In this document: piece by piece, positions 1 through 40,097 of the stretch
Position numbering within the stretch: position 1 is the stretch's first letter
Layout of the letters: each line of letters begins with the position of its first letter
Assembly: GCA_041661005.1 (NCBI GenBank)
Contig: JBAZVG010000001.1
Coordinates: 72,019 to 112,115, forward strand
DNA from: Minisyncoccota bacterium
Lineage (GTDB): Bacteria; Patescibacteriota; Minisyncoccia; Phycocordibacterales; UBA9973
Direction of reading: 5' to 3'
Length of the DNA: 40,097 bases
The notes under the pieces: generated by a model
Database searches by the model: none
What the model was told of the DNA's origin: nothing
What the model saw: only the letters and a program-made list of their open reading frames with translations
Made by a program: the position numbers and the translations under genes

Positions 1-137
1 GCGATGCAGGCGTTCCGTTGCGAGTCGACACGGGCCTTGTTGAAGTTGGGAATAGCGATGGCGGCGAGGAGGCCGACGGCGACGACGACGATCATGATTT
101 CCACCAGGGTGAAGCCCGAATTTCTGTTAGTTCTCAT
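1..137 (-). CDS. type IV prepilin-like protein, N-terminal part (runs off the window edge)
   Basis: Manual translation of the minus strand from ATG at 137: MRTNRNSG-FTLVEIMIVVVAVGLLAAIAIPNFNKARVDSQRNACI. It has the class III signal G|FTLVE plus a hydrophobic helix. Not in the ORF track. Confidence 0.9.
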   Translation of the reverse strand, partial: MRTNRNSGFTLVEIMIVVVAVGLLAAIAIPNFNKARVDSQRNACI

Positions 138-321
138 AGTTTTCGTTTTTTTCTTCTCTGTTATCCCTTGACGACCACACACCTCTCCATTCGATGGAAA
201 GTTTATGTTTATATGCGGTTTTCAAGTTACACAGAAGCTCTCCTTTAGAATAGCACAAATGCATGAGAAAGTCAATAGGTTTAACCTGTATTTTTTGGGT
301 TTTATATATTAAAATAGAGGC

Positions 322-1689
322 ATGAGTGAGTTTTTTGAAGCTATCGAGAACGGGATAAAAGAATATTGGCGTTCGATTTTGGTTGTGGCCGTCGTTATTT
401 TTCTCTGGAAATTTAATTTACTGCACGGCTTGATCGGAGATATTTTATTACCCTTGGCGGGTGTCGCGTTGTTGGGTCGCGTTGCTTGGATTATTTGGAT
501 TCACTATATCCAGCAGGATTTTATTTCTGGCATTGATTTTGTTCTACTCGAAATCATACCTCCGCGGGACGTTCTGCGAAGTCCCAAAGCAATGGAGCTT
601 TTTATCACCAATGCTCTTTACCACATGAGCAACAAGGGCGGAAGAGAAGAATATTGGCAAGGAGCGGTTTGGTTTTGGTTTTCTTTGGAAATAGCTTCGA
701 TTGATGGACAAGTGCATTTTTACATCCGCACTCCGACGCGCGTGCGGGGTTTGATTGAGACGCAAATGTATGCCCAATATCCCCAGGCGCAGATCAGAGC
801 CGTAGAGGATTATACTTTGGCCGTTGATGAAATAACAAAAGATAGCGCTTGGAATGGTTGGGGATGTGAATTTGAATTGGACAAACCCGAGGCATTTCCT
901 CTAAAGACTTACATTGATTTTGGACTGGATAAAGATCCAAAGGAAGAATTTAAAGTTGATCCGATTTCTCCAGTAGTGGAGCTTTTTGGTTCGCTCAAAA
1001 AAGGAGAACAAATGTGGTCGCAGATCGTTATCACGCCTTCAAAAAAAAGATACCATACGCACGGCACATGGTTTGGACATCATGATTGGTTAGAAGAGTC
1101 ATTAGTGCAATTGAAAAAATTACTTAAGCCCTATACGAACTTGAGGGAAAACCCAAATGGCACACTTTCAGAGGAAGTCCGTGCTCCGAAATTTTTTGAT
1201 AATGTAATAACCGCCGTAAACGCTAAAACAGGCAAAGTTGGTTTTGATGTCGGCATTCGAGTATATTACGTAGCTAAAAAAGAAGCGTGGAATATAAACA
1301 ACAGAAGAAATCTTCGTCTTATTTGGCGTCAATATGCGAAGCCCGACTGCAATCAGCTCAATCGCCATAACTCAACTCAGGGAGATGCTTACAGTGGCAT
1401 ATTTTCCGCTTCTCCACAGACGGTCATGCGCTTGGCCAACCGGATGCTTACTGAATTCAGGGAACGTTCCTTTTTCCATGAATCTCTTCGACAGAAAATT
1501 TTATCCAAACATAACATTCCTTGGCCCTTTGACGGCATTTTCAAGGCGTATTTTCATCCATCTACATTTGTCTTGAATGTGGAAGAAATCGCGACCATGT
1601 GGCACTTCCCAGGACAGATATTAAAAGTTCCTACGCTTGAACGTATTGAATCCAAAGAAGCTTCTCCGCCCACCAACTTGCCGACTTAA
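322..1689 (+). CDS. conserved hypothetical membrane protein resembling the N-terminal domain found on CPR type IV coupling-protein-like ATPases
   Basis: 455 aa with two N-terminal TM segments and motifs LEIIPPRDVLRSPKAME, SLEIASIDGQVHFYIR, IETQMYAQYP and LNVEEIATMWHFP. No Walker A motif. Family assignment is from memory. Confidence 0.5.
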   Translation: MSEFFEAIENGIKEYWRSILVVAVVIFLWKFNLLHGLIGDILLPLAGVALLGRVAWIIWIHYIQQDFISGIDFVLLEIIPPRDVLRSPKAMELFITNALYHMSNKGGREEYWQGAVWFWFSLEIASIDGQVHFYIRTPTRVRGLIETQMYAQYPQAQIRAVEDYTLAVDEITKDSAWNGWGCEFELDKPEAFPLKTYIDFGLDKDPKEEFKVDPISPVVELFGSLKKGEQMWSQIVITPSKKRYHTHGTWFGHHDWLEESLVQLKKLLKPYTNLRENPNGTLSEEVRAPKFFDNVITAVNAKTGKVGFDVGIRVYYVAKKEAWNINNRRNLRLIWRQYAKPDCNQLNRHNSTQGDAYSGIFSASPQTVMRLANRMLTEFRERSFFHESLRQKILSKHNIPWPFDGIFKAYFHPSTFVLNVEEIATMWHFPGQILKVPTLERIESKEASPPTNLPT

Positions 1690-1694
1690 GTTTT

Positions 1695-2600
1695 ATGATG
1701 GATTATTTTTCAGCCAACAAGGTTTTCTTTTATGTGTTAGGCGCAACTACGCTCCTGGCAGTTTTTTATTATTTTCTTTTTAGCGCGCCCGCAAATTTTC
1801 CCGTCGGAGTTATCATAAAAATAGATCAAGGGGAAAGCCTGCGCAGTGTTTCTTTTCAGTTCAAAAAAGATAATATTATAAGGTCCAGAATTGCTTTTGA
1901 AGCATTTGTGATTCTTTTTGGCGGAGAGAAACACATAATACCGGCTGATTATTTTTTTGAGGGCAGATTGCCGGTTTTTGAAATTGCTGGACGCATATCA
2001 AGAGGCGAGAGGCACTTGGCGCCGGTGAAGGTCACTATTCCTGAAGGGTTGAATGTCTCCGAGATGGCGCAAATTTTTACGACCAAGTTGTCGAACTTTG
2101 ATTCGGAAAAATTCCTGCAGTCAGCAAAAGATTTAGAGGGCTATCTTTTTCCCGATACTTATTTTTTCTTTACCACAGCCAATGAACAGGATGTATTAAA
2201 ATCCATGAGTGAAAATTTTAATAAAAAAATCGAGCTTGTCCGACCTGATATCATTTCCTTAAGCAAGACTAAAGGAAGAACCGAGCGGGAGATTATCATT
2301 ATGGCTTCTCTCGTCGAGGGAGAAGCTAAAGGAGAATTTGATCGAGGATTTATTTCCGGAATTTTATGGAAAAGACTTTCTATGGATATGCCACTTCAAG
2401 TGGATGTGGCTATGGAGACATACAAGAAAAAAGGTCTGCCTGCAAACCCGGTCGTTAGTCCAGGTCTCAAGGCTATAAAAGCCGCTATATATCCCCAGAA
2501 TTCTCCTTATCTTTATTATATTCACGACACAGATGGCAACATTCACTATGCAAAATCATTCGTCGAGCATAGGAGGAACATAGAAAGATACTTGCGATAA
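1695..2600 (+). CDS. mltG: endolytic transglycosylase MltG (YceG family)
   Basis: N-terminal TM, VTIPEG, LEGYLFPDTY, IMASLVEGEA (catalytic Glu), PLQVD, GLPANPVVSPG, YLYY. Confidence 0.92.
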   Translation: MMDYFSANKVFFYVLGATTLLAVFYYFLFSAPANFPVGVIIKIDQGESLRSVSFQFKKDNIIRSRIAFEAFVILFGGEKHIIPADYFFEGRLPVFEIAGRISRGERHLAPVKVTIPEGLNVSEMAQIFTTKLSNFDSEKFLQSAKDLEGYLFPDTYFFFTTANEQDVLKSMSENFNKKIELVRPDIISLSKTKGRTEREIIIMASLVEGEAKGEFDRGFISGILWKRLSMDMPLQVDVAMETYKKKGLPANPVVSPGLKAIKAAIYPQNSPYLYYIHDTDGNIHYAKSFVEHRRNIERYLR

Positions 2601-2609
2601 TTTATTTTT

Positions 2610-3845
2610 ATGGGAAAGAAAAAAGTTTTTGTCGGACTCTCGGGAGGAGTGGATTCTGCTGTCAGCGCGGCGTTGCTTCAAAAATTTGGCTACGAGGTCA
2701 TAGGAGTTTTTATCAAGACTTGGCATCCAGATTTCTTAGAGTGCAATGAAGAGGAAGAACGGCTTGATGCCATGCGTGTGGCAGCCCATCTTGATATTCC
2801 ATTTCTGACTTTTGATTTTGAAGATGTCTATAAAAAGGAAGTTGCGGATTACATGATTTCCGAATACAAAAAGGGGAGAACTCCTAACCCCGATGTGATG
2901 TGTAACAAGCACGTTAAATTTGGCGCATTTCTCAAAAAAGCCATTGCGATGGGGGCGGATTATGTGGCGACGGGTCACTACGCAATGGCAAACAGTGGGT
3001 TTTCCTTTTTTGGGTCGCTGTCTCCGCGTGCTCGCGGAGCGCTGCCTCTCGGCTCGTCAGCCTGCGAGACACCCAAAAAAGGAAAACCCACTGTTTGCTT
3101 GTTTAAAGGAGTAGATCCGTCAAAAGATCAAAGTTATTTTTTGTGGACATTGAAACAAGAACAATTGAAGAGAATTTTATTTCCCGTTGGGCATTTAAAA
3201 AAGACGGAAGTTCGCAAACTTGCCAAGAAATTCAATCTGCCGGTTGCAGAAAAGCATGATAGCCAAGGCATCTGCTTTCTGGGTGATATAGATTTAAAAG
3301 AATTTTTGAAACATTATATAAAAGAAAAAAAAGGCGACGTAATCGTCGTCCCGAGCGAAAGCGAGGGGCGAGATAAAGATGATGTAATTGGTCATCATAA
3401 TGGTGTTGTCTTTCATACACTCGGAGAACGACATGGTTTTACAATTACCAAAAAAAGTCCAACTGATGGACCATATTATATTGTCGGGAAAGATGTGAAG
3501 AAAAATATTTTAATGGTGTCTCAAAATCCTCTCCCCAACCCCTCTCCATTAATTATTAATGGAGAGGGGCGAAGGGGTGAGGTAATTAAAATAATTAACA
3601 CAAATTGGATAGATAAAATTCCAGAAGAAAATAAAAGTCCTGCCCGCAATGCTTTCAGCATAGCTGATGCAGGCGGGTATACCGCCCAAATCCGTTATCA
3701 CGGAGAATTTTTACCATGCCAAATTAAAATAACTGGAAAATCAAAAGCTGAGATAATTTTCAAAAAACCAGTTTTAGTTGCCTCCGGTCAGTCTGTGGTT
3801 ATCTATGATAAAGATATTTGTCTTGGGGGAGGAGTTGTTGTATAA
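2610..3845 (+). CDS. mnmA: tRNA 2-thiouridine(34) synthase MnmA, carrying several short in-frame palindromic insertions
   Basis: SGGVDS PP-loop, TPNPDVMCN, VATGHYA, KDQSYFL, DSQGICF, ASGQSVV. Confidence 0.97.
   Translation: MGKKKVFVGLSGGVDSAVSAALLQKFGYEVIGVFIKTWHPDFLECNEEEERLDAMRVAAHLDIPFLTFDFEDVYKKEVADYMISEYKKGRTPNPDVMCNKHVKFGAFLKKAIAMGADYVATGHYAMANSGFSFFGSLSPRARGALPLGSSACETPKKGKPTVCLFKGVDPSKDQSYFLWTLKQEQLKRILFPVGHLKKTEVRKLAKKFNLPVAEKHDSQGICFLGDIDLKEFLKHYIKEKKGDVIVVPSESEGRDKDDVIGHHNGVVFHTLGERHGFTITKKSPTDGPYYIVGKDVKKNILMVSQNPLPNPSPLIINGEGRRGEVIKIINTNWIDKIPEENKSPARNAFSIADAGGYTAQIRYHGEFLPCQIKITGKSKAEIIFKKPVLVASGQSVVIYDKDICLGGGVVV
2988..3098. repeat. 111-bp intragenic palindromic element (27-bp perfect arms around a 57-bp core) in mnmA
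   Basis: Arms 2988-3014 and 3072-3098 are exact reverse complements. The core is 52/57 identical to the copy in tgt. Confidence 0.95.
3539..3569. repeat. 15-bp-arm palindrome (CCCCTCTCC...GGAGAGGGG type) inside mnmA
   Basis: cccctctccattaat-t-attaatggagagggg, encoding part of NPLPNPSPLIINGEGRRGE. Confidence 0.85.
3639..3677. repeat. 39-bp CCTGCC...GGCGGG intragenic element in mnmA
   Basis: cctgcccgcaatgctttcagcatagctgatgcaggcggg encodes PARNAFSIADAGG. Same length, termini and frame as 10560-10598. Confidence 0.75.
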
Positions 3846-3852
3846 TCGGGCT

Positions 3853-4323
3853 ATGACTCATTTTTTTACACAAAATAGTGAAATGATTATAAGGCTATTG
3901 GTAGCAGTTGGGCTCGGAATATTGATAGGTATTGAAAGAGTTTTAGTGCACAAGGAAGCTGGGATGAAAACGCATGCCCTTGTTTCACTGGGCGCGGCGG
4001 TGTTTGTAATTGTTTCTGAAATGATATCTATTAAATATGGAGGCATTACAGGTTTTGATCCTTCTAGAATAGCTTCACAGATAATTGTCGGTATTGGATT
4101 TTTGGGCGCTGGGTCAATAATTTTACAAGGTAATAGACTTCTAGGCCTCACGACCGCTGGTGGGCTTTGGGTAACAGCTGGCATTGGTATGGCGGCCGGG
4201 TTTGGATTTTATAGCTTAGCGGTGGTCACTACAATTCTTGTGCTTCTAGTGCTTGTCGTAGTGAATAAATTTGAGGAGCCGATTAAAAGAATTTCTGGGG
4301 ATATTGATCAGCCGACAAATTAA
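3853..4323 (+). CDS. MgtC/SapB family membrane protein
   Basis: IGIER, AGMKTHALV, DPSRIASQIIVGIGFLGAG, GLTTAGGLW. Start placed at ATG 3853, 6 nt after TATAAT; the ORF track starts at 3778 inside mnmA. Confidence 0.92.
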   Translation: MTHFFTQNSEMIIRLLVAVGLGILIGIERVLVHKEAGMKTHALVSLGAAVFVIVSEMISIKYGGITGFDPSRIASQIIVGIGFLGAGSIILQGNRLLGLTTAGGLWVTAGIGMAAGFGFYSLAVVTTILVLLVLVVVNKFEEPIKRISGDIDQPTN

Positions 4324-4332
4324 TTCATCCAA

Positions 4333-5979
4333 ATGGACTCAAATGAAATCAGGTCAAGATTTTTAGAATTTTTTAAAAAAAGAGGACATAAAATAATTCC
4401 TTCATCTTCACTCGTTCCGGAAAATGACTCTTCGGTTCTCTTTACGACGGCAGGGATGCAACAATTTAAAAATTACTACACTCATCCCGAAAGCGCGGAT
4501 AAAGATTTTGGCAACAGGAATATTGTTACCGTGCAAAAATGTGTTCGCACTGGCGATATAGATGAAGTCGGCGATGCCACGCATCTGACTTTTTTTGAAA
4601 TGCTTGGCAATTTTTCTTTTGGCGGATATTGGAAAAAAGAGGCTATAGAATATGCCTATGATTTCATCACTAAAGAACTTAATTTAACTATTGATTATGT
4701 TTCAGTATTTGAAGGGGATACAGAAACTCCTGCAGATAATGAATCTCGAGAGATTTGGAAAAATATCGATTCAAAATTAAAAATAAAAAATCACAATCGA
4801 GCGGATAATTTTTGGGGACCAACTGGAGACGAAGGTCCATGTGGTCCGACGACTGAGATATATATAAATGGGGTAGAAATTTGGAATATAGTTTTTAATG
4901 AATTTTATAAGACGAAAGAAGGAAAATATGAACCGTTAAAAGTTCGGGGTATTGATACTGGGATGGGTTTAGAAAGACTTTCGGTGCAAGTTCAAAAAAA
5001 GAAAAATGTTTTTGAGACTGATCTCTTTAATGACGAACAGACCCGAGAAGAACGCATTGTTGCTGATCATGTCAAAGCTTCTCTCTTCATGATTTCAGAT
5101 GGTGTGGTGCCTTTCAATACTGGGCGTGGATATATCGTGAGAAGATTAATAAGGCGTGCAGTTAGATTTTCCAAGCAACCGTTGGCTCAAGAAGTTGAAA
5201 AAGTAAGAAAAATATATCAGGGAGTATATTATCTTGACGATAAGGGTCAAATTCTAAAAGAAGAAAATAAATTTAGGGAGACACTTGAAAAGGGGTTAAA
5301 AGAAATTGAAAGGATGCCTAATTTAACAGGAGAAAAAGCTTTTTCAATTTATGAAACGTATGGTTTTCCTCTAGAACTTTTAGAAGAAGCAAGAGAAGTA
5401 AGTAATAGAGATGATTTTTTTAAAAAAATGAAAGAACATCAAGAAAAATCTCGTACCGCTTCCGCTGGGATGTTCAAGGGGGGTCTAGCGAATCATAATG
5501 AAAAAACTATCAAACTTCACACGGCGCATCATTTGCTTTTAGCTGGACTCCAAGCAGTGGTGGATAAAAATATAAAACAACGGGGAAGCAACATCACCGA
5601 AGAGCGTTTACGTTTAGATTTTCTCTGCGACCACAAATTGACCGATGAAGAAAAAAAGAGGGTAGAAGACTGGGTAAACGAAAAAATAAAACAAAATTTG
5701 GGTGTTGTGCGTAAAGAGATGCCACTTAATGAAGCAGAAAAACTTGGAGCAGAAATGGAATTCGGGGCAAAATATCCAGATGTAGTATCTGTTTATTTTA
5801 TTGAAGACAAAAATGGTAATCCTATTTCTAAAGAATTTTGTGGCGGTCCGCATGTCGCGAACACTAGTGAACTCGCTAGTGTTCGCGACCCTGAAGGTAA
5901 TCCGAAGGGTAATTTTAAGATTTTAAAGGAAGAAGCAGTGGCTAAAGGCATTCGGCGTATCAAAGCTGTGCTTGTGTAG
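4333..5979 (+). CDS. alaS: alanine--tRNA ligase, short form (no C-Ala domain)
   Basis: FTTAGM, QKCVRTGDIDEVG, TFFEMLGNFSFG, DTGMGLER, editing motifs HTAHH and CGGPH; 548 aa. Confidence 0.96.
   Translation: MDSNEIRSRFLEFFKKRGHKIIPSSSLVPENDSSVLFTTAGMQQFKNYYTHPESADKDFGNRNIVTVQKCVRTGDIDEVGDATHLTFFEMLGNFSFGGYWKKEAIEYAYDFITKELNLTIDYVSVFEGDTETPADNESREIWKNIDSKLKIKNHNRADNFWGPTGDEGPCGPTTEIYINGVEIWNIVFNEFYKTKEGKYEPLKVRGIDTGMGLERLSVQVQKKKNVFETDLFNDEQTREERIVADHVKASLFMISDGVVPFNTGRGYIVRRLIRRAVRFSKQPLAQEVEKVRKIYQGVYYLDDKGQILKEENKFRETLEKGLKEIERMPNLTGEKAFSIYETYGFPLELLEEAREVSNRDDFFKKMKEHQEKSRTASAGMFKGGLANHNEKTIKLHTAHHLLLAGLQAVVDKNIKQRGSNITEERLRLDFLCDHKLTDEEKKRVEDWVNEKIKQNLGVVRKEMPLNEAEKLGAEMEFGAKYPDVVSVYFIEDKNGNPISKEFCGGPHVANTSELASVRDPEGNPKGNFKILKEEAVAKGIRRIKAVLV
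5854..5889. repeat. 14-bp-arm perfect inverted repeat inside alaS
   Basis: gtcgcgaacactag (5854-5867) and ctagtgttcgcgac (5876-5889) with an 8-nt loop. Confidence 0.9.
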
Positions 5980-6005
5980 TCTTTTTTTGTGATACAATTA
6001 GTTTA

Positions 6006-7226
6006 ATGGGAATTTTTTCGAGAAATAAAAAAGAAAAAGACAGACTGTTTTTGGTTTTTGATATCGGATCTTCTTCGGTGGGTGGGGCGCTTTTTGGAGC
6101 GCGAGGATCTGGGATTCCAAAAATAATTTTTTCTACGCGCGAACCTATAATTCTACAAAAAAGTCTTGATATCGATCAGTTTTTGTCTTCTACTGTAAAG
6201 TCTTTAGAGATTGTCGTTGGAAAAATATATAAAGCGGGTATGGAAAAACCTGAGGAAATCTTTTGTGTTCTTTCATCGCCTTGGTATGTCTCTCAGACTA
6301 GGGTTATCAAGTTTGAAAAAAATACTCCATTTATATTTACCTCCAAATTAGCTCTTGGTTTAATCCAAAAAGAAATAACCCTTTTTGAAGAAGAATACTT
6401 AGCTAAGTATTCGGATATTAAAAGTCCGGTTCGTTCCATTGAATTTAAAAATATCAAAACAATGCTGAATGGTTATGAAACATCAAATCCCTTGAATCAA
6501 AAAACATCGGAACTCGAAATGGCTGTTTTTATTTCAATCAGCGGAGAGCAAATCTTGAAGAGAATCGAAGAGACCATAAGGGGGCATTTTCATTTTGAAA
6601 AGATAAGATTTTCTTCTTTTGCTATGGCATCTTTTGCTGTGGTGCGCGACATATTTGCAGAGAGCGAAAACTTTCTTCTGATTGATGTCGGTGGAGAGGT
6701 GACAGACATTTCCATGGTCAAGAAGAATACATTGCGCGAGTCGGTTTCTTTTCCTTTAGGCTGTAATTTTATTATACGTGAAGTTGCATCTGCCCTCCAC
6801 CTCTCGTTCGGTGAAACGAGGTCGATTCTTTCTCTTTTTAGAGACGGACATGCCACGGATTCTATGGTAAAAAAGATCGATCTTGTCATGAATGAATTGA
6901 GAACACAGTGGCTAAAAAAGTTTCAAGAATCTTTAGTAAATCTTTCCAATGATATTTCTATTCCCTCGACTGTCTATCTAGCTGTCGACAAAGGAATGGC
7001 TAGTTTTTTCTCGGATACAATCAAAAATGAACAATTTAATCAATATACTTTGACTGAGTCGAAATTTAAAATTATCTTTTTGGGTGCGGAAGTATTCAAT
7101 GGTTTGATTCAATTCAAGGAAAATCTCGCCCGTGACACTTTTTTATCCATTGATTCTATTTACATTAATCGGTTTTTAATTAATCAAACTTCATCTGATA
7201 TGGAGAATGGATTGGAAAAAATATAA
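6006..7226 (+). CDS. actin-like fold FtsA/PilM-related hypothetical protein
   Basis: FDIGSSSVG phosphate-1-like and IDVGGEVTD phosphate-2-like motifs. Confidence 0.65.
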   Translation: MGIFSRNKKEKDRLFLVFDIGSSSVGGALFGARGSGIPKIIFSTREPIILQKSLDIDQFLSSTVKSLEIVVGKIYKAGMEKPEEIFCVLSSPWYVSQTRVIKFEKNTPFIFTSKLALGLIQKEITLFEEEYLAKYSDIKSPVRSIEFKNIKTMLNGYETSNPLNQKTSELEMAVFISISGEQILKRIEETIRGHFHFEKIRFSSFAMASFAVVRDIFAESENFLLIDVGGEVTDISMVKKNTLRESVSFPLGCNFIIREVASALHLSFGETRSILSLFRDGHATDSMVKKIDLVMNELRTQWLKKFQESLVNLSNDISIPSTVYLAVDKGMASFFSDTIKNEQFNQYTLTESKFKIIFLGAEVFNGLIQFKENLARDTFLSIDSIYINRFLINQTSSDMENGLEKI

Positions 7227-7228
7227 TT

Positions 7229-8557
7229 ATGTCAAAAAATTTATTTCAAGATATGGTAAAAATAAAACGTATTAACCGAGAGAAACAGACGCTCGAAAAT
7301 GAAGAGCGTTCTGAGTTACTTTCGCGCGATGCGATTCCGTTGAGGCGGGCGGAAACTCCCGTCCAAAAAGATACTTATGACGTCCCTGACAGGCAAAACA
7401 ACAAGAGTCGACCTAGGTATATGCTTTGGGTAATAGCGGTTATTTCTCTGGTGTTCTTTCTTTCCAGTATTTCATTTTTATTTTTAAAGGCAGTAGTAAC
7501 CGTAAATCCAAAAATGAAAGATGTGGTTTTGAATCAAAATTTTTCCGCCAGTCTGAATGGGGGCGTGGAGGGACTGCCTTTTGATTTAATAGTCATCTCT
7601 GGGGAAGAAGAAAAAAAAGTGTTAACCACTGGGACGAAAGATGTTTCAGAAAAAGCTCGAGGTGTTGTTTTGATTTATAACAATTTCAGCTCTTCTTCTC
7701 AGCGACTTGATGTAGATACTCGGTTGGAAGGCTCAAATGGAAAAATTTATAAAACCGAAAGACAAGTAACCGTGCCGGGAATGAAAGGCGGAGTTCCCCA
7801 ATCTGTCGAAGTGGGTATCTATGCGGCAAATTCTGGAGTGGAATACAACAGCAATCCACTTGATTTCACGATTCTTGGATTTAAAGGGACGCCTAAATAT
7901 TCAAAATTTTATGCCAGATCCAAGGGTGAAATTACTGGCGGATTTAAAGGCAAGACAGTCGCCATTTCCGATGCAGAAAAGTCTTCTGTCATTAATGATT
8001 TAAAGACAGTTCTCCAGGCGAAACTTTTAAAAAAAGCGACAGACCAGATTCCAAGCGGATTTGTATTGTTTAAAGAAGCGATTTTTCTAAAAATTGATGA
8101 AAATAATGTCGGTGCGGTTTCTTCTGAAGACAAAATGCTACTCACGCAAATAGAATTGCCTATACAAATCAAAGGCACGCTGTATGGTTTTCTCTTTAAT
8201 GAAGAGAAATTGACAAAAGAAATCGCAAAACAAAACATAAACGGATATGATGGCAGTGATGTATATGTGTCAAACATTCGAGATTTGACTTTCTCCGGTT
8301 TCGATAAAGATAAAATTGCGTTTGAAAATGTAAGCAATATAAATTTTAACTTATCCGGTTCTGCCAAGATTGTTTGGAAATTAGATGAGAGCAAGCTTGT
8401 GACGGATCTCTTGGGTAAATCAAAAAAAGATTTTAATCAAGTATTGTTACAGTATCCAAATATTGATTCCGCTGAATTGACAATCAGCCCTTTCTGGAAA
8501 TCATCCCTACCTAATAAAGCAAAAAATATAAGAGTGATTGTGAATTACCCAAAGTAA
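7229..8557 (+). CDS. single-TM hypothetical protein, baseplate-J-like family common in CPR
   Basis: One TM near residues 65-90 followed by a beta-rich region (KARGVVLIYN, TRLEGSNGKIY, GVEYN). Tightly coupled to the upstream gene (2-bp gap). Confidence 0.5.
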   Translation: MSKNLFQDMVKIKRINREKQTLENEERSELLSRDAIPLRRAETPVQKDTYDVPDRQNNKSRPRYMLWVIAVISLVFFLSSISFLFLKAVVTVNPKMKDVVLNQNFSASLNGGVEGLPFDLIVISGEEEKKVLTTGTKDVSEKARGVVLIYNNFSSSSQRLDVDTRLEGSNGKIYKTERQVTVPGMKGGVPQSVEVGIYAANSGVEYNSNPLDFTILGFKGTPKYSKFYARSKGEITGGFKGKTVAISDAEKSSVINDLKTVLQAKLLKKATDQIPSGFVLFKEAIFLKIDENNVGAVSSEDKMLLTQIELPIQIKGTLYGFLFNEEKLTKEIAKQNINGYDGSDVYVSNIRDLTFSGFDKDKIAFENVSNINFNLSGSAKIVWKLDESKLVTDLLGKSKKDFNQVLLQYPNIDSAELTISPFWKSSLPNKAKNIRVIVNYPK

Positions 8558-8597
8558 AAGATTGTAGAAATTTGTCAATTATTGTATAATACGTTAT

Positions 8598-9080
8598 ATG
8601 AAAATTTTTATTGGAACAGATCATGCGGGTTATGTGCTAAAGGAGAAACTTGTGTCGTCTTTAAGGGGAGAGGGGCACGAGGTTGTGGATAAAGGTGCAT
8701 ACGAGTACAACGAACACGACGATTATCCTGATTTTGTTATTCCAGTTGCGCAAGAGGTGAGCCAGGATTCAAATAATACTAAAGGAATTATTTTAGGTGG
8801 TACGGGGGAAGGAGAAGCTATCGCAGCCAATAAATTTCCCAACGTTCGAGCGGTGGTTTTTTATGGCGATGCAAAGCCTATTGTAGATGATGAATCAAAT
8901 ATTATAGTCAGGTCAAGACAACACAACAATTCAAATATTCTTTCTCTGGGTGCTAGATATTTCACAGAAGAAAGCGTGATGGAAGCTGTCAATCTTTGGC
9001 TCAATACTCCTTTCAGTGAAGATGAAAGACACATTCGTAGGTTGGGGAAGATAGACAAAATTCAAATAAACAAAAAATAG
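8598..9080 (+). CDS. rpiB: ribose-5-phosphate isomerase B (RpiB/LacA/LacB family)
   Basis: IGTDHAGY, DDYPDF, GGTGEGEAIAANK, RQHNNSNILSLGAR, RHIRRL. Confidence 0.95.
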   Translation: MKIFIGTDHAGYVLKEKLVSSLRGEGHEVVDKGAYEYNEHDDYPDFVIPVAQEVSQDSNNTKGIILGGTGEGEAIAANKFPNVRAVVFYGDAKPIVDDESNIIVRSRQHNNSNILSLGARYFTEESVMEAVNLWLNTPFSEDERHIRRLGKIDKIQINKK

Positions 9081-9089
9081 ACAAAACTC

Positions 9090-9797
9090 ATGAGTGAGAT
9101 AATACCGGCAATTTTAGAAAAAAATTTTAGCGAGATAAAAAATAAGCTTACAGCCTTGCGCGAACAGGTGAAATGCGTGCATATAGATATCTGCGACGGG
9201 GTAGCAGTGCCGAGCCAGACGTGGCCTTTTTCTTCGGGTGGGTTTGATGATTTTGATTTTCGAAAAATTATAAACGAAGAGGAGGGGATGCCCTTTTGGG
9301 AAGAATTTGATTTTGAATTTGATCTTATGGTGGCGGATGCGGTGGAGAATTTTGATTTATACATGAAGCTTGGACCAAAGAGAATTATTTTTCATCCAAA
9401 CATAGGAGGTGAGAGAGGTAAAATTGAAGAATTTGAGAATTTTTTGGAAGGTCTGGATATGTATATACGCGATAATGTAGAGATAGGTATTGCTTTTAGG
9501 CCAAGTGATGATTTGACTGTTGTTTCTAAACTTTCACATAAAGCTGACTTTTTACATTGTATGGGTTCTGACAAGATTGGTCTTCAAGGAGAACCTTTTA
9601 GTGAAAAGGCACTAGAGAATATAAAATATTTAAAGAAAAATTTATCTGGGGTAGTTATATCTGTAGATATTGGTATTAACTTGCAAAATGCGGAAAGAAT
9701 ATTAGATGCCGGCGCAGACAGGCTCACTATAGGTTCTGGTATCTGGAAAAGTTCTGACCCAATCGGCGCGCTCCAAAGTTTCCAAAATTTGGTATAA
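9090..9797 (+). CDS. rpe: ribulose-phosphate 3-epimerase, divergent
   Basis: IIPAIL, HIDICDG, SVDIGIN, GADRLTIGS; lies between rpiB and transketolase. Confidence 0.8.
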   Translation: MSEIIPAILEKNFSEIKNKLTALREQVKCVHIDICDGVAVPSQTWPFSSGGFDDFDFRKIINEEEGMPFWEEFDFEFDLMVADAVENFDLYMKLGPKRIIFHPNIGGERGKIEEFENFLEGLDMYIRDNVEIGIAFRPSDDLTVVSKLSHKADFLHCMGSDKIGLQGEPFSEKALENIKYLKKNLSGVVISVDIGINLQNAERILDAGADRLTIGSGIWKSSDPIGALQSFQNLV

Positions 9798-9847
9798 CTC
9801 GGTAGTATAGCTTTTGTCTTTGATAAAAGTCTCACTACCGAGTATAA
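9793..9847. repeat. intergenic hairpin overlapping the transketolase -10 box
   Basis: ctcggtagt...actaccgag outer arms and cttttgtc/gataaaag inner arms; TATAAT at 9843-9848. Confidence 0.55.
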
Positions 9848-9854
9848 TTGAATT

Positions 9855-10757
9855 ATGTTTTTAACTGACACTAAAATAAAAGAACTCGAAATCAAAGCTA
9901 ACGAGATTCGTAAAAGTATTATCGAGATGCTCTTGGAGGCGGGGAGCGGACATACGGCTGGACCGCTTGGCATGGCGGATGTTTTTACTCTGTTTTATTT
10001 TCATGTCTTAAAACATGATCCAAAAAATCCATCGTGGGAAGAGAGGGACAGATTGGTGCTGTCAAATGGGCACATTTGCCCGGTGTTGTATGCAACAATG
10101 GCGCACGCTGGGTATTTTCCGATTGAAGAATTAAAAACTTTGCGTAAGTTTGGCACCCGGCTTCAAGGGCATCCACACAGAGAATATCTTTCAATGCTTG
10201 AAAATTCTTCCGGACCGCTTGGCGCTGGACTCTCGCAGGCGACAGGCATGGCGCTTGCTGATAGAATGGATGGAAAGGACCAAGATCGATTTATTTATTG
10301 TTTCATGTCTGATGGTGAGCAGGATGAAGGAAATTCTTGGGAAGCGATAATGTTTGCTGGAAAGAATAAATTGCGAAACTTGATTGCCGTGGTAGATAGA
10401 AATAATATTCAGATAGATGGCTTTACGGAAAACATTATGCCTTTAGAGCCACTAGCTGATAAGTGGCGAGCTTTTAATTGGCATGTGATAGAGGTGGAGG
10501 GACATGATTTTAGAGCTCTAAACGAAGCGGTAGAAGAAGCACAGGCTATGTATGAAAAGCCTGCCTCGACTCGCGAAGACTCGTCGACGCGAGGCGGGCC
10601 GACAGTTATCATAGCGCATACGATTCCCGGCAAAGGTGTGCGCGAATTCGAAAGAGATTTTAGATGGCATGGAAAGACACCGAACAAAGAAGAGGCAAAG
10701 ATGGCATTGGATGAATTGCGAACATTATCAGGTAAAATAAGGAGCGAACATCAGTAA
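9855..10757 (+). CDS. transketolase, N-terminal (TPP-binding) subunit
   Basis: GSGH, RDRLVLSNGH, RLQGHP, SGPLG, SDGEQDEG...NN TPP motif, GKGV, WHG. Confidence 0.96.
   Translation: MFLTDTKIKELEIKANEIRKSIIEMLLEAGSGHTAGPLGMADVFTLFYFHVLKHDPKNPSWEERDRLVLSNGHICPVLYATMAHAGYFPIEELKTLRKFGTRLQGHPHREYLSMLENSSGPLGAGLSQATGMALADRMDGKDQDRFIYCFMSDGEQDEGNSWEAIMFAGKNKLRNLIAVVDRNNIQIDGFTENIMPLEPLADKWRAFNWHVIEVEGHDFRALNEAVEEAQAMYEKPASTREDSSTRGGPTVIIAHTIPGKGVREFERDFRWHGKTPNKEEAKMALDELRTLSGKIRSEHQ
10560..10598. repeat. 39-bp CCTGCC...GGCGGG intragenic element in transketolase N
   Basis: cctgcctcgactcgcgaagactcgtcgacgcgaggcggg encodes PASTREDSSTRGG between EAQAMYEK and PTVIIAHT. Confidence 0.75.
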
Positions 10758-10759
10758 TT

Positions 10760-11752
10760 ATGCTTAACCCAAATTTAAAATTAAATCCGAAAATTTTCAA
10801 TGAAGATGTTGAACAAGCGCCTATTCGAAAAGGTTTCGGAGAAGGTTTGCTCAAAGCGGGAGAAGGGAATGAGAACGTGGTGGCGTTATGCGCAGATCTG
10901 ACAGAGTCTACTCAGATGAATTCTTTTAAAGAAAAGTTTCCAGAGCGTTTTGTTGAAATCGGCGTAGCAGAACAAAATCTAGTTACGGTTGCTTCTGGTA
11001 TGGCAGCGATGGGCAAGATCCCTTTTTGTTCTTCTTATGCGATGTTTTCCCCAGGTAGAAATTGGGAACAGATAAGGACGACAATAGCTTACAATGACAG
11101 AAAAGTAGTCATAGTGGGTTCTCATGCAGGCATTTCCGTTGGACCCGATGGTGGCACACACCAAGCGCTGGAAGATATAGCTTTGATGCGAGTTGTGCCG
11201 AATATGGATGTCGTATCTCCTTGTGACGCCATTGAAGCCAAAAAGGCGACGCTTGCTCTCACAAAGGGTAAGAAACCGGCATATCTGCGTTTAGTTCGAG
11301 AAAAAACTCCAATCATAACTACAGAAGAAACTCCTTTTGAGATAGGAAAGGCGGAGATTTATTGGATGCCGGATGTGGGACTCGCGCAAGTAGGGATAAT
11401 TGTTACAGGCGGGCTGACATATCGCGCGTTGCTTGTGGCTAAAGAATTAGAGGCTGAGGGTGTGAAAACAAAAGTTATGAATTTATCCAGTGTAAAACCT
11501 CTTGATGAAAAAGCTATTGTAGCTTTAGCTCGAGAAACTAAAAGAATTGTGACAGTTGAGGAACATCAAGTGGCGGGGGGAATGGGAGGAGCTGTGGCCG
11601 AAATTTTAGCAACGAATTATCCAGTGGCCATAGAATTCATAGGAGTGCAAGATAAATTCGGCCAATCAGGTACGCCAAATGAGCTCGTAGAACATTACGG
11701 TATGGGTAAAGATTCTATAAAAAAAGCTGTGCGAAAAATTTTAGACAGGTAG
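10760..11752 (+). CDS. transketolase, C-terminal subunit
   Basis: ADLTEST, GVAEQNL, GPDGGTHQALED, YLRL, VEEHQVAGGMG, DKFGQSG. Confidence 0.96.
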   Translation: MLNPNLKLNPKIFNEDVEQAPIRKGFGEGLLKAGEGNENVVALCADLTESTQMNSFKEKFPERFVEIGVAEQNLVTVASGMAAMGKIPFCSSYAMFSPGRNWEQIRTTIAYNDRKVVIVGSHAGISVGPDGGTHQALEDIALMRVVPNMDVVSPCDAIEAKKATLALTKGKKPAYLRLVREKTPIITTEETPFEIGKAEIYWMPDVGLAQVGIIVTGGLTYRALLVAKELEAEGVKTKVMNLSSVKPLDEKAIVALARETKRIVTVEEHQVAGGMGGAVAEILATNYPVAIEFIGVQDKFGQSGTPNELVEHYGMGKDSIKKAVRKILDR

Positions 11753-11769
11753 TATTTTATAAATCAATA

Positions 11770-12165
11770 TTAATTTTTTGCTTCTTTTCCTGTTCCTGGT
11801 CGAGCAGCTTCAAGACTCGCTATCCTTCCTCCCAGAAACTCTAATTCTCTTCCTATAGTTGCTATATTTTTTCCATCTCTACCGTTCCATAGTTCGCTTA
11901 TTTCTCCGAGTATTTTTCGAATCTCTCTTTCATTCTCGTTTATTGACCCTTTCTGCATTGGCATACCTCGATCGGCTCCATCTGTGGTTTCGATCATTTG
12001 TGATTCTAATCTTTCAAGGAGTTTTTGTGCTCTCCCTAAAAGATTTTGATATTTTAAATTAAGTTGGTCTTGAGCAGCTTCGGCTGTACTTATTCTTTCT
12101 GAAACATCTCTGGCAAACAAATCTTTGACTCTTTCAGGATGTGGTGCACTAAATTTTTTATCCAT
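11770..12165 (-). CDS. hypothetical coiled-coil protein
   Basis: 131-aa ORF fills the gap and is adjacent (2-bp gap) to the PfkB gene on the same strand; helical heptad character. Confidence 0.6.
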   Translation of the reverse strand: MDKKFSAPHPERVKDLFARDVSERISTAEAAQDQLNLKYQNLLGRAQKLLERLESQMIETTDGADRGMPMQKGSINENEREIRKILGEISELWNGRDGKNIATIGRELEFLGGRIASLEAARPGTGKEAKN

Positions 12166-12167
12166 GG

Positions 12168-13169
12168 TTATATTTTTTTAGCTTTATAACTTTCTGGCGC
12201 ATTTTTAAAATACTCTTCGAGTTTTTCTCGAGTCAAGAGTCCCTTTTGGGCGCCTATTTGTTGAACCACTGACATAGAATTTATCGGTCCCCAAGCGAAT
12301 GCTTCGAGTGGGGAGAGACCCAAAGCAAGTCCGGCGGTAAAAGTGGAAGAAAACGCGTCTCCTGCGCCAGTGCGTTCAAATGGCGGAGCAATATCTGGAT
12401 AAATAGGAATTAGCCAAAGTTCATTGTCTAAATAAAGATAAGCCCCATTCCCTCCATCGCTGATAGAAACTATTTTTGGACCTAGGGCCTGTATGCCTCT
12501 GGATAACGCCAAAATATCTCTAGTTTGAAGTCCGGAGATTGTTTCCGCTTCTTCAAGGTTGCAGAAAAATATTTCCGTGCGCGCGTAAATTTCTTTTAAT
12601 TTTTCTACGCCAAATTTTATCTGAAAAGTTCCCGGTTGAAAAGCGAGCTTTGTTTCTGGGTGTTCTTTTAAATATTCAATTATTTCTTTATGATAATCCA
12701 GAGAATTAGCAGCCAGTGAACTCAGATATATCCAAGATGCATCTCCTATTTTTGGAAATTTGTAATTAAATTCTGTATGTTTGACCAGGATCGTTCGGTC
12801 GATATCATACCAAAGGACATAATGATAGTTTGTCGTTTTATTATTTTCTGTTACGACATAATCTGTTATAATTTTTTCATTGTTCAAGGTGTTCAGGCAG
12901 TCTTTGCCATGTTTGTCGTCTCCAATGTGTGTGACGATAGCTGTATTTAGCCCGAGGCGCGCAGCGGCGACAGCGGCATTGGGGCTATTGCCAACGGCTG
13001 GGATGATGTGTGTAGATTCATACGGGACCTTGTCTCCAAAACGCACGCATAGCTCACAGGCGTCGGAATCTATTTTACAGTGCACATGCGCGTCTTTTAT
13101 TCTTATAAATGAGTCTATAACGATATCCCCAATTGCCAAGAAATCTATTTTCTTCTCTTTTTCGCTCAT
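12168..13169 (-). CDS. PfkB family carbohydrate kinase
   Basis: AIGDIVID, AVGNSPNAAVAAARLG, IGDDKHG, CNLEEA, SDGGNGA, RTGAGDAF. Start placed at MSEKEKK (13169) after TGcTACAAT. Confidence 0.93.
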   Translation of the reverse strand: MSEKEKKIDFLAIGDIVIDSFIRIKDAHVHCKIDSDACELCVRFGDKVPYESTHIIPAVGNSPNAAVAAARLGLNTAIVTHIGDDKHGKDCLNTLNNEKIITDYVVTENNKTTNYHYVLWYDIDRTILVKHTEFNYKFPKIGDASWIYLSSLAANSLDYHKEIIEYLKEHPETKLAFQPGTFQIKFGVEKLKEIYARTEIFFCNLEEAETISGLQTRDILALSRGIQALGPKIVSISDGGNGAYLYLDNELWLIPIYPDIAPPFERTGAGDAFSSTFTAGLALGLSPLEAFAWGPINSMSVVQQIGAQKGLLTREKLEEYFKNAPESYKAKKI

Positions 13170-13215
13170 GTTATTATTGTAGCATATTATTTTATAAGAT
13201 ATAAATAGTCGTGAT

Positions 13216-14634
13216 ATGCTTAAAAAAGTATTTCTATTAACTATTGTTTTGTTTTTCAGCGCCAGGTTTGCATACGCGGAGGTGGTCATAAATGAAGTTC
13301 AAGTAAAACCTGTTGGGGAAAGTTTTATAGAACTTCACAATATAGACGCTTCTCAAGATTTAACTGGCTGGTCGCTCAAGCGCAAGACTGCGAGTGGAAC
13401 AGAGTATCCGCTTGTTTCGGCAAGCCGTTTGGAAGGCAAGTCTATTTCAGCCGGCGACTATTTTTTATTGGCCAATGAAAATTATGCAGGAGGTAGCGCG
13501 CCAGATATAACATGGGCTAAATCATATAACCTTGCAAATGACAACTCGGTTCTCCTGTATGATGCAAACGGGACTCTAGTGGACGAGGTTGGCTGGGGAG
13601 ATGCGAGTGGTTGCGGAAGTTCTTGTCCATCCAATCCGGAAGAGGGGAAAAGCATTCAAAAGACTAGCGCCGGATCTTGGAATATGGCAGCACCGACGCC
13701 TAACGAGGAAAACGAAGCCACTAGCGTGTCTTTAACTAGCAATGACATTAACGAAGAAGAAAGCGAGGATAATTCAGCCGAATCAAAACCGAAAATTTCC
13801 GAGCCTCTCACAATCAAAGCAAAAATTTTAGTTAATACTTTGGCTTTTGCCGGACAGCCTCTTGAAATCAAGACCAATGTTTTTGGTTACTCGAACGAAA
13901 ATGTTGTTCTTGGCAGGGCTTATTGGAATTTTGGTGACGGCGAGTCGTTTGAGCAAGTAAATAATTTTGAGAAGTTTTACCATACATATTATTATCCGGG
14001 TGAGTATGCTCTTTTTTTAGAATATTATCAGAAAAAATCATCTCAAACTCCGGATGCGACAAGTAAGGTGACAATAAAAGTTCTTCCTGTGACTGTTACT
14101 ATCTCTAGAGTTGGAGATGCGAAAGATTTTTTTGTTGAACTTTCAAACAATGCCAACTCTGATATAGACATCTCAAACTGGGTCATAAGCGCCAATGGAA
14201 AAATTTTCACTTTACCGAGAAATAGCATAATTATGTCCAAGAAAATGATGACTATTTCCAGTAAGATTACCGGATTCAAATATGGCGATCAATATAATTT
14301 AAAACTTTCCTCCTCGACTGGGGAACTTGTCTTTGATTATCCAGCTTCGGTTCTTCCTCCAGTTAAAATTGCGATACAGCCGAAGGTCCCTTATGTGGCG
14401 GTTCAGCCATCAATAAAATCAATATCTGTTCCAGAAGAAGTTTCTGTTGAAAATTTATTAGCCTCTGCCGTCTCCGGTGAAGGTGAAATCGCAAAGAACA
14501 ATCCAATTCGCGCATACTTTTTTACGATTATCCTGACTGTTTTCCTCGGCGTCGGCGCCATCGCAGTATATTTTATCCGTCAAAAGAGGGTTGTCCTAGA
14601 AACTGGGAATGATTTTAAAATTTTAGACGAATAA
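13216..14634 (+). CDS. secreted, C-terminally anchored protein with lamin-tail domains and a PKD domain
   Basis: Signal peptide (AYA|E), VVINEV...FIELHN...DLTGWSL, WNFGDG...HTYYYPGEY, second LTD-like FVELSN...DISNW, C-terminal TM. Confidence 0.85.
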   Translation: MLKKVFLLTIVLFFSARFAYAEVVINEVQVKPVGESFIELHNIDASQDLTGWSLKRKTASGTEYPLVSASRLEGKSISAGDYFLLANENYAGGSAPDITWAKSYNLANDNSVLLYDANGTLVDEVGWGDASGCGSSCPSNPEEGKSIQKTSAGSWNMAAPTPNEENEATSVSLTSNDINEEESEDNSAESKPKISEPLTIKAKILVNTLAFAGQPLEIKTNVFGYSNENVVLGRAYWNFGDGESFEQVNNFEKFYHTYYYPGEYALFLEYYQKKSSQTPDATSKVTIKVLPVTVTISRVGDAKDFFVELSNNANSDIDISNWVISANGKIFTLPRNSIIMSKKMMTISSKITGFKYGDQYNLKLSSSTGELVFDYPASVLPPVKIAIQPKVPYVAVQPSIKSISVPEEVSVENLLASAVSGEGEIAKNNPIRAYFFTIILTVFLGVGAIAVYFIRQKRVVLETGNDFKILDE

Positions 14635-14657
14635 TTTATCATGCTATAATAGCTAAC

Positions 14658-16199
14658 ATGAATTTTTTTAACAAGATTTTTGGGTTTTTGAATAGGAAAA
14701 AATATATTTACGGGATAATTGCCTTTCTCCTGATTGTCGCTGTGATATTGATTTTTAACGATAAAAAGGCGGTGGATCAGACTTTTGCTGTCAAACATAC
14801 CGATTTTATCAATAAGGTATCTATTTCCGGAAAAGTTGTAGCGACAGAAGATGTTGATTTGAGTTTCAAAAGCGGAGGACGTATTGGGAGCATTTTCTTC
14901 TCAGTCGGACAGGGAGCAAAAAAAGAACAGATGATAAGGGTTGGAACTCTAATTGCAAAGATTGATACAAAAAATGCGGAAAAAGTTGTTCATGATGCAG
15001 AGATTGACCTAGAAAGCGCAAAATTATCTCTGGCAAAAATAAAAATTCAAAATTCAGATGAAGAAATGAATGCTGATTTAGTTAAAGCCTATGACGATGG
15101 TTTTACTGCAGTCTCGGATTCATTTTTAGATTTATCAACTATTGTAACCGGTCTGGATGATATTTTAAATGAAGAAAATGTTTCCGATAATACTGCGCGG
15201 GCTAGCGGACAGATCGCTTTAAATTATAAAAATGAATCCGAGAAACTATTTTATCAAGCCAGGAGCTCCCTTGAAAACAGCAGAAAGAAATTCAGATTGC
15301 TTAATCGAAGTTCTTCTAGGGTAGAAATCGAATCGATTATAAACGGGACTTATGAAACAGCAAAGATCTTTTCCAATGCCGTAAAAAGCGCGAAAAATCT
15401 GGTAGATTATTTATCGGATGATACAAGTAGAACTACGGAGTATGCTTCCTCCAAAGACACTCTTGCCGAATATACTGACGATATAAGTGGACATCTTGGG
15501 AGCCTGCTTTCTGTCCAGACGAGCATAAAAAATTCTAAAGATGCTTTTCCGAGCGCTAGTCTAGACATCCAAGACGCGTTGCTTTCTATAAAGCAAAAAG
15601 AAAATTCCGTGCAGGATGCAAAAAATAAATTGTCGGATTGTTATATTCGCGCGCCATTTGATGGAGTGATAACAAAGATAGACGCAAAAGTCGGCGAGAT
15701 TGCGACTGCGGATGTTCCCTTGATTACGATGATGAGCGTGGATAATTTTCAAATAGAAAGCTATGTGCCGGAGGTAAACATTGCCCAAATCAAGTTGGGC
15801 GATGAAGCTGTCAGCACCCTCGATGCCTATGGAGAAGACGTTTTATTTAATGCAAAGATAGTTTCAATAGACCCAGCAGAAACGATCAGGGATGGGGTTT
15901 CAACTTATAAAATAAAACTTCAATTCTCTGAGAAAGATGATCGCATAAAGTCAGGCATGACCGCAAATGTTTCAATAACAACCTTTAACAAGCTCAATGT
16001 TATAGTGATTCCCGGAGGAGTTATTTTTGAAAAAGGCGGAAAGAAGTTCGTACAAGTGAAAATTGGTGAAGAAATATCAGATCGGGAAGTTTTCTTGGGA
16101 AGTATTTCTTCTCTAGGTCAAACTGAGATTGTTTCGGGTCTTGCTGATGGTGATTTGGTCATCCTTAACCCGCCTAATTCTTTATCTTTAGTGGAATAA
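14658..16199 (+). CDS. efflux periplasmic adaptor subunit (HlyD/MacA-like)
   Basis: N-terminal TM, LSFKSGGRI, long coiled coil, IRAPFDGVI, VPEVNIAQIKLG, IKSGMTANV, GLADGDLVI. Confidence 0.9.
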   Translation: MNFFNKIFGFLNRKKYIYGIIAFLLIVAVILIFNDKKAVDQTFAVKHTDFINKVSISGKVVATEDVDLSFKSGGRIGSIFFSVGQGAKKEQMIRVGTLIAKIDTKNAEKVVHDAEIDLESAKLSLAKIKIQNSDEEMNADLVKAYDDGFTAVSDSFLDLSTIVTGLDDILNEENVSDNTARASGQIALNYKNESEKLFYQARSSLENSRKKFRLLNRSSSRVEIESIINGTYETAKIFSNAVKSAKNLVDYLSDDTSRTTEYASSKDTLAEYTDDISGHLGSLLSVQTSIKNSKDAFPSASLDIQDALLSIKQKENSVQDAKNKLSDCYIRAPFDGVITKIDAKVGEIATADVPLITMMSVDNFQIESYVPEVNIAQIKLGDEAVSTLDAYGEDVLFNAKIVSIDPAETIRDGVSTYKIKLQFSEKDDRIKSGMTANVSITTFNKLNVIVIPGGVIFEKGGKKFVQVKIGEEISDREVFLGSISSLGQTEIVSGLADGDLVILNPPNSLSLVE

Positions 16200-16200
16200 A

Positions 16201-17457
16201 ATGTTTTCTTCATTAAATATCCGCATTGGTTTTTTCTTGGCCAAGCGACAAATAAGAAGATCGAATCCATGGACTACTGTGCTCATAATTTTTGTGATGT
16301 TCTTCACCTTTCTTAATTTAGTCGTAGTGAGCGGGATTCTTGTGGGACTGATTCAGGGTGCCATCGACGCGGTGCGCACTCATTATACTAGTGACGTGAT
16401 TGTCTCCAGTTTGAACAACAAGACTTACATAGAAAACAGTCTTGACATCATCAGCATTATAAAATCAATACCGGAAGTTGAAGCTATGTCGGCGCGGTAT
16501 TTAGATGGGGGAACTCTAGAGGCAAATTATAAAACTCGTACTAATGAAAAAGAAAAACCAAATACTGCGGTTGCTTCTATCACCGGCATTGATCCGATAG
16601 CGGAAGATAAAGTGACCAACCTTTCAAAATTTATAGTCGAAGGGGAATATCTCGCTCCGGGAGATTACGACCAGGTATTGCTCGGAGCTTATCTTGATAA
16701 AAAATATTTACCGATTGATTCTCCGGGATTTACTGCCTTGAATAATGTGGAACCGGGTACAAAGATTCGCTTGAAAGTGCATGGAGTGGAGCGTGAAGTC
16801 ACCATCAAGGGGATTATAAAAGCTAAAGTTGACGAACTTAGTATGAGGGTTTTTATGGTTGATTCCCAATTGCGAAGCATGATCGGTCGCAATGATTATA
16901 ATGTGGCTGAAATATCAATTAAATTAAAACCGGGGACTGACCCCAATATCGTGCGGGATATTTTGAAGAGAAATGGAGCCGATCGGGTAGCGAAAGTTCA
17001 GACATATACTGATGCTCAACCAAAATTTATTAAAGATATGGTGGATACATTTGCTTTGCTTGGGAATATGCTTTCTTCGATCGGTCTTGTTGTCGCTTCG
17101 ATTACGATTTTTATCGTGATTTTTATAAATGCAATAACCAGAAGAAAGTTTATTGGAATTCTGAAAGGTATCGGCATCAACGAATCAGCTATTGAAATAT
17201 CATATATTTTGCAATCTTTCTTTTACGCATTTTGCGGTTCTCTCATAGGCATCATTGTGCTTTATGTATTTTTACAGCCTTTTGTGGCGTCTCACCCGAT
17301 TGATTTTCCTTTTAGTGATGGGATACTTGTTGCGCCCATAGGTGGCACGATGCTTAGGATAGGACTTTTAATGGTGACTACAATTATTGCTGGTTTTATT
17401 CCGGCACGGCTGGTTGTCCGCAAGAATACGCTGGATTCAATTTTAGGAAGAAACTGA
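16201..17457 (+). CDS. ABC transporter permease (FtsX/MacB/LolE-like)
   Basis: N-terminal TM, large extracytoplasmic loop, RRKFIGILKGIG, C-terminal TMs ending IPARLV. Confidence 0.9.
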   Translation: MFSSLNIRIGFFLAKRQIRRSNPWTTVLIIFVMFFTFLNLVVVSGILVGLIQGAIDAVRTHYTSDVIVSSLNNKTYIENSLDIISIIKSIPEVEAMSARYLDGGTLEANYKTRTNEKEKPNTAVASITGIDPIAEDKVTNLSKFIVEGEYLAPGDYDQVLLGAYLDKKYLPIDSPGFTALNNVEPGTKIRLKVHGVEREVTIKGIIKAKVDELSMRVFMVDSQLRSMIGRNDYNVAEISIKLKPGTDPNIVRDILKRNGADRVAKVQTYTDAQPKFIKDMVDTFALLGNMLSSIGLVVASITIFIVIFINAITRRKFIGILKGIGINESAIEISYILQSFFYAFCGSLIGIIVLYVFLQPFVASHPIDFPFSDGILVAPIGGTMLRIGLLMVTTIIAGFIPARLVVRKNTLDSILGRN

Positions 17458-17524
17458 TAAATATACTTGTCCCGTTCAAAATTCAACGAACAGGATATAA
17501 GAATAAAAATTATTAATTAAAATT

Positions 17525-18208
17525 TTGAATGGGATGATTGAAGTAAAAAATTTAAGGAAATCATTTAAAGATGGAGAGACTATAACAGAAGTTCTGAAAG
17601 GGATAGATTTCTTGGCGAAAAGCGGAGAATTTGTCGCGATTATGGGACGTTCGGGCGCCGGCAAGAGCACCCTTCTTTATCAAATGAGTCTTTTAGATGA
17701 GCCGACGTCTGGGCAAATTTATATAAATGAAAAAAATATGCTATCCCTAGGAACAAATGAGAAAACTTATTTTCGCCTTTCCGAATTGGGATATGTGTTT
17801 CAAGATTATGCTTTGCTTCCAGAAATGACAGCTCTCGAAAATGTTGTTTTACCTCTTTTAATGCAAAATGTTAAGGAGGAAAAAGCTTATCAGAAAGCGA
17901 CCGAAGCTTTGATTAAAGTGGGTCTGGAGAAAAGATTAAATAATTTGCCAAGTAAACTCTCTGGAGGAGAACAGCAGAGAGTGAGCATTGCGCGAGCTAT
18001 TGCCCATGAGCCTAAAATTCTTTTTGCTGATGAGCCGACTGCGAATCTGGACAATGAATCTTCGCGCATTGTTATGGATATTTTTAAAGAACTGCATAAA
18101 GGAGGACAGACCATCATCATGGTTACCCACGAGGTGGAATACAGTAAATTTGCAGAGAGGATAGTCCACTTGGATGATGGAAAAATTGTTTCAATAGAAA
18201 AGAATTAG
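17525..18208 (+). CDS. ABC transporter ATP-binding protein (LolD/MacB-like)
   Basis: GRSGAGKST, LSGGEQQR, LFADEPTANLD, MVTHE. Confidence 0.96.
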   Translation: MNGMIEVKNLRKSFKDGETITEVLKGIDFLAKSGEFVAIMGRSGAGKSTLLYQMSLLDEPTSGQIYINEKNMLSLGTNEKTYFRLSELGYVFQDYALLPEMTALENVVLPLLMQNVKEEKAYQKATEALIKVGLEKRLNNLPSKLSGGEQQRVSIARAIAHEPKILFADEPTANLDNESSRIVMDIFKELHKGGQTIIMVTHEVEYSKFAERIVHLDDGKIVSIEKN

Positions 18209-18251
18209 ATGTAAGTTTTGAAAATTATGATATTTTTGCTATATTCTTCAT

Positions 18252-19073
18252 ATGTCTTCTTTAAAGATCGGAATAGTCGGTTTACCAAATGTGGGGAAAA
18301 GTACATTATTTAACGCGCTTACGAAACAAAGCGTGCCGGCAGAAAATTATCCCTTTTGCACGATTGACCCATCGGTAGGTATTGTGCCGGTGCCGGATGA
18401 ACGGCTGGAGAAGCTTTCAGTTATGTCTAAATCCAAAAAAACCATACCTGCTGTGGTGGAGTTTGTCGACATTGCCGGATTGGTGAAAGGTGCCAGCACT
18501 GGCGCCGGATTGGGAAATAAATTCTTGTCACATATTCGTGAGGTAGATGCGATAATTGAAGTTGTCAGAATCTTTGAAGATAAAGACATGATTCATGTTC
18601 ACGATAAAGTTGATCCGCTTTTTGATATAGAAGTTATAAATATGGAACTCGAACTTGCGAATATAAAAAAGCCAACGCTTTATGTTTTGAATACATCCGA
18701 GGCGGCGGAAAATGTTAAAAAAGATTTTATCTCTAAATTACCCGGCCCACACATCGAAGTCGATCCTATTTTTGGCAAAGGACTGGATAAGCTTATTCAG
18801 GCTGGATATGATTTATTAGATTTGATCACTTTTTTTACTACTGGTGAGGATGAGTCAAGGGCTTGGACGACAAAAAGAGATGCAAAAGCGCCAGAGGCTG
18901 GACGTTCTATCCACAATGATTTTAAAGAAAAATTTATTAGAGCAGAGGTGATAAATTGGAAAGATTTATTAGACTGCGGTTCGTATGCAGTCGCCCGTTC
19001 AAAAGGATTAGTGCGCACTGAAGGGAAAGAGTATATTGTAAAAGACGGGGATGTAATAGAGTTTTTGATATGA
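18252..19073 (+). CDS. ychF: YchF ATPase, shortened
   Basis: GLPNVGKST, YPFCTIDP, DIAGLVKGA, TGS domain ending EGKEYIVKDGDVIEF; only 273 aa. Confidence 0.93.
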   Translation: MSSLKIGIVGLPNVGKSTLFNALTKQSVPAENYPFCTIDPSVGIVPVPDERLEKLSVMSKSKKTIPAVVEFVDIAGLVKGASTGAGLGNKFLSHIREVDAIIEVVRIFEDKDMIHVHDKVDPLFDIEVINMELELANIKKPTLYVLNTSEAAENVKKDFISKLPGPHIEVDPIFGKGLDKLIQAGYDLLDLITFFTTGEDESRAWTTKRDAKAPEAGRSIHNDFKEKFIRAEVINWKDLLDCGSYAVARSKGLVRTEGKEYIVKDGDVIEFLI

Positions 19074-19990
19074 TTAAACTTTTTTATTCAAAAGATTGGA
19101 TTGATTATGAACTCCTAGATACAGGCGAAGGGGAGAAGCTGGAGCGGTTTGGTCCGTATGCTTTTGTGCGACCGTATGAAGATGCTGTCTGGCCGAAGGC
19201 ACTGACGAAGGAAGTGAAAGAAATGTGGGCAAATGCTGATGGAAAGTTTTGGAGTTCAAAAGTTGGTGCAAAAGCTGGCTGGAAAATGATGTCAAAGGGC
19301 ATCTTTGACAAGGACAAGAAGTGGGAGATGGAATACAAAGGTATTAAATTTTTGGCTTCGCCTACACCGTTTAGGCATTTGGGATTTTTTCCTGAACAAG
19401 CAAGCCACTTCGATTTTATTGAAACGAAAATTAAGGAAGCAAAATCCGCCAGAGGCGGGCAAGTTAAATTTTTAAATTTATTTGGTTATACTGGAGTAGC
19501 TAGTCTTTTTGCGCTTCGTGCAGGTGCAGAGGTGACGCACTTGGATGCTTCAAAGCAAACTTTAGATTGGGCAAAAGAAAATCAAAAATTAAATACTGAG
19601 CTTGTCGAAGCGCCTATGCGTGTGATTGAGGATGATGCCATAAAATTTCTTGAACGTGAAATAAAAAGGGGCAATAAATACGATGCGATCATCATGGATC
19701 CGCCGAAATTTGGTAGGGGGCCGAAAGGGGAAGTGTGGAAAATTGAAGAAATGTTGCCGAAACTCCTCTCTTTAGTGCAGAAAGTTTTGAGCGATAAGCC
19801 TCTTTTTGTTATTCTAACTTCTTATGCCATTGATTCTTCTTCACTCCCTCTCGGATACGCCCTCGAGGAAATGATGAAAAATTTTAGGGGGAACATCGAA
19901 GCGGGGGAACTTTGCGTATTAGAAAAATCTAATAATCGCATTATCCCGCTTGCTAATACTGCGGTTTGGGGTGCAGATATGATAAAATAG
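19070..19990 (+). CDS. class I SAM-dependent (RlmI/RlmK-like) rRNA methyltransferase
   Basis: DYELLDTG, HLGFFPEQ, LNLFGYTG, THLDAS, IMDPPKF. Confidence 0.88.
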   Translation: MIKLFYSKDWIDYELLDTGEGEKLERFGPYAFVRPYEDAVWPKALTKEVKEMWANADGKFWSSKVGAKAGWKMMSKGIFDKDKKWEMEYKGIKFLASPTPFRHLGFFPEQASHFDFIETKIKEAKSARGGQVKFLNLFGYTGVASLFALRAGAEVTHLDASKQTLDWAKENQKLNTELVEAPMRVIEDDAIKFLEREIKRGNKYDAIIMDPPKFGRGPKGEVWKIEEMLPKLLSLVQKVLSDKPLFVILTSYAIDSSSLPLGYALEEMMKNFRGNIEAGELCVLEKSNNRIIPLANTAVWGADMIK

Positions 19991-19994
19991 ACAT

Positions 19995-21092
19995 ATGTTT
20001 ATTTTAGGTGGTATAATTGGTATTCTTATAATAGGTATTTTTATTATTAGTCGTAATTCAACAAACATGGAAACACAAACAAATATTATAAAATCTAGGT
20101 TTAATATAGGGTTCTTTTTCTTGTCTTTGGGTGTATTGGTATCGTTAATAACTTCGGTCGTATCGTTTCTTAATCTTGTTTTTGAAACGCTCAACAAGCG
20201 TTTTCCGGATGTTTTGAATTCTAATTATCAATATGGATATTCCACTTATGAATACGAAAGTATTCGCATGGCGCTTGCCACACTCATTATCTTTTTTCCG
20301 GTTTTTATTATTATTTCTTATTTCTGGAAAAAGTTTAAAAAGGCCGGAATAGGAAATATAGATGAAATTGTCAGGAAATGGGTTATCTATATTATTCTAT
20401 TTCTTTCTTCGCTCATTATAGTGGGGGATCTTGTAACCCTTGTAAGATATTTTATTTCTGGAGAGATAACTTATAGGTTTATTCTGAAAGTTATAACGGT
20501 TTTAGTGGTTGCAGGTTTAGTGGGTTTTTATTATGTATTTCTACTTAGAGAAAAAGAGGGTTCTCAATCAAAGACTGATATGATCTTCGGAGTAGTTGGA
20601 ATTATCCTCGTTGTTGCTTCAATTTCTTATAGTTTTGTGATTATTGGCAGTCCTATGAAACAGAGGTTGCTTCGTCTGGATGACAGAAGAGTAAACGATT
20701 TACAGAACATTCAATACCAAGTTATTAATTTTTGGCAACAAAAAGAAAAATTGCCGGTAGATTTGAAAGAGCTTGCTAATCCGCTTTCTGGTTACTCTTT
20801 GCCTGTGGAACCTGAATTTGAAAAAGGAAAAAAATATGAGTATACAGTTAAGGGTCCACTTACTTTTGAACTTTGCGCTACATTTGCCTTACCTATACCA
20901 AAAGGTTGGCGTGAATATAGTGGAGGTGGAGTAACGCCAATGATTGCCTATGATAAAGGTATATCTAACACCTCTTATCCTTATCCTGGAGCTGGAATAA
21001 ACGAATCATGGGATCATCAAGAAGGACGCACTTGTTTTTCTCGCACGATAGACAAAGACATTTATCCCCCATATCCTAAGCCATTAAGATAA
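19995..21092 (+). CDS. multi-TM membrane protein (DUF5671-like)
   Basis: Several TM segments, RKWVIYIILF, DDRRVNDLQNI, KLPVDL, FELCATF. The true start may be ATG 20067. Confidence 0.6.
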   Translation: MFILGGIIGILIIGIFIISRNSTNMETQTNIIKSRFNIGFFFLSLGVLVSLITSVVSFLNLVFETLNKRFPDVLNSNYQYGYSTYEYESIRMALATLIIFFPVFIIISYFWKKFKKAGIGNIDEIVRKWVIYIILFLSSLIIVGDLVTLVRYFISGEITYRFILKVITVLVVAGLVGFYYVFLLREKEGSQSKTDMIFGVVGIILVVASISYSFVIIGSPMKQRLLRLDDRRVNDLQNIQYQVINFWQQKEKLPVDLKELANPLSGYSLPVEPEFEKGKKYEYTVKGPLTFELCATFALPIPKGWREYSGGGVTPMIAYDKGISNTSYPYPGAGINESWDHQEGRTCFSRTIDKDIYPPYPKPLR

Positions 21093-21109
21093 AAATCGAA
21101 AAAATAACA

Positions 21110-21140
21110 AAAAACTGCTTTTGCAAAAAAGCGGTTTTTT
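21110..21140. terminator. intrinsic terminator-like hairpin
   Basis: aaaaactgctttt-gca-aaaaagcggtttttt, with A and T tracts on both sides. Confidence 0.6.
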
Positions 21141-21155
21141 GTTTATTATGTAGGG

Positions 21156-24125
21156 ATGAAAGAATATAACCACTTAAAGATAGAAAGTAAATGGCAGAAA
21201 GAATGGGAAAAAAAAGGGATTTATCATGCAGAGAACCCTACCAAGGACGGGGCAAGTAATTCAAAAAAACCCAAATATTATAGTTTAATTGAGTTTCCTT
21301 ACCCATCCGGCGAGGGTCTTCATGTTGGACATCCACGGCCTTATATAGGAATGGATATAATTTCTAGAAAAAGAAGGTTGCAAGGATACAATGTCTTGTA
21401 TCCTATTGGCTGGGATGCATTCGGCTTACCGACAGAGAATTACGCCATAAAAACAGGCAAGGACCCGAGAGTTGTCACTAAAAAAAATACTGATACTTTC
21501 CGTAAACAGATACAATCGCTTGGCATTTCTTTTGATTGGTCTCGAGAGATAAATACTACTGATCCAAAATATTACAAATGGACGCAATGGATATTTTTGC
21601 AGTTTTTGAAAAAAGGTTTGGCTTACAAAAAGAAGATGGAGATAAATTGGTGCCCGAAAGATAAAATCGGTCTGGCTAATGAAGAAGTGATAACCCGTTC
21701 GACAGGCTCAGGGCAAGCTGGCTATTGTGAGCGATGTGGGACTCCTGTAGAAAAAAGAGAAAAAGAACAATGGATGCTCGCTATTACAAAATACGCTGAT
21801 AGGCTTTATAAAGATTTAGATGAAGTGGATTATTTGCCTCAGATAAAACTGGGGCAGAGGAATTGGATAGGGAAGAGTGAAGGCGCGGAAATAGATTTTA
21901 AAATCAAAGATAGTAGTGAAAAAATAAAAATATTTACTACGCGCGCTGATACTATTTTTGGTGCTTTTGCGGTCATACTTGCGCCAGAACATGAATTGGT
22001 GCAAAAATCAAAATCACAAATTAAAAATTTTAGTGAAGTTGAAAAGTATTTAAATGAAGTAAAAAAGAAAACAGACATAGAACGCACCTCCGAAGATAAA
22101 GATAAAACAGGAATTGAATTAAAGGGATTGAAAGCAATAAATCCAGTAAATAATGAAGAAATTCCTATTTGGATTGCGGATTTCATTTTGGTTCAATATG
22201 GCACAGGAGCTGTCTTTGCAGATATGCATGATGAGCGTGATTTTGCATTCGCAAAAAAATACAAGATGTCGATGCGTCAGTCAGTCATGCCTTTGTTTGA
22301 AGATAAAGTGCATCCATGGGTTAAGGATAAAAAAATAGTAGAAAGAAAAGCGATACATGCTGTGATTAGAAAAAATAATGGGGACATCCTGCTTCTTTAT
22401 TGGAAGGGTGAAGAATGGAAGGGTAAACCTCCGGTTACTTTTGTCATAGGTGGTGTTGAGAACGGTGAGAATTTGATTGATGCCGCTATGCGAGAAATAA
22501 GAGAAGAAACAGGTTTTTTAAATTTAAAATTTGTTGAACAATTGCCAATATCTACTCAATCCAGATTTTTTGCCGCCCATAAAGATGTTAACAGGATTGC
22601 GAATGTAACTTGTCTTGTTTTTGATTTAATAAATGAAGATCGTGCGGAAGTTGATAAGAAAGAAAAAAAACTTCACGATTGGAAATTTGTCTCTGTAAAT
22701 AAAGTTGCGCAAGATCTGAATATTGAAGATGATAAATTGTTTTTTAATTATCTAAATAAGCCTTCAACATTTGTTGGTGAGGGCGTGTTGATAGATTCTG
22801 GTAAATTTACCGGTATGCCATCTGTAGAAGCTCGTCAAAAAATAATAAAAGAAGTGGGTGGTAAAATAGTCACCAAATTCAAACTTCGCGATTGGGTTTT
22901 TTCGAGACAGAGATATTGGGGCGAGCCGATTCCGGTGATTTTTTGTAATACTTGTGGGACAGTGCCAGTGCCGGAAAAAGATTTGCCGGTAGAACTTCCA
23001 AAAGTTAAAAATTATCAGCCGACAGATAGTGGTGAATCACCACTCGCAAACATAAAGAGTTTTGTGGACACTCGGTGTCCACTATGTAAAGGCAAAGCGA
23101 AGAGGGAAACAGACACAATGCCAAATTGGGCAGGAAGCTCTTGGTATTATTTGCGATATGTTGATTCGAAAAATAATAAAGCTTTTGCAGGGAAAAAGAA
23201 TTTAGAATACTGGCTCGGGAATGACCAAGTTGTTGGTGGAGTAAATTGGTATAACGGAGGCAATGAACACACTACTTTACATCTTTTGTATTCTCGTTTT
23301 TGGCATAAATTTTTATATGATTTAAAACTTGTGCCTACAAATGAGCCATATATGAAGCGAACTTCGCATGGCATGATTTTAGGCGAAGGGGGAGTTAAAA
23401 TGTCTAAATCTCTAGGTAATGTGATCAATCCAAATGAAATAGTGAAAACATACGGCGCAGACACGATGCGTGTTTATGAAATGTTTATGGGGCCGTTTGA
23501 TCAATCCGTCGCTTGGTCTACGGAGAGCATCATCGGTGCAAGGAGATTTATTGAAAAAGTTTGGAGAATTCAGGCGAAGCTTGTGAATGATTTTGAACGG
23601 TCTGGCCGGGGGAGGGACCCGGAGAACCGAGGACCTGAAAAATTATTCACAAGCGAAGCCTATATAAATCTAAAAAGATTACTACACAAAACCATCAAAA
23701 AAGTTTCTGAAGACATTGAAGATATGCGTTTTAATACTGCTGTTTCTTCTATGATGATTCTGGCAACAGAGATGGAGAAAGCTGAGAATGTTTCCGTAGA
23801 TGATTTCAAAATGTTTTTAAAAATTCTTTCGCCTTTTGCGCCACATGTGACGGAAGAATTGTGGAGCATGCTTGGTGAAAAGAAAACAATCAATCTTTCG
23901 GAATGGCCGAAATGGGAAGAGAGTTTGATAAAAGATGAAGAGGTAAAAATTATGGTACAAATAAACGGCAAAGTCAGAGGTGAAATCATTATCCATGTGG
24001 ATGAACAGAAAGAAGATGTAAGAGATAAAGCTCTCAAAGACGCTGACATAGTGAAATACGTTGAAGGTAAAGATATTAAAAGAATAATCTATGTAAAAGG
24101 TAGACTTATTAACATTGTTTTGTAA
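21156..24125 (+). CDS. leuS: leucine--tRNA ligase with an internal Nudix domain
   Basis: FPYPSGEGLHVGH (HIGH), CP1 motifs FTTRADT and GTGAV..HDERD, SRQRYWGEPIP, KMSKS; Nudix box GGVENGENLIDAAMREIREETGF. Confidence 0.97.
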   Translation: MKEYNHLKIESKWQKEWEKKGIYHAENPTKDGASNSKKPKYYSLIEFPYPSGEGLHVGHPRPYIGMDIISRKRRLQGYNVLYPIGWDAFGLPTENYAIKTGKDPRVVTKKNTDTFRKQIQSLGISFDWSREINTTDPKYYKWTQWIFLQFLKKGLAYKKKMEINWCPKDKIGLANEEVITRSTGSGQAGYCERCGTPVEKREKEQWMLAITKYADRLYKDLDEVDYLPQIKLGQRNWIGKSEGAEIDFKIKDSSEKIKIFTTRADTIFGAFAVILAPEHELVQKSKSQIKNFSEVEKYLNEVKKKTDIERTSEDKDKTGIELKGLKAINPVNNEEIPIWIADFILVQYGTGAVFADMHDERDFAFAKKYKMSMRQSVMPLFEDKVHPWVKDKKIVERKAIHAVIRKNNGDILLLYWKGEEWKGKPPVTFVIGGVENGENLIDAAMREIREETGFLNLKFVEQLPISTQSRFFAAHKDVNRIANVTCLVFDLINEDRAEVDKKEKKLHDWKFVSVNKVAQDLNIEDDKLFFNYLNKPSTFVGEGVLIDSGKFTGMPSVEARQKIIKEVGGKIVTKFKLRDWVFSRQRYWGEPIPVIFCNTCGTVPVPEKDLPVELPKVKNYQPTDSGESPLANIKSFVDTRCPLCKGKAKRETDTMPNWAGSSWYYLRYVDSKNNKAFAGKKNLEYWLGNDQVVGGVNWYNGGNEHTTLHLLYSRFWHKFLYDLKLVPTNEPYMKRTSHGMILGEGGVKMSKSLGNVINPNEIVKTYGADTMRVYEMFMGPFDQSVAWSTESIIGARRFIEKVWRIQAKLVNDFERSGRGRDPENRGPEKLFTSEAYINLKRLLHKTIKKVSEDIEDMRFNTAVSSMMILATEMEKAENVSVDDFKMFLKILSPFAPHVTEELWSMLGEKKTINLSEWPKWEESLIKDEEVKIMVQINGKVRGEIIIHVDEQKEDVRDKALKDADIVKYVEGKDIKRIIYVKGRLINIVL
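23579..23654. repeat. intragenic palindromic element in leuS (16-bp arms, one mismatch)
   Basis: gcttgtgaatgatttt ... aaaattattcacaagc around a GC-rich core. Confidence 0.85.
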
Positions 24126-24147
24126 ATTTTAGGAATGTAATTTTATC

Positions 24148-25476
24148 GTGATTTTTAGAATTGAAAAAAAAATTTCTACTAAGAATAAATTTGCCTTAGG
24201 CGAAAAAAAATATTTAGGCAGAGCGGGAGTTTTGACAACCTCCCACGGGAACATTCTGACTCCAGCTTTTGTGCCTGTGGGCACCAAAGCCAGTGTAAAG
24301 TCGTTAACACCCGAACAAGTGAAAGGTTCGGGCGCGGAAATTATTTTATCCAACACTTATCATTTATATTTACAGCCGGGCGATGAATTAGTTGCCAGAG
24401 CTGGAGGCTTGCATAAATTTATGAATTGGAATAGTCCGATAATGACTGATTCTGGTGGGTTTCAAGTTTTTTCCTTGGGAGTTGCTTATGGTAAGGAGAT
24501 ATCTAAAATTACTAAAATCACTGACCCATCTCTCCTTATTCCTGAACGTTTTGATGATTCCGGAGCTCCTCGTTTGGCAAAAATCGGGCAAGACGGTGTC
24601 TCTTTCAAATCGCATTTGGATGGTTCCATTCATTACATTACCCCGGAGAAGTCAATACAGATTCAGCACAATCTCGGCGCGGATATTATTTTTGCATTTG
24701 ATGAATGCACTTCTCCTAGTGAGGATTTGCGGTATCAAGAAGAAGCGCTTGAGCGCACGCATCGCTGGGCAGAGAGGAGTTTGGTGGAGCATAAGAAGTT
24801 AAGCGAGGAGAGAAAAGCTTTCCTTGCGGGGTCGCTGTCTGTGCGTGCTCGCACAGCGCTGCCTCTCGGCTCGTCAGCCTGTGAGACACCCCGCAAGGAA
24901 ACTTTTCTCTCCTCGCCTGCACTTTTTGGTATTGTGCAAGGCGGGCGAGACGAAAATTTACGCAAGAAATCTGCAAAGTTTTTGGCAGGTTTGGATTTTG
25001 ATGGTTTTGGAATCGGTGGATCATTTGCAAAAGAAGATATGTCGATGGCGGTGAAATGGGTAAATGGAATCTTACCAGAAGAAAAGCCCAGACATTTACT
25101 CGGCATCGGTGAGCCCGAAGACTTGTTTGGGGCGATAGAGAATGGTTGTGATTTATTTGACTGTGTCGCGCCTACGCGTATTGCTCGTAACGGTCAGCTT
25201 TATACCAAGAATGGAAAAATAAACATAATGAATGCGAAATATAAAAATAATTTCGATTCGATTGAAAAAGATTGCGGTTGTTATGTCTGCAAAAATTACA
25301 CTTGCGCGTATTTGACGCATCTTTTTCACGGAAAAGAAATGCTTGCCGCGACACTCGCTTCCATGCATAATTTATATTTTATTATTAACTTAGTGAAAAA
25401 AATAAGGCAGTCGATCCTGGAAGATAACTTTTTTGAGTTTAAAGATGAATTTTTAAAAGAGTATCTAAAAGTTTGA
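24148..25476 (+). CDS. tgt: queuine tRNA-ribosyltransferase
   Basis: TPAFVPVGT, NTYHL, TDSGGFQVFSL, FDEC, FGIVQGG, RHLLGIG, DLFDCVAPTR, C-C-C-H zinc site. Confidence 0.97.
   Translation: MIFRIEKKISTKNKFALGEKKYLGRAGVLTTSHGNILTPAFVPVGTKASVKSLTPEQVKGSGAEIILSNTYHLYLQPGDELVARAGGLHKFMNWNSPIMTDSGGFQVFSLGVAYGKEISKITKITDPSLLIPERFDDSGAPRLAKIGQDGVSFKSHLDGSIHYITPEKSIQIQHNLGADIIFAFDECTSPSEDLRYQEEALERTHRWAERSLVEHKKLSEERKAFLAGSLSVRARTALPLGSSACETPRKETFLSSPALFGIVQGGRDENLRKKSAKFLAGLDFDGFGIGGSFAKEDMSMAVKWVNGILPEEKPRHLLGIGEPEDLFGAIENGCDLFDCVAPTRIARNGQLYTKNGKINIMNAKYKNNFDSIEKDCGCYVCKNYTCAYLTHLFHGKEMLAATLASMHNLYFIINLVKKIRQSILEDNFFEFKDEFLKEYLKV
24803..24916. repeat. 114-bp intragenic palindromic element in tgt, same family as mnmA 2988-3098
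   Basis: 28-bp arms with one bulged C; 57-bp core; 38 codons in frame. Confidence 0.95.
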
Positions 25477-25557
25477 ACCGAGGGATAGTTTTACTTATAC
25501 ACTTGTATAAGGGGGGTTTACATTTTTTGTATAAGTTGGTATACTAATTTTAATTAA

Positions 25558-26952
25558 ATGGGCAAGCAAAAATTAAAAAAACCTGAAAGGAATTGGAAAA
25601 AATTTTGGAAACTGGGAGCGGAGGAGTTCAACACTCAATTTTTTAATGTGAATAAAGAAGGAGAATTGACAGCTACCGAAGGTCATCATATTTATAATTT
25701 AAGCGATCTCGCGCGCAAATATGGAACACCTCTTCAGGTGATATTTCCATTTATCATAGAAGATCGTCTAAAAGATCTGATTGGTTATTTTCAGGCCTAT
25801 ATGAAAATATATGGATACAAAGGCAAATTCTTTTATCATTATCCAATGAAGGTAAATCAGAATAAGGAATTTATCCTTTCTCTACTTTCAGAAGGCGCAA
25901 ACCTAGAAGCGACATCAGTCAATGAACTTTGGATTGTAAAGAAACTTTGGGAAGGTGAAAAATTTAACAGCAAAATTCGTGTACTTTGCAATGGCCCAAA
26001 AACCGATGCCTATCTAGATTTGATAGAAGAATTGCGTGGAAAGGGTATGAATGTCGTGCCAATTATGGAAAGCTTGGAAGAAGTGGAAAGGCTTTCTAAA
26101 TATAGGGGAGACATTGGTGTGCGAGTAGATTTGAATGTTAAAACTGATTCTCATTGGGATAAAAAGTTTGATCGTTTTGGACTTTCCGAAAAAGATGTGC
26201 TGGATTTAGGTAAATTAAAAAATCTTAAAATCATGCATTATCACATGGGTTCCCAGATCAAAACACAGAAGAGTATTCTGGATGCAGTCAAGCATGCTTT
26301 TAGTATTTATACGCAATTACAAAAAACGCATCCATCGCTCGATACGATAGACATGGGTGGGGGATTCGGTATTCCGTATGAAAAGAAAAAATTTTATACT
26401 GCAAAGGGTGTTTCTAGTAAGATTATTAAAGTGCTAAAAAATTTATCGGATAAGGCTGGAATTAGGCATCCGAACTTGGTGGTGGAGTGGGGTCAGTATA
26501 TTGTCGCTCCTGCAGAAATGACGATTTACAAAGTTCTTTTTAAGAAAATTATACCAAAAGCAAACGCCAAGGCTTGGTATATCATTGATGGAAGTTTTAT
26601 GAATGATTTAAAAGATATTTGGGCAATTCATCAGAAGTTCCATATAATTCCTGTGAACAATATGCATGGAGATTTAAAAACGACGTGGCTTGCAGGTAGT
26701 ACTTGCGATTCAGATGACAAATACACCGCCGGAGGCAATTATATTCTTTTACCAAAACTCAAAGATGGACAGGATCAGTTTTTAGCAATTTTAGATACCG
26801 GCGCATATCAAGATGGCTTGGCATCTCACCACTGTCTGCTTTCTGCGCCCACAAAAATAGTTGCTCAAGATGGGATGATCAAAGTCGCTCGCAGACGCGA
26901 AACGGCGGAATCTATAGGCAGACTTTTTGGTTGGAATGGGGATCCTAAATAA
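25558..26952 (+). CDS. PLP-dependent fold-III decarboxylase, probably arginine decarboxylase (short SpeA-like)
   Basis: YPMKVNQ (PLP Lys), CNGPK, KFDRFGL, HYHMGSQI, IDMGGGFG, STCDSDD, GAYQ; close to an agmatinase gene. Confidence 0.8.
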   Translation: MGKQKLKKPERNWKKFWKLGAEEFNTQFFNVNKEGELTATEGHHIYNLSDLARKYGTPLQVIFPFIIEDRLKDLIGYFQAYMKIYGYKGKFFYHYPMKVNQNKEFILSLLSEGANLEATSVNELWIVKKLWEGEKFNSKIRVLCNGPKTDAYLDLIEELRGKGMNVVPIMESLEEVERLSKYRGDIGVRVDLNVKTDSHWDKKFDRFGLSEKDVLDLGKLKNLKIMHYHMGSQIKTQKSILDAVKHAFSIYTQLQKTHPSLDTIDMGGGFGIPYEKKKFYTAKGVSSKIIKVLKNLSDKAGIRHPNLVVEWGQYIVAPAEMTIYKVLFKKIIPKANAKAWYIIDGSFMNDLKDIWAIHQKFHIIPVNNMHGDLKTTWLAGSTCDSDDKYTAGGNYILLPKLKDGQDQFLAILDTGAYQDGLASHHCLLSAPTKIVAQDGMIKVARRRETAESIGRLFGWNGDPK

Positions 26953-26954
26953 AT

Positions 26955-27404
26955 ATGGATAAGAACAAAATTTATATTAGTTTTATTCTTATAATTATTT
27001 TTTTTGTTTTTCTTTTTCTCATTTCCCAAAAACATAATCTGGAAGATATTAAGGGTGTGAAAATAAATGGGCAGGATGTTAAAGTAGATTTGGCTTTGAC
27101 GACAGACGCGCAGGCGCAAGGACTTTCGGGTCGGAGTGGATTGAAAACAAATGAAGGCATGTTTTTTATATTTTCCGAGTTCGGTAGTCATCCTTTTTGG
27201 ATGAAAGATATGAATTTTTCGATAGATATAATTTGGCTTGATGAAGATTTGCGTATAGTTTATATAAAAAGAGATGCTCGTCCTGAATCGTATCCGGAAA
27301 CATATAGATCTCAAATCCCTAGTAAATATGTTCTGGAAGTTGTTTCCGGCTTTGCAGATAAAAATAATTTAAAAGAAGGGGATAGGGTGGAGTTTACATA
27401 CTAA
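26955..27404 (+). CDS. DUF192 family protein
   Basis: N-terminal TM, AQAQGLSGR, GMFFIF, FWMKDMNFSIDIIW, YVLEV..GFA. Confidence 0.9.
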   Translation: MDKNKIYISFILIIIFFVFLFLISQKHNLEDIKGVKINGQDVKVDLALTTDAQAQGLSGRSGLKTNEGMFFIFSEFGSHPFWMKDMNFSIDIIWLDEDLRIVYIKRDARPESYPETYRSQIPSKYVLEVVSGFADKNNLKEGDRVEFTY

Positions 27405-27427
27405 TTATTTTATAGTATAATTGTTTC

Positions 27428-27727
27428 TGGTCCTGTATTGGATAGCTACTCCGACGTAAAGTCGGGGAGGAAAGTCCGAACACAGCCTCGGCTTCGGTCG
27501 AGGAGAATGGTAGTGGGTAACGCCCACATATAGCAATATATAGTTGCGAACAGTGACGAACCGATTTAGTTCGGGTGAAACGGCTAAATACTTACTTCTG
27601 TGCAAGATCGTGCTCCGACTTCGGTTGGAGAGAATCGCTTGAGTCCTAGAGTAATTTAGGACCTAGATAAATTGCTATCTCTTTGCTTTGGCAAAGATAC
27701 AAAATTCGGCTTATAGATACAAGACCA
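27428..27727 (+). ncRNA. rnpB: RNase P RNA
   Basis: P4 motifs GAGGAAAGTCC and ACAAAATTCGGCTTA, GGTAACGCC, GGGTGAAACGG; P1 formed by tggtcctgtat and atacaagacca. Confidence 0.93.
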
Positions 27728-27735
27728 AAAACATG

Positions 27736-27763
27736 AAAAATCCTCTCGCAAGAGAGGATTTTT
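27736..27763 (+). terminator. rnpB terminator
   Basis: aaaaatcctctc-gcaa-gagaggattttt. Confidence 0.85.
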
Positions 27764-27783
27764 CTATTCAAGATACAAAAAAC

Positions 27784-27812
27784 TTGCATTTTTTTTGCAA
27801 GTATGCTACACT
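27784..27812 (+). promoter_or_regulatory. sigma70-type promoter
   Basis: TTGCAT-17 nt-TACACT with an extended TG. Confidence 0.7.
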
Positions 27813-27818
27813 AGAGAG

Positions 27819-27892
27819 GTGAGTGTAAGGCAATACTTACATTTATCGTAAACAACATAAGTGCCGCAAGAGCCCCCGCAAGGGGGTTTTTG
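27819..27892 (+). ncRNA. candidate ~70-nt small RNA or leader
   Basis: Bounded by the promoter above and the terminator ccccc-gcaa-ggggg-ttttt; 5' stem-loop agtgtaag/cttacatt. Confidence 0.4.
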
Positions 27893-27928
27893 TTTGAGAG
27901 ATTTATTTTATTTGTTATACTTTATCCC

Positions 27929-28819
27929 ATGATAGATTCAATATTAAGTGCGAAAAATTTAGATGAAGCTGATGTAGTTATCGTTTCGGCCGGATATGAA
28001 AAAACAACTTCCAGCAGGAAAGGAACAGTAAATGGTCCAAAAGCTGTAGTTGACATGCTCGATTCAAAGCTTGAGCTTTTTGACCGTGCGTATAAAATGC
28101 GGTCTTGCGACAAGATAAAAATAGGGCAAAAAGATTTAAATAATATTAACTCGCTTTCCTCCCCACAAGTTCTTCTTAAAATTACAGCTGAGTGCAAGAA
28201 AATTTTAGATGAGAATAAATTTGTATTTTTGTTAGGCGGAGAACATTCTGTATCTCTTGGACTTTTACAGGCGATTGCTAAAAATATCAGCCCAAAAGAT
28301 GTGACAATACTACAGATAGATGCGCATTGTGATTTACGAGATAATGATTCAGATTACAGTTTAAAATCGACAAAATATGCGCACTCTTGTGTGATGCGTC
28401 GTGTGCACGAATTGGGCTATAATCTTGTTCAAGTCGGTATTCGCACATATTATAAAGGTGAGTATGAATATTTCAGTGATCCGAAAAATAATATAAAAGT
28501 TTTTGAATGGGGAAATGGTCACAAAGTTCCGAGCATAGCAGAAATTATAAAATCTATCAAAACAAAGTATGTGTATATTACGATAGACGTGGATGGTTTT
28601 GATCCAGCACATATGCCCGGCACCGGTACGGCTGTCCAGGGGGGCATCGAGTGGTGGTATGGCGTGGAGTTGATTGAGAGAGTTATAGACAGCCATGAGC
28701 TAGTCGGCGCTGATATTGTGGAAGTCTCTCCGACACGCGATTCTATTCTTACCGAATATGGTGCTGCTCAATTAGTTTACACAATGATAGCGCATAAGTT
28801 TAAGTACAAACTAATTTAG
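27929..28819 (+). CDS. speB: agmatinase (ureohydrolase/arginase family)
   Basis: GGEHS, DAHCD, DVDGFDP, GTGT, DIVEVSP. Start placed at ATG 27929, 7 nt after TGtTATACT; the ORF track starts at TTG 27890 inside the terminator. Confidence 0.85.
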   Translation: MIDSILSAKNLDEADVVIVSAGYEKTTSSRKGTVNGPKAVVDMLDSKLELFDRAYKMRSCDKIKIGQKDLNNINSLSSPQVLLKITAECKKILDENKFVFLLGGEHSVSLGLLQAIAKNISPKDVTILQIDAHCDLRDNDSDYSLKSTKYAHSCVMRRVHELGYNLVQVGIRTYYKGEYEYFSDPKNNIKVFEWGNGHKVPSIAEIIKSIKTKYVYITIDVDGFDPAHMPGTGTAVQGGIEWWYGVELIERVIDSHELVGADIVEVSPTRDSILTEYGAAQLVYTMIAHKFKYKLI

Positions 28820-28822
28820 TTT

Positions 28823-29839
28823 TTAACTATACTTTTTTATCAACTTATTTGCTTCTTTTGGATTTGCTTTACATTCTAAAAGCGCGGTCAAAATAAGAGG
28901 AACGACGATGGTGGCGTCGGATTCTACTACGAACATTGGAGTGTCTTTGGTTAGTTTATCCCAAGTTATTTTTTCATTTGGAGTTGCTCCAGAATACGAA
29001 CCATAAGAAGTTGTCGAATCAGAAATTTGACAGAAATAAGCCCAAGGTTTTACCTTGCTGACTTCCATGTCATATTTGAGAGATGGTACGACACAGATAG
29101 GGAAGTCTCCGGCTATTCCTCCACCTATTTGAAAAAAACCGATTCCATTGCCTTTGGAAAGTTCTTGATACTGGTCATAGAATGCTCCCATATACTCTAT
29201 GCCACTCTTGGCGATGTTTGCGCTTGCACCGCCCTTCTTTACATGTGAAGCAAAAATGTTGCCAAAAGTGGAGTCTTCATAGCCCGGCACAACAATGGGG
29301 ATATTGTTCTCGGCGGCGGCCAAGAGCCAGCATTCTTCTGCTTTACCTTCGTGCTTTTTTTTATCTATCGCTTGAATCAAGTCATAAAAATATTCATGCC
29401 AGAATTTGCGGGTTTTTTCTTTTGTTGCTTTTTCCCAGACAGGCACAATCAAGCTCTCTACTGCGCGGAATGCTTCATCTTCTGGGATGCTGGTATCTGT
29501 AACTCGGCGCATGCGATTTTCTAAAATTTTTGTATCATCTTCTTTGGTGAAATATCTGTAATCAGGGAAATCTTTATAACTGTCATGCGCCACTAGGCGA
29601 AAGAGAGATTCCTCTAGATTTGCGCCAGTGACAGACATGCTGTGAATAAGGCCGTTTCTGATAGCGGGCGCGAGTGTGATGCCCAGCTGGGCTGAAGACA
29701 TGGCTCCAGCCATAGCCCAAAACATTTTTCCGCCTTTTTCTAAATGTCTCCAATAAGCAACGAGCGCGTCGCGAGTAGCGCGAGCGTTAAAATTTTTATA
29801 ATTTTTTAGAATGAATTCTAATGTTTCTAAATTTGCCAT
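28823..29839 (-). CDS. deoxyhypusine synthase-like protein (bacterial SpeY-type, putative homospermidine pathway)
   Basis: AGAMSS, TGANLEE, DSTFG, IGGGIAGDFPIC, SYGSYSGATPNEKITWDK (catalytic Lys position kept). Confidence 0.9.
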   Translation of the reverse strand: MANLETLEFILKNYKNFNARATRDALVAYWRHLEKGGKMFWAMAGAMSSAQLGITLAPAIRNGLIHSMSVTGANLEESLFRLVAHDSYKDFPDYRYFTKEDDTKILENRMRRVTDTSIPEDEAFRAVESLIVPVWEKATKEKTRKFWHEYFYDLIQAIDKKKHEGKAEECWLLAAAENNIPIVVPGYEDSTFGNIFASHVKKGGASANIAKSGIEYMGAFYDQYQELSKGNGIGFFQIGGGIAGDFPICVVPSLKYDMEVSKVKPWAYFCQISDSTTSYGSYSGATPNEKITWDKLTKDTPMFVVESDATIVVPLILTALLECKANPKEANKLIKKYS

Positions 29840-29932
29840 AGATTGATAATAATATCAGTTATTTAATTATAATAATCCAATTGTAGAGCAATCAGAAATA
29901 GTGTCAAGCGCCATGGAAATAAAAGACATAAT

Positions 29933-31318
29933 ATGGTATACTATAGTGTGCATGAAAGGATAAGAAGTACCGAAAAAATCTGTTGTTATCGAAATTCTTA
30001 TTTTGGTATCTTCTTCTTTTTCCTCCTTTTTTTTCTAGCAAACAACTTAGCTTCCGCGGAACTTGCAACTGCCAAAGTTGCTCTCCCTTTATATATTTAT
30101 CCCTCAAATGGAGAAACAAACTGGACCAAAGCTCATACTTTTGGACAAAAAATTGATTTTATTATTGCTAATGTCTACAACGGTCCAAGCGGGGAAGTAA
30201 ATTCCGATTGGACGAACATGATTGAAGCTACTATTCAAAATCATATAAAAGTATATGGTTATGTTTACACAAGCTATGGGGCAAGGGCAGGAAGCAAGGT
30301 GGACGAAGATGTGGCAAGGTGGCTACAACTTTATCCCCAAATCAGTGGTATTTTCTTGGACGAAACTGCTTCGAGCTCCGACAAAATTCCTTACTATAAA
30401 GCGCGCTATGATTATATAAAGCGATTGAATTCTTCTCTAAGGGTAGTCATCAATCCCGGAACTGTTACCGATGAAGGATATATGAATGTGTCTGACGTGA
30501 ATACTATATTTGAAAGCAATCTTTCGTCGTGGAATAATGCACATTTTCCTGAATGGGTTTTAAAATATCCCGCTAGCCGTTTTTATTCGATCATCTATGG
30601 AGTGTCGAGTGAAGAAGAAATGAAAAATGTGGCGCGAGTCGCTCGAGAAAAGAATTTTGGGGAGGTATTCATTACAGATGCCTTCTCTCCTTCGGATAGG
30701 CTCCCAACTTATTTTTCATCAGAAATATCTGAAATTACAAGTGTAACTACTCCAATCATTCCCCCGGTTGTTCCTCCAATAGTTATTCCCCCAGTAGATC
30801 CAGTCATTCCCCCAATAAATAACGAACAGACTTCCAATCCTCCTTCTCCCGACCTCTGCTCTAACATTTCAGGAATTCAATTATCAATTCCTTCTAGCAT
30901 GAATATAGTAAATCTCGAGTGTGTAATCCAAGATGTTGGTAATAACGTGTCGGAGGATATTTCAGACACCACGACTTTCTCTGAAAATAGAACAGTTGTT
31001 AAAATTACGCCTGCGCCCATACCCATAGAAGAATGTTACGACGGTAGCCAGTATAACAGGTCCACCGGAGCGTTGTGCGCTAATAACAATCCAGTTTACA
31101 ACTTCGGCTCTACTATTCTCAAGAATGGAAGCAAAGGTGAAGCGATTAAAGAACTCCAAAGATTTTTAAATGCAAAATTAAATCTTGGCCTTGTGCTGGA
31201 TGGTAAATTTGGTCCGAAGACGACCGTTGTCGTCAAGAAATGGCAGAGAGAGAATGGTTTAGTGGCTGACGGTATAATTGGACCGAAAACGAAAGCAAAG
31301 ATGGAGACAGATTTATAG
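29933..31318 (+). CDS. secreted spherulation-specific family 4 (GH135-like) hydrolase with Pro-rich linker and C-terminal peptidoglycan-binding domain
   Basis: VALPLYIYP, NGP, GIFLDE, VINPG, FES; linker PIIPPVVPPIVIPP; LKNGSKGEAIKELQRFL...DGKFGPKT..VKKWQ...ADGIIGPKT. The start may be GTG 29948. Confidence 0.8.
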   Translation: MVYYSVHERIRSTEKICCYRNSYFGIFFFFLLFFLANNLASAELATAKVALPLYIYPSNGETNWTKAHTFGQKIDFIIANVYNGPSGEVNSDWTNMIEATIQNHIKVYGYVYTSYGARAGSKVDEDVARWLQLYPQISGIFLDETASSSDKIPYYKARYDYIKRLNSSLRVVINPGTVTDEGYMNVSDVNTIFESNLSSWNNAHFPEWVLKYPASRFYSIIYGVSSEEEMKNVARVAREKNFGEVFITDAFSPSDRLPTYFSSEISEITSVTTPIIPPVVPPIVIPPVDPVIPPINNEQTSNPPSPDLCSNISGIQLSIPSSMNIVNLECVIQDVGNNVSEDISDTTTFSENRTVVKITPAPIPIEECYDGSQYNRSTGALCANNNPVYNFGSTILKNGSKGEAIKELQRFLNAKLNLGLVLDGKFGPKTTVVVKKWQRENGLVADGIIGPKTKAKMETDL

Positions 31319-31345
31319 AACAATTTTTATTCATTATCAAATTTA

Positions 31346-31531
31346 GTGGCTACAAATAATTCCTCGCCGTCGCTCGGAATTTTCGCAGCCCGCCCCTCGG
31401 AGGCTCGGCTACTACATAGCCAGGTGATTTTCTAGCTACGCAAAGAAAATCCTTTCTCGCGACTTAAAATTTAACTTGTGGCTACAAATAATTCCTCGCC
31501 GTCGCTCGGAATTTTCGCAGCCCGCCCCTCG
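31346..31531. repeat. two exact 54-bp direct repeats (31346-31399 and 31478-31531)
   Basis: gtggctacaaataattcctcgccgtcgctcggaattttcgcagcccgcccctcg occurs twice, 132 bp apart. Confidence 0.95.
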
Positions 31532-31565
31532 CGGTTTTGCGTGCTCGCAAAACATCGCTGCGGTC

Positions 31566-31615
31566 TCCACAAATTTAAAAATCTGCCGCAGGGCAGATAT
31601 TTTAAAGTTTGTGGA
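31566..31615 (-). terminator. long hairpin immediately 3' of tRNA-Ala
   Basis: tccacaaatttaaaaatctgcc-gcag-ggcagatattttaaagtttgtgga. Confidence 0.7.
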
Positions 31616-31684
31616 CCCTTGGAGGCTCGAACTCCACACCTCCTCATTGCAAATGAGGCGCTCTACCAGATGAGCTAAGGGCCC
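31612..31684 (-). tRNA. tRNA-Ala (TGC)
   Basis: GGGCCCTTAGCTCATCTGGTAGAGCGCCTCATTTGCAATGAGGAGGTGTGGAGTTCGAGCCTCCAAGGGTCCA; cloverleaf, G3:U70 pair, CCA not encoded. Confidence 0.97.
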
Positions 31685-31812
31685 GTGTATTTTTAATCTA
31701 AAACCCCCAAATTATTTTATAACGGGGGCTCATTTAGAAGCATAACTTACGAACAAGAAAATGGCAAGTGGATGCAGTAGTGAAAAAAAATGTAATTTCC
31801 ATAGATTTTTAT

Positions 31813-31977
31813 TTAGTTAGATTTTTTCTTATTCTTTATAATACCCACAATGCCGATGACGACCAACACAAGTCCAAGCCCTTGTCCTCCGGGGCTGTCG
31901 TCATATCCACCATATACAAACATAAATATTCCAAACAAGATTGCAAAAATTAAGCCTATTATCTTGATTTTATTCAT
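31813..31977 (-). CDS. small two-TM membrane protein, 54 aa (not in the ORF track)
   Basis: MNKIKIIGLIFAILFGIFMFVYGGYDDSPGGQGLGLVLVVIGIVGIIKNKKKSN; TGaTATTAT box 6 nt upstream. Confidence 0.8.
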   Translation of the reverse strand: MNKIKIIGLIFAILFGIFMFVYGGYDDSPGGQGLGLVLVVIGIVGIIKNKKKSN

Positions 31978-32035
31978 ATAAAAATAATATCACAAAATAA
32001 TTAATTTGGCTCAAACTTGTGGATGAAGTTGGGGT

Positions 32036-33052
32036 TTATTTGTTGGGTAATAATGATTTGATAGACTCAGCTTTTAATGTATAAGCTCTCACGAATGAAT
32101 CATCAACGTGAGCATAAAGTATTCCTTCACCATCTTTTGTTTCAATAAATTGACTAGCAAATGTGATGGTCTTTGCTTCACTGTCTTGAATAAATGGTTC
32201 GGGGGAAACCCAATCAATTTTTCCATTTTCGTAATCATAAATGAATAATCCAACTGAAAACATGCCATATTTTATTTTATCACCAACTTTTTCATTAGCT
32301 TCGCGTCCGTTTATGACACCCAAAAGTTTTCCTTCTCCAATATCAATGAAATTTTTTGAAAAAAGAGGTCCTGGTGAAGCATGACCGCCAATCCAAGAAA
32401 TATTATGTTCCTTGGGATGAAACACAGTGTCGCCGTATTTCCAGGGTTTACCCATATCTTCTGCGATAGCTACTTTCACGATGGAATAAGTTGTGTCAAT
32501 TTGCCTATCTCTAGATTCAATAAGATTATATCTAAAACCCTTAGAGTTAATTGGGGCAATAGAAACTTCTTTAGCGCTCAATTGCACAGTGTCCATAAGT
32601 ACAGGCATTGTCATTTCTAAAGAATCTAAATCTTTTCCAACAGCATGCCCAAGGTGAATCTTTATTTTATTTCCAGTATCATTCGGAGGTCTGATGGGTA
32701 TCGTAAAATATAAATGCATTAAACCTGTCTTGTCATCTATCCAGATATCTGGGTCTTCTAGACCAATAAAATCCCAACCCTTCTCTGTGAGTTGGTTGAT
32801 TATTTTTTCTTCATTTTTTATTTCTAATTTTCTATCTAATTCGAAGTGTTCTAAAGAATTTCCTTTTATTTTATATAATTCACTCCTATCAACATATCCT
32901 TTGACTTCAACATCACCCTCCCTGCTTCTGATGCACCTAATCACTCCATTCCGATAATGTGTTTTAGGATCAAGGGTAATAGCCATGACATGTTTAAATT
33001 TACTGTTTGTTTCCACGACTTTACCTTCATGTTGAGTATATAATTTTTGCAT
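32036..33052 (-). CDS. five-bladed beta-propeller glycosidase-like protein (GH130/GH43-like fold)
   Basis: GLEDPDIWID...MHLYFT, HLGHAVGKDL, ASPGP, ITFASQF...GILYAHVDDS. Confidence 0.5.
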   Translation of the reverse strand: MQKLYTQHEGKVVETNSKFKHVMAITLDPKTHYRNGVIRCIRSREGDVEVKGYVDRSELYKIKGNSLEHFELDRKLEIKNEEKIINQLTEKGWDFIGLEDPDIWIDDKTGLMHLYFTIPIRPPNDTGNKIKIHLGHAVGKDLDSLEMTMPVLMDTVQLSAKEVSIAPINSKGFRYNLIESRDRQIDTTYSIVKVAIAEDMGKPWKYGDTVFHPKEHNISWIGGHASPGPLFSKNFIDIGEGKLLGVINGREANEKVGDKIKYGMFSVGLFIYDYENGKIDWVSPEPFIQDSEAKTITFASQFIETKDGEGILYAHVDDSFVRAYTLKAESIKSLLPNK

Positions 33053-33087
33053 ATTTAAATTATAGCAAAATTTTAGATTAGTTTACG

Positions 33088-33104
33088 AGCTCCGGGGGTA
33101 GGGA
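33088..33104. repeat. 17-bp tRNA-3'-end-like direct repeat, copy 1 (putative att site)
   Basis: agctccgggggtaggga, identical to 38195-38211. Confidence 0.8.
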
Positions 33105-33165
33105 AGTATGTTCGGGTAGAAATACTAAAAGGGAAAACCTCACAAGAGACTCATTGTTTCCATAC

Positions 33166-33513
33166 TTATTCCTTTTCTTTTATCAGAACTTCTCTTGGCT
33201 TGGCTCCATCTCCTTCACCTATGATATCTCGCTCTTCCAGTAAGTCCATCAATCTAGCTGATCGCGCATAACCTAATTGAAATTTTCTTTGAATATAAGA
33301 AGTTGATGCTCTGCCTGCTTTTATCACAGCGGACTTTACTTTCTCATATAAGTTTTCATCATCAAGATTATCATAAATACCCCCATTTTCATTTTTTATC
33401 TGCATTATAATATCTGAATATTGCGAGTTCTGACGCTCTGAAATCAATCTGACTTTTTCAGACAATTCGTCGATTTTTCGCTCTATATTTTTAAGATTTT
33501 CTTTTCCGAACAT
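33166..33513 (-). CDS. stand-alone FtsK gamma (winged-helix) domain protein with N-terminal coiled coil
   Basis: DENLYEKVKSAVIKAGRASTSYIQRKFQLGYARSARLMDLLEERDIIG..GAKPREVL; no motor domain. Confidence 0.88.
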   Translation of the reverse strand: MFGKENLKNIERKIDELSEKVRLISERQNSQYSDIIMQIKNENGGIYDNLDDENLYEKVKSAVIKAGRASTSYIQRKFQLGYARSARLMDLLEERDIIGEGDGAKPREVLIKEKE

Positions 33514-33575
33514 AGATTATATTATATCAATACTCCTTCAAAAACACCATTTACAAATCTTGCCAAAGTTCATTG

Positions 33576-33603
33576 TAAACTATTCTAATATTCTTGAGAA
33601 TAT
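33576..33603 (-). promoter_or_regulatory. promoter-operator cassette, copy 1 (upstream of the FtsK-gamma gene)
   Basis: 28-bp repeat containing palindrome ATATTCT-tg-AGAATAT; minus strand reads TTCTCA-17-TACAAT. Confidence 0.65.
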
Positions 33604-33610
33604 CAGAACA

Positions 33611-33892
33611 CTAAAATCTACATAAAAAATCGCAGAACATTTTTCCATAAGGTGAAACTCTATGCTCTACTGTAGTGCCTTTGTAATTTTTATTGAGTAA
33701 CCCTGCTTGTACCAATCGCCTCGTGTGTTCAGAAATTGTTTTAAAATTACAATCTAGGTTTTCTGAAATTTCATCCAAGGAAATCCCGGGATTTTTTAAC
33801 ACAAGTAGTAATATTGAAATACGACGATGATTAGCCGCGCCCTTAAAATATCTTTCGAGTTGCTTTGCTGTTTTTGTTTTGTTTGTTTTCAT
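33611..33892 (-). CDS. ArsR-like winged-helix transcription regulator
   Basis: ANHRRISILLLV...ISLDEISENLDCNFKTISEHTRRLVQAGLL.K...G..VEHRVSPYG. Confidence 0.85.
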   Translation of the reverse strand: MKTNKTKTAKQLERYFKGAANHRRISILLLVLKNPGISLDEISENLDCNFKTISEHTRRLVQAGLLNKNYKGTTVEHRVSPYGKMFCDFLCRF

Positions 33893-33906
33893 ACTACTAT
33901 TAATTA

Positions 33907-33934
33907 TAAACTATTCTAGTATTCTTGAGAATAT
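33907..33934 (-). promoter_or_regulatory. promoter-operator cassette, copy 2 (upstream of the HTH gene)
   Basis: 27/28 identical to 33576-33603; minus strand reads TTCTCA-17-TATAAT. Confidence 0.7.
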
Positions 33935-33992
33935 AGGAATAGATTTAGGATTTTTGTTGTGCTGTTTTATAACTCTTGCCAAAGTGCGTGAG

Positions 33993-34163
33993 CTAATATT
34001 TACTTTTCACCGGAAAGTTGCTTGGTGAGCTTTCTAGGGCCTCAGGAAGTGCATTGGTGGGTTCAGAATGTGCTGTGTTTTCAGGAGCAGGCTCGGTGGG
34101 CTCTTTGGAGCTTGGTGGAATAGAGTTTTCTTCGGGGGTTGGGTTTTGAGGTTCGTCGGGCAT
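33993..34163 (-). pseudogene. short Pro/Glu-rich ORF, possibly a truncated gene remnant
   Basis: MPDEPQNPTPEENSIPPSSKEPTEPAPEN..., 56 aa, ATG 2 bp after the upstream stop. Confidence 0.3.
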
Positions 34164-34165
34164 AA

Positions 34166-34459
34166 TTAATTTCGGTGAGATCCAAACCAATCCCAAGCTT
34201 GTTTTGGAAGCCACCCTTGTTGGTTCTTTGGATTAACTTCCATTATTATGTGTTGTCTTAGAGGCATATGCTTAATTAAAAGATTATAAAGTTGATTCAC
34301 TTCTAATGCAGACTCAACAAAATAAAGTCCCCCCGGTAAATAATGCCACCAAGTTTTAATATAACCAAGTTTATAGAGTTGTTGTATATAAACATGAAAT
34401 TTACTCAGATCAAAGGGATGAGTTGTATTAGGCATAATCATGTAAATTTTATTATTCAT
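34166..34459 (-). CDS. small ferredoxin-like-fold protein (family often labelled SinR-like or Cas2-like)
   Basis: WWHYL...LYNLL...IIMEV....QGWLPKQAWDW motif; recognised from memory. Confidence 0.55.
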   Translation of the reverse strand: MNNKIYMIMPNTTHPFDLSKFHVYIQQLYKLGYIKTWWHYLPGGLYFVESALEVNQLYNLLIKHMPLRQHIIMEVNPKNQQGWLPKQAWDWFGSHRN

Positions 34460-34856
34460 GTTCTTGTTTCTCTATTTTATCTATTGATAAGGAATCGGCA
34501 GTTTCGGGTTTGGGTAAGCTTGGATTATTTTCAAGTGTAGATGATTTAAAATCTTTATATGTATGTTGTTGATCTCCTAAGACTTCTAAAGCTCTCATCA
34601 TGAATATATGATGTTCGGACTGGAGAAATTTTTTATCTCCCCAAATTAAAATTCCAATAAAAGAAAGTAAAAATACAGCTAAAGTAAATCCAATTGCCCA
34701 CATAAAAAAAATTTGAACAGTAATATTATCAGTAAAACTAACAACCACTAATCCGGCAAAAAGGAAAGGTAAAATCCATAACAGAGAACTGAGCACAGTA
34801 CTAACACGTACTTTCTTTACCATTTCTGTAGCTGATTTTATTGGATCAAATGACAT
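34452..34856 (-). CDS. hypothetical two-TM membrane protein
   Basis: Two hydrophobic segments (about residues 20-68), then LQSEHHIFMMRALEVLGD; overlaps the next gene by 8 bp. Confidence 0.7.
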   Translation of the reverse strand: MSFDPIKSATEMVKKVRVSTVLSSLLWILPFLFAGLVVVSFTDNITVQIFFMWAIGFTLAVFLLSFIGILIWGDKKFLQSEHHIFMMRALEVLGDQQHTYKDFKSSTLENNPSLPKPETADSLSIDKIEKQEHE

Positions 34857-34860
34857 AAAA

Positions 34861-37008
34861 TTATTTTTTCTCTAAAACTTCCTGAACTATCCCCTGAATA
34901 ATATCTCCTTCTTCTGGAATAATTGGTTGATGTTTGGAATTGGTACTTTTTGGTAATAATATTCTGCGACCATCTCTTTTGTCGTAATATTTTATTGTGA
35001 CATTTTCACCCCCAAGCAAGGCAACAACCTTATCACCAGTTTCACCCTTTTCTGAATAACGACACAATACTAAATCCCTATCATTAATTCCGGATTTATT
35101 CATAGAATCTCCATCAGCTCTAACTATAAAATATTTTGCTCCAGGTTTAATTTTACTTTTTTCAACTTCAATATATTCCTCAATATTTTCTTCACTAAGA
35201 AGCGGATTTCCACATGGAGCAGAACCGACTAATGGAATACCAATTGTATCAATAACATATGGGGATTCAATTATTTGAGATAAAATAACTTCATCTTTTA
35301 TCTTATTCTTAATGTTGTACATCTCTACGTGTTCATTAAAATAGTCTCTTAAATTTTTATTACATGCATAAATATATGAACCCTTAATCCCTCTAAGCAA
35401 AAGAGTTTTGTATATATTTATTATAAACTTTTTAAGTTCTTCTGGATTTTTAATTGATTGCTTTCCATTTTTATCGAAGTAGTTTTCTTCTAAAATAATA
35501 ATCTCGTTTTTTTCTTTATCGTAAGATATTTCATCTCCAAAAATTATTCCTGTATAATTTAAGTCATATCCTTGCGTGGTATGAATACATCCAACCTCAT
35601 TTATTGCATTCTGGGAATTAATAAAATCTTTGGTTACGCTATTCCATTTTAATTTAATATCGCCAATGACAATGTCATGTATATCTTTTTTTCGTGAAAT
35701 CCATGGCCAAGAAAAACCTGCAACGAGTCTTGATAAACCAAATTTGTCATTCCTATTTTTTATCTTTTCAACCATATCATTCAAGGAATCAAAAATTAAA
35801 AATTCATAGTCCCCAGATTTAAATAAAATATCATTTTTACGGAACTTGCAATTTAATAATTTATCAATATAACTAACATAATCAACCCCACCCCTAACTC
35901 TAAATTGTGAATTAAGTTTTTGTATTAATGTTGTCTTCTTTAATTTAAGAAGATCAAAATCTTTCTTATTAACATCTGATGGTTTTATAGATTGATTTTC
36001 ATCATAGAAAAACAGACTTTTTTTACTTTGTGTAATTATCCAATCTAATTCATTGCCAACATGTTTTTCTAAACCCAATTTTTGATTTACAATATCAAAA
36101 GCACCGAAATATGTACCAAGATTAATTCTTTTTCGTAATCTATGTGATTCATCAACAATTAAAATATCGTATTTTTTATTTACAACCTCAGCTGGACCAA
36201 TTACCATTGAAGCATTCAAGCCTTTTACATTTCTGAATACTTTTTTTAATGTTCCACGAAATGAAGCCATCGGAACAACTAATGCCATAGATGGATCGGG
36301 GTACTTATTCTTTAAATCTCTAACTAATTTTATAAATTCCTTCTCGTCGTCCCCAAAATCCTTAAAATTAAAATCATTTAGATCGGAATTTAATAATTTA
36401 AAAAGGAATACAGCTAAAATAGTTTTACCGGTACCAGCACCTCCCTCAACAATTATACTGTTTGTTTCATTTTGTAAAAGATTTTTAATAAGTTCAATGA
36501 TGCTATTCTTTTGATCAACTGAAAGAGTTTTATAGGGAGAATACTTAAATAAATCAGAATTATTAATTTGTTCTAACGAATTTTTTATTATTCCTTCAGA
36601 TTTCAATTCTTTCCAAACTGTTTTAAAAATATCCCAATATATTTCATTTTTTTGATAATAAGTATGATTAGCTAACCCAAGATTTCCATTTAATAATTTA
36701 AATTGGCCATCTCCCGATAAATATTTAATTAAATTAGATTCTATATCTAGCGTTGCTGATTTATTAAATTTGTCACTTGTTATAAGTCGAACCTCTGTAA
36801 GTTTATTTTTAGAATTATTTTTAAGATGTGTAGACATTCTAGAGATTGCGTCAGTTGTTTCACCTACATAGGCCTCCTTAATATTTCCATCACTTAAAAT
36901 ATAAACCAGTGGCCACAAACCATCTACAAAATGATTTTTATCAATTTTATTTAACAAACTGAAATTAAAATCGTATTTTTTGATTTCAAAAATGTTTACT
37001 TCATTCAT
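34861..37008 (-). CDS. GIY-YIG nuclease + DUF2075 (Schlafen group 3-type) SF1 helicase-like ATPase + C-terminal S24 (LexA/UmuD-like) peptidase domain
   Basis: VYIL...YVGET...R..H and LDIES (GIY-YIG); GGAGTGKT, IVDESHR, YDENQ, SQFR, CIHTTQGYD; IPLVGSAPCG, ADGDSM, VTIKYY (S24). Confidence 0.88.
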   Translation of the reverse strand: MNEVNIFEIKKYDFNFSLLNKIDKNHFVDGLWPLVYILSDGNIKEAYVGETTDAISRMSTHLKNNSKNKLTEVRLITSDKFNKSATLDIESNLIKYLSGDGQFKLLNGNLGLANHTYYQKNEIYWDIFKTVWKELKSEGIIKNSLEQINNSDLFKYSPYKTLSVDQKNSIIELIKNLLQNETNSIIVEGGAGTGKTILAVFLFKLLNSDLNDFNFKDFGDDEKEFIKLVRDLKNKYPDPSMALVVPMASFRGTLKKVFRNVKGLNASMVIGPAEVVNKKYDILIVDESHRLRKRINLGTYFGAFDIVNQKLGLEKHVGNELDWIITQSKKSLFFYDENQSIKPSDVNKKDFDLLKLKKTTLIQKLNSQFRVRGGVDYVSYIDKLLNCKFRKNDILFKSGDYEFLIFDSLNDMVEKIKNRNDKFGLSRLVAGFSWPWISRKKDIHDIVIGDIKLKWNSVTKDFINSQNAINEVGCIHTTQGYDLNYTGIIFGDEISYDKEKNEIIILEENYFDKNGKQSIKNPEELKKFIINIYKTLLLRGIKGSYIYACNKNLRDYFNEHVEMYNIKNKIKDEVILSQIIESPYVIDTIGIPLVGSAPCGNPLLSEENIEEYIEVEKSKIKPGAKYFIVRADGDSMNKSGINDRDLVLCRYSEKGETGDKVVALLGGENVTIKYYDKRDGRRILLPKSTNSKHQPIIPEEGDIIQGIVQEVLEKK

Positions 37009-37010
37009 AA

Positions 37011-37358
37011 CTAAAGTTTGTTATATTTTGTATGCCTTCCTTTAGCTTTTTCGACTGGATACTTTTCTTCGTTTTTTAAAATCTTTTTTTTAAGTGCTTC
37101 TGAAACATCAATCTTTAGATCATGACTCATCAGCAAGACCCAATAAAGTACGTCCGCTAATTCTTCACCAATCTCGACTTTATTAGTTTTAATATATTTT
37201 TCAATTTCCTCTTTGCTTTTCCATTGAAAATGTTCCATAACTTCTGTCGCCTCTAAAACTAAAGATAAGGCAACATCTTTCGGGTTGTGGAATTGCTTCC
37301 AATCTCGGGCGTCACGGAAAGCTATAATTCTTTTTGTTAAATCGTTAATATTTTTCAT
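37011..37358 (-). CDS. MazG-like nucleotide pyrophosphohydrolase (dCTPase-like)
   Basis: FRDARDWKQFHNPKD...EATEV...EELADV...KNEEKYP. Confidence 0.93.
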   Translation of the reverse strand: MKNINDLTKRIIAFRDARDWKQFHNPKDVALSLVLEATEVMEHFQWKSKEEIEKYIKTNKVEIGEELADVLYWVLLMSHDLKIDVSEALKKKILKNEEKYPVEKAKGRHTKYNKL

Positions 37359-37726
37359 AATTTTATCTCAAAAGCTCATCACTCGAAACCCCCGCCAAAG
37401 GACGGGCAGGCAAGTGCTTTTGCTAATTTGGTAATAACCGAGTTTTCTTGAGTTATTCACAACCTGAGTATAATCCTTATTGTCTTTTTCAACAATGTTG
37501 TTTTGTAATACAATGTGTCTCCAAAATCTTCCCCCGCATTCCTCCCCAGAAATACAGTCGCGCTTTAATGGGACAGTGCACGACACGATTCTGCTGAATC
37601 GCTTGCGGGCAGAATTCCGAATTTCGCCAAATTTCAAAGAAATCTACGCGAAACTAAATATGCATATATGCATACCTGCCTCCATTTCCCCCTTCTATTT
37701 TACATTTCTCCCACGTTACTTTACTT

Positions 37727-37744
37727 AACTAAAGTACTTTAGTT
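37727..37744. promoter_or_regulatory. perfect 18-bp palindrome, possible operator
   Basis: aactaaagt|actttagtt, upstream (minus strand) of the MazG operon. Confidence 0.35.
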
Positions 37745-37837
37745 GGCTAAAGTAAATAGCTTCCGAATTCACTAGGACAGTCCTTGCGAAAACTTAGATA
37801 AACAGAAAGCCCCACCGAAGCAGAGCTCCCGTGGGGT

Positions 37838-38113
37838 TTAGTTCAATATCGCTGGTATTAACACTCTCCAGATAGTGATGCCCGCCATTACTGGAGGGAA
37901 GACCACACCGATGAATGTTACAAACTTCTCAAAACCGTGACAACGTGGGTAAGCCTTCATCCAACAAACGAAAACAAACACGTTGACAATAATCTGCAGG
38001 CATCCCGCGAGTATGTTTAGATTCTCGAAGAAATTTGTGCAGTTGGCAATGAGGAAGAATGAAAAACCCGCAATTCCAGAAATTATTCTCCACTTCTTAG
38101 AATTTGGCTTCAT
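37838..38113 (-). CDS. hypothetical small membrane protein
   Basis: 91 aa with about three hydrophobic segments; preceded by a strong promoter match. Confidence 0.6.
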   Translation of the reverse strand: MKPNSKKWRIISGIAGFSFFLIANCTNFFENLNILAGCLQIIVNVFVFVCWMKAYPRCHGFEKFVTFIGVVFPPVMAGITIWRVLIPAILN

Positions 38114-38162
38114 TACCTATTATCCTTTCATTTCAGGTTTTAACAAAAATCTACTCATAATG

Positions 38163-38191
38163 AGTATGGCACACTAAAATCTATTTGTCAA
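38163..38191 (-). promoter_or_regulatory. sigma70-type promoter
   Basis: TTGACA-17 nt-CATACT on the minus strand, directly after the tRNA-like repeat. Confidence 0.7.
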
Positions 38192-38194
38192 TTT

Positions 38195-38214
38195 AGCTCC
38201 GGGGGTAGGGATCG
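38195..38214 (-). repeat. tRNA 3'-end remnant (Asn-like), direct repeat copy 2
   Basis: Minus strand CGATC-CCTAC-CCCCGGA-G-CT reads as T-loop, T-stem, acceptor strand and discriminator G; the rest of the tRNA is absent. Confidence 0.75.
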
Positions 38215-38589
38215 GTCACGAGTTACTAAGCATAATTTTTCGCTTCGCTCAAATTCTGCAAAGTACTCTCGACCCCGACTCGGCGACCCTTCGACATACT
38301 CAGGGTGCCCGCCTCCGTCTTTCGATACCTACTCCGAAGTAAAACAGTAAAGCCCCAATGCTTACGCATCAGGGCTAAACTGGTTTTGTGCTCCGAGGAC
38401 TATATTCTGTCCGAACTGCTTTTATTGAAGAAAGATTGCATGAATTAAGGCAATTAGACCTGTTAAAAAACGACTAGGCTTATAATAGCACAGTAGAATC
38501 AATAAGAAAATACCCTCCTTTTATAGTTTCAAGAAATTCCTCCACCACACAGACAGCTTCTGAAAATATAGCTAATTTATTGCATTCGT

Positions 38590-39165
38590 CTAAATTTGTT
38601 GAGATTGAAATGTCTTTATTGCCTCCATTGTTGTCTGAGCATCTTTTACTTGATTGAATAATCCCGACTTATTGCAAAGCTTCAAGAATCGCAGAAACTT
38701 CTTGGTGTATTTAGATTTATATAGAGGTCGTGGAATGCTTTCACGCATATCAATAAGCTGTAGCCTCTTATTCTGCTGATAAAGCATTCGTCCGTGATCG
38801 CTTCTAGTATTTATTGTAGTAGATCTGTAACATAACTTATGGCACTTAAAACAGGCAAAGAAGGTGTTTTTTAGGTATAAGGCATTTGTTCTATTTCCAC
38901 AAGCACATGATAAATATGTCCTAGAGCCAAAATGCAACTCATGACTAGATAATAGGATTCTTTGCGGATTACCGTCAAAATTAACGACTAAATAGGCATT
39001 ATCCTCCGGTCCATACTCAATAGAATAATCCAACGCAGAGGGTCTGCCATTGTGTAGAAAGTTTAAATATCCTCCACTTACCACCTCCTTATTGCGCGCC
39101 CTTTTAAAATCATTTTTCAGCAGTTTTGTGCTTAGCTTAAAGCAGTTTTCAACCAATGTGTTCAT
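38590..39165 (-). CDS. hypothetical protein with a putative zinc ribbon
   Basis: HFGSRTYLSCACGNRTNALY....FACFKCHKLCYRS (CxC...CxxC); TATAAT 6 nt upstream. Confidence 0.7.
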   Translation of the reverse strand: MNTLVENCFKLSTKLLKNDFKRARNKEVVSGGYLNFLHNGRPSALDYSIEYGPEDNAYLVVNFDGNPQRILLSSHELHFGSRTYLSCACGNRTNALYLKNTFFACFKCHKLCYRSTTINTRSDHGRMLYQQNKRLQLIDMRESIPRPLYKSKYTKKFLRFLKLCNKSGLFNQVKDAQTTMEAIKTFQSQQI

Positions 39166-39200
39166 ACCTTAATTATACTCCAGTACCTAAAACTACTGAG

Positions 39201-39599
39201 TTAAAGATATGCCACAAATCCAACTATGATCATCTTAAGATAGATTAAACAAACAACAATCAAAGCAAACATGAAGAATCCAGTAATACTTTTAGGGATT
39301 ATCCCAAATAATTTTCTATCATTTGGCTCTTTACGGATAAATTGGATGCCAAAATATAATGAGAATAGCAATAATATAGTAACCAAAATTATAACTGAAT
39401 CTATTGTGTGTTCAAAGACTGGGAATAGGTCCGAAAAAAGCAACCTAGATTTAATATGTATTGGTAGAGAGAAGACCAGTTCTCTAGTCCTATCTGGGTC
39501 AAAATAAAGAGCAACATTCGTGAGAACGAAAAATAAAAATGAATATAGGAAGTTTCTGTTGTTAGACTTTTTATTTTCCATGTTTTTATTTATGTTCAT
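39201..39599 (-). CDS. hypothetical membrane protein
   Basis: 132 aa with three hydrophobic segments; overlaps the upstream gene. Confidence 0.6.
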   Translation of the reverse strand: MNINKNMENKKSNNRNFLYSFLFFVLTNVALYFDPDRTRELVFSLPIHIKSRLLFSDLFPVFEHTIDSVIILVTILLLFSLYFGIQFIRKEPNDRKLFGIIPKSITGFFMFALIVVCLIYLKMIIVGFVAYL

Positions 39600-39927
39600 T
39601 TACTGTTTCTTGTATTGTATCTTTAATTAATTTTATTGTTTCGGAGTCAGCATTACCACTTTTTGCTTCGTTATATCTTTCTATTGCCTTAATGCATTTA
39701 TTATCTATCCAAAATTGATATCGTGCTTTTGACCAGTCAGATAGAGTAGCACCAGGATGAGTGTCATAAAAATTATTGGTCCAGGAATTCATTGCTGTTA
39801 ATTGTTCTTCCGAAGTAGCATAATCGTCTGGACACTTAGCGAGAGTTTTCTGTATTTGGGTATTAAAGAAATACAAAGAAACACAAATTACAATAGCTAA
39901 AGAAATATAGAGTGAGTTTCTTTTCAT
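39586..39927 (-). CDS. hypothetical exported protein
   Basis: N-terminal hydrophobic signal or anchor, two Cys, soluble C-terminus. Confidence 0.65.
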   Translation of the reverse strand: MKRNSLYISLAIVICVSLYFFNTQIQKTLAKCPDDYATSEEQLTAMNSWTNNFYDTHPGATLSDWSKARYQFWIDNKCIKAIERYNEAKSGNADSETIKLIKDTIQETVNEHK

Positions 39928-40097
39928 TTATTTGGGAAGGGTGTTTTTAATGTCATGTTACTAAATATTGCGAATGCGTTTGTAGTTATTCCTTTCTTAA
40001 CCAAACTTTTGTAACTTGACCCAGGCTGAACCATAAAAAGATCCCACTTATTATCTGCTCTTCGTTCTCCCTGTATCCAGTATTGCGTGTTCAGGAT
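39924..40097 (-). CDS. C-terminal part of a hypothetical protein (runs off the window edge)
   Basis: Open for 57 codons (ILNTQYWIQGERRADNKWDLFMV...PFPNK*); its TGA overlaps the next ATG (ATGA). Confidence 0.55.
   Translation of the reverse strand: MLNTQYWIQGERRADNKWDLFMVQPGSSYKSLVKKGITTNAFAIFSNMTLKTPFPNK

Follow-up and report, generated by a model that had tools for sequence, protein, structure and literature searches.

A palindromic repeat in frame within mnmA and tgt of a Minisyncoccota bacterium, and its relatives across Paceibacteria

Two copies of one repeat in mnmA and tgt

The window analysed here, a stretch of 40,097 nt from a Minisyncoccota bacterium, carries the genes mnmA and tgt, each identified from its closest homologues and from solved structures. 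Each gene contains one copy of a single palindromic repeat of approximately 105-115 bp, which we call family A. A sequence-only reading of this DNA had proposed two related, in-frame and stop-free segments in these genes; their positions and frame were confirmed, and the differences between the two cores match the 52/57 identity it gave. The genes and the parts of each copy are arranged as follows.

2610..3845, + strand: host gene mnmA (tRNA 2-thiouridine synthase)
2988..3098, + strand: family-A element, mnmA copy; 111 nt, 37 codons, in frame
2988..3015, + strand: left arm, mnmA copy; 28 nt, 100% complementary to 3071-3098
3016..3070, + strand: core, mnmA copy; 55 nt, GC-rich
3017-3045, + strand: hairpin P1, mnmA copy; variable 5-bp stem 3024-3028/3033-3037, loop TGCT
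3046-3068, + strand: hairpin P2, mnmA copy; stem 3051-3054/3059-3062, loop CGTC
3071..3098, + strand: right arm, mnmA copy; perfect pairing with the left arm
24148..25476, + strand: host gene tgt (tRNA-guanine transglycosylase)
24803..24916, + strand: family-A element, tgt copy; 114 nt, 38 codons, in frame
24803..24832, + strand: left arm, tgt copy; 30 nt, one extra unpaired base near 24818
24833..24887, + strand: core, tgt copy; 55 nt
24834-24862, + strand: hairpin P1, tgt copy; stem GTGCG/CGCAC, compensatory relative to the mnmA copy
24863-24885, + strand: hairpin P2, tgt copy
24888..24916, + strand: right arm, tgt copy; 29 nt

Both inserts are stop-free in the same frame, reading GSLSPRARGALPLGSSACETP in mnmA and GSLSVRARTALPLGSSACETP in tgt, and their arms encode Lys/Arg-rich segments. 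If translated, family-A inserts would add 33-38 residues; GSLSPRARGALPLGSSACETPK is an example of the peptide predicted across an insert junction in the mnmA/tgt pair of the window. The two cores differ by CC/GG versus GT/AC, a compensatory change in one small hairpin, and by a single C/T. A 26-mer of the core occurred exactly twice in the window and never in 100 shuffles. The extra base near 24818 in the tgt copy lies 14 nt from the core, and the arm consensus has an extra base there too. Both copies are predicted to fold as a long hairpin, at -72.5 kcal/mol (z -11) for mnmA and -75.8 kcal/mol (z -9) for tgt, with a core GC of ~0.7 against 0.38 for the window. An unfiltered covariance model built from 142 copies recovered only these two family-A copies in the window, scoring 108.7 and 104 bits. 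The next-best matches were the reverse strands of the same two hairpins, followed by unrelated hairpins below 15 bits.

The inserts had been placed in variable loops, and comparison with solved structures and orthologues bore this out. MnmA residues 127-159 have no counterpart in the solved structure 9hlv, where they face residues 134-139, and Tgt residues 213-248 face only residues 183-187 of Z. mobilis TGT. At the same sites, the insert-free MnmA P0047 has a 14-aa loop and seven Tgt proteins without an insert have 11-15 aa, compared with 46 aa in the window. Measured against these orthologues, essentially the whole hairpin is extra sequence, which gives no support to the arms being an inverted duplication of host sequence. 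An AlphaFold model of the window MnmA was poor (mean pLDDT 54), with residues 129-156 lying at low confidence between two strands. A separate stretch of ~30 Tgt residues (112-142; window 24481-24575), which shows neither a high GC content nor a palindrome, is also absent from Z. mobilis TGT.

Other features of the window were recorded alongside. The leucyl-tRNA synthetase encoded at 21156-24125 carries a NUDIX domain at residues 397-528, and an IleS-like synthetase at locus L057 carries a histidine-phosphatase domain; both are whole-domain insertions in CPR synthetases. A direct repeat of ~55 nt (31356-31418 and 31488-31552, ..GGCTACAAATAATTCCTCGCCGTCGCTCGGAATTTTCGCAGCCCGCCCCTCG) lies just upstream of a tRNA at 31612-31684. 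Its second copy is followed by TTTTGCGTGCTCGCAAAA, and GCGTGCTCGC is common to it and hairpin P1 of the element. Beside the tRNA, an opposite-strand gene block (32036-39927, minus strand) encodes a protein with weak GIY-YIG, Schlafen-type helicase and S24 peptidase domains (34861-37008), together with an FtsK-gamma protein, an HTH protein, a MazG-like protein and several ORFs without a Pfam match; the block looks like an island or a defence locus. An RNase P RNA match at 27430-27729 scored 100.6 against an Rfam gathering score of 100 and spans 300 nt of the 367-position model. Given this marginal score and short span, the RNA appears reduced or divergent.

Host genes, reading frames and turnover of family A

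The sequence-only reading had left room for these to be the only two copies, lying in loops that are equally long in orthologues. Instead, pattern scans yielded ~190 further family-A copies among the matches listed, from Paceibacteria assemblies and at 1-3 per genome where the genome was identifiable, and the insert-free Tgt loops are short, as given above. An exact 24-nt pattern of the right half of the core matched 68 loci in species-representative genomes, again with 1-3 copies per genome, nearly all of them in Nomurabacteria or Paceibacteria-type CPR assemblies. A pattern of the left half matched at least 120 metagenome loci; these include a few chance matches that are not elements (e.g. 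L074, L079, L163 and L180). Both patterns favour copies with conserved core halves. No viral contig matched the 24-nt right-half pattern, and a phage origin was rejected on this ground. A 42-aa concatenated peptide query for host proteins returned no candidates. The proposal of a dispersed, mobile palindrome that adds peptide to essential enzymes thus held as regards dispersal, and mobility is suggested by the distribution.

Host genes were identified by clustering the host ORFs with the insert masked. Among the matches listed, 126 copies lie in identified host genes: Tgt (39), UvrD (34), TsaD (23), an IleS-like class I synthetase (9), Fmt (5), SQHop-like secreted protein (3), CCA-adding enzyme (2), RluA-type pseudouridine synthase (2), UvrB (1) and MnmA (1), plus two unknown families. 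The suggested link to enzymes that modify tRNA position 34 was therefore too narrow, since UvrD, UvrB and a secreted protein carry the element too. Nonetheless, tRNA-acting families make up 7 of the 12 hosts, compared with roughly 4 of the 38 genes of the window, an excess that may come from such genes being long and universal.

Of the six frames of the core, five contain no stop. Among the matches listed, the genic copies nevertheless use almost exclusively two of them: 66/126 read GSLS..ALPLGSSACETP, 59/126 read GVSQADEPRGSA..DSDP with the core reversed, and a single copy reads otherwise. The combination of orientation and phase that creates a TGA was found in none of these 126. Selection against harmful peptides and stops would give such a pattern, which argues for translation of the insert rather than its removal. 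The ~60 copies among the matches listed that lie outside long ORFs use any frame. Sixteen of these were inspected; they lay between ORFs or within short overlapping ORFs, and in most of them 27-100 nt separated the core from the edge of a long ORF. Eleven of the sixteen came from genomes with a GC of 0.45-0.56.

Intergenic copies such as L093, L107, L129, L133 and L182 lie in GC-richer relatives and have the flanks GCGCTCG ... CTCGCT-nn-AGTTGG. The right flank motif is almost confined to the neighbourhood of the element (13 of 17 occurrences). The flanks contain a direct CTCG repeat and, in addition, another conserved 3' motif; this arrangement may represent a target duplication or belong to a larger unit. 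At genic copies, no clear target-site duplication, TA or other, was seen.

The description of a palindrome that adds peptide was upheld by the 126 in-frame copies in housekeeping genes (among the matches listed) and by the presence of sites that are empty, decayed or truncated. In the 120 closest Tgt homologues, the sense form was present in 67 and the antisense form in 6, ~25 had hairpins of other families and 7 lacked an insert; several more had degenerate, frameshifted or truncated inserts (P0128, P0145, P0171 and P0198). The turn after ATGHYA in MnmA holds at least 12 types of insert peptide, and, with the insert masked, the nearest neighbour of an MnmA has the same insert type in only 16 of 84 cases. 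At least two of these types are one family in both orientations: FELPEGP..RAQGRK and FSSLRPSPEY..LGKLK, which had been considered as two families on the same arms, proved to be one tip in opposite orientations. These patterns fit elements arriving, flipping, decaying and being replaced, not a fixed functional module.

Further hairpins were noted in coding sequence. A second family is represented at 23572-23661 by an in-frame insert of the leucyl-tRNA synthetase gene; its arms are AT-rich and its tip is GGTCTGGCCGGGGGAGGGACCCGGAGAACCGAGGACCTG. This tip is also present in the UvrD loci L012, L013, L034 and L046, and in L046 it directly adjoins a family-A copy. A second in-frame palindrome of mnmA (3528-3582; CCCCTCTCCATTAAT-TAT-TAATGGAGAGGGG, read PLPNPSPLIINGEGRRGE) falls within a stretch of residues that are extra relative to solved MnmA structures. 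GC-rich or long hairpins at 10552-10613 (transketolase N-terminal part), 15112-15243 (HlyD-like) and 6065-6110 (FtsA-like) may be other or decayed palindromic inserts. In L094, L164 and L146 an extra GC-rich hairpin is nested at the junction or P2 loop of the family-A core, which points to elements within elements.

Pairing, conservation and inversion of the element

The core comprises two small hairpins. P1 has a variable 5-bp stem and a TGCT-type loop and stands on an invariant base, whilst P2 has a 4-bp stem with the loop CGTC and lies within an invariant CTC..GAG. The flanking arms are AT-rich, extend for ~25 bp or more and frequently show a one-base offset ~14 nt out from the core. They had been thought unrelated between copies. 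This was wrong: a consensus, GGAGAAAATTCTTCTTTTGCGGGGT / ACCCCGCAAAAGAAGAATTTTCTCC, is common to the 64 copies compared and decays outwards, its information reaching background ~25 nt from the core. Pairing often extends a few bases beyond this consensus with site-specific sequence. As the consensus is common across sites, we also discarded the idea of arms fixed to their site with a tip that alone is mobile.

Pairing was assessed across 142 distinct copies. The paired fraction was 99.4% for P1, 99.5% for P2 and 80.9% for the arms. Double-sided changes numbered 898 compared with 296 in shuffles, slid controls collapsed, and one-sided changes and G.U pairs made up less than 1% of cells. The near-absence of G.U pairs and one-sided changes is unlike RNA helices. 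This strict Watson-Crick pattern would fit a constraint that acts on the two strands of the DNA alike, or else the correction of quasi-palindromes with the hairpin as template, a mechanism suggested by what is established about template-switch mutation. Isolated arm mismatches, read on the core strand, were A.C in 27 cases and G.T in 9, regardless of the direction of the host gene.

The loops (TGCT and CGTC) and the junction bases are near-invariant across lineages whose host proteins are 65-80% identical. To account for this, a sequence-specific reader or recent spread is needed, with the caveat that the scans favoured conserved core halves and that degenerate copies exist. Sharing of P1 was 0.67 between copies of the same genome, 0.65 between copies at the same site in different genomes and 0.58 for other pairs. 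The closeness of the first two values gives no support to frequent homogenisation within genomes. Identical P1 variants also recur at different host sites and in different genomes.

In Tgt, UvrD, TsaD and Fmt, the core occurs in either orientation at one and the same site. We simulated inversion of the whole hairpin in place. Amongst copies with a one-base arm asymmetry, to which these counts apply, the ORF stayed open and the two peptides interconverted in 18/19 sense and 9/10 antisense copies. Because the left arm has one extra base, a flip in place swaps exactly the two open frames. Flipping the tgt copy at 24803-24916, 24806-24913 or 24812-24907 gives SEERKVSLRGVSQADEPRGSAVRARTDSDPARKAFLSS, nearly identical to the natural peptide of Tgt P0197 (SAEEKVSLRGLSQADEPRGSAPRVRGDSDPARKAFSSA). 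Breakpoints inside the extra base of tgt instead gave a TGA stop, as did every simulated flip of the perfect-armed mnmA copy. In the natural opposite-orientation copies L142 and L178 the asymmetric arm positions exchange sides. Another family, at the MnmA site, behaves alike in that its tip (GAGCTTCCCGAGGG..GGGACGA) is present as exact reverse complements in L069 and L070. Very recent flips were not supported; the closest opposite-orientation pairs differ by ~16% in flanking DNA.

Relation to known repeats and interpretation

We compared family A with known families and related systems. At the gathering score no Rfam family matched the element, and in E-value mode only generic hairpin microRNA models appeared, far below threshold. 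Curated covariance models of self-cleaving ribozymes, introns and riboswitches did not match it either. A hammerhead-like CUGACGA on the complementary strand was dismissed as it conflicts with the covariation-supported P2 pairing. A Pfam scan of 30 window ORFs found no transposase, HUH enzyme or integrase, and neither a RAYT nor a related insertion sequence was seen in the window; the RAYT/TnpA-like HUH transposase that had been suggested as a partner is thus missing from these 30 ORFs.

The closest parallel lies with the Rickettsia palindromic elements (RPEs), to which the sequence-only reading had likened the segments. RPE-1 to RPE-10 (Ogata et al. 2000, 2002) are repeats of ~100-150 bp, with 105-146 bp also given as their range, that have a long stem-loop and are found in frame in 19 ORFs of R. 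conorii and also in RNA genes (PMC2229807, PMC10969869). Family A resembles them in length and in its long stem-loop (111 and 114 nt, -72.5 and -75.8 kcal/mol), in lying in frame within conserved housekeeping genes (126 among the matches listed) as well as outside long ORFs (~60 among the matches listed, the 16 inspected lying between ORFs or in short overlapping ones), and in the co-occurrence of several families in one small reduced genome. For neither is a mobility mechanism or a transposase established (PMC2229807, PMC10969869). The likeness is one of form, and the phylum is another; as its hosts are Paceibacteria, family A is an analogue of the RPEs and not a member. It also differs in that its core, GC-rich although the host is AT-rich, consists of two hairpins whose stems covary strictly, and in having only 1-3 copies per genome by exact pattern. 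Frame-swapping inversion and the turnover of families at one loop are not described for RPEs in PMC2229807 and PMC10969869. In line with the earlier remark that no description in CPR was known, none of the papers searched joined RPEs with CPR, and a search on MITEs in CPR gave nothing relevant.

MITE-like repeats such as Correia/NEMIS, ERIC and RUP (PMC2229807) share with family A their small size, lack of coding capacity on their own, inverted terminal arms, long stem-loop transcripts and occasional fusion to ORFs. The family-A arm consensus supplies the terminal inverted repeats common to copies that such elements have, but the best-conserved part of family A is its centre, not its termini. 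The palindromic GC clusters of yeast mitochondria (PMC4478555) are likewise GC-rich palindromes dispersed through a compact genome that is AT-rich; they turn over rapidly, merge with one another and are exchanged horizontally by recombination, and their amplification mechanism is not established. They differ in belonging to a eukaryotic organelle, in their length of ~42 nt and in having no known systematic in-frame residence in many enzymes. For REP/BIME palindromes, an HUH enzyme acting in trans, the RAYT, is proposed to process the hairpin form, and CGTC, the invariant P2 loop of family A, is a conserved tetranucleotide in one REP super-family (PMC3733652). REPs, however, are high-copy extragenic sequences of 20-40 bp whose stem has a GTAG or CGTC tag at its base (PMC3733652). 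Membership was rejected for our element, which is ~110 nt, mostly genic, present at 1-3 copies per genome and carries its CGTC in a loop. Integron attC sites have conserved outer R boxes and a variable centre. In family A the centre is most conserved and the outer arms most variable, and an attC identity was likewise rejected.

Taken together, family A is probably a non-autonomous palindromic element, a selfish 'protein-coding palindrome' that is RPE- and MITE-like in function and spread across Paceibacteria. Its notable features are the conserved Y-shaped core, frame-neutral flipping and turnover at hot spots.

Other explanations were weighed against the same evidence. The core might be a functional site in DNA, a protein-bound cruciform or hairpin serving replication, recombination, repair or chromosome structure in the manner of REP/BIME and selected in place. 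Such a site would function in either orientation. Strict Watson-Crick pairing, which lets both strands fold, near-invariant loops and junction bases in 142 distinct copies, and retention at orthologous sites in many lineages would suit it. We nevertheless consider it unlikely, as genomes hold only 1-3 copies in genes that vary, many orthologues either lack the core or have hairpins of unrelated families in that loop, copies that are decayed or truncated are tolerated, and such a site would be oddly placed within the coding sequence of an essential gene. A structured RNA within the mRNA, such as an autoregulatory protein-binding site, an RNase III site or a tRNA mimic controlling tRNA-handling enzymes, would explain the very stable fold, the covariation of both P1 and P2 and the 7 tRNA-acting families among the 12 hosts. 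This is quite improbable, given that either orientation at the same gene site means half of the mRNAs bear the complement, that G.U pairs are almost absent, unlike in RNA helices, and that the slight wobble bias of the arms tracks the core strand rather than the transcribed one. Copies also lie between ORFs and in UvrD/UvrB, and Rfam has no match.

Translation itself bears on the two remaining alternatives. A perfect 28-bp helix of ~-75 kcal/mol within an ORF is a severe obstacle to the ribosome, and the GC-rich hairpin contrasts with the AT-rich genome around it (GC 0.38); both would favour an intervening sequence kept out of the protein by RNA removal or ribosome bypass, as in T4 gene 60 and mitochondrial bypass elements. 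Frame and stops would be irrelevant to a skipped segment, yet 125 of the 126 genic copies among the matches listed occupy two open frames and the TGA-making combination of orientation and phase is absent from them. The perfect outer stem leaves no bulge-helix-bulge motif and ribozyme and intron families do not match, so there is very little chance that the insert is removed or bypassed. Conversely, the peptide could be an adaptive protein module selected in nucleic-acid enzymes, as its recurrence in nucleic-acid-binding enzymes and the Lys/Arg-rich segments encoded by the arms might suggest. Orientation, however, places two unrelated peptides at the same site, conservation is at the nucleotide level with third codon positions included, frameshifted, truncated and insert-free variants are common, and unrelated families take the same loop. 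An adaptive module is hardly credible against this record.

As selfish DNA, family A would enter rarely, and the copies that survive would be those in a permissive surface loop in a harmless, translated frame, or those between genes. Flipping could occur by recombination or template switching between the arms, and repair templated by the hairpin would restore the complementarity of the arms. That the loops and junction bases hardly vary points to a putative factor, specific for both sequence and structure, that would copy or move the element. Some observations sit less easily with a selfish origin. A purely neutral passenger would not keep its loops and junctions near-invariant, though the scans selected conserved core halves; 1-3 copies per genome is low for a transposon; and 7 tRNA-acting families among 12 hosts is not obviously predicted by a model of random insertion and filtering.

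A tentative and rather doubtful extension is that the Y-shaped core is the handle of a dedicated structure-specific enzyme, either a single-strand HUH transposase or a cruciform-acting recombinase, and that the element is adapted to essential genes. Its adaptations would then include open frames that are harmless both ways, inversion made frame-neutral by the one-base asymmetry, and arms of T-runs and A-runs that avoid forming a terminator. If true, this would define a class of transposon that shelters in permissive loops of housekeeping enzymes within the gene-dense genomes of CPR.

Protein-coding palindromes were previously described as peculiar to Rickettsia and Wolbachia. For selfish protein-coding palindromes, the several families found across Paceibacteria indicate that the phenomenon recurs in another small, AT-rich and gene-dense lineage. 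The element offers a tractable case in which a conserved core, flipping in place and compatibility with translation come together without a known transposase, and its hot spots point to loops able to accommodate 30-40 additional residues. Length variation in the housekeeping proteins of CPR can thus stem from selfish DNA rather than adaptation, which bears on annotation, on phylogenetic markers and on structure prediction in these bacteria.

Follow-up and report, generated by a model that had tools for sequence, protein, structure and literature searches.

The alanyl-tRNA synthetase gene alaS examined here, from an ultra-small bacterium of the CPR, carries an 11-residue loop after its CGGPH motif, and the insert that encodes this loop is a two-part cassette. 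The first part (positions 5889–5909) is a copy of a small hairpin module of REP-like and RPE-like character, and the second (5875–5889) is a 15-nt arm, placed between the module and the host sequence, that is the reverse complement of five native codons lying upstream. With a little better than even confidence, we infer that a REP/RPE-like module has been combined with a host-templated arm, and that DNA-level template switching is the main process that keeps this arm complementary.

Positions refer to the window, which is the whole stretch of 40,097 nucleotides that was analysed, and all features described lie on its forward strand. According to the list of open reading frames, alaS (4333–5979) encodes a short AlaRS of 548 amino acids, to which Pfam, run on an identical database protein (P0001), assigns a catalytic tRNA-synt_2c domain (PF01411) and a tRNA_SAD editing domain (PF07973). 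The C-G-G-P-H codons of the editing domain (5839–5853) provide a native anchor directly upstream of the palindrome; the motif, which we take to be the zinc-binding Cys-x3-His of AlaRS, is found in every relative, and residues C503, G505, P506 and H507 are invariant across 44 homologues. In frame, CGGPH is followed by V-A-N-T-S-E-L and then by ASVRDPEGNPK. Direct reading and a repeat search both bore out the claim of the first-pass annotation that GTCGCGAACACTAG (5854–5867) is the exact reverse complement of CTAGTGTTCGCGAC (5876–5889), and the repeat search extended the two arms of this hairpin (H1) to 5854–5870 and 5873–5889, that is 17 nt each with 2 nt between them. The 17 stem positions comprise 16 Watson-Crick pairs and one G·T. 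Chance is excluded as the origin of the stem: shuffling of alaS by synonymous codons (n = 300) yielded no stem of at least 12 bp, and genomes of 0.9 Mb simulated by a Markov model held only 0–1 stems of at least 14 bp. The left arm is native and consists of the V-A-N-T-S codons and the GA of the Glu codon, whereas the right arm consists of the TC of the native Leu codon and the first five insert codons, A-S-V-R-D; these read as the reverse complement of S-T-N-A-V, and their assignment as an arm draws on covariation in 15 relatives. The symmetry centre falls on the native Glu-Leu codons GAA CTC (5869–5874). Because the tip of the hairpin is thus native host sequence, with the module beside the hairpin and not at its tip, the direction of copying is unambiguous.

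Alignment of AlaRS tails identifies ASVRDPEGNPK as an in-frame 33-nt insert (5875–5907) relative to an empty site EL|GxFKI, and this peptide is a real insertion. The C-termini of relatives define the empty site, as the first-pass annotation had anticipated: 26 of 28 tails from the same genus and order read CGGPH(V/I/A)xxTxxL(G/S)xF(K/T)I with zero extra residues, and the insert is absent from 156 of 186 related alaS genes (84%). The codon positions of the left arm are present and conserved in these 156 insert-less relatives, in agreement with the proposal that the right arm is inserted sequence and an inverted copy of native conserved codons. Inverted copying accounts for only 15 of the 33 inserted bases; the remainder is a copy of the 20-nt hairpin module. 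Further templated pieces were considered in this remainder (an imperfect 12-nt tandem, CCTGAAGGTAAT/CCGAAGGGTAAT, and an upstream match, GGTAATCC) and were set aside once the segment was recognised as the module. Inspection by eye for a mimic of the tRNA-Ala acceptor stem found no G3:U70-like pair. In an AF2 model the insert residues (515–525) form coil with pLDDT values of 66–68, and structural alignment to AlaX and AlaRS editing domains in the PDB ends at the insert and gives it no structural placement.

The module copy in alaS (CCCTGAAGGTAATCCGAAGGG, 5889–5909) is a diverged member of a dispersed family, and is predicted to fold as ACCCT/AGGGT plus GG/CC with a free energy of -9.0 kcal/mol. 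A blastn-short search of the genome with the insert returned only the self-inverted match, and a degenerate pattern found 17 further module copies. The local family has the consensus CCCTGAG-N5-TCGAAGGG, and a relaxed pattern detects 18 copies in this genome versus one with a reversed control. Of 301 genomes of the order, 42 match an exact pattern, TCYCGAG-N5-6-TCGAGGGA, for which the control gave zero matches, and individual relatives hold up to 13 exact copies. Three loci (L111, L197 and L113) are intermediates that join the alaS variant to the module consensus. In Paceibacteria genomes, dispersed module copies are found in intergenic positions as well as in frame inside genes; judged from reading frames only, in-frame copies lie in alaS, recG and several other ORFs of 200–1365 amino acids, in both orientations. 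By inspection of 44 and 18 copies, the module ends are TCCC/CCCT...GGGA/AGGG, and the 5′ flank is YTTG, CCTG or TTTA. A 12-nt direct repeat flanks one genomic copy (C1:541997), and none flanks the alaS insert. No larger parent element was found beside the module copies in the two genomes inspected for one (G051 and G057).

A host-templated arm is not peculiar to alaS. At 8 of 44 module copies, versus 3 of 221 controls, the 5′ edge is directly adjoined by an inverted repeat of 6 bp or more that is specific to the locus (p = 4e-5). The module copy in recG has an arm, CAAACTC, that pairs with native GAGTTTG, and two congeners have perfect 12-bp versions of this recG stem whose sequences differ. 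These loci uphold the wider suggestion of the first-pass annotation that a hairpin arm can be copied from host sequence.

The alaS insert had been regarded as a one-off event in this genome, and it turned out to belong to an old and patchily distributed family. A homologous insert occupies the same alaS site in many Nomurabacteria, with at least 16 other alaS genes carrying the same insert type in the same register and related types in more genes; in all, about 30 orthologous carriers fall into two registers, centred at nt 30.0 or 32.5, with differing arm lengths. It is thus very improbable that the palindrome arose de novo in this genome only, through one template-switch or fold-back event, a view that would account for the exactly inverted arm and for the close congeners whose alaS lacks the insert (G007, G009 and G013), but not for the many other carriers, nor for half of the insert being a dispersed module. 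The insert also differs from those of relatives at synonymous sites, including sites within the module among type-1 inserts, and must therefore be old. In type-1 relatives the palindrome centre invariably lies at nt 32.5 from the TGT codon, and the corresponding 12 codons make up a palindrome around the native Glu|Leu. The type-1 module variant was found only in alaS, in 2 of 401 genomes, and has derived features that generic module copies lack (GAA and not GAG, a GGTAAT loop, CCGA and not TCGA); type 1 is therefore one lineage. The cassette in its type-1 form is old and specific to alaS, and the arm stays complementary to the codons of each lineage in which it resides.

The carriers of this lineage are scattered over the AlaRS tree. 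A tree of full-length AlaRS built with IQ-TREE, which replaced a FastTree of 200-aa fragments that was too weak, shows type-1 carriers to be polyphyletic and rejects a single clade (AU p = 3e-49), for a group that was defined after inspection of the tree. The codons of the arm are type-specific and those of the flanks are not (Val = GTC, p = 5e-8; Leu = CTG, p = 2e-9), and among carriers the native arm varies unusually little at synonymous sites. Polyphyletic carriers with arm codon choices in common point to lateral exchange of the cassette, although many losses could account for part of the patchiness.

Alternatively, modules might have inserted independently and repeatedly at a hotspot formed by the native mini-palindrome, each arm being built once from the host's own codons, so that the apparent covariation would merely record separate insertions followed by neutral decay. 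The dispersed, multi-copy nature of the module agrees with this, as do the two registers with their different arm lengths, the occurrence of stems that are either perfect or decayed, the very patchy distribution and the second module nested inside the alaS insert of one genome (G084). We nevertheless judge it improbable. The derived features of type 1 occur in alaS only, as expected of one lineage, the synonymous differences inside the module indicate age, and a GAG/CGA mismatch signature common to distant carriers is unlikely to recur. Independent insertion may still explain the split between type 1 and type 2.

The pairing itself is maintained by coordinated change of both arms. In type 1, across 15 relatives, pairing holds in 87% of cells and both sides have changed at 10 of 16 stem pairs, a level of covariation reached by none of 500 shuffles, and slid registers yield only 0–3 such pairs; in type 2, 90% of cells are paired, with both-side changes in 4 of 13 pairs. 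Host Val codons GTC, GTG and GTT are matched by insert codons for Asp (GAC), His (CAC) and Asn (AAC), and host codons GCG (Ala), AAG (Lys), AAA (Lys) and TCG (Ser) by CGC (Arg), CTT (Leu), TTT (Phe) and CGA (Arg), respectively. Some paired differences between carriers span several bases, such as GCG/CGC versus AAG/CTT, for carriers that are polyphyletic and whose cassette tree is not resolved. Since insert-less relatives keep V-x-N-T-x-E-L and the insert residues track the synonymous codons of the host, information flows from the native arm to the insert. Thus DNA pairing, and not protein function, appears to dictate part of the AlaRS protein.

These data also bear on the concern that the pairing is a coincidental by-product of a conserved functional peptide, or an assembly artefact. 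ASVRD-like peptides are indeed common to relatives, and the first-pass annotation had regarded such peptides without complementarity as evidence of coincidence; those found are complementary and covary with the host codons, and the pairing is therefore not coincidental. The peptide shifts with the host codons (R to F or L, D to H or N, V to I) exactly as complementarity predicts, the insert is in frame, and shuffles yield no such stems. Inverted repeats can provoke sequencing errors and all sequences used are metagenome assemblies, but the same alaS structure recurs in independent assemblies from many studies. We regard coincidence or artefact as extremely improbable.

For the favoured reading, that of a module with a host-templated arm, the following mechanism is proposed. 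Template switching over short distances, or fold-back synthesis, would have written the insert arm at the DNA level and would rewrite it time and again (quasi-palindrome correction). A native mini-palindrome already present, GAG|CTC, would act as the nucleation point, and the protein-constrained native arm would serve as the master copy, with selection on AlaRS screening changes on the native side but not on the insert side. The cassette, including the native arm, would then move between alaS alleles by short-tract recombination, and the insert peptide is most likely a tolerated passenger. The palindrome centre in relatives is often GAG|CTC, itself a 6-nt palindrome, which is present in 4 of 15 type-1 genes versus 8 of 138 insert-less genes (p = 0.019). 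The first-pass annotation had likewise invoked template switching or fold-back, and what the data show is maintained complementarity, a pattern that selection on the hairpin could yield as well. Several points count against the favoured reading: no template-switch event was seen on any single branch, no enzyme is linked to the module, inverted copying explains less than half of the inserted bases, and two mismatches common to seven type-1 genes indicate that any correction is inefficient; compensatory change could instead have proceeded stepwise under hairpin selection.

According to this alternative, the hairpin is a selected functional structure whose complementarity results from ordinary compensatory evolution. 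It might be an mRNA element (acting in stability, in processing or in pausing of the ribosome ahead of the final beta-hairpin of the editing domain) or a DNA or single-stranded DNA structure on which persistence or spread of the cassette depends. The strong covariation in two registers would be expected of such a structure, as would the very stable stem (-27.9 kcal/mol for 5854–5889 by RNAfold), the uniform synonymous sites of the carriers' native arms and the retention of the hairpin over deep divergence, with the outermost GTC/GAC pair kept even where the inner pairs are gone. We consider selected structure unlikely, though deserving of weight, for several reasons. Most related alaS genes do without the hairpin. 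G·U is not preferred over A·C, there being about six mismatches of each kind in type 1 when one repeated outer position is set aside, counts that are small and not phylogenetically independent. In 3 of 15 type-1 genes perfect complementarity continues through the would-be loop, which an RNA hairpin does not need; the perfect 36-nt palindromes (18+18, through the centre; L191, L192 and L131) each have a different sequence, and such symmetry is that of DNA, albeit in small numbers. In seven type-1 genes (those with x1 = Glu) the same two mismatches, GAG/GAA opposite CGA/GGA, persist uncorrected. Between near-identical strains, 18 nt at the palindrome centre have been deleted between two TCGCGA repeats in an otherwise identical alaS gene, with loss of the native Glu-Leu as well. 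Neither the alaS region nor four other module loci matched an Rfam covariance model at E <= 1, and no T-run or other signal was seen 3′ of the hairpin. Finally, the same layout recurs in unrelated genes such as recG, in either orientation, which disfavours a gene-specific RNA role.

Template switching in the form of quasi-palindrome correction was reportedly described by Ripley in 1982 and in work of the Lovett laboratory. More recent studies of template-switch mutations (Loytynoja & Goldman 2017, PMC5453318; Monttinen & Loytynoja 2022, PMC8794818) indicate that they can create perfect stems and aid their maintenance. Like the products of such events, the alaS palindrome has a short exact reverse complement a few bases away, within a range of tens of bases, perfect stems in which both sides of a pair change together, and a small pre-existing central palindrome. 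An exact reverse complement within about 100 nt is found both at 5876–5889 and in the relatives, each with its own sequence. It differs from template-switch cases in that the stem always abuts a dispersed repeat module. The cases in PMC8794818 concern RNA genes (the term 'protein-coding' is absent from its text), whereas in alaS one arm is protein-coding and under purifying selection, the other is a translated insert, and the amino acids of that insert are dictated by the synonymous codons of the host.

The module can be compared with two classes of bacterial repeats. It measures about 20 nt, and Rickettsia palindromic elements (RPE) roughly 100–150 nt; because of this difference in size and of the difference in host phylum, the module is not filed as an RPE. 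The two are alike in being dispersed hairpin repeats that lie in frame in housekeeping genes of small AT-rich genomes and are read through as peptides (RPE are summarised in a MITE review, PMC10969869), and the module indeed forms a multi-copy family with in-frame copies in conserved genes whose ORFs stay unbroken. The alaS case differs from RPE in that its stem is partly a copy of the host gene and in that the cassette is found in orthologues of many species, with compensatory change. REP elements and their RAYT transposases were reportedly treated by Nunvar in 2010 and by Bertels and Rainey in 2011. The module resembles REP sequences in being an imperfect palindrome (20–40 nt) that is present in numerous copies of either orientation and frequently occurs as pairs between genes, at their ends (as in G051), but many module copies are intragenic and in frame. 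One end of the REP palindrome is marked by a conserved tetranucleotide, GTAG or CGTC (REP/BIME repeats and RAYT transposases, PMC3733652); the module has no such fixed tag at its ends, GTAG occurring only inside the loop of one variant. No match to a Y1 transposase (PF01797) was found in the genome from which the window derives, and Y1_Tnp genes of relatives do not share contig neighbourhoods with exact module copies. Across genomes, presence of Y1_Tnp and of the module was not significantly associated (12/14 versus 18/30, p = 0.08). Literature searches turned up no account of palindromic inserts lying in frame in genes of Patescibacteria.

A bolder possibility, which we put forward tentatively and think rather unlikely, is that the module is a transposase-free, self-adapting selfish element. 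The 20-nt module would enter conserved genes at small native palindromes and, by template switching, write the codons of the host backwards into its stem, so that each copy would fit its own site. Recombination over very short tracts, with DNA fragments acquired by uptake as one conceivable source, would carry it between orthologues in different species, and the hairpin would be needed for its persistence or spread. A side effect would be the routine creation of new surface-loop peptides whose sequence is set by host synonymous codons.

The alaS cassette is a natural example, of unusual clarity, of base pairing and not protein function setting part of a protein: when the conserved Val codon changes silently (GTC, GTG, GTT), the insert responds with Asp, His or Asn. 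Selection on an essential enzyme holds one arm in place and thereby reveals in which direction copying ran, something seldom known for hairpins. Monttinen and Loytynoja (PMC8794818) term their own evidence for stem maintenance circumstantial; the roughly 30 orthologous carriers, with two registers and a recent deletion of the centre, offer a test bed for distinguishing selection from templated mutation in stem compensation. The cassette also ties the many copy-specific hairpin arms in genes of the CPR to a dispersed module, and it suggests an exchange of short cassettes among orthologues in bacteria that are believed to rely on uptake of DNA. In that case, the reduced proteomes of Patescibacteria would steadily gain new loops from inserted hairpins.

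The window (C1:72019-112115) comes from a genome of 933 kb in 15 contigs (G+C 38%), which the names of the closest database proteins place in Candidatus Nomurabacteria (Patescibacteria, Paceibacteria). Its alaS gene (4333..5979) encodes a short AlaRS of 548 residues with catalytic and editing domains. As the first-pass annotation had stated, the left arm of the alaS hairpin (5854-5867, GTCGCGAACACTAG) supplies the codons V-A-N-T-S immediately after CGGPH, and direct reading confirms that the right arm (5876-5889, CTAGTGTTCGCGAC) is its exact reverse complement. The arms can be extended to 17 positions with a single T:G, and the folding energy of the stem-loop as RNA is -27.9 kcal/mol. A comparable stem arose in none of 300 synonymous-codon shuffles of alaS, and simulated genomes of matched size and dinucleotide content held 0-1 stems of at least 14 bp. 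The right arm lies within a 33-nt insert (5875-5907) that adds 11 residues, ASVRDPEGNPK, between Leu and Gly. In an AlphaFold2 model built from 44 homologues (mean pLDDT 79.9), residues 515-525, which link the CGGPH segment to strand 528-537, form a coil (pLDDT 66-68), as would be consistent with the insert peptide being a tolerated loop; the further insert lengths found at the same site, from +3 to +15, also point to such a loop. Elsewhere in the gene, the match of many relatives to the window AlaRS splits in two between residues ~145 and ~181, and their open frames run to 580-690 residues vs 548 in the window; this stretch of the catalytic domain seems to be a further insert hotspot. Along the window the cumulative GC skew climbs steadily up to about 30 kb and declines beyond it (turn at about 29000-31000), which may mark a replication terminus, an origin, or a change of gene orientation.

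Alignment of AlaRS C-termini, all from metagenome assemblies, defined the empty site and showed the 11 residues to be extra in the window. Within the same genus and order, 26 of 28 AlaRS tails read CGGPH(V/I/A)xxTxxL(G/S)xF(K/T)I without extra residues. These insert-less tails keep the left-arm region, one gene (L015) reading GTC GCG AAC AC... at that position, and the left arm is thus native. The site was empty in 156/186 alaS genes picked by patterns outside the insert, and occupied in about half of the 120 best database homologues of the window AlaRS, a sample in which carriers are over-represented because the query itself contained the insert. An event private to this genome is not borne out, related inserts being common in AlaRS homologues. 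Three types are found: ASVRDPEGNPKGNFKI-like peptides (type 1, the class of the window), (Y/D/C)SSSRxxSRDxGPFKI (type 2), and the shorter AANPEGxPKHFKI (type 3).

DNA of about 200 alaS C-termini was fetched for analysis of pairing. In every type-1 gene, the 12 codons V-x-N-T-x-E and L-x'-S-(V/I)-x'-D form a palindrome whose center falls precisely on the junction of the native Glu and Leu codons. Three relatives carry perfect 18+18 palindromes that all differ in sequence (GTCGCGAATACTCGCGAG-CTCGCGAGTATTCGCGAC, GTTGCGAATACTAGCGAG-CTCGCTAGTATTCGCAAC, and GTGAAGAACACTAGCGAG-CTCGCTAGTGTTCTTCAC). The type 2 stem (13-14 bp) has a different register centered on the G of GAG, and its right arm is therefore read in another frame, as Y/C-S-S. 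Among type-1 genes 87% of cells are paired and both sides have changed in 10 of 16 pairs, a value reached in 0/500 shuffles, with slid registers giving 0-3 two-sided pairs; for type 2 the figures are 90% and 4 of 13. Silent Val codons GTC, GTG, and GTT accompany insert Asp GAC, His CAC, and Asn AAC, respectively; native Ala GCG, Lys AAG, Lys AAA, and Ser TCG accompany Arg CGC, Leu CTT, Phe TTT, and Arg CGA; and native Asn AAC or AAT accompanies Val GTT or Ile ATT. This codon-by-codon matching implies that host nucleotides set the amino acids of the insert, and not vice versa. ASVRD-like peptides do occur in relatives, but there too they are palindromic and covarying, and on sequence comparison the pairing of the arms is not coincidental.

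With regard to how complementarity is upheld, we lean slightly towards templated correction at the DNA level by template switching. This is favored because pairing continues through the would-be loop in 3 genes, because GAG-CTC centers are enriched (4/15 type-1 vs 8/138 insert-less genes, p = 0.019), because the layout repeats in unrelated genes in both orientations, and because the palindrome has itself undergone recent change. Over 1,680 nt, two environmental alaS genes from GROS21 samples (L191 and L199) differ only by one base and by an adjacent 18-nt deletion of the palindrome center. The deletion lies between two TCGCGA repeats and takes out the native conserved Glu-Leu; what remains is a smaller perfect hairpin of 6 bp, GTCGCG-AATACC-CGCGAC. 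Two more near-identical proteins show 1-2 residue differences, each including a substitution within the palindrome. That G·U is no commoner than A·C, and that 84% of relatives are without the structure, likewise favors DNA-level correction and speaks against the rival explanation that selection on a hairpin keeps the arms complementary, which we consider unlikely. According to PMC8794818, template switching gives rise to perfect stems and may also maintain them, although the paper itself calls the evidence for maintenance circumstantial. Here, maintenance by template switching is weakened by small numbers and by the fact that no event was placed on any branch.

A distal GC-rich core (such as ATCCCGAG-loop-TCGAGGGAT) is common to all alaS insert types and belongs to a dispersed hairpin module. 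The pattern TCYCGAG-N5-6-TCGAGGGA occurs in 42/301 genomes of the order, on both strands and in up to 13 copies per genome, and its reversed control gave 0 matches in the 301 genomes. In the genome of the window, a relaxed pattern detects 18 copies vs 1 for the control, and one of the 18 is in alaS (5889-5909, CCCTGAAGGTAATCCGAAGGG). The variant typical of this genome, CCCTGAG-N5-TCGAAGGG, has outer pairs that co-vary with TCCC...GGGA. Long ORFs contain many in-frame copies in either orientation (read as PFDFAQGK, PSTPLG, LRLRSGQG, SRxxSRD, or PEGNPKG), and others are paired in intergenic gaps. At E <= 1, Rfam gave no match for the alaS region or for four other module loci. Fixed module pairs in one genome (G051; L278 and L280), TCCCGAGCTTTGTCGAGGGA, 33 nt, TCCTGAGGAACTCGAAGGA, closely resemble BIME clusters: they have conserved flanks and occupy intergenic gaps at the ends of genes. 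In a relative's alaS (L230, G084:C33:8159-8378), the module carries a second copy nested in its loop, TCCCGA-cttg-TCCCGAGTGAAATCGAGGGA-gtga-AGTCGAGGGAT. L228, L232, and L242-L244 show this nesting too, as CCCGAGCG[...]AGTCGAGGG, and the module loop seems to be favored as a point of entry. One copy outside the window (C1:541997-542017) has on either side a 12-nt direct repeat, TCATGGATTCAA, resembling a target-site duplication; flanking repeats of this kind are absent from the alaS copy.

The wider idea that copy-specific arms derive from the host gained support. A locus-specific perfect inverted repeat of at least 6 bp ends exactly at the module 5′ edge in 8/44 distinct copies vs 3/221 control positions (p = 4e-5), and one of at least 8 bp does so in 5/44 vs 0/221 (p = 1e-4). 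The one locus tested fully for a host-copied arm was recG (G000:C1:491105-493447, outside the window), where relatives read RP-NGQ-SFGNLQVAY and the window's genome reads RP-FDFAQGKL-QSFGSLQVAY. Its module (C1:492098-492117) has the opposite orientation, read as PFDFAQGK, and the adjoining short arm CAAACTC is the reverse complement of the native downstream codons GAGTTTG. Two congeners have perfect 12-bp arms of different sequence in recG, CGCTTGCAGACT/AGTCTGCAAGCG and CGTCTGCAAACT/AGTTTGCAGACG. The recG ORF also holds a second, unrelated 20-bp perfect palindrome (C1:491550-491593). Together, alaS, recG, and the module-edge repeats yield a rule: native arm, small native palindrome as center, copied arm, module. 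In mnmA, a 15-bp perfect palindrome (3539-3569, CCCCTCTCCATTAAT/ATTAATGGAGAGGGG) is a member of a second recurrent family, CCCCTCTCC...GGAGAGGGG, with at least 4 copies in the genome (including C1:200660, 460252, and 620164), and the mnmA arms are thus not wholly copy-specific.

A literature search found no paper on such inserts in Patescibacteria. In how it works, the alaS cassette resembles a template-switch product joined to a REP-like or RPE-like repeat. It is not classed as an RPE, from which it differs in size and host, and it does not fit REP/RAYT: the module is without an end tag, the window's genome has no Y1 transposase, and a cross-genome link between module and Y1 transposase was not significant. 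Genes of the Y1-transposase family (PF01797), whose ORFs of about 220-260 aa are similar in size to RAYT, are nonetheless common in the order, where one genome (G186) has as many as 14.

Of 401 genomes, only 2 have the module variant of type 1 (GAA, GGTAAT loop, CCGA), in alaS both times, and type-1 copies differ at synonymous sites. Both observations indicate that type 1 is one old lineage at alaS, and hence that the covariation of its arms arose after insertion. A tree of full-length AlaRS from which the insert columns were left out requires 35 changes of insert state over 138 leaves (shuffled mean 45, minimum 38), and strongly supported sisters can be of unlike type, such as the window (type 1) and P0026 (type 2; 89% support). 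Forcing type-1 carriers together, a group named after inspection of the tree, costs 1483 log-likelihood units (AU p = 3e-49), and the way the types interleave is more than losses alone could produce. Codon choices in the native arm are type-specific among carriers and those in flanking blocks are not: synonymous-codon identity of the arm is 0.52 for type 1, 0.63 for type 2, and 0.39 for insert-less genes, with Val as GTC in 13/15 type-1 vs 21/133 insert-less genes and Leu as CTG in 9/11 type-2 vs 5/133. The same two uncorrected mismatches are common to 7 carriers far apart on the tree, given which any templated correction would clearly be inefficient. Because arm codons are type-specific and distant carriers share mismatches, the simplest reading of these sequences is that arm, center, arm, and module would move jointly, as a short cassette, between alaS alleles.

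Follow-up and report, generated by a model that had tools for sequence, protein, structure and literature searches.

Four tightly packed genes, g1 to g4, occupy positions 34166 to 37358 of a 40,097-nucleotide stretch of DNA (hereafter the window) from a Minisyncoccota bacterium, and the question raised by this locus is whether they constitute one anti-phage system. The first-pass annotation had read them as a single four-gene operon with a candidate role in defence, while allowing that the last two genes might be a separate module. Our comparisons favour the latter option. In its complete form, our reading is that two independent cassettes stand here in tandem: cassette A (g1 and g2) would be a RecA-filament-gated, Nhi-like nuclease-helicase with an obligate dNTP pyrophosphatase, and cassette B (g3 and g4) would be separate. 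We hold this reading with confidence and doubt in about equal measure.

The four ORFs lie on the minus strand, as do all the gene features described below. Their coordinates were confirmed in the window, including the gaps of 2 nt between g1 and g2 (37009-37010) and of 4 nt between g2 and g3 (34857-34860) and the 8-nt overlap of g3 and g4, counted from the first ATG of g4, in agreement with the first-pass annotation. These are real genes rather than chance ORFs, given the Pfam matches of g1 and g2 and the numbers of homologues of g2, g3 and g4. In another assembly of the same sequence, g4 was called as an 89-residue protein from a later ATG. The longer form of 97 residues is favoured, since the N-terminal extension is kept in 16 of 20 homologues, AlphaFold places strand beta1 at residues 4-10, and homologues of g3 and g4 elsewhere overlap too, by 4 to 8 nt.

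A terminator scan revealed no terminator-like site from g1 to the end of g4 and a terminator-like hairpin upstream of g1 (37830-37805), which makes co-transcription of the four genes plausible in this genome. The promoter should be located in the 479-nt non-coding region upstream of g1 (37359-37837). This region is predicted to be structured, with a folding z-score of -3.9 and none of 100 shuffled sequences folding as well; it gave no Rfam match and had no homologue in the other loci compared.

Composition and spread of cassette A

The first gene, g1 (37011-37358), encodes a 115-residue, all-alpha MazG-like protein of the DCTPP1/RS21-C6 type, predicted to be a dNTP pyrophosphatase. It matched the MazG-like family PF12643 (6.8e-17, 61.9 bits, cut-off 27), and its best matches among solved structures were 4qgp (1.9e-19) and DCTPP1/RS21-C6 (3.4e-16); the whole length of g1 aligns with 4qgp and with dCTP pyrophosphatase 1 of mouse and human. 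The metal-binding residues E36, E39, E42, E66 and D69, which form an EXXE...EXXD motif, are invariant in all 71 orthologues. A model score above threshold together with conserved metal ligands argues for membership of the MazG-like/DCTPP1 family, as had been proposed.

The second gene, g2 (34861-37008), encodes a 715-residue protein which is predicted to be a fusion of a GIY-YIG nuclease, an SF1B helicase of the DUF2075/SLFN-g3 type and a LexA-type S24 autopeptidase, with Pfam matches to PF01541 (6.6e-6), PF09848 (4.8e-61) and PF00717 (7e-19), respectively. More than 6800 homologues were found, and the AlphaFold model has a pLDDT of 77.7. The nuclease domain spans approximately residues 30-110 (36679-36921). 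Its match to PF01541 is marginal (26.8 bits, cut-off 22.6); the seven GIY-YIG residues, Y36, Y47, G49, R57, H61, E90 and N107, are retained without exception by the 119 homologues compared, and the region is modelled by AlphaFold as beta-beta-alpha-beta-alpha. The family model, the tyrosines of the GIY and YIG motifs and the catalytic Arg, Glu and Asn point to a GIY-YIG nuclease. The helicase core, approximately residues 160-565 (35314-36531), contains the PF09848 match (residues 185-549), a Walker A motif at G189-T196 with K195 and a Walker B motif at D286-E287; all 120 homologues compared have K195, D286 and E287. Foldseek matched this core to Upf1, Dna2, RecD2, SLFN11 and nsp13. The earlier description of a GIY-YIG/DUF2075 nuclease-helicase with intact motifs is borne out by this conservation.

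The most distinctive feature of g2 is its S24 domain, which resembles the C-terminal domain of LexA and comprises approximately residues 588-712, cleavage-site loop included (34873-35247). It matched PF00717 with 68.1 bits (cut-off 23.3), and the match of g2 to the lexA model TIGR00498 (3.9e-20) falls below the full-length cut-off of that model because the LexA N-terminal domain is missing. Residues 589-699 align with residues 74-180 of Escherichia coli LexA, and Foldseek matched the tail to LexA C-terminal domains with TM scores of 0.80-0.84, an rmsd of 2.5 A and 31-34% identity. This domain had been missed in the first-pass annotation. The segment PLVGsapCGnPLL aligns with PLVGrvaAGePLL of LexA, and self-cleavage is predicted to occur between Cys599 and Gly600 (35209-35214), which correspond to Ala84-Gly85 of LexA and Cys24-Gly25 of UmuD. 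The P1 residue is Cys in 60 homologues and Ala in 58, and all but one of the 118 have Gly at P1'. The predicted nucleophile, Ser635 within a GDSM motif (35104-35106; LexA Ser119), and general base, Lys673 (34990-34992; LexA Lys156), are present in every one of 118 homologues, and the spacing of G600, S635 and K673 (35 and 38 residues) matches that of A84/G85, S119 and K156 in LexA. The codon positions of this dyad and of the nuclease residues were checked against the DNA. The loop formed by residues 597-607 is modelled as flexible (pLDDT below 50), as is the linker. The family model, the Ser-Lys dyad and the predicted Ala/Cys-Gly scissile bond are those of an S24 peptidase, and g2 would in effect be a LexA with a nuclease-helicase in place of the DNA-binding head. 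Identification of g2 as a LexA repressor was rejected, the N-terminal 565 residues being occupied by the GIY-YIG and helicase domains, with no HTH match.

A homologue of g1 was found directly upstream of the helicase gene in 79 of the 80 genome loci, which belong to CPR, Bacteroidota and Lentisphaeria. The two genes overlap by 4 nt in 44 of 70 pairs and by 1 nt in 19, and g1 is predicted to be translationally coupled to g2. The same pairing occurs in relatives of 42% identity, at three viral-contig loci and in Bacillus megaplasmid relatives (34-37% identity) that lack the S24 domain, and the existence of these S24-less relatives implies that the S24 gate is inessential to the core module. That MazG and DUF2075 recur side by side, as stated in the first-pass annotation, is confirmed here. 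Across loci, the pairwise identities of the g1 and g2 proteins correlate (r = 0.62). Species representatives with cassette A number at least 572, to which thousands of metagenomic proteins are added, and the pair reaches tiny CPR genomes. Its distribution is patchy and its CPR and Bacteroidota proteins are 55-60% identical, which indicates probable horizontal transfer. Taken together, cassette A appears to be a conserved, horizontally spread and widespread two-gene module. We found no paper describing this cassette or the strict cross-phylum partnership of MazG with a nuclease-helicase.

Possible functions of cassette A

An anti-phage role of cassette A is plausible, given that defence-type neighbours appear to be enriched around it and that DUF2075 proteins related to g2 serve in defence, as experiments have shown for the nuclease-helicases Nhi and Nhi-like. 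The genes flanking cassette A loci are not conserved. At least about 25 of the 274 proteins encoded within two genes (approximately 9%) were of defence or toxin-antitoxin type, a crude estimate obtained from self-called ORFs and the best 25 matches per list, without a matched control; a review puts defence genes at about 1.5% of genes genome-wide (PMC13434031). The domains found in these flanks include AAA_21, McrBC, AAA_5, ResIII, C5 methyltransferase, Fic/SoFic, HNH, PIN and PemK, as well as type II restriction endonuclease, PDC-S41, AriA/PtuA-like, PDC-S02, mREase_IV and HsdR. The PADLOC comparison suggested by the first-pass annotation did not yield a known system: no model of PADLOC v2 covers g1 or g2, and g2 showed only local, weak matches, to Nhi (8.5e-7), PDC-S14 and PDC-S41 (E 1e-4 to 1e-7).

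Cassette A probably serves as a weapon that attacks DNA once damage or phage triggers it, and the mechanism that we infer from the observed domains, motifs, conservation and pairing is as follows. The S24 domain would restrain the nuclease-helicase, probably as a dimer, or would dock g2 on RecA-ssDNA filaments. Such filaments would arise when phage DNA is replicated or when DNA is damaged, and would stimulate cleavage at Cys599-Gly600, catalysed by Ser635 and Lys673. Cleavage would free an active Nhi-like nuclease-helicase, leading to degradation of replicating (phage) DNA, an on-switch being the direction proposed. The MazG partner would hydrolyse dNTPs, possibly 5-modified dCTP or other non-canonical dNTPs, which would either deprive phage DNA synthesis of its precursors or rid the pool of nucleotides freed by degradation. 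The specific proposal that g2 is a LexA-style immune effector gated by RecA filaments, with a DCTPP1-like partner simultaneously removing (modified) dNTPs, is a tentative one, to which we give some credence but well below half.

A serious rival is a role of cassette A in the DNA-damage response or repair, which we consider rather unlikely. Cleavage on RecA filaments would then switch the nuclease-helicase on (or off), the enzyme would process stalled forks or damaged DNA, and MazG would sanitise dNTPs. MazG and DCTPP1 are indeed house-cleaning enzymes, the dNTP pool being sanitised by DCTPP1 and by mycobacterial MazG, and human SLFN11, which has the same helicase fold, responds to replication stress; against this stand the patchy distribution and the CPR/Bacteroidota identity noted above, which point to horizontal transfer, and the atypical GC content of g2 (27.9%, versus 38.8% in the housekeeping part of the window). 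Although many cassette A loci are situated among housekeeping genes (GidA, TonB receptors, TPR proteins and glycan clusters), the flanks vary, restriction, Abi and toxin-antitoxin genes appear to be enriched in them, and the Bacillus megaplasmid relatives adjoin HNH nucleases and a zeta toxin. A LexA/UmuD-type domain is a hallmark of SOS-controlled proteins, but the 160 nt preceding MazG contained neither Bacteroidetes LexA box (CTAA-N5-TTAG or GGA-N5-TCC) at any of the 78 loci scanned, and the pair of MazG and nuclease-helicase is not reported in the study of the Bacteroidetes SOS regulon.

Cassette A could also be a selfish, toxin-antitoxin-like addiction module, in which the nuclease-helicase would be the toxin, MazG would neutralise it or its products, and the trigger would lie in self-cleavage or instability of the S24 domain. 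We regard this as improbable: the overlap of 1-4 nt between a small upstream gene and the gene for a large downstream enzyme recalls many toxin-antitoxin pairs, g1 and g2 are always inherited together, and they are found on plasmids and in variable regions, but the invariant catalytic residues of MazG argue that enzymatic activity, and not mere binding, is under selection. Furthermore, we know of no antitoxin with a MazG fold, and an addiction module would overlap with abortive-infection defence instead of excluding a role in defence.

The two small genes of cassette B

The first gene of cassette B, g3 (34452-34856), encodes a 134-residue protein with two transmembrane helices (approximately residues 18-40 and 47-72), as judged from hydropathy, which agrees with the earlier description, and from partner sequences. 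The conserved motif L(Q/R)(S/T)E(E/H)H..M..LE.LGD is juxtamembrane, the tail is acidic and disordered, and the protein matched phrog_27377 (1.6e-7). There are 17 close homologues, and genes of the g3 type always lie directly upstream of a g4 homologue. The second gene, g4 (34166-34459), encodes the 97-residue protein mentioned above, which is predicted to be soluble with a ferredoxin-like beta-alpha-beta-beta-alpha-beta fold and a C-terminal helix (AlphaFold pLDDT 86.6), and contains the invariant residues WW(H)Y, MEV, QGW and AWxWF. There are 29 close homologues, and a profile search extended these to 440 cluster representatives; no Pfam family was found for the domain in the 60 members of this set that were scanned. 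The first-pass annotation had called g4 a small ferredoxin-fold protein resembling Cas2 or SinR. The fold stands, Foldseek matches being generic ferredoxin-like only, but a specific resemblance to either is not supported: g4 gave no PADLOC or Pfam match and Cas2 ranked 45th in Foldseek (E 0.03, TM 0.51), while a SinR/XRE-type regulator is at odds with the absence of an HTH family match and with the ferredoxin-like model. The window contains no CRISPR-like array.

Neither g3 nor g4 was found in any of the 80 g1-g2 loci, the closest CPR relatives (60-76% identity) included, nor in further CPR contexts of cassette A (L089-L092). The g3-g4 pair was recovered without g1 and g2 in at least 15 other contexts, among them positions behind type III Res genes (three), DnaE, DnaX, a Vut_1 transporter gene and a bactofilin-adjacent gene. 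At the nucleotide level, cassette B is defined by a block of homology (34184-34882) comprising about 26 nt 5' of g3 and then g3 and g4, with 80-81% identity to three loci (L093, L095 and L096) in which the upstream gene encodes a type III Res helicase. The borders of this homology are sharp, at about 26 nt before g3 and at the end of g4. Since g3 and g4 are absent from cassette A loci and present elsewhere, the supposed four-gene operon resolves into two unrelated cassettes. Cassette B is, on this comparative evidence, a separate mobile unit of about 0.7 kb that appears to be inserted tightly behind diverse genes, and not a component of cassette A; our best guess is that it represents a small membrane-acting module of toxin or regulator type.

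That all four genes form one system of MazG, nuclease-helicase, membrane effector and small regulator is highly improbable and is largely refuted by the comparative data. In its favour are the shared strand and the short gaps and overlap without a predicted terminator; the three type III Res helicase-nuclease contexts could hint that g3 and g4 are accessory to such enzymes, and the 4-nt spacing of g2 and g3 would permit a functional tie confined to the present genome. Against it, g3 and g4 are missing from every other cassette A locus compared, stand behind unrelated genes such as DnaE and DnaX, and share homology with other contexts only from shortly before g3.

Implications and relation to known systems

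Cassette A offers a testable answer to the question of what keeps DUF2075-type nuclease-helicases from attacking host DNA. The candidate is a built-in LexA-type switch, of which the predicted scissile bond and catalytic dyad can be identified. If this is true, an SOS-type trigger, self-cleavage on RecA-ssDNA, would directly unleash a nuclease-helicase on replicating foreign DNA. Activation by S24 autoproteolysis would then be without precedent among defence effectors, and the module would parallel in bacteria the response of SLFN11 to replication stress. Human group 3 Schlafens, which are relatives of DUF2075 proteins, guard against viruses and replication stress. As the pair is common, a functional assignment would annotate many genes at once. 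The genes for the two-TM and ferredoxin-fold proteins are likewise to be read anew, as an independent mobile cassette with a biology of its own.

Among known systems, Nhi of Staphylococcus epidermidis (SERP2475; Bari et al. 2022) and Nhi-like (Millman et al. 2022) confer anti-phage immunity by a single nuclease-helicase protein. Nhi and g2 both combine an N-terminal nuclease with a DUF2075 (PF09848) SF1B helicase, have Upf1, Dna2 and Dda-type helicases as structural relatives, and are likely to act by degradation of phage DNA. In contrast, the nuclease is GIY-YIG in g2 and PD-(D/E)XK in Nhi, the PADLOC Nhi model matches g2 only locally (26 bits, residues 149-206), and g2 adds the C-terminal S24 domain and an obligate upstream MazG, which results in a two-gene module. 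PDC-S41 is also a DUF2075 protein, and a full-length PDC-S41 gene adjoins the pair in one locus (L003); PDC-S14 matches the GIY-YIG region of g2 weakly, and the Bacillus relatives gave weak matches to AbiO and Nhi. All matches of g2 itself are weak and partial, and g2 is not a member of these families.

With DCTPP1/RS21-C6 and MazG, g1 shares a full-length alignment and the conserved EXXE...EXXD residues, but it is a stand-alone protein of 115 residues, always coupled translationally to a nuclease-helicase. With the S24 proteins LexA, UmuD and phage CI, g2 shares a full C-terminal domain, the Ser-Lys dyad, the Ala/Cys-Gly site and LexA-like spacing. It lacks the N-terminal winged-helix DNA-binding domain of LexA and is not a transcription factor, and its cleavage would free a nuclease-helicase of 599 residues, whereas cleavage of LexA and UmuD frees a repressor head and an N-terminal arm, respectively. 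Finally, g2 lacks the Schlafen (AlbA_2) tRNA nuclease domain, which is the domain that recently described bacterial Schlafen defence proteins concern, rather than the helicase. The helicase of g2 nevertheless belongs to the same Pfam family (PF09848, 'SLFN-g3_helicase') and has the same fold as that of SLFN11 and the other group 3 Schlafens. The targets of SLFN11 are replication forks that are under stress and covered by ssDNA-binding protein, and its action there may be conceptually parallel to that of a RecA-filament-gated enzyme.

A co-inherited MazG and nuclease-helicase pair

This analysis revealed that g1 and g2, the first two of four minus-strand ORFs at 34166-37358, form a pair, cassette A, of four intact catalytic units that is co-inherited and co-translated. 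g1 (37011-37358, 115 aa) proved to be the MazG proposed by the first-pass annotation. It is a MazG-like all-alpha NTP pyrophosphatase (PF12643, 6.8e-17) that, among solved structures, is closest to an archaeal pyrophosphatase (4qgp, 1.9e-19) and to the mammalian dCTP pyrophosphatase 1 (RS21-C6, 3.4e-16), the latter aligning end to end. The MazG acidic residues E36, E39, E42, E66 and D69 were invariant in 71 of 71 orthologues.

g2 (34861-37008, 715 aa) comprises three enzymatic parts: a GIY-YIG nuclease, a DUF2075 (SLFN-g3) SF1B helicase and a C-terminal peptidase S24 domain. The nuclease-helicase with intact motifs that had been described initially was borne out. The GIY-YIG match is marginal in Pfam, and Y36, Y47, G49, R57, H61, E90 and N107 are kept in 119 of 119 homologues; the helicase was recognised at 4.8e-61, and all 120 homologues keep K195 of Walker A and D286/E287 of Walker B. 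When the helicase core was compared by sequence with solved structures, no match was obtained; a fold search with Foldseek was required, which returned Upf1, Dna2, RecD2, SLFN11 and nsp13.

The S24 domain, of the LexA/UmuD-type self-cleaving peptidase family, was absent from the initial description (7e-19; lexA TIGR00498, 3.9e-20; UmuD-like). Residues 589-699 align with E. coli LexA 74-180, 'PLVGsapCGnPLL' falling on 'PLVGrvaAGePLL', so that Cys599-Gly600 corresponds to the Ala84-Gly85 scissile bond of LexA, Ser635 to Ser119 and Lys673 to Lys156. In UmuD, the scissile bond is Cys-Gly. At the predicted cleavage site of the 120 homologues, P1 is cysteine in 60 and alanine in 58, the glycine is kept in 117 of 118, and the serine and lysine dyad in 118 of 118. 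In the AlphaFold model of g2 (pLDDT 77.7), the domains are confident, and the linker (567-585) and cleavage loop (597-607) are of low confidence. Foldseek placed the tail on the LexA C-terminal domain (TM about 0.8, rmsd 2.5 Å, 31-34% identity), with matches that include LexA bound to the RecA filament. The S24 part of g2 has all the features of a self-cleaving LexA C-terminal domain, in the right geometry.

Homologues of g2 number more than 6800; the top 120 are nearly all 710-730 aa long with the same architecture and come from CPR bacteria (Nomura-, Staskawicz-, Moranii-, Taylor- and Saccharibacteria) and many Bacteroidota. Scanning one genome per species yielded at least 572 cassette A loci, 80 of which were fetched, with genes called by a simple script of our own. 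A g1 homologue (42-85% identity) lies immediately 5' of the helicase in 79 of these 80 loci. The MazG stop overlaps the helicase start by 4 nt in 44 of 70 pairs and by 1 nt in 19; the others lie within 8 nt, except one mis-assigned pair. The pairwise identities of g1 and g2 correlate (r = 0.62). Three contigs of the viral collection keep the pairing with relatives of 42% identity; so do Bacillus cereus-group megaplasmids, whose GIY-YIG/DUF2075 proteins lack S24 (34-37% identity) and where the genes are annotated as 'nucleotide pyrophosphohydrolase' and 'DUF2075 domain-containing protein' and are adjoined by HNH nucleases and a zeta toxin. The first reading, which took MazG beside DUF2075 for a recurrent pair, is supported here. 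A phage origin was rejected, since a g2 relative is found on only 3 of 2.9 million viral contigs and a g4 relative on none; GenBank phages gave only a few matches, all partial. The GC content of g2, 27.9% versus 38.8% in the housekeeping part of the window, fits recent acquisition.

Genomic surroundings and proposed function of cassette A

The two nearest genes on each side of cassette A were sampled, giving 274 proteins. Among the 25 commonest families listed, AAA_21 was counted five times and McrBC, AAA_5, ResIII and C5 DNA methyltransferase twice each, these five counts summing both shells; Fic/SoFic (SoFic at 7e-114) and PIN were each found twice, together with PemK, NYN, an EcoO109I-type restriction enzyme and HNH-HIT fusion proteins (two listed, plus gene dn1 of locus L076). 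Individual loci carry a full-length PDC-S41 DUF2075 candidate directly downstream of the pair (6203-8176 of L003, Candidatus Moraniibacteriota; 3.9e-287), an AriA/PtuA-like OLD-family ATPase (L001), a PD-T4-1-like protein (L063), or HsdR with two PDC-S02 proteins and an Mrr-type type IV enzyme (L089). By a crude estimate, defence and toxin-antitoxin genes make up at least about 9% of the neighbours; a review (PMC13434031) puts defence genes at about 1.5% of genes genome-wide. This is suggestive of defence-island enrichment. Many cassette A loci also lie amid housekeeping genes (GidA, TonB receptors, glycan clusters).

Several recurrences were seen in the same sample. HNH-HIT fusions recur beside the cassette (L076 8177-9151 and two second-shell loci), two dCMP/cytidine deaminase genes are immediate neighbours, and nucleotide-handling enzymes are recurrent around the pair. 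A conserved third gene was sought and rejected: the largest neighbour cluster, a TPR protein, occurs in 6 of 80 loci, and the flanks are otherwise not conserved. This TPR-repeat protein, about 660 aa long, has a 4-nt overlap with the start of MazG in L007, L021, L024 and L027 (also L015 and L030), from Haliscomenobacter, Flavipsychrobacter and relatives, and may form a three-gene variant with cassette A.

With regard to function, both the steps proposed here for cassette A and the role suggested below for the g3-g4 pair are inferences. Uncleaved g2 would be restrained, or parked on RecA filaments. As in LexA, UmuD and CI, RecA-ssDNA filaments would stimulate cleavage at Cys599-Gly600 and the S24 domain would dimerise. 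Cleavage would free a 599-residue nuclease-helicase onto DNA, which, by analogy with the published DUF2075 nuclease-helicase phage defence Nhi, may degrade replicating phage DNA. The DCTPP1-like MazG would hydrolyse dNTPs, perhaps 5-modified dCTP, and this hydrolysis could limit phage DNA synthesis or stop the reuse of abnormal nucleotides. The switch could work in either direction, as activation or as self-limitation.

That cassette A is instead a DNA-damage repair module is less probable, yet a serious alternative. The chemistry of S24 and MazG and the housekeeping contexts fit such a role. Against it stand a patchy distribution shaped by horizontal transfer, variable flanks in which restriction and Abi genes abound, the plasmid-borne relatives and missing LexA boxes. 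SOS transcriptional control was rejected on the last point, as none of the 78 loci tested has either of the two published Bacteroidetes LexA boxes upstream of MazG. An addiction module, which would overlap with abortive-infection defence, is improbable; the invariant MazG catalytic residues speak against a purely binding antitoxin.

The g3-g4 pair and its setting in the window

The remaining two genes, g3 (34452-34856, 134 aa) and g4 (34166-34459, 97 aa), constitute cassette B. The spacing that had been read from the sequence was confirmed throughout, with 2 nt between g1 and g2, 4 nt between g2 and g3 and an 8-nt overlap of g3 and g4. This overlap hinges on the first ATG of g4, which another assembly of this DNA annotates at 89 aa. 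Three observations favour the longer form: the N-terminus is kept in 16 of 20 homologues, the predicted first beta-strand spans residues 4-10, and homologous g3/g4 pairs elsewhere overlap by 4-8 nt. From g1 to the end of g4, no terminator was predicted, which makes a single transcript plausible in this genome.

g3 has the two transmembrane helices initially assigned to it, a conserved juxtamembrane motif and an acidic tail; its sole library match is phrog_27377, of unknown function. For g4, described as Cas2/SinR-like with a ferredoxin fold, only the fold held: the model (pLDDT 86.6) shows beta-alpha-beta-beta-alpha-beta plus a helix, which is ferredoxin-like. Cas2 ranked 45 in Foldseek and the window has no CRISPR array; a SinR-type protein was rejected on the fold and the lack of an HTH. 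The Foldseek matches are generic ferredoxin-like proteins (muconolactone isomerase, HMA and ACT-like domains). No library family matched g4. A profile search expanded its family to 440 cluster representatives, and the 60 members scanned likewise carry no Pfam family for this domain.

Close homologues of g4 (29) and g3 (17) all come from CPR-type metagenomes, where they are always paired and never accompanied by g1/g2. Neither gene occurs in any of the 80 fetched cassette A loci, and these comparative data contradict a single four-gene system, which is thus very improbable. The alternative already raised, that the last two genes are a separate module, prevails, and the first-pass finding, worded as one four-gene system with a Cas2/SinR-like gene, was only partly right. 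The pair lies behind type III Mod-Res genes three times (L093, L095/L096, L103), and behind DnaE (L083), DnaX (L105), a Vut_1 transporter gene (L094) or a bactofilin-adjacent gene (L081), beside a serine recombinase (L085), and on further short contigs. A distant relative of g4 likewise follows a 2-TM gene, of 147 aa, which overlaps it. Between the window and the other contexts, nucleotide homology is confined to 34882-34184, from about 26 nt before g3 to the end of g4. Our low-confidence guess for cassette B is a small membrane-acting module with a soluble partner. The cassette is mobile and tends to settle behind genes that encode DNA-handling enzymes. On three independent contigs from CPR bacteria, g3-g4 follows type III Res by 4-38 nt (L093 3225-6158, L095 2011-4979, L103 1-2036), and in these contexts about eight last codons of the upstream gene fall inside the homology block.

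Housekeeping genes (AlaRS, LeuRS, transketolase, deoxyhypusine synthase, RNase P RNA) fill the first 31 kb of the window; the LeuRS (21156-24125, 989 aa) has a NUDIX hydrolase domain inserted at 397-528, right behind the editing domain. After tRNA-Ala(TGC) (31611-31684, minus strand) comes a series of small genes on the minus strand that belong to no known family. Just 3' of this tRNA, a perfect 54-nt direct repeat (31346-31399 and 31478-31531, 132 nt apart) lies in GC-rich non-coding DNA. A perfect 17-nt direct repeat, AGCTCCGGGGGTAGGGA (33088-33104 and 38195-38211), has exactly two copies in the window, with 0 expected in shuffles, and brackets 5.1 kb with an FtsK-gamma-domain gene (33166-33513), an ArsR/wHTH gene (33611-33892), g4-g1 and a 91-aa TM ORF. 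Either an att-like boundary or a shared regulatory site could explain it. As no integrase lies between the copies and each is just upstream of a promoter-like -35 element on the minus strand, the regulatory site is at least as likely. The FtsK-gamma and wHTH genes are preceded by duplicated regions (33550-33608 and 33900-33985; 40 nt at 88% plus 20 nt at 90% identity), each with the palindrome ATTCTTGAGAAT over a promoter-like site. The arrangement resembles a common operator, on which the wHTH protein may act; a third copy of the palindrome is at 31109-31126. A putative gene, a 56-aa Pro/Glu-rich low-complexity ORF (MPDEPQNPTPEENS..., 33993-34164), begins 2 nt past the g4 stop and has a GC content of 49%, compared with 31-32% in g3 and g4.

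Upstream of g1, the 479-nt non-coding leader (37359-37837) is richer in GC (41.8%), contains a palindrome with 21-nt arms (37716-37755) and folds with z = -3.9, 0 of 100 shuffles being as stable. A terminator scan placed a terminator-like hairpin (37830-37805) ahead of this region. A structured RNA was considered for the leader, which matched nothing in Rfam; the other loci compared contain no homologue of it on which covariation could be judged.

Comparison with known systems

The first reading could name no characterised system of this composition. PADLOC v2 gave no match for g1, g3 or g4, and no model covers g2, for which weak local matches were obtained. Full-text searches found no literature on MazG with DUF2075 or Nhi, nor on S24 fused to a nuclease-helicase; the 'S24' of Millman 2022 denotes table numbers. 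The bacterial Schlafen papers treat the nuclease domain, whereas g2 shares the helicase. The nearest characterised system to cassette A is Nhi/Nhi-like. Nevertheless, g2 has a different type of nuclease and only a local match to the PADLOC Nhi model, and Nhi has neither the S24 domain nor the MazG partner, both of which are present in cassette A. We have classed cassette A as a conflict system of the nuclease-helicase kind, in which the regulatory domain is new and the partner obligate.

What the first reader, a model, noticed from the sequence alone, without database searches (positions are those of the whole stretch)
34861..35240. LexA/UmuD-type autopeptidase fused to the C-terminus of the nuclease-helicase
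The last roughly 125 aa have the S24 layout: IPLVGSAPC-G with a Cys-Gly bond (35209-35214) like the UmuD cleavage site, the GDSM catalytic Ser (35101-35112), and a Lys in VTIKYY. In LexA, UmuD and phage cI, RecA-ssDNA filaments trigger self-cleavage. Fused to a nuclease-helicase rather than an HTH, it could make the effector switchable by ssDNA or SOS signals during phage replication, or act as a dimerisation module.
Basis: partly seen in the sequence, partly recalled or inferred. Interest (0 to 1): 0.72.

Follow-up and report, generated by a model that had tools for sequence, protein, structure and literature searches.

The report
LexA-type self-cleaving tail on defence nuclease-helicase
A bacterial nuclease-helicase ends in an intact copy of the self-cutting domain of the SOS repressor LexA, and the same tail sits on restriction enzymes, so it may tie DNA-cutting defence enzymes to the cell's DNA-damage signal.

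Summary
ORF 34861-37008 (-) encodes a 715-aa protein with three domains: GIY-YIG nuclease, DUF2075/Schlafen-group-3 SF1 helicase, and Peptidase_S24 (residues 592-700, E 7e-19). C599-G600, S635 and K673 align with E. coli LexA A84-G85, S119 and K156.

The fusion is not an assembly oddity. At least 579 GTDB species genomes hold a relative, and 72 of 76 evaluable loci among the best 80 carry S24. Ser, Lys and the (Ala/Cys)-Gly bond are kept in essentially all 208 S24 domains of the three types examined.

New findings:
- The domain derives from LexA, not UmuD. It is 46-51% identical to ~210-aa LexAs, most of which also use Cys-Gly.
- A DCTPP1-like MazG gene lies directly upstream in 79 of 80 loci, usually overlapping, so this is a two-gene operon.
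- Three S24 cassette types have been swapped between lineages, with the breakpoint at residues ~545-570, and the type tracks the host phylum.
- The same cassettes (76-86% identity) sit on a MutH-like restriction endonuclease paired with a C5 methylase, and a related one sits on a type IV restriction enzyme.

Best reading, inferred and not shown: a RecA*-triggered self-cleaving switch, most likely a safety fuse that disables the nuclease. I found no prior description. It is a new variant of known kinds.

The parts
37011..37358 (-). MazG-like / DCTPP1-like all-alpha nucleotide pyrophosphohydrolase (115 aa), first gene of the two-gene operon. Its stop lies 2 nt before the nuclease-helicase start.
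   Evidence: Pfam MazG-like E 6.8e-17. PDB relatives are pyrophosphatase 4qgp (E 1.9e-19) and dCTP pyrophosphatase 1/RS21-C6 (E 3.4e-16). A homologue lies directly upstream on the same strand in 79 of 80 GTDB loci, with a 4-nt or 1-nt overlap in most. The same pairing occurs on Bacillus plasmids.
34861..37008 (-). 715-aa GIY-YIG nuclease / DUF2075 (Schlafen group 3) SF1 helicase / LexA-type S24 fusion protein. The end coordinate includes the stop codon.
36679..36909 (-). GIY-YIG nuclease domain (about residues 34-110). Y36, Y47, G49, R57, H61, E90, N107 and N109 are invariant in the family.
   Evidence: Pfam GIY-YIG 26.8 bits, above the 22.6 cutoff. Invariant columns are listed in alignment A1.
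35362..36456 (-). DUF2075 / SLFN-g3 SF1B-type helicase core (residues 185-549). Walker A GGAGTGKT lies at 36421-36444 and Walker B VDESH at 36142-36156.
   Evidence: Pfam E 4.8e-61. The motifs are invariant in 120 homologues. Foldseek matches Upf1, RecD, Dna2, SLFN11 and nsp13. Coordinates checked.
35236..35361 (-). Linker (residues 550-591), predicted flexible, which holds the recombination breakpoint where S24 cassettes are exchanged.
   Evidence: pLDDT is below 50 for residues 568-582. Identity to P0002 falls from 80-100% to 40-55%, and identity to L070 rises from 30-60% to 80-97%, across residues ~545-585.
34864..35235 (-). LexA-derived Peptidase_S24 domain (residues 592-715), cassette 'type 13'.
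35209..35214 (-). Predicted scissile bond Cys599-Gly600, equivalent to LexA Ala84-Gly85.
   Evidence: Aligned. Position 599 is Cys (60) or Ala (58), and Gly600 is kept in 117 of 118 homologues. The loop 597-599 has low confidence in the model, as expected for a mobile cleavage loop.
35104..35106 (-). Catalytic Ser635 (GDSM), equivalent to LexA Ser119.
   Evidence: Kept in 118 of 118 homologues and in 208 of 208 domains across the three cassette types.
34990..34992 (-). General-base Lys673 (VTIK), equivalent to LexA Lys156.
   Evidence: Kept in 118 of 118 homologues and in 208 of 208 domains.

Best explanation
The gene is the second gene of a mobile two-gene cassette. The first gene encodes a DCTPP1-like MazG nucleotide pyrophosphohydrolase. 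The second encodes an Nhi-like GIY-YIG nuclease / DUF2075 SF1 helicase. In one large clade the helicase has captured the complete C-terminal domain of a LexA repressor, including its cleavage loop.

I propose the S24 tail works as it does in LexA. It dimerises, it docks in the groove of a RecA-ssDNA filament, and it then cuts its own Cys599-Gly600 bond using Ser635 and Lys673. That cut irreversibly separates the nuclease-helicase (1-599) from the tail (600-715).

I commit to the direction that cleavage is a safety fuse, a built-in form of restriction alleviation. When DNA cutting or DNA damage in the host raises RecA*, the enzyme is cut loose from its dimerising tail. It is left with the LexA-type C-terminal degron next to the cut, and it is inactivated or degraded.

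Shown here: the domain identity, conservation of the catalytic and scissile residues, the LexA origin, retention of the RecA-F203 pocket, the operon, cassette swapping, and the same cassette on restriction enzymes.

Inferred: that cleavage happens at all, that RecA* triggers it, and its direction.

My sub-probabilities are: functional self-cleaving module about 0.8, RecA* as the trigger about 0.6, and off-switch direction about 0.45.
For: - Catalytic competence. Ser, Lys and the (Ala/Cys)-Gly bond align with LexA S119, K156 and A84-G85. They are kept in 118 of 118 homologues (Gly in 117 of 118), and in all three cassette types, which are only 27-40% identical to each other.
- LexA origin. The nearest non-family relatives are 200-215-aa proteins at 46-51% identity, matched over their residues ~75-205. 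One has a LexA_DNA_bind domain and one cluster is named repressor LexA. The fold matches the LexA C-terminal domain at target-normalised TM 0.80-0.85.
- RecA docking. The six LexA residues that form the pocket for RecA F203 are V79, V82, F111, L113, V146 and V153 (bioRxiv 10.1101/2023.10.30.564768). They map to V594, A597, F627, V629, V662 and V670. All are hydrophobic, and F627 is invariant.
- Accessory regulator, not core. S24-less variants are nested inside the family (L064, L072, P0060, P0094). Bacillus plasmid relatives keep the MazG partner but lack S24.
- Portable module. The N-terminal and S24 phylogenies disagree. P0002 is 87% identical in the N-terminal part but 47% in S24, and L070 is 50% and 84%.
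- Same cassette on other nucleases. A MutH/Sau3AI-like nuclease carries an S24 76-86% identical to family members and is paired with a C5 DNA methylase beside an AIPR gene. A type IV methyl-directed restriction enzyme also ends in an S24.
- Direction. Restriction enzymes must act on entering DNA before any RecA* exists, so an SOS-triggered off-switch suits them better than an on-switch. LexA-like proteins carry latent degrons directly N-terminal to the cut, which destroy the N-terminal fragment after cleavage (PMC5742171). Here the nuclease-helicase occupies that N-terminal position. In type 1 the new C-terminus is VAA or AAA, as in E. coli LexA. The predicted linker is flexible (pLDDT below 50), which argues against tight intramolecular auto-inhibition.
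Against: - No experiment or expression data bear on cleavage, and nothing here shows that RecA* is the trigger.
- The host's recA lies outside the window and was not examined.
- The direction is argued by analogy. UmuD is a precedent for activation by cleavage. The S. epidermidis Nhi enzyme is auto-inhibited when full-length and active as a fragment (bioRxiv 10.1101/776245), which favours an on-switch.
- The Bacteroidota cassette (type 1) has a remodelled pocket (Y, A/V, F, C, L, Y) and barely matches LexA, so it may respond to a different signal.
- Defence function itself is inferred. PADLOC gives only weak partial hits, and many loci sit among housekeeping genes.
- Inter-domain geometry in the model is uncertain (pTM 0.52).
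Confidence: 0.5

Rival explanations
1. On-switch (abortive-infection logic). The S24 tail holds the nuclease-helicase in an inactive dimer or tethered state. Phage replication or recombination intermediates load RecA, the tail cuts itself off, and the freed 1-599 enzyme attacks DNA.
For: The same conserved catalytic apparatus supports this as well. UmuD is activated by the homologous cleavage (established knowledge). Full-length Nhi is nearly inactive, whereas an N-terminal fragment that arises in cells is active, and the authors raise truncation as a possible natural step (bioRxiv 10.1101/776245). Swapping of sensor domains is typical of immune sensors.
Against: S24-less variants and whole S24-less clades are viable, so the bare enzyme is not intrinsically lethal and S24 is not its only brake. 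The same cassette sits on an R-M endonuclease and a type IV restriction enzyme, both of which must work before RecA* forms. The cargo sits where LexA's degron-marked fragment sits. The linker is predicted to be flexible.
Confidence: 0.25
2. No proteolytic role. The S24 domain serves only as a dimerisation module, or as an adaptor that recruits the enzyme to RecA filaments or to host LexA.
For: LexA, UmuD and cI C-terminal domains are dimerisation domains and bind the RecA filament groove (PMC9926225 abstract). The pocket residues are kept.
Against: Dimerisation alone would not keep Ser, Lys and the scissile Gly unchanged across 208 domains of three types that share only 27-40% identity.
Confidence: 0.1
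3. Self-cleavage occurs but is independent of RecA. It would be triggered by another stress, a phage protein, or a nucleic acid bound by the helicase, as in the LexA-like regulator IrvR.
For: [quoted passage not shown] The type 1 cassette has a remodelled F203 pocket and an insertion. Cassette type tracks the host phylum, which would also fit matching to some other host factor.
Against: The window's type 13 cassette is nearly a canonical LexA C-terminal domain, with all six pocket positions LexA-like and 46-51% identity to true LexAs.
Confidence: 0.15
4. The cassette is a DNA-repair or nucleotide-pool sanitation module, not an anti-phage system. It would combine a Cho/UvrC-like GIY-YIG nuclease, a helicase and a house-cleaning MazG, with the S24 tail tying its activity to SOS.
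For: Many loci lie among housekeeping genes. MazG/DCTPP1 enzymes are house-cleaning enzymes (plus established knowledge). No strong PADLOC hit was found.
Against: The distribution across CPR, Bacteroidota, Proteobacteria and others is patchy and horizontally transferred. The cassette has 28.5% GC against 38.8% for the bulk of the window. Domain shuffling is frequent. The architecture is shared with the proven defence enzyme Nhi and with Nhi-like proteins. Among the 138 immediate neighbours are type IV restriction enzymes, SoFic, AriA, PtuA, CapP, NYN, MazF and PDC candidates. Bacillus plasmid loci are flanked by HNH nucleases and a PDC-S71 helicase.
Confidence: 0.15

Closest known systems
LexA repressor (Peptidase S24; E. 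coli LexA, PDB 1JHC/1JHE/8TRG)
   Same: The C-terminal 125 aa are a LexA C-terminal domain in sequence (E 6.6e-14, about 34% identity to E. coli LexA; 46-51% to CPR-type LexAs) and in predicted fold (target-normalised TM 0.80-0.85). The cleavage loop, the Ser-Lys dyad and the hydrophobic pocket for RecA F203 are all present.
   Different: There is no winged-helix DNA-binding domain. A 590-aa nuclease-helicase takes its place. The protein scores below the LexA equivalog cutoff (72.3 against 110.95 bits). It is not a transcription factor.
UmuD / UmuD'
   Same: It shares the S24 fold, a Cys-Gly scissile bond and RecA*-mediated self-cleavage as the paradigm.
   Different: The match is weaker than to LexA (E 7.4e-08 against 6.6e-14 in PDB). 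There is no umuC neighbour. The Cys-Gly bond is explained by CPR-type LexAs, 52 of 72 of which also use Cys-Gly. UmuD loses a 24-aa peptide, whereas here a 599-aa enzyme is released.
Nhi (S. epidermidis SERP2475) and 'Nhi-like' single-gene anti-phage nuclease-helicases
   Same: The order is the same: an N-terminal nuclease followed by a DUF2075 (PF09848) SF1 helicase. Nhi needs both activities for defence, limits phage DNA accumulation, and is auto-inhibited when full-length.
   Different: The nuclease is GIY-YIG, not PD-(D/E)xK. The PADLOC Nhi model hits only the P-loop region (E 8.5e-7). The partner MazG-like gene is obligatory here. The C-terminal domain is S24 rather than Nhi's poorly conserved glyoxalase/bleomycin-resistance-like domain.
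Schlafen group III proteins (SLFN11, SLFN5, SLFN13)
   Same: The helicase core belongs to the same Pfam family (E 4.8e-61) and resembles SLFN11 structurally. By analogy only: SLFN11 responds to replication stress at ssDNA (established knowledge), and here the ssDNA-filament sensor of SOS is fused to the helicase.
   Different: There is no Schlafen (AlbA_2) RNase core. The recently described bacterial Schlafen defence proteins are defined by that RNase domain, and that paper mentions neither S24 nor DUF2075.
SOS-linked restriction alleviation (ClpXP removal of EcoKI HsdR after DNA damage; from my own knowledge, not checked here)
   Same: The proposed logic is the same: DNA damage switches off a DNA-cutting immune enzyme to protect the chromosome. 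The same S24 cassette sits on an R-M endonuclease and on a type IV restriction enzyme.
   Different: In this case the switch would be built into the enzyme as a self-cleaving domain rather than supplied in trans. It is entirely untested.

Membership tests
Peptidase S24 (LexA/UmuD/cI self-cleaving domain) | Match to the family profile above the curated threshold | tested here: met
   PF00717 scores 68.1 bits against a cutoff of 23.3, E 7.1e-19, residues 592-700.
Peptidase S24 (LexA/UmuD/cI self-cleaving domain) | Ser-Lys catalytic dyad | tested here: met
   S635 and K673 align with LexA S119 and K156. Both are kept in 118 of 118 homologues.
Peptidase S24 (LexA/UmuD/cI self-cleaving domain) | Ala-Gly or Cys-Gly scissile bond in a loop N-terminal to the catalytic core | tested here: met
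   C599-G600 aligns with LexA A84-G85. Position 599 is Cys in 60 and Ala in 58 homologues, and Gly600 is kept in 117 of 118.
Peptidase S24 (LexA/UmuD/cI self-cleaving domain) | Self-cleavage, spontaneous at high pH or stimulated by RecA* | not testable with these tools
   This needs purified protein or in vivo westerns.
LexA repressor | N-terminal winged-helix DNA-binding domain and SOS-box binding | tested here: not met
   No LexA_DNA_bind hit was found. Residues 1-549 are GIY-YIG plus DUF2075. TIGR00498 scores 72.3 bits, below its 110.95 cutoff.
LexA repressor | Hydrophobic pocket that receives RecA F203 (V79, V82, F111, L113, V146, V153) | tested here: met
   The pocket maps to V594, A597, F627, V629, V662 and V670. 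It is conserved in type 13 and remodelled in type 1. This is a sequence-level test only.
UmuD | Small (~140 aa) subunit encoded with umuC; match to the UmuD subfamily model | tested here: not met
   NF007621 scores 51.9 bits, below its 110 cutoff. No polymerase V gene is nearby.
Nhi anti-phage nuclease-helicase | DUF2075 SF1 helicase core with intact Walker A and B motifs | tested here: met
   PF09848 E 4.8e-61. GAGTGKT and DESH are invariant.
Nhi anti-phage nuclease-helicase | N-terminal PD-(D/E)xK nuclease and full-length match to the Nhi profile | tested here: not met
   The nuclease is GIY-YIG. The PADLOC Nhi model gives E 8.5e-7, with the best stretch covering only residues 149-206.
Nhi anti-phage nuclease-helicase | Protects against phage | not testable with these tools
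   The only evidence is context. Defence genes are among the immediate neighbours in a minority of loci.
Schlafen (group III) | N-terminal Schlafen/AlbA_2 RNase core | tested here: not met
   No such Pfam hit was found. Only the helicase domain is shared.
GIY-YIG nuclease superfamily | GIY...YIG motifs with conserved Arg, Glu and Asn | tested here: met
   PF01541 scores 26.8 bits against a cutoff of 22.6. Y36, Y47, G49, R57, E90, N107 and N109 are invariant in 117 sequences.

The most novel reading that the evidence does not exclude
LexA-type S24 cassettes are a general, portable fuse that senses RecA* and is bolted onto DNA-cutting immune enzymes. Examples found here are the GIY-YIG/DUF2075 nuclease-helicases, a MutH/Sau3AI-like R-M endonuclease and a type IV restriction enzyme. 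The fuse would give each enzyme its own cis-encoded restriction alleviation: when the enzyme or other damage injures the host chromosome, RecA filaments make it cut off its tail and be destroyed. The cassettes are exchanged between enzymes and replaced to match the host after transfer between phyla.
Probability: 0.35. Interest if true: 0.85.

Novelty: new variant of a known kind. Interest (0 to 1): 0.74.

Why it matters
All well-studied S24 self-cleaving domains control either DNA binding (LexA, cI and related repressors) or a polymerase subunit (UmuD). Here the same module, with its catalytic residues and its RecA pocket intact, is attached to enzymes that cut and unwind DNA. It is attached to at least three unrelated kinds of them.

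If cleavage is real, this is a direct protein-level link between the SOS signal and anti-phage or restriction nucleases. It would answer how cells stop such enzymes from killing them when their own DNA becomes a target. In the opposite direction, it would show how infection-derived ssDNA arms them.

The system is easy to test, using a cleavage assay, three point mutants and phage or mitomycin challenges. It is present in cultivable Flavobacterium, Tenacibaculum, Achromobacter and Comamonas isolates.

The obligatory DCTPP1-like partner, and the occasional pairing with enzymes that restrict modified DNA, also suggest a link to phages with modified cytosines.

Tried and rejected
- **Literature.** Ten full-text searches combined DUF2075, S24, GIY-YIG, MazG, Nhi-like, Schlafen, anti-phage, restriction alleviation and LexA-like. 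None found a paper describing an S24 fusion to DUF2075 or to restriction enzymes. One search was swamped by 'NHI' health-insurance papers.
- **PADLOC.** There is no strong model for either gene. The only hits are weak and partial: Nhi, PDC-S14 and PDC-S41. I therefore rejected filing the protein as Nhi.
- **Helicase part against PDB by sequence.** No hit.
- **Larger operon.** The downstream genes 34452-34856 and 34166-34459 were tested as possible members of the system. They recur only in the identical contig L001, so I rejected them.
- **Upstream region 37359-37837.** I tested it for a conserved RNA or operator. Rfam gave nothing credible, and there is no similarity in any other locus. The promoter and terminator scans were at chance level.
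- **Phage or plasmid origin.** Only S24-less relatives at 20-37% identity occur in the phage and plasmid collections.
- **Type 1 (Bacteroidota) cassette against PDB and NCBIfam.** A single sequence gave no hit. A profile gave only a marginal LexA hit (E 0.0048). So I could not show that type 1 was captured from a Bacteroidota LexA.
- **Assembly artefact or gene-merging error.** Rejected, because about 190 independent full-length homologues have the same architecture.
Full report
**1. The observation**

The minus-strand ORF 34861-37008 encodes a 715-aa protein. Pfam finds three domains in order:
- GIY-YIG nuclease at residues 34-75 (26.8 bits, above the 22.6 cutoff).
- SLFN-g3_helicase/DUF2075 at 185-549 (E 4.8e-61).
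- Peptidase_S24 at 592-700 (E 7.1e-19).

NCBIfam matches LexA over 590-712 (E 3.9e-20) better than UmuD (E 6.7e-14). Both scores are below the whole-protein cutoffs, as expected for a single domain.

Cys599-Gly600 lies at 35209-35214, GDSM at 35101-35112 and Lys673 at 34990-34992. A sequence search of PDB aligns IGIPLVGSAPCGNPLL with E. coli LexA EGLPLVGRVAAGEPLL. This puts C599-G600 on A84-G85, S635 on S119 and K673 on K156.

An AlphaFold2 model built from 117 homologues has mean pLDDT 81.7. It shows a discrete C-terminal beta domain that superposes on LexA C-terminal-domain crystal structures, with target-normalised TM 0.80-0.85 and rmsd 2.3-2.6 A. The middle of the protein matches SF1B helicases: Upf1, RecD, Dna2, SLFN11 and nsp13. 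Confidence falls below 50 in the linker (568-582) and in the cleavage loop (597-599). That fits a flexible tether and a mobile loop.

**2. It is not an artefact, and it is under selection**

- The 120 best database hits are almost all 707-735 aa with PF09848 plus PF00717.
The hosts include CPR/Patescibacteria, many Bacteroidota, Proteobacteria (Achromobacter, Comamonas, Natronospirillum, Acinetobacter), Lentisphaeria, Lentimonas and Gracilimonas.
- Among the best 80 loci, 72 of the 76 that can be judged carry S24. The other four of the 80 are cut by contig ends.
- In 118 S24-bearing homologues, Ser635 and Lys673 are invariant, Gly600 is kept in 117, and position 599 is Cys (60) or Ala (58).
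- The Walker A and B motifs and the GIY-YIG residues (Y36, Y47, G49, R57, E90, N107, N109) are also invariant.

All three activities therefore appear to be maintained.

**3. Origin of the domain**

I searched the S24 region alone against 1.84 billion representative proteins. After nine fragments of the same family, the next hits are 200-215-aa proteins matched over their residues ~75-205, at 46-51% identity. One has a LexA DNA-binding domain. One cluster is named repressor LexA and comes from low-GC groundwater bacteria.

The consensus of these LexAs nearly matches the window's domain motif for motif, and 52 of 72 of them also use Cys-Gly. The domain is therefore a captured LexA C-terminal domain, and the Cys-Gly bond does not point to UmuD.

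The cryo-EM study of LexA on RecA* identified a LexA pocket formed by V79, V82, F111, L113, V146 and V153. RecA F203 inserts into it and stabilises the cleavable state (bioRxiv 10.1101/2023.10.30.564768). These six positions map to V594, A597, F627, V629, V662 and V670. All are hydrophobic, four are identical, and F627 is invariant across the family. This is the best evidence available here that the tail can still read RecA filaments.

**4.

The gene just upstream (37011-37358) is a 115-aa MazG-like pyrophosphohydrolase. Its stop codon lies 2 nt before the nuclease-helicase start. A homologue sits in the same position and on the same strand in 79 of 80 GTDB loci, overlapping by 4 or 1 nt in most. 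The one exception starts at a contig end.

The same pair occurs on Bacillus megaplasmids, where the DUF2075 protein is 34-37% identical and lacks S24. The conserved core is therefore MazG-like plus GIY-YIG/DUF2075, and S24 is a later addition in one clade.

The MazG-like protein is closest to pyrophosphatase 4qgp (E 1.9e-19) and to dCTP pyrophosphatase 1/RS21-C6 (E 3.4e-16). From my own knowledge, DCTPP1 prefers 5-modified dCTPs. Five of the 80 loci also have a PLD-helicase-DUF3427 type IV (modified-DNA) restriction enzyme beside the operon. Together these raise the idea that the system is aimed at phages with modified cytosine. That is inference only.

**5. S24 is a swappable cassette**

The S24 domains of the family fall into three types:
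- Type 13, which includes the window: PLVGsAPC|G.
- Type 5: SvGC|G.
- Type 1: kaAA|G with GESMN, plus an insertion.

Mean identity is 40% between types 13 and 5, and 27% between 13 and 1. Between type 13 and genuine LexAs it is 42%. All three types keep Ser, Lys and the scissile bond.

The types are interleaved on the tree of the nuclease-helicase part. The closest relative, P0002, is 87% identical over the N-terminal part but only 47% over S24. L070 is 50% identical over the N-terminal part but 84% over S24. Sliding windows place the switch at residues ~545-585, which is the linker.

S24-less genes with a proper stop at 562-577 aa are nested among S24-bearing ones (L064, L072, P0060, P0094).

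Cassette type follows the host. All 7 CPR genomes have the LexA-like types 13 or 5. All non-CPR genomes have type 1. That includes Bacteroidota whose N-terminal part clusters with the CPR sequences (L012-L014). This suggests the tail must fit something in the host.

**6. The same cassette on other nucleases**

- A 630-aa protein (P0206/P0279) has a MutH/Sau3AI-like nuclease domain and a type 5 S24. Its S24 is 76% identical to that of family member P0063. A second such protein is 86% identical to P0065.
- P0279 lies divergently next to a C5 DNA methylase, forming a restriction-modification pair. An AIPR abortive-infection gene and a SocA_Panacea gene lie nearby.
- In Arenibacter (L041), a type IV methyl-directed restriction enzyme (PADLOC mREase_IV, E 2.4e-234) ends in a type 1 S24 and lies 2.5 kb from the operon.

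S24 is therefore a shared C-terminal module of several DNA-cutting defence enzymes.

**7. Context**

The window is a CPR chromosome. It carries AlaRS, LeuRS, TGT, MnmA, YceG, RNase P RNA and tRNA-Ala. The operon has 28.5% GC against 38.8% for the first 31 kb, which points to recent acquisition. The genes downstream of the operon are not conserved elsewhere.

Among 138 immediate neighbours in the 80 loci, a minority are known or candidate defence genes: type IV restriction enzymes (4), SoFic, AriA, PtuA, CapP, NYN, MazF and several PDC candidates. The rest are housekeeping genes. No formal enrichment test was done.

**8. Mechanism**

Shown here:
- An intact LexA-type self-cleaving domain, maintained by selection, on a flexible tether behind an Nhi-like nuclease-helicase.
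- An obligate operon with a DCTPP1-like enzyme.
- An S24 tail that is accessory (gained, swapped and lost) and shared with restriction enzymes.

Inferred: the tail dimerises, docks on RecA-ssDNA filaments and cuts Cys599-Gly600, separating enzyme from tail.

For the direction I favour an off-switch, at about 0.45, for four reasons:
- Restriction enzymes bearing the same cassette must act before any RecA* exists.
- Bare S24-less enzymes are tolerated, so S24 is not what keeps the nuclease harmless.
- LexA-like proteins carry a latent degron directly N-terminal to the cut, which destroys the N-terminal fragment after cleavage (PMC5742171). Here that fragment is the nuclease-helicase.
- Type 1 would expose VAA or AAA, as E. 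coli LexA does.

This would be a built-in equivalent of SOS-linked restriction alleviation.

The on-switch rival, at about 0.25, rests on the UmuD precedent and on Nhi, whose full-length form is auto-inhibited and whose fragment is active. A purely structural role is unlikely given the conservation of the catalytic residues. A trigger independent of RecA remains possible, especially for type 1, whose pocket is remodelled and for which IrvR offers a precedent.

**9. Comparison and novelty**

The protein works like LexA or UmuD at its tail and like Nhi at its body, but it is a member of neither:
- It lacks LexA's DNA-binding domain and fails the LexA and UmuD equivalog cutoffs.
- Its nuclease is GIY-YIG rather than PD-(D/E)xK, and the Nhi profile matches only the P-loop region.
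- It shares only the helicase domain with Schlafens. The recent bacterial Schlafen defence paper concerns the RNase domain and mentions neither S24 nor DUF2075.

Ten literature searches found no description of an S24 fusion to DUF2075 or to restriction enzymes, nor of the MazG-like/DUF2075 operon. That library omits most subscription journals, so absence is not proof.

I rate it a new variant of known kinds, with interest 0.74. The finding is solid, widespread, undescribed in the literature I could search, and directly testable. It also points to a broader principle: SOS-coupled self-cleaving tails on immune nucleases.

Noticed in passing
L090:5224-7116 (also L091 and L092); proteins P0206 and P0279: A 630-aa MutH/Sau3AI-like nuclease carries a C-terminal LexA-type S24 that is 76% identical to the S24 of a family member. 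It lies divergently next to a C5 DNA methylase (an R-M pair), beside an AIPR gene, with a SocA_Panacea gene nearby in L091/L092.
   Followed up: partly
L041:6379-9747 (Arenibacter nanhaiticus): A 1122-aa type IV methyl-directed restriction enzyme (PLD nuclease, SF2 helicase and DUF3427; PADLOC mREase_IV E 2.4e-234) has an extra C-terminal type 1 S24 domain (residues 977-1121). It lies 2.5 kb downstream of the MazG/nuclease-helicase operon. PLD-helicase-DUF3427 neighbours without S24 also occur in L061, L067, L068 and L072.
   Followed up: partly
window 21156-24125 (+): The leucyl-tRNA synthetase (989 aa) has a NUDIX hydrolase domain inserted at residues 397-528, just after the editing domain (Pfam E 2.2e-13).
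   Followed up: no
window 37359-37837: A ~480-nt non-coding stretch lies upstream of the MazG-like gene and looks GC-richer than the operon. It has a terminator-like hairpin at 37805-37830 and a 40-nt imperfect palindrome at 37716-37755. It has no Rfam family and no similarity in any other locus, so its role (operator, small RNA or remnant) is unknown.
   Followed up: partly
window 33166-33513 (-) and 33611-33892 (-): A 115-aa protein consists of little more than an FtsK gamma (KOPS-binding) domain (E 1.4e-24). It lies next to a 93-aa ArsR/MarR-like winged-helix protein, in the low-GC stretch downstream of the operon.
   Followed up: no
window 28823-29839 (-) and 29933-31318 (+): The CPR genome encodes a deoxyhypusine synthase homologue (E 2.5e-40). 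It also encodes a Spherulin4-family protein with a peptidoglycan-binding domain and a proline-rich linker.
   Followed up: no
L065:9414-9758: A second MazG-like gene (E 6e-25 to the window's) lies 1.2 kb downstream of the operon in a Lentisphaeria genome. It may belong to a second cassette.
   Followed up: no
L088 (Bacillus mycoides plasmid p419) 3399-11151: The S24-less MazG/DUF2075 pair on this plasmid is flanked by two HNH endonuclease genes and a 1005-aa DEAD/DEAH helicase that matches PADLOC candidate PDC-S71 (E 3.6e-35). This looks like a defence island.
   Followed up: partly
L008:5014-5403: In the closest GTDB relative (Nomurabacteria), a PemK/MazF-type toxin gene lies just upstream of the operon.
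   Followed up: no
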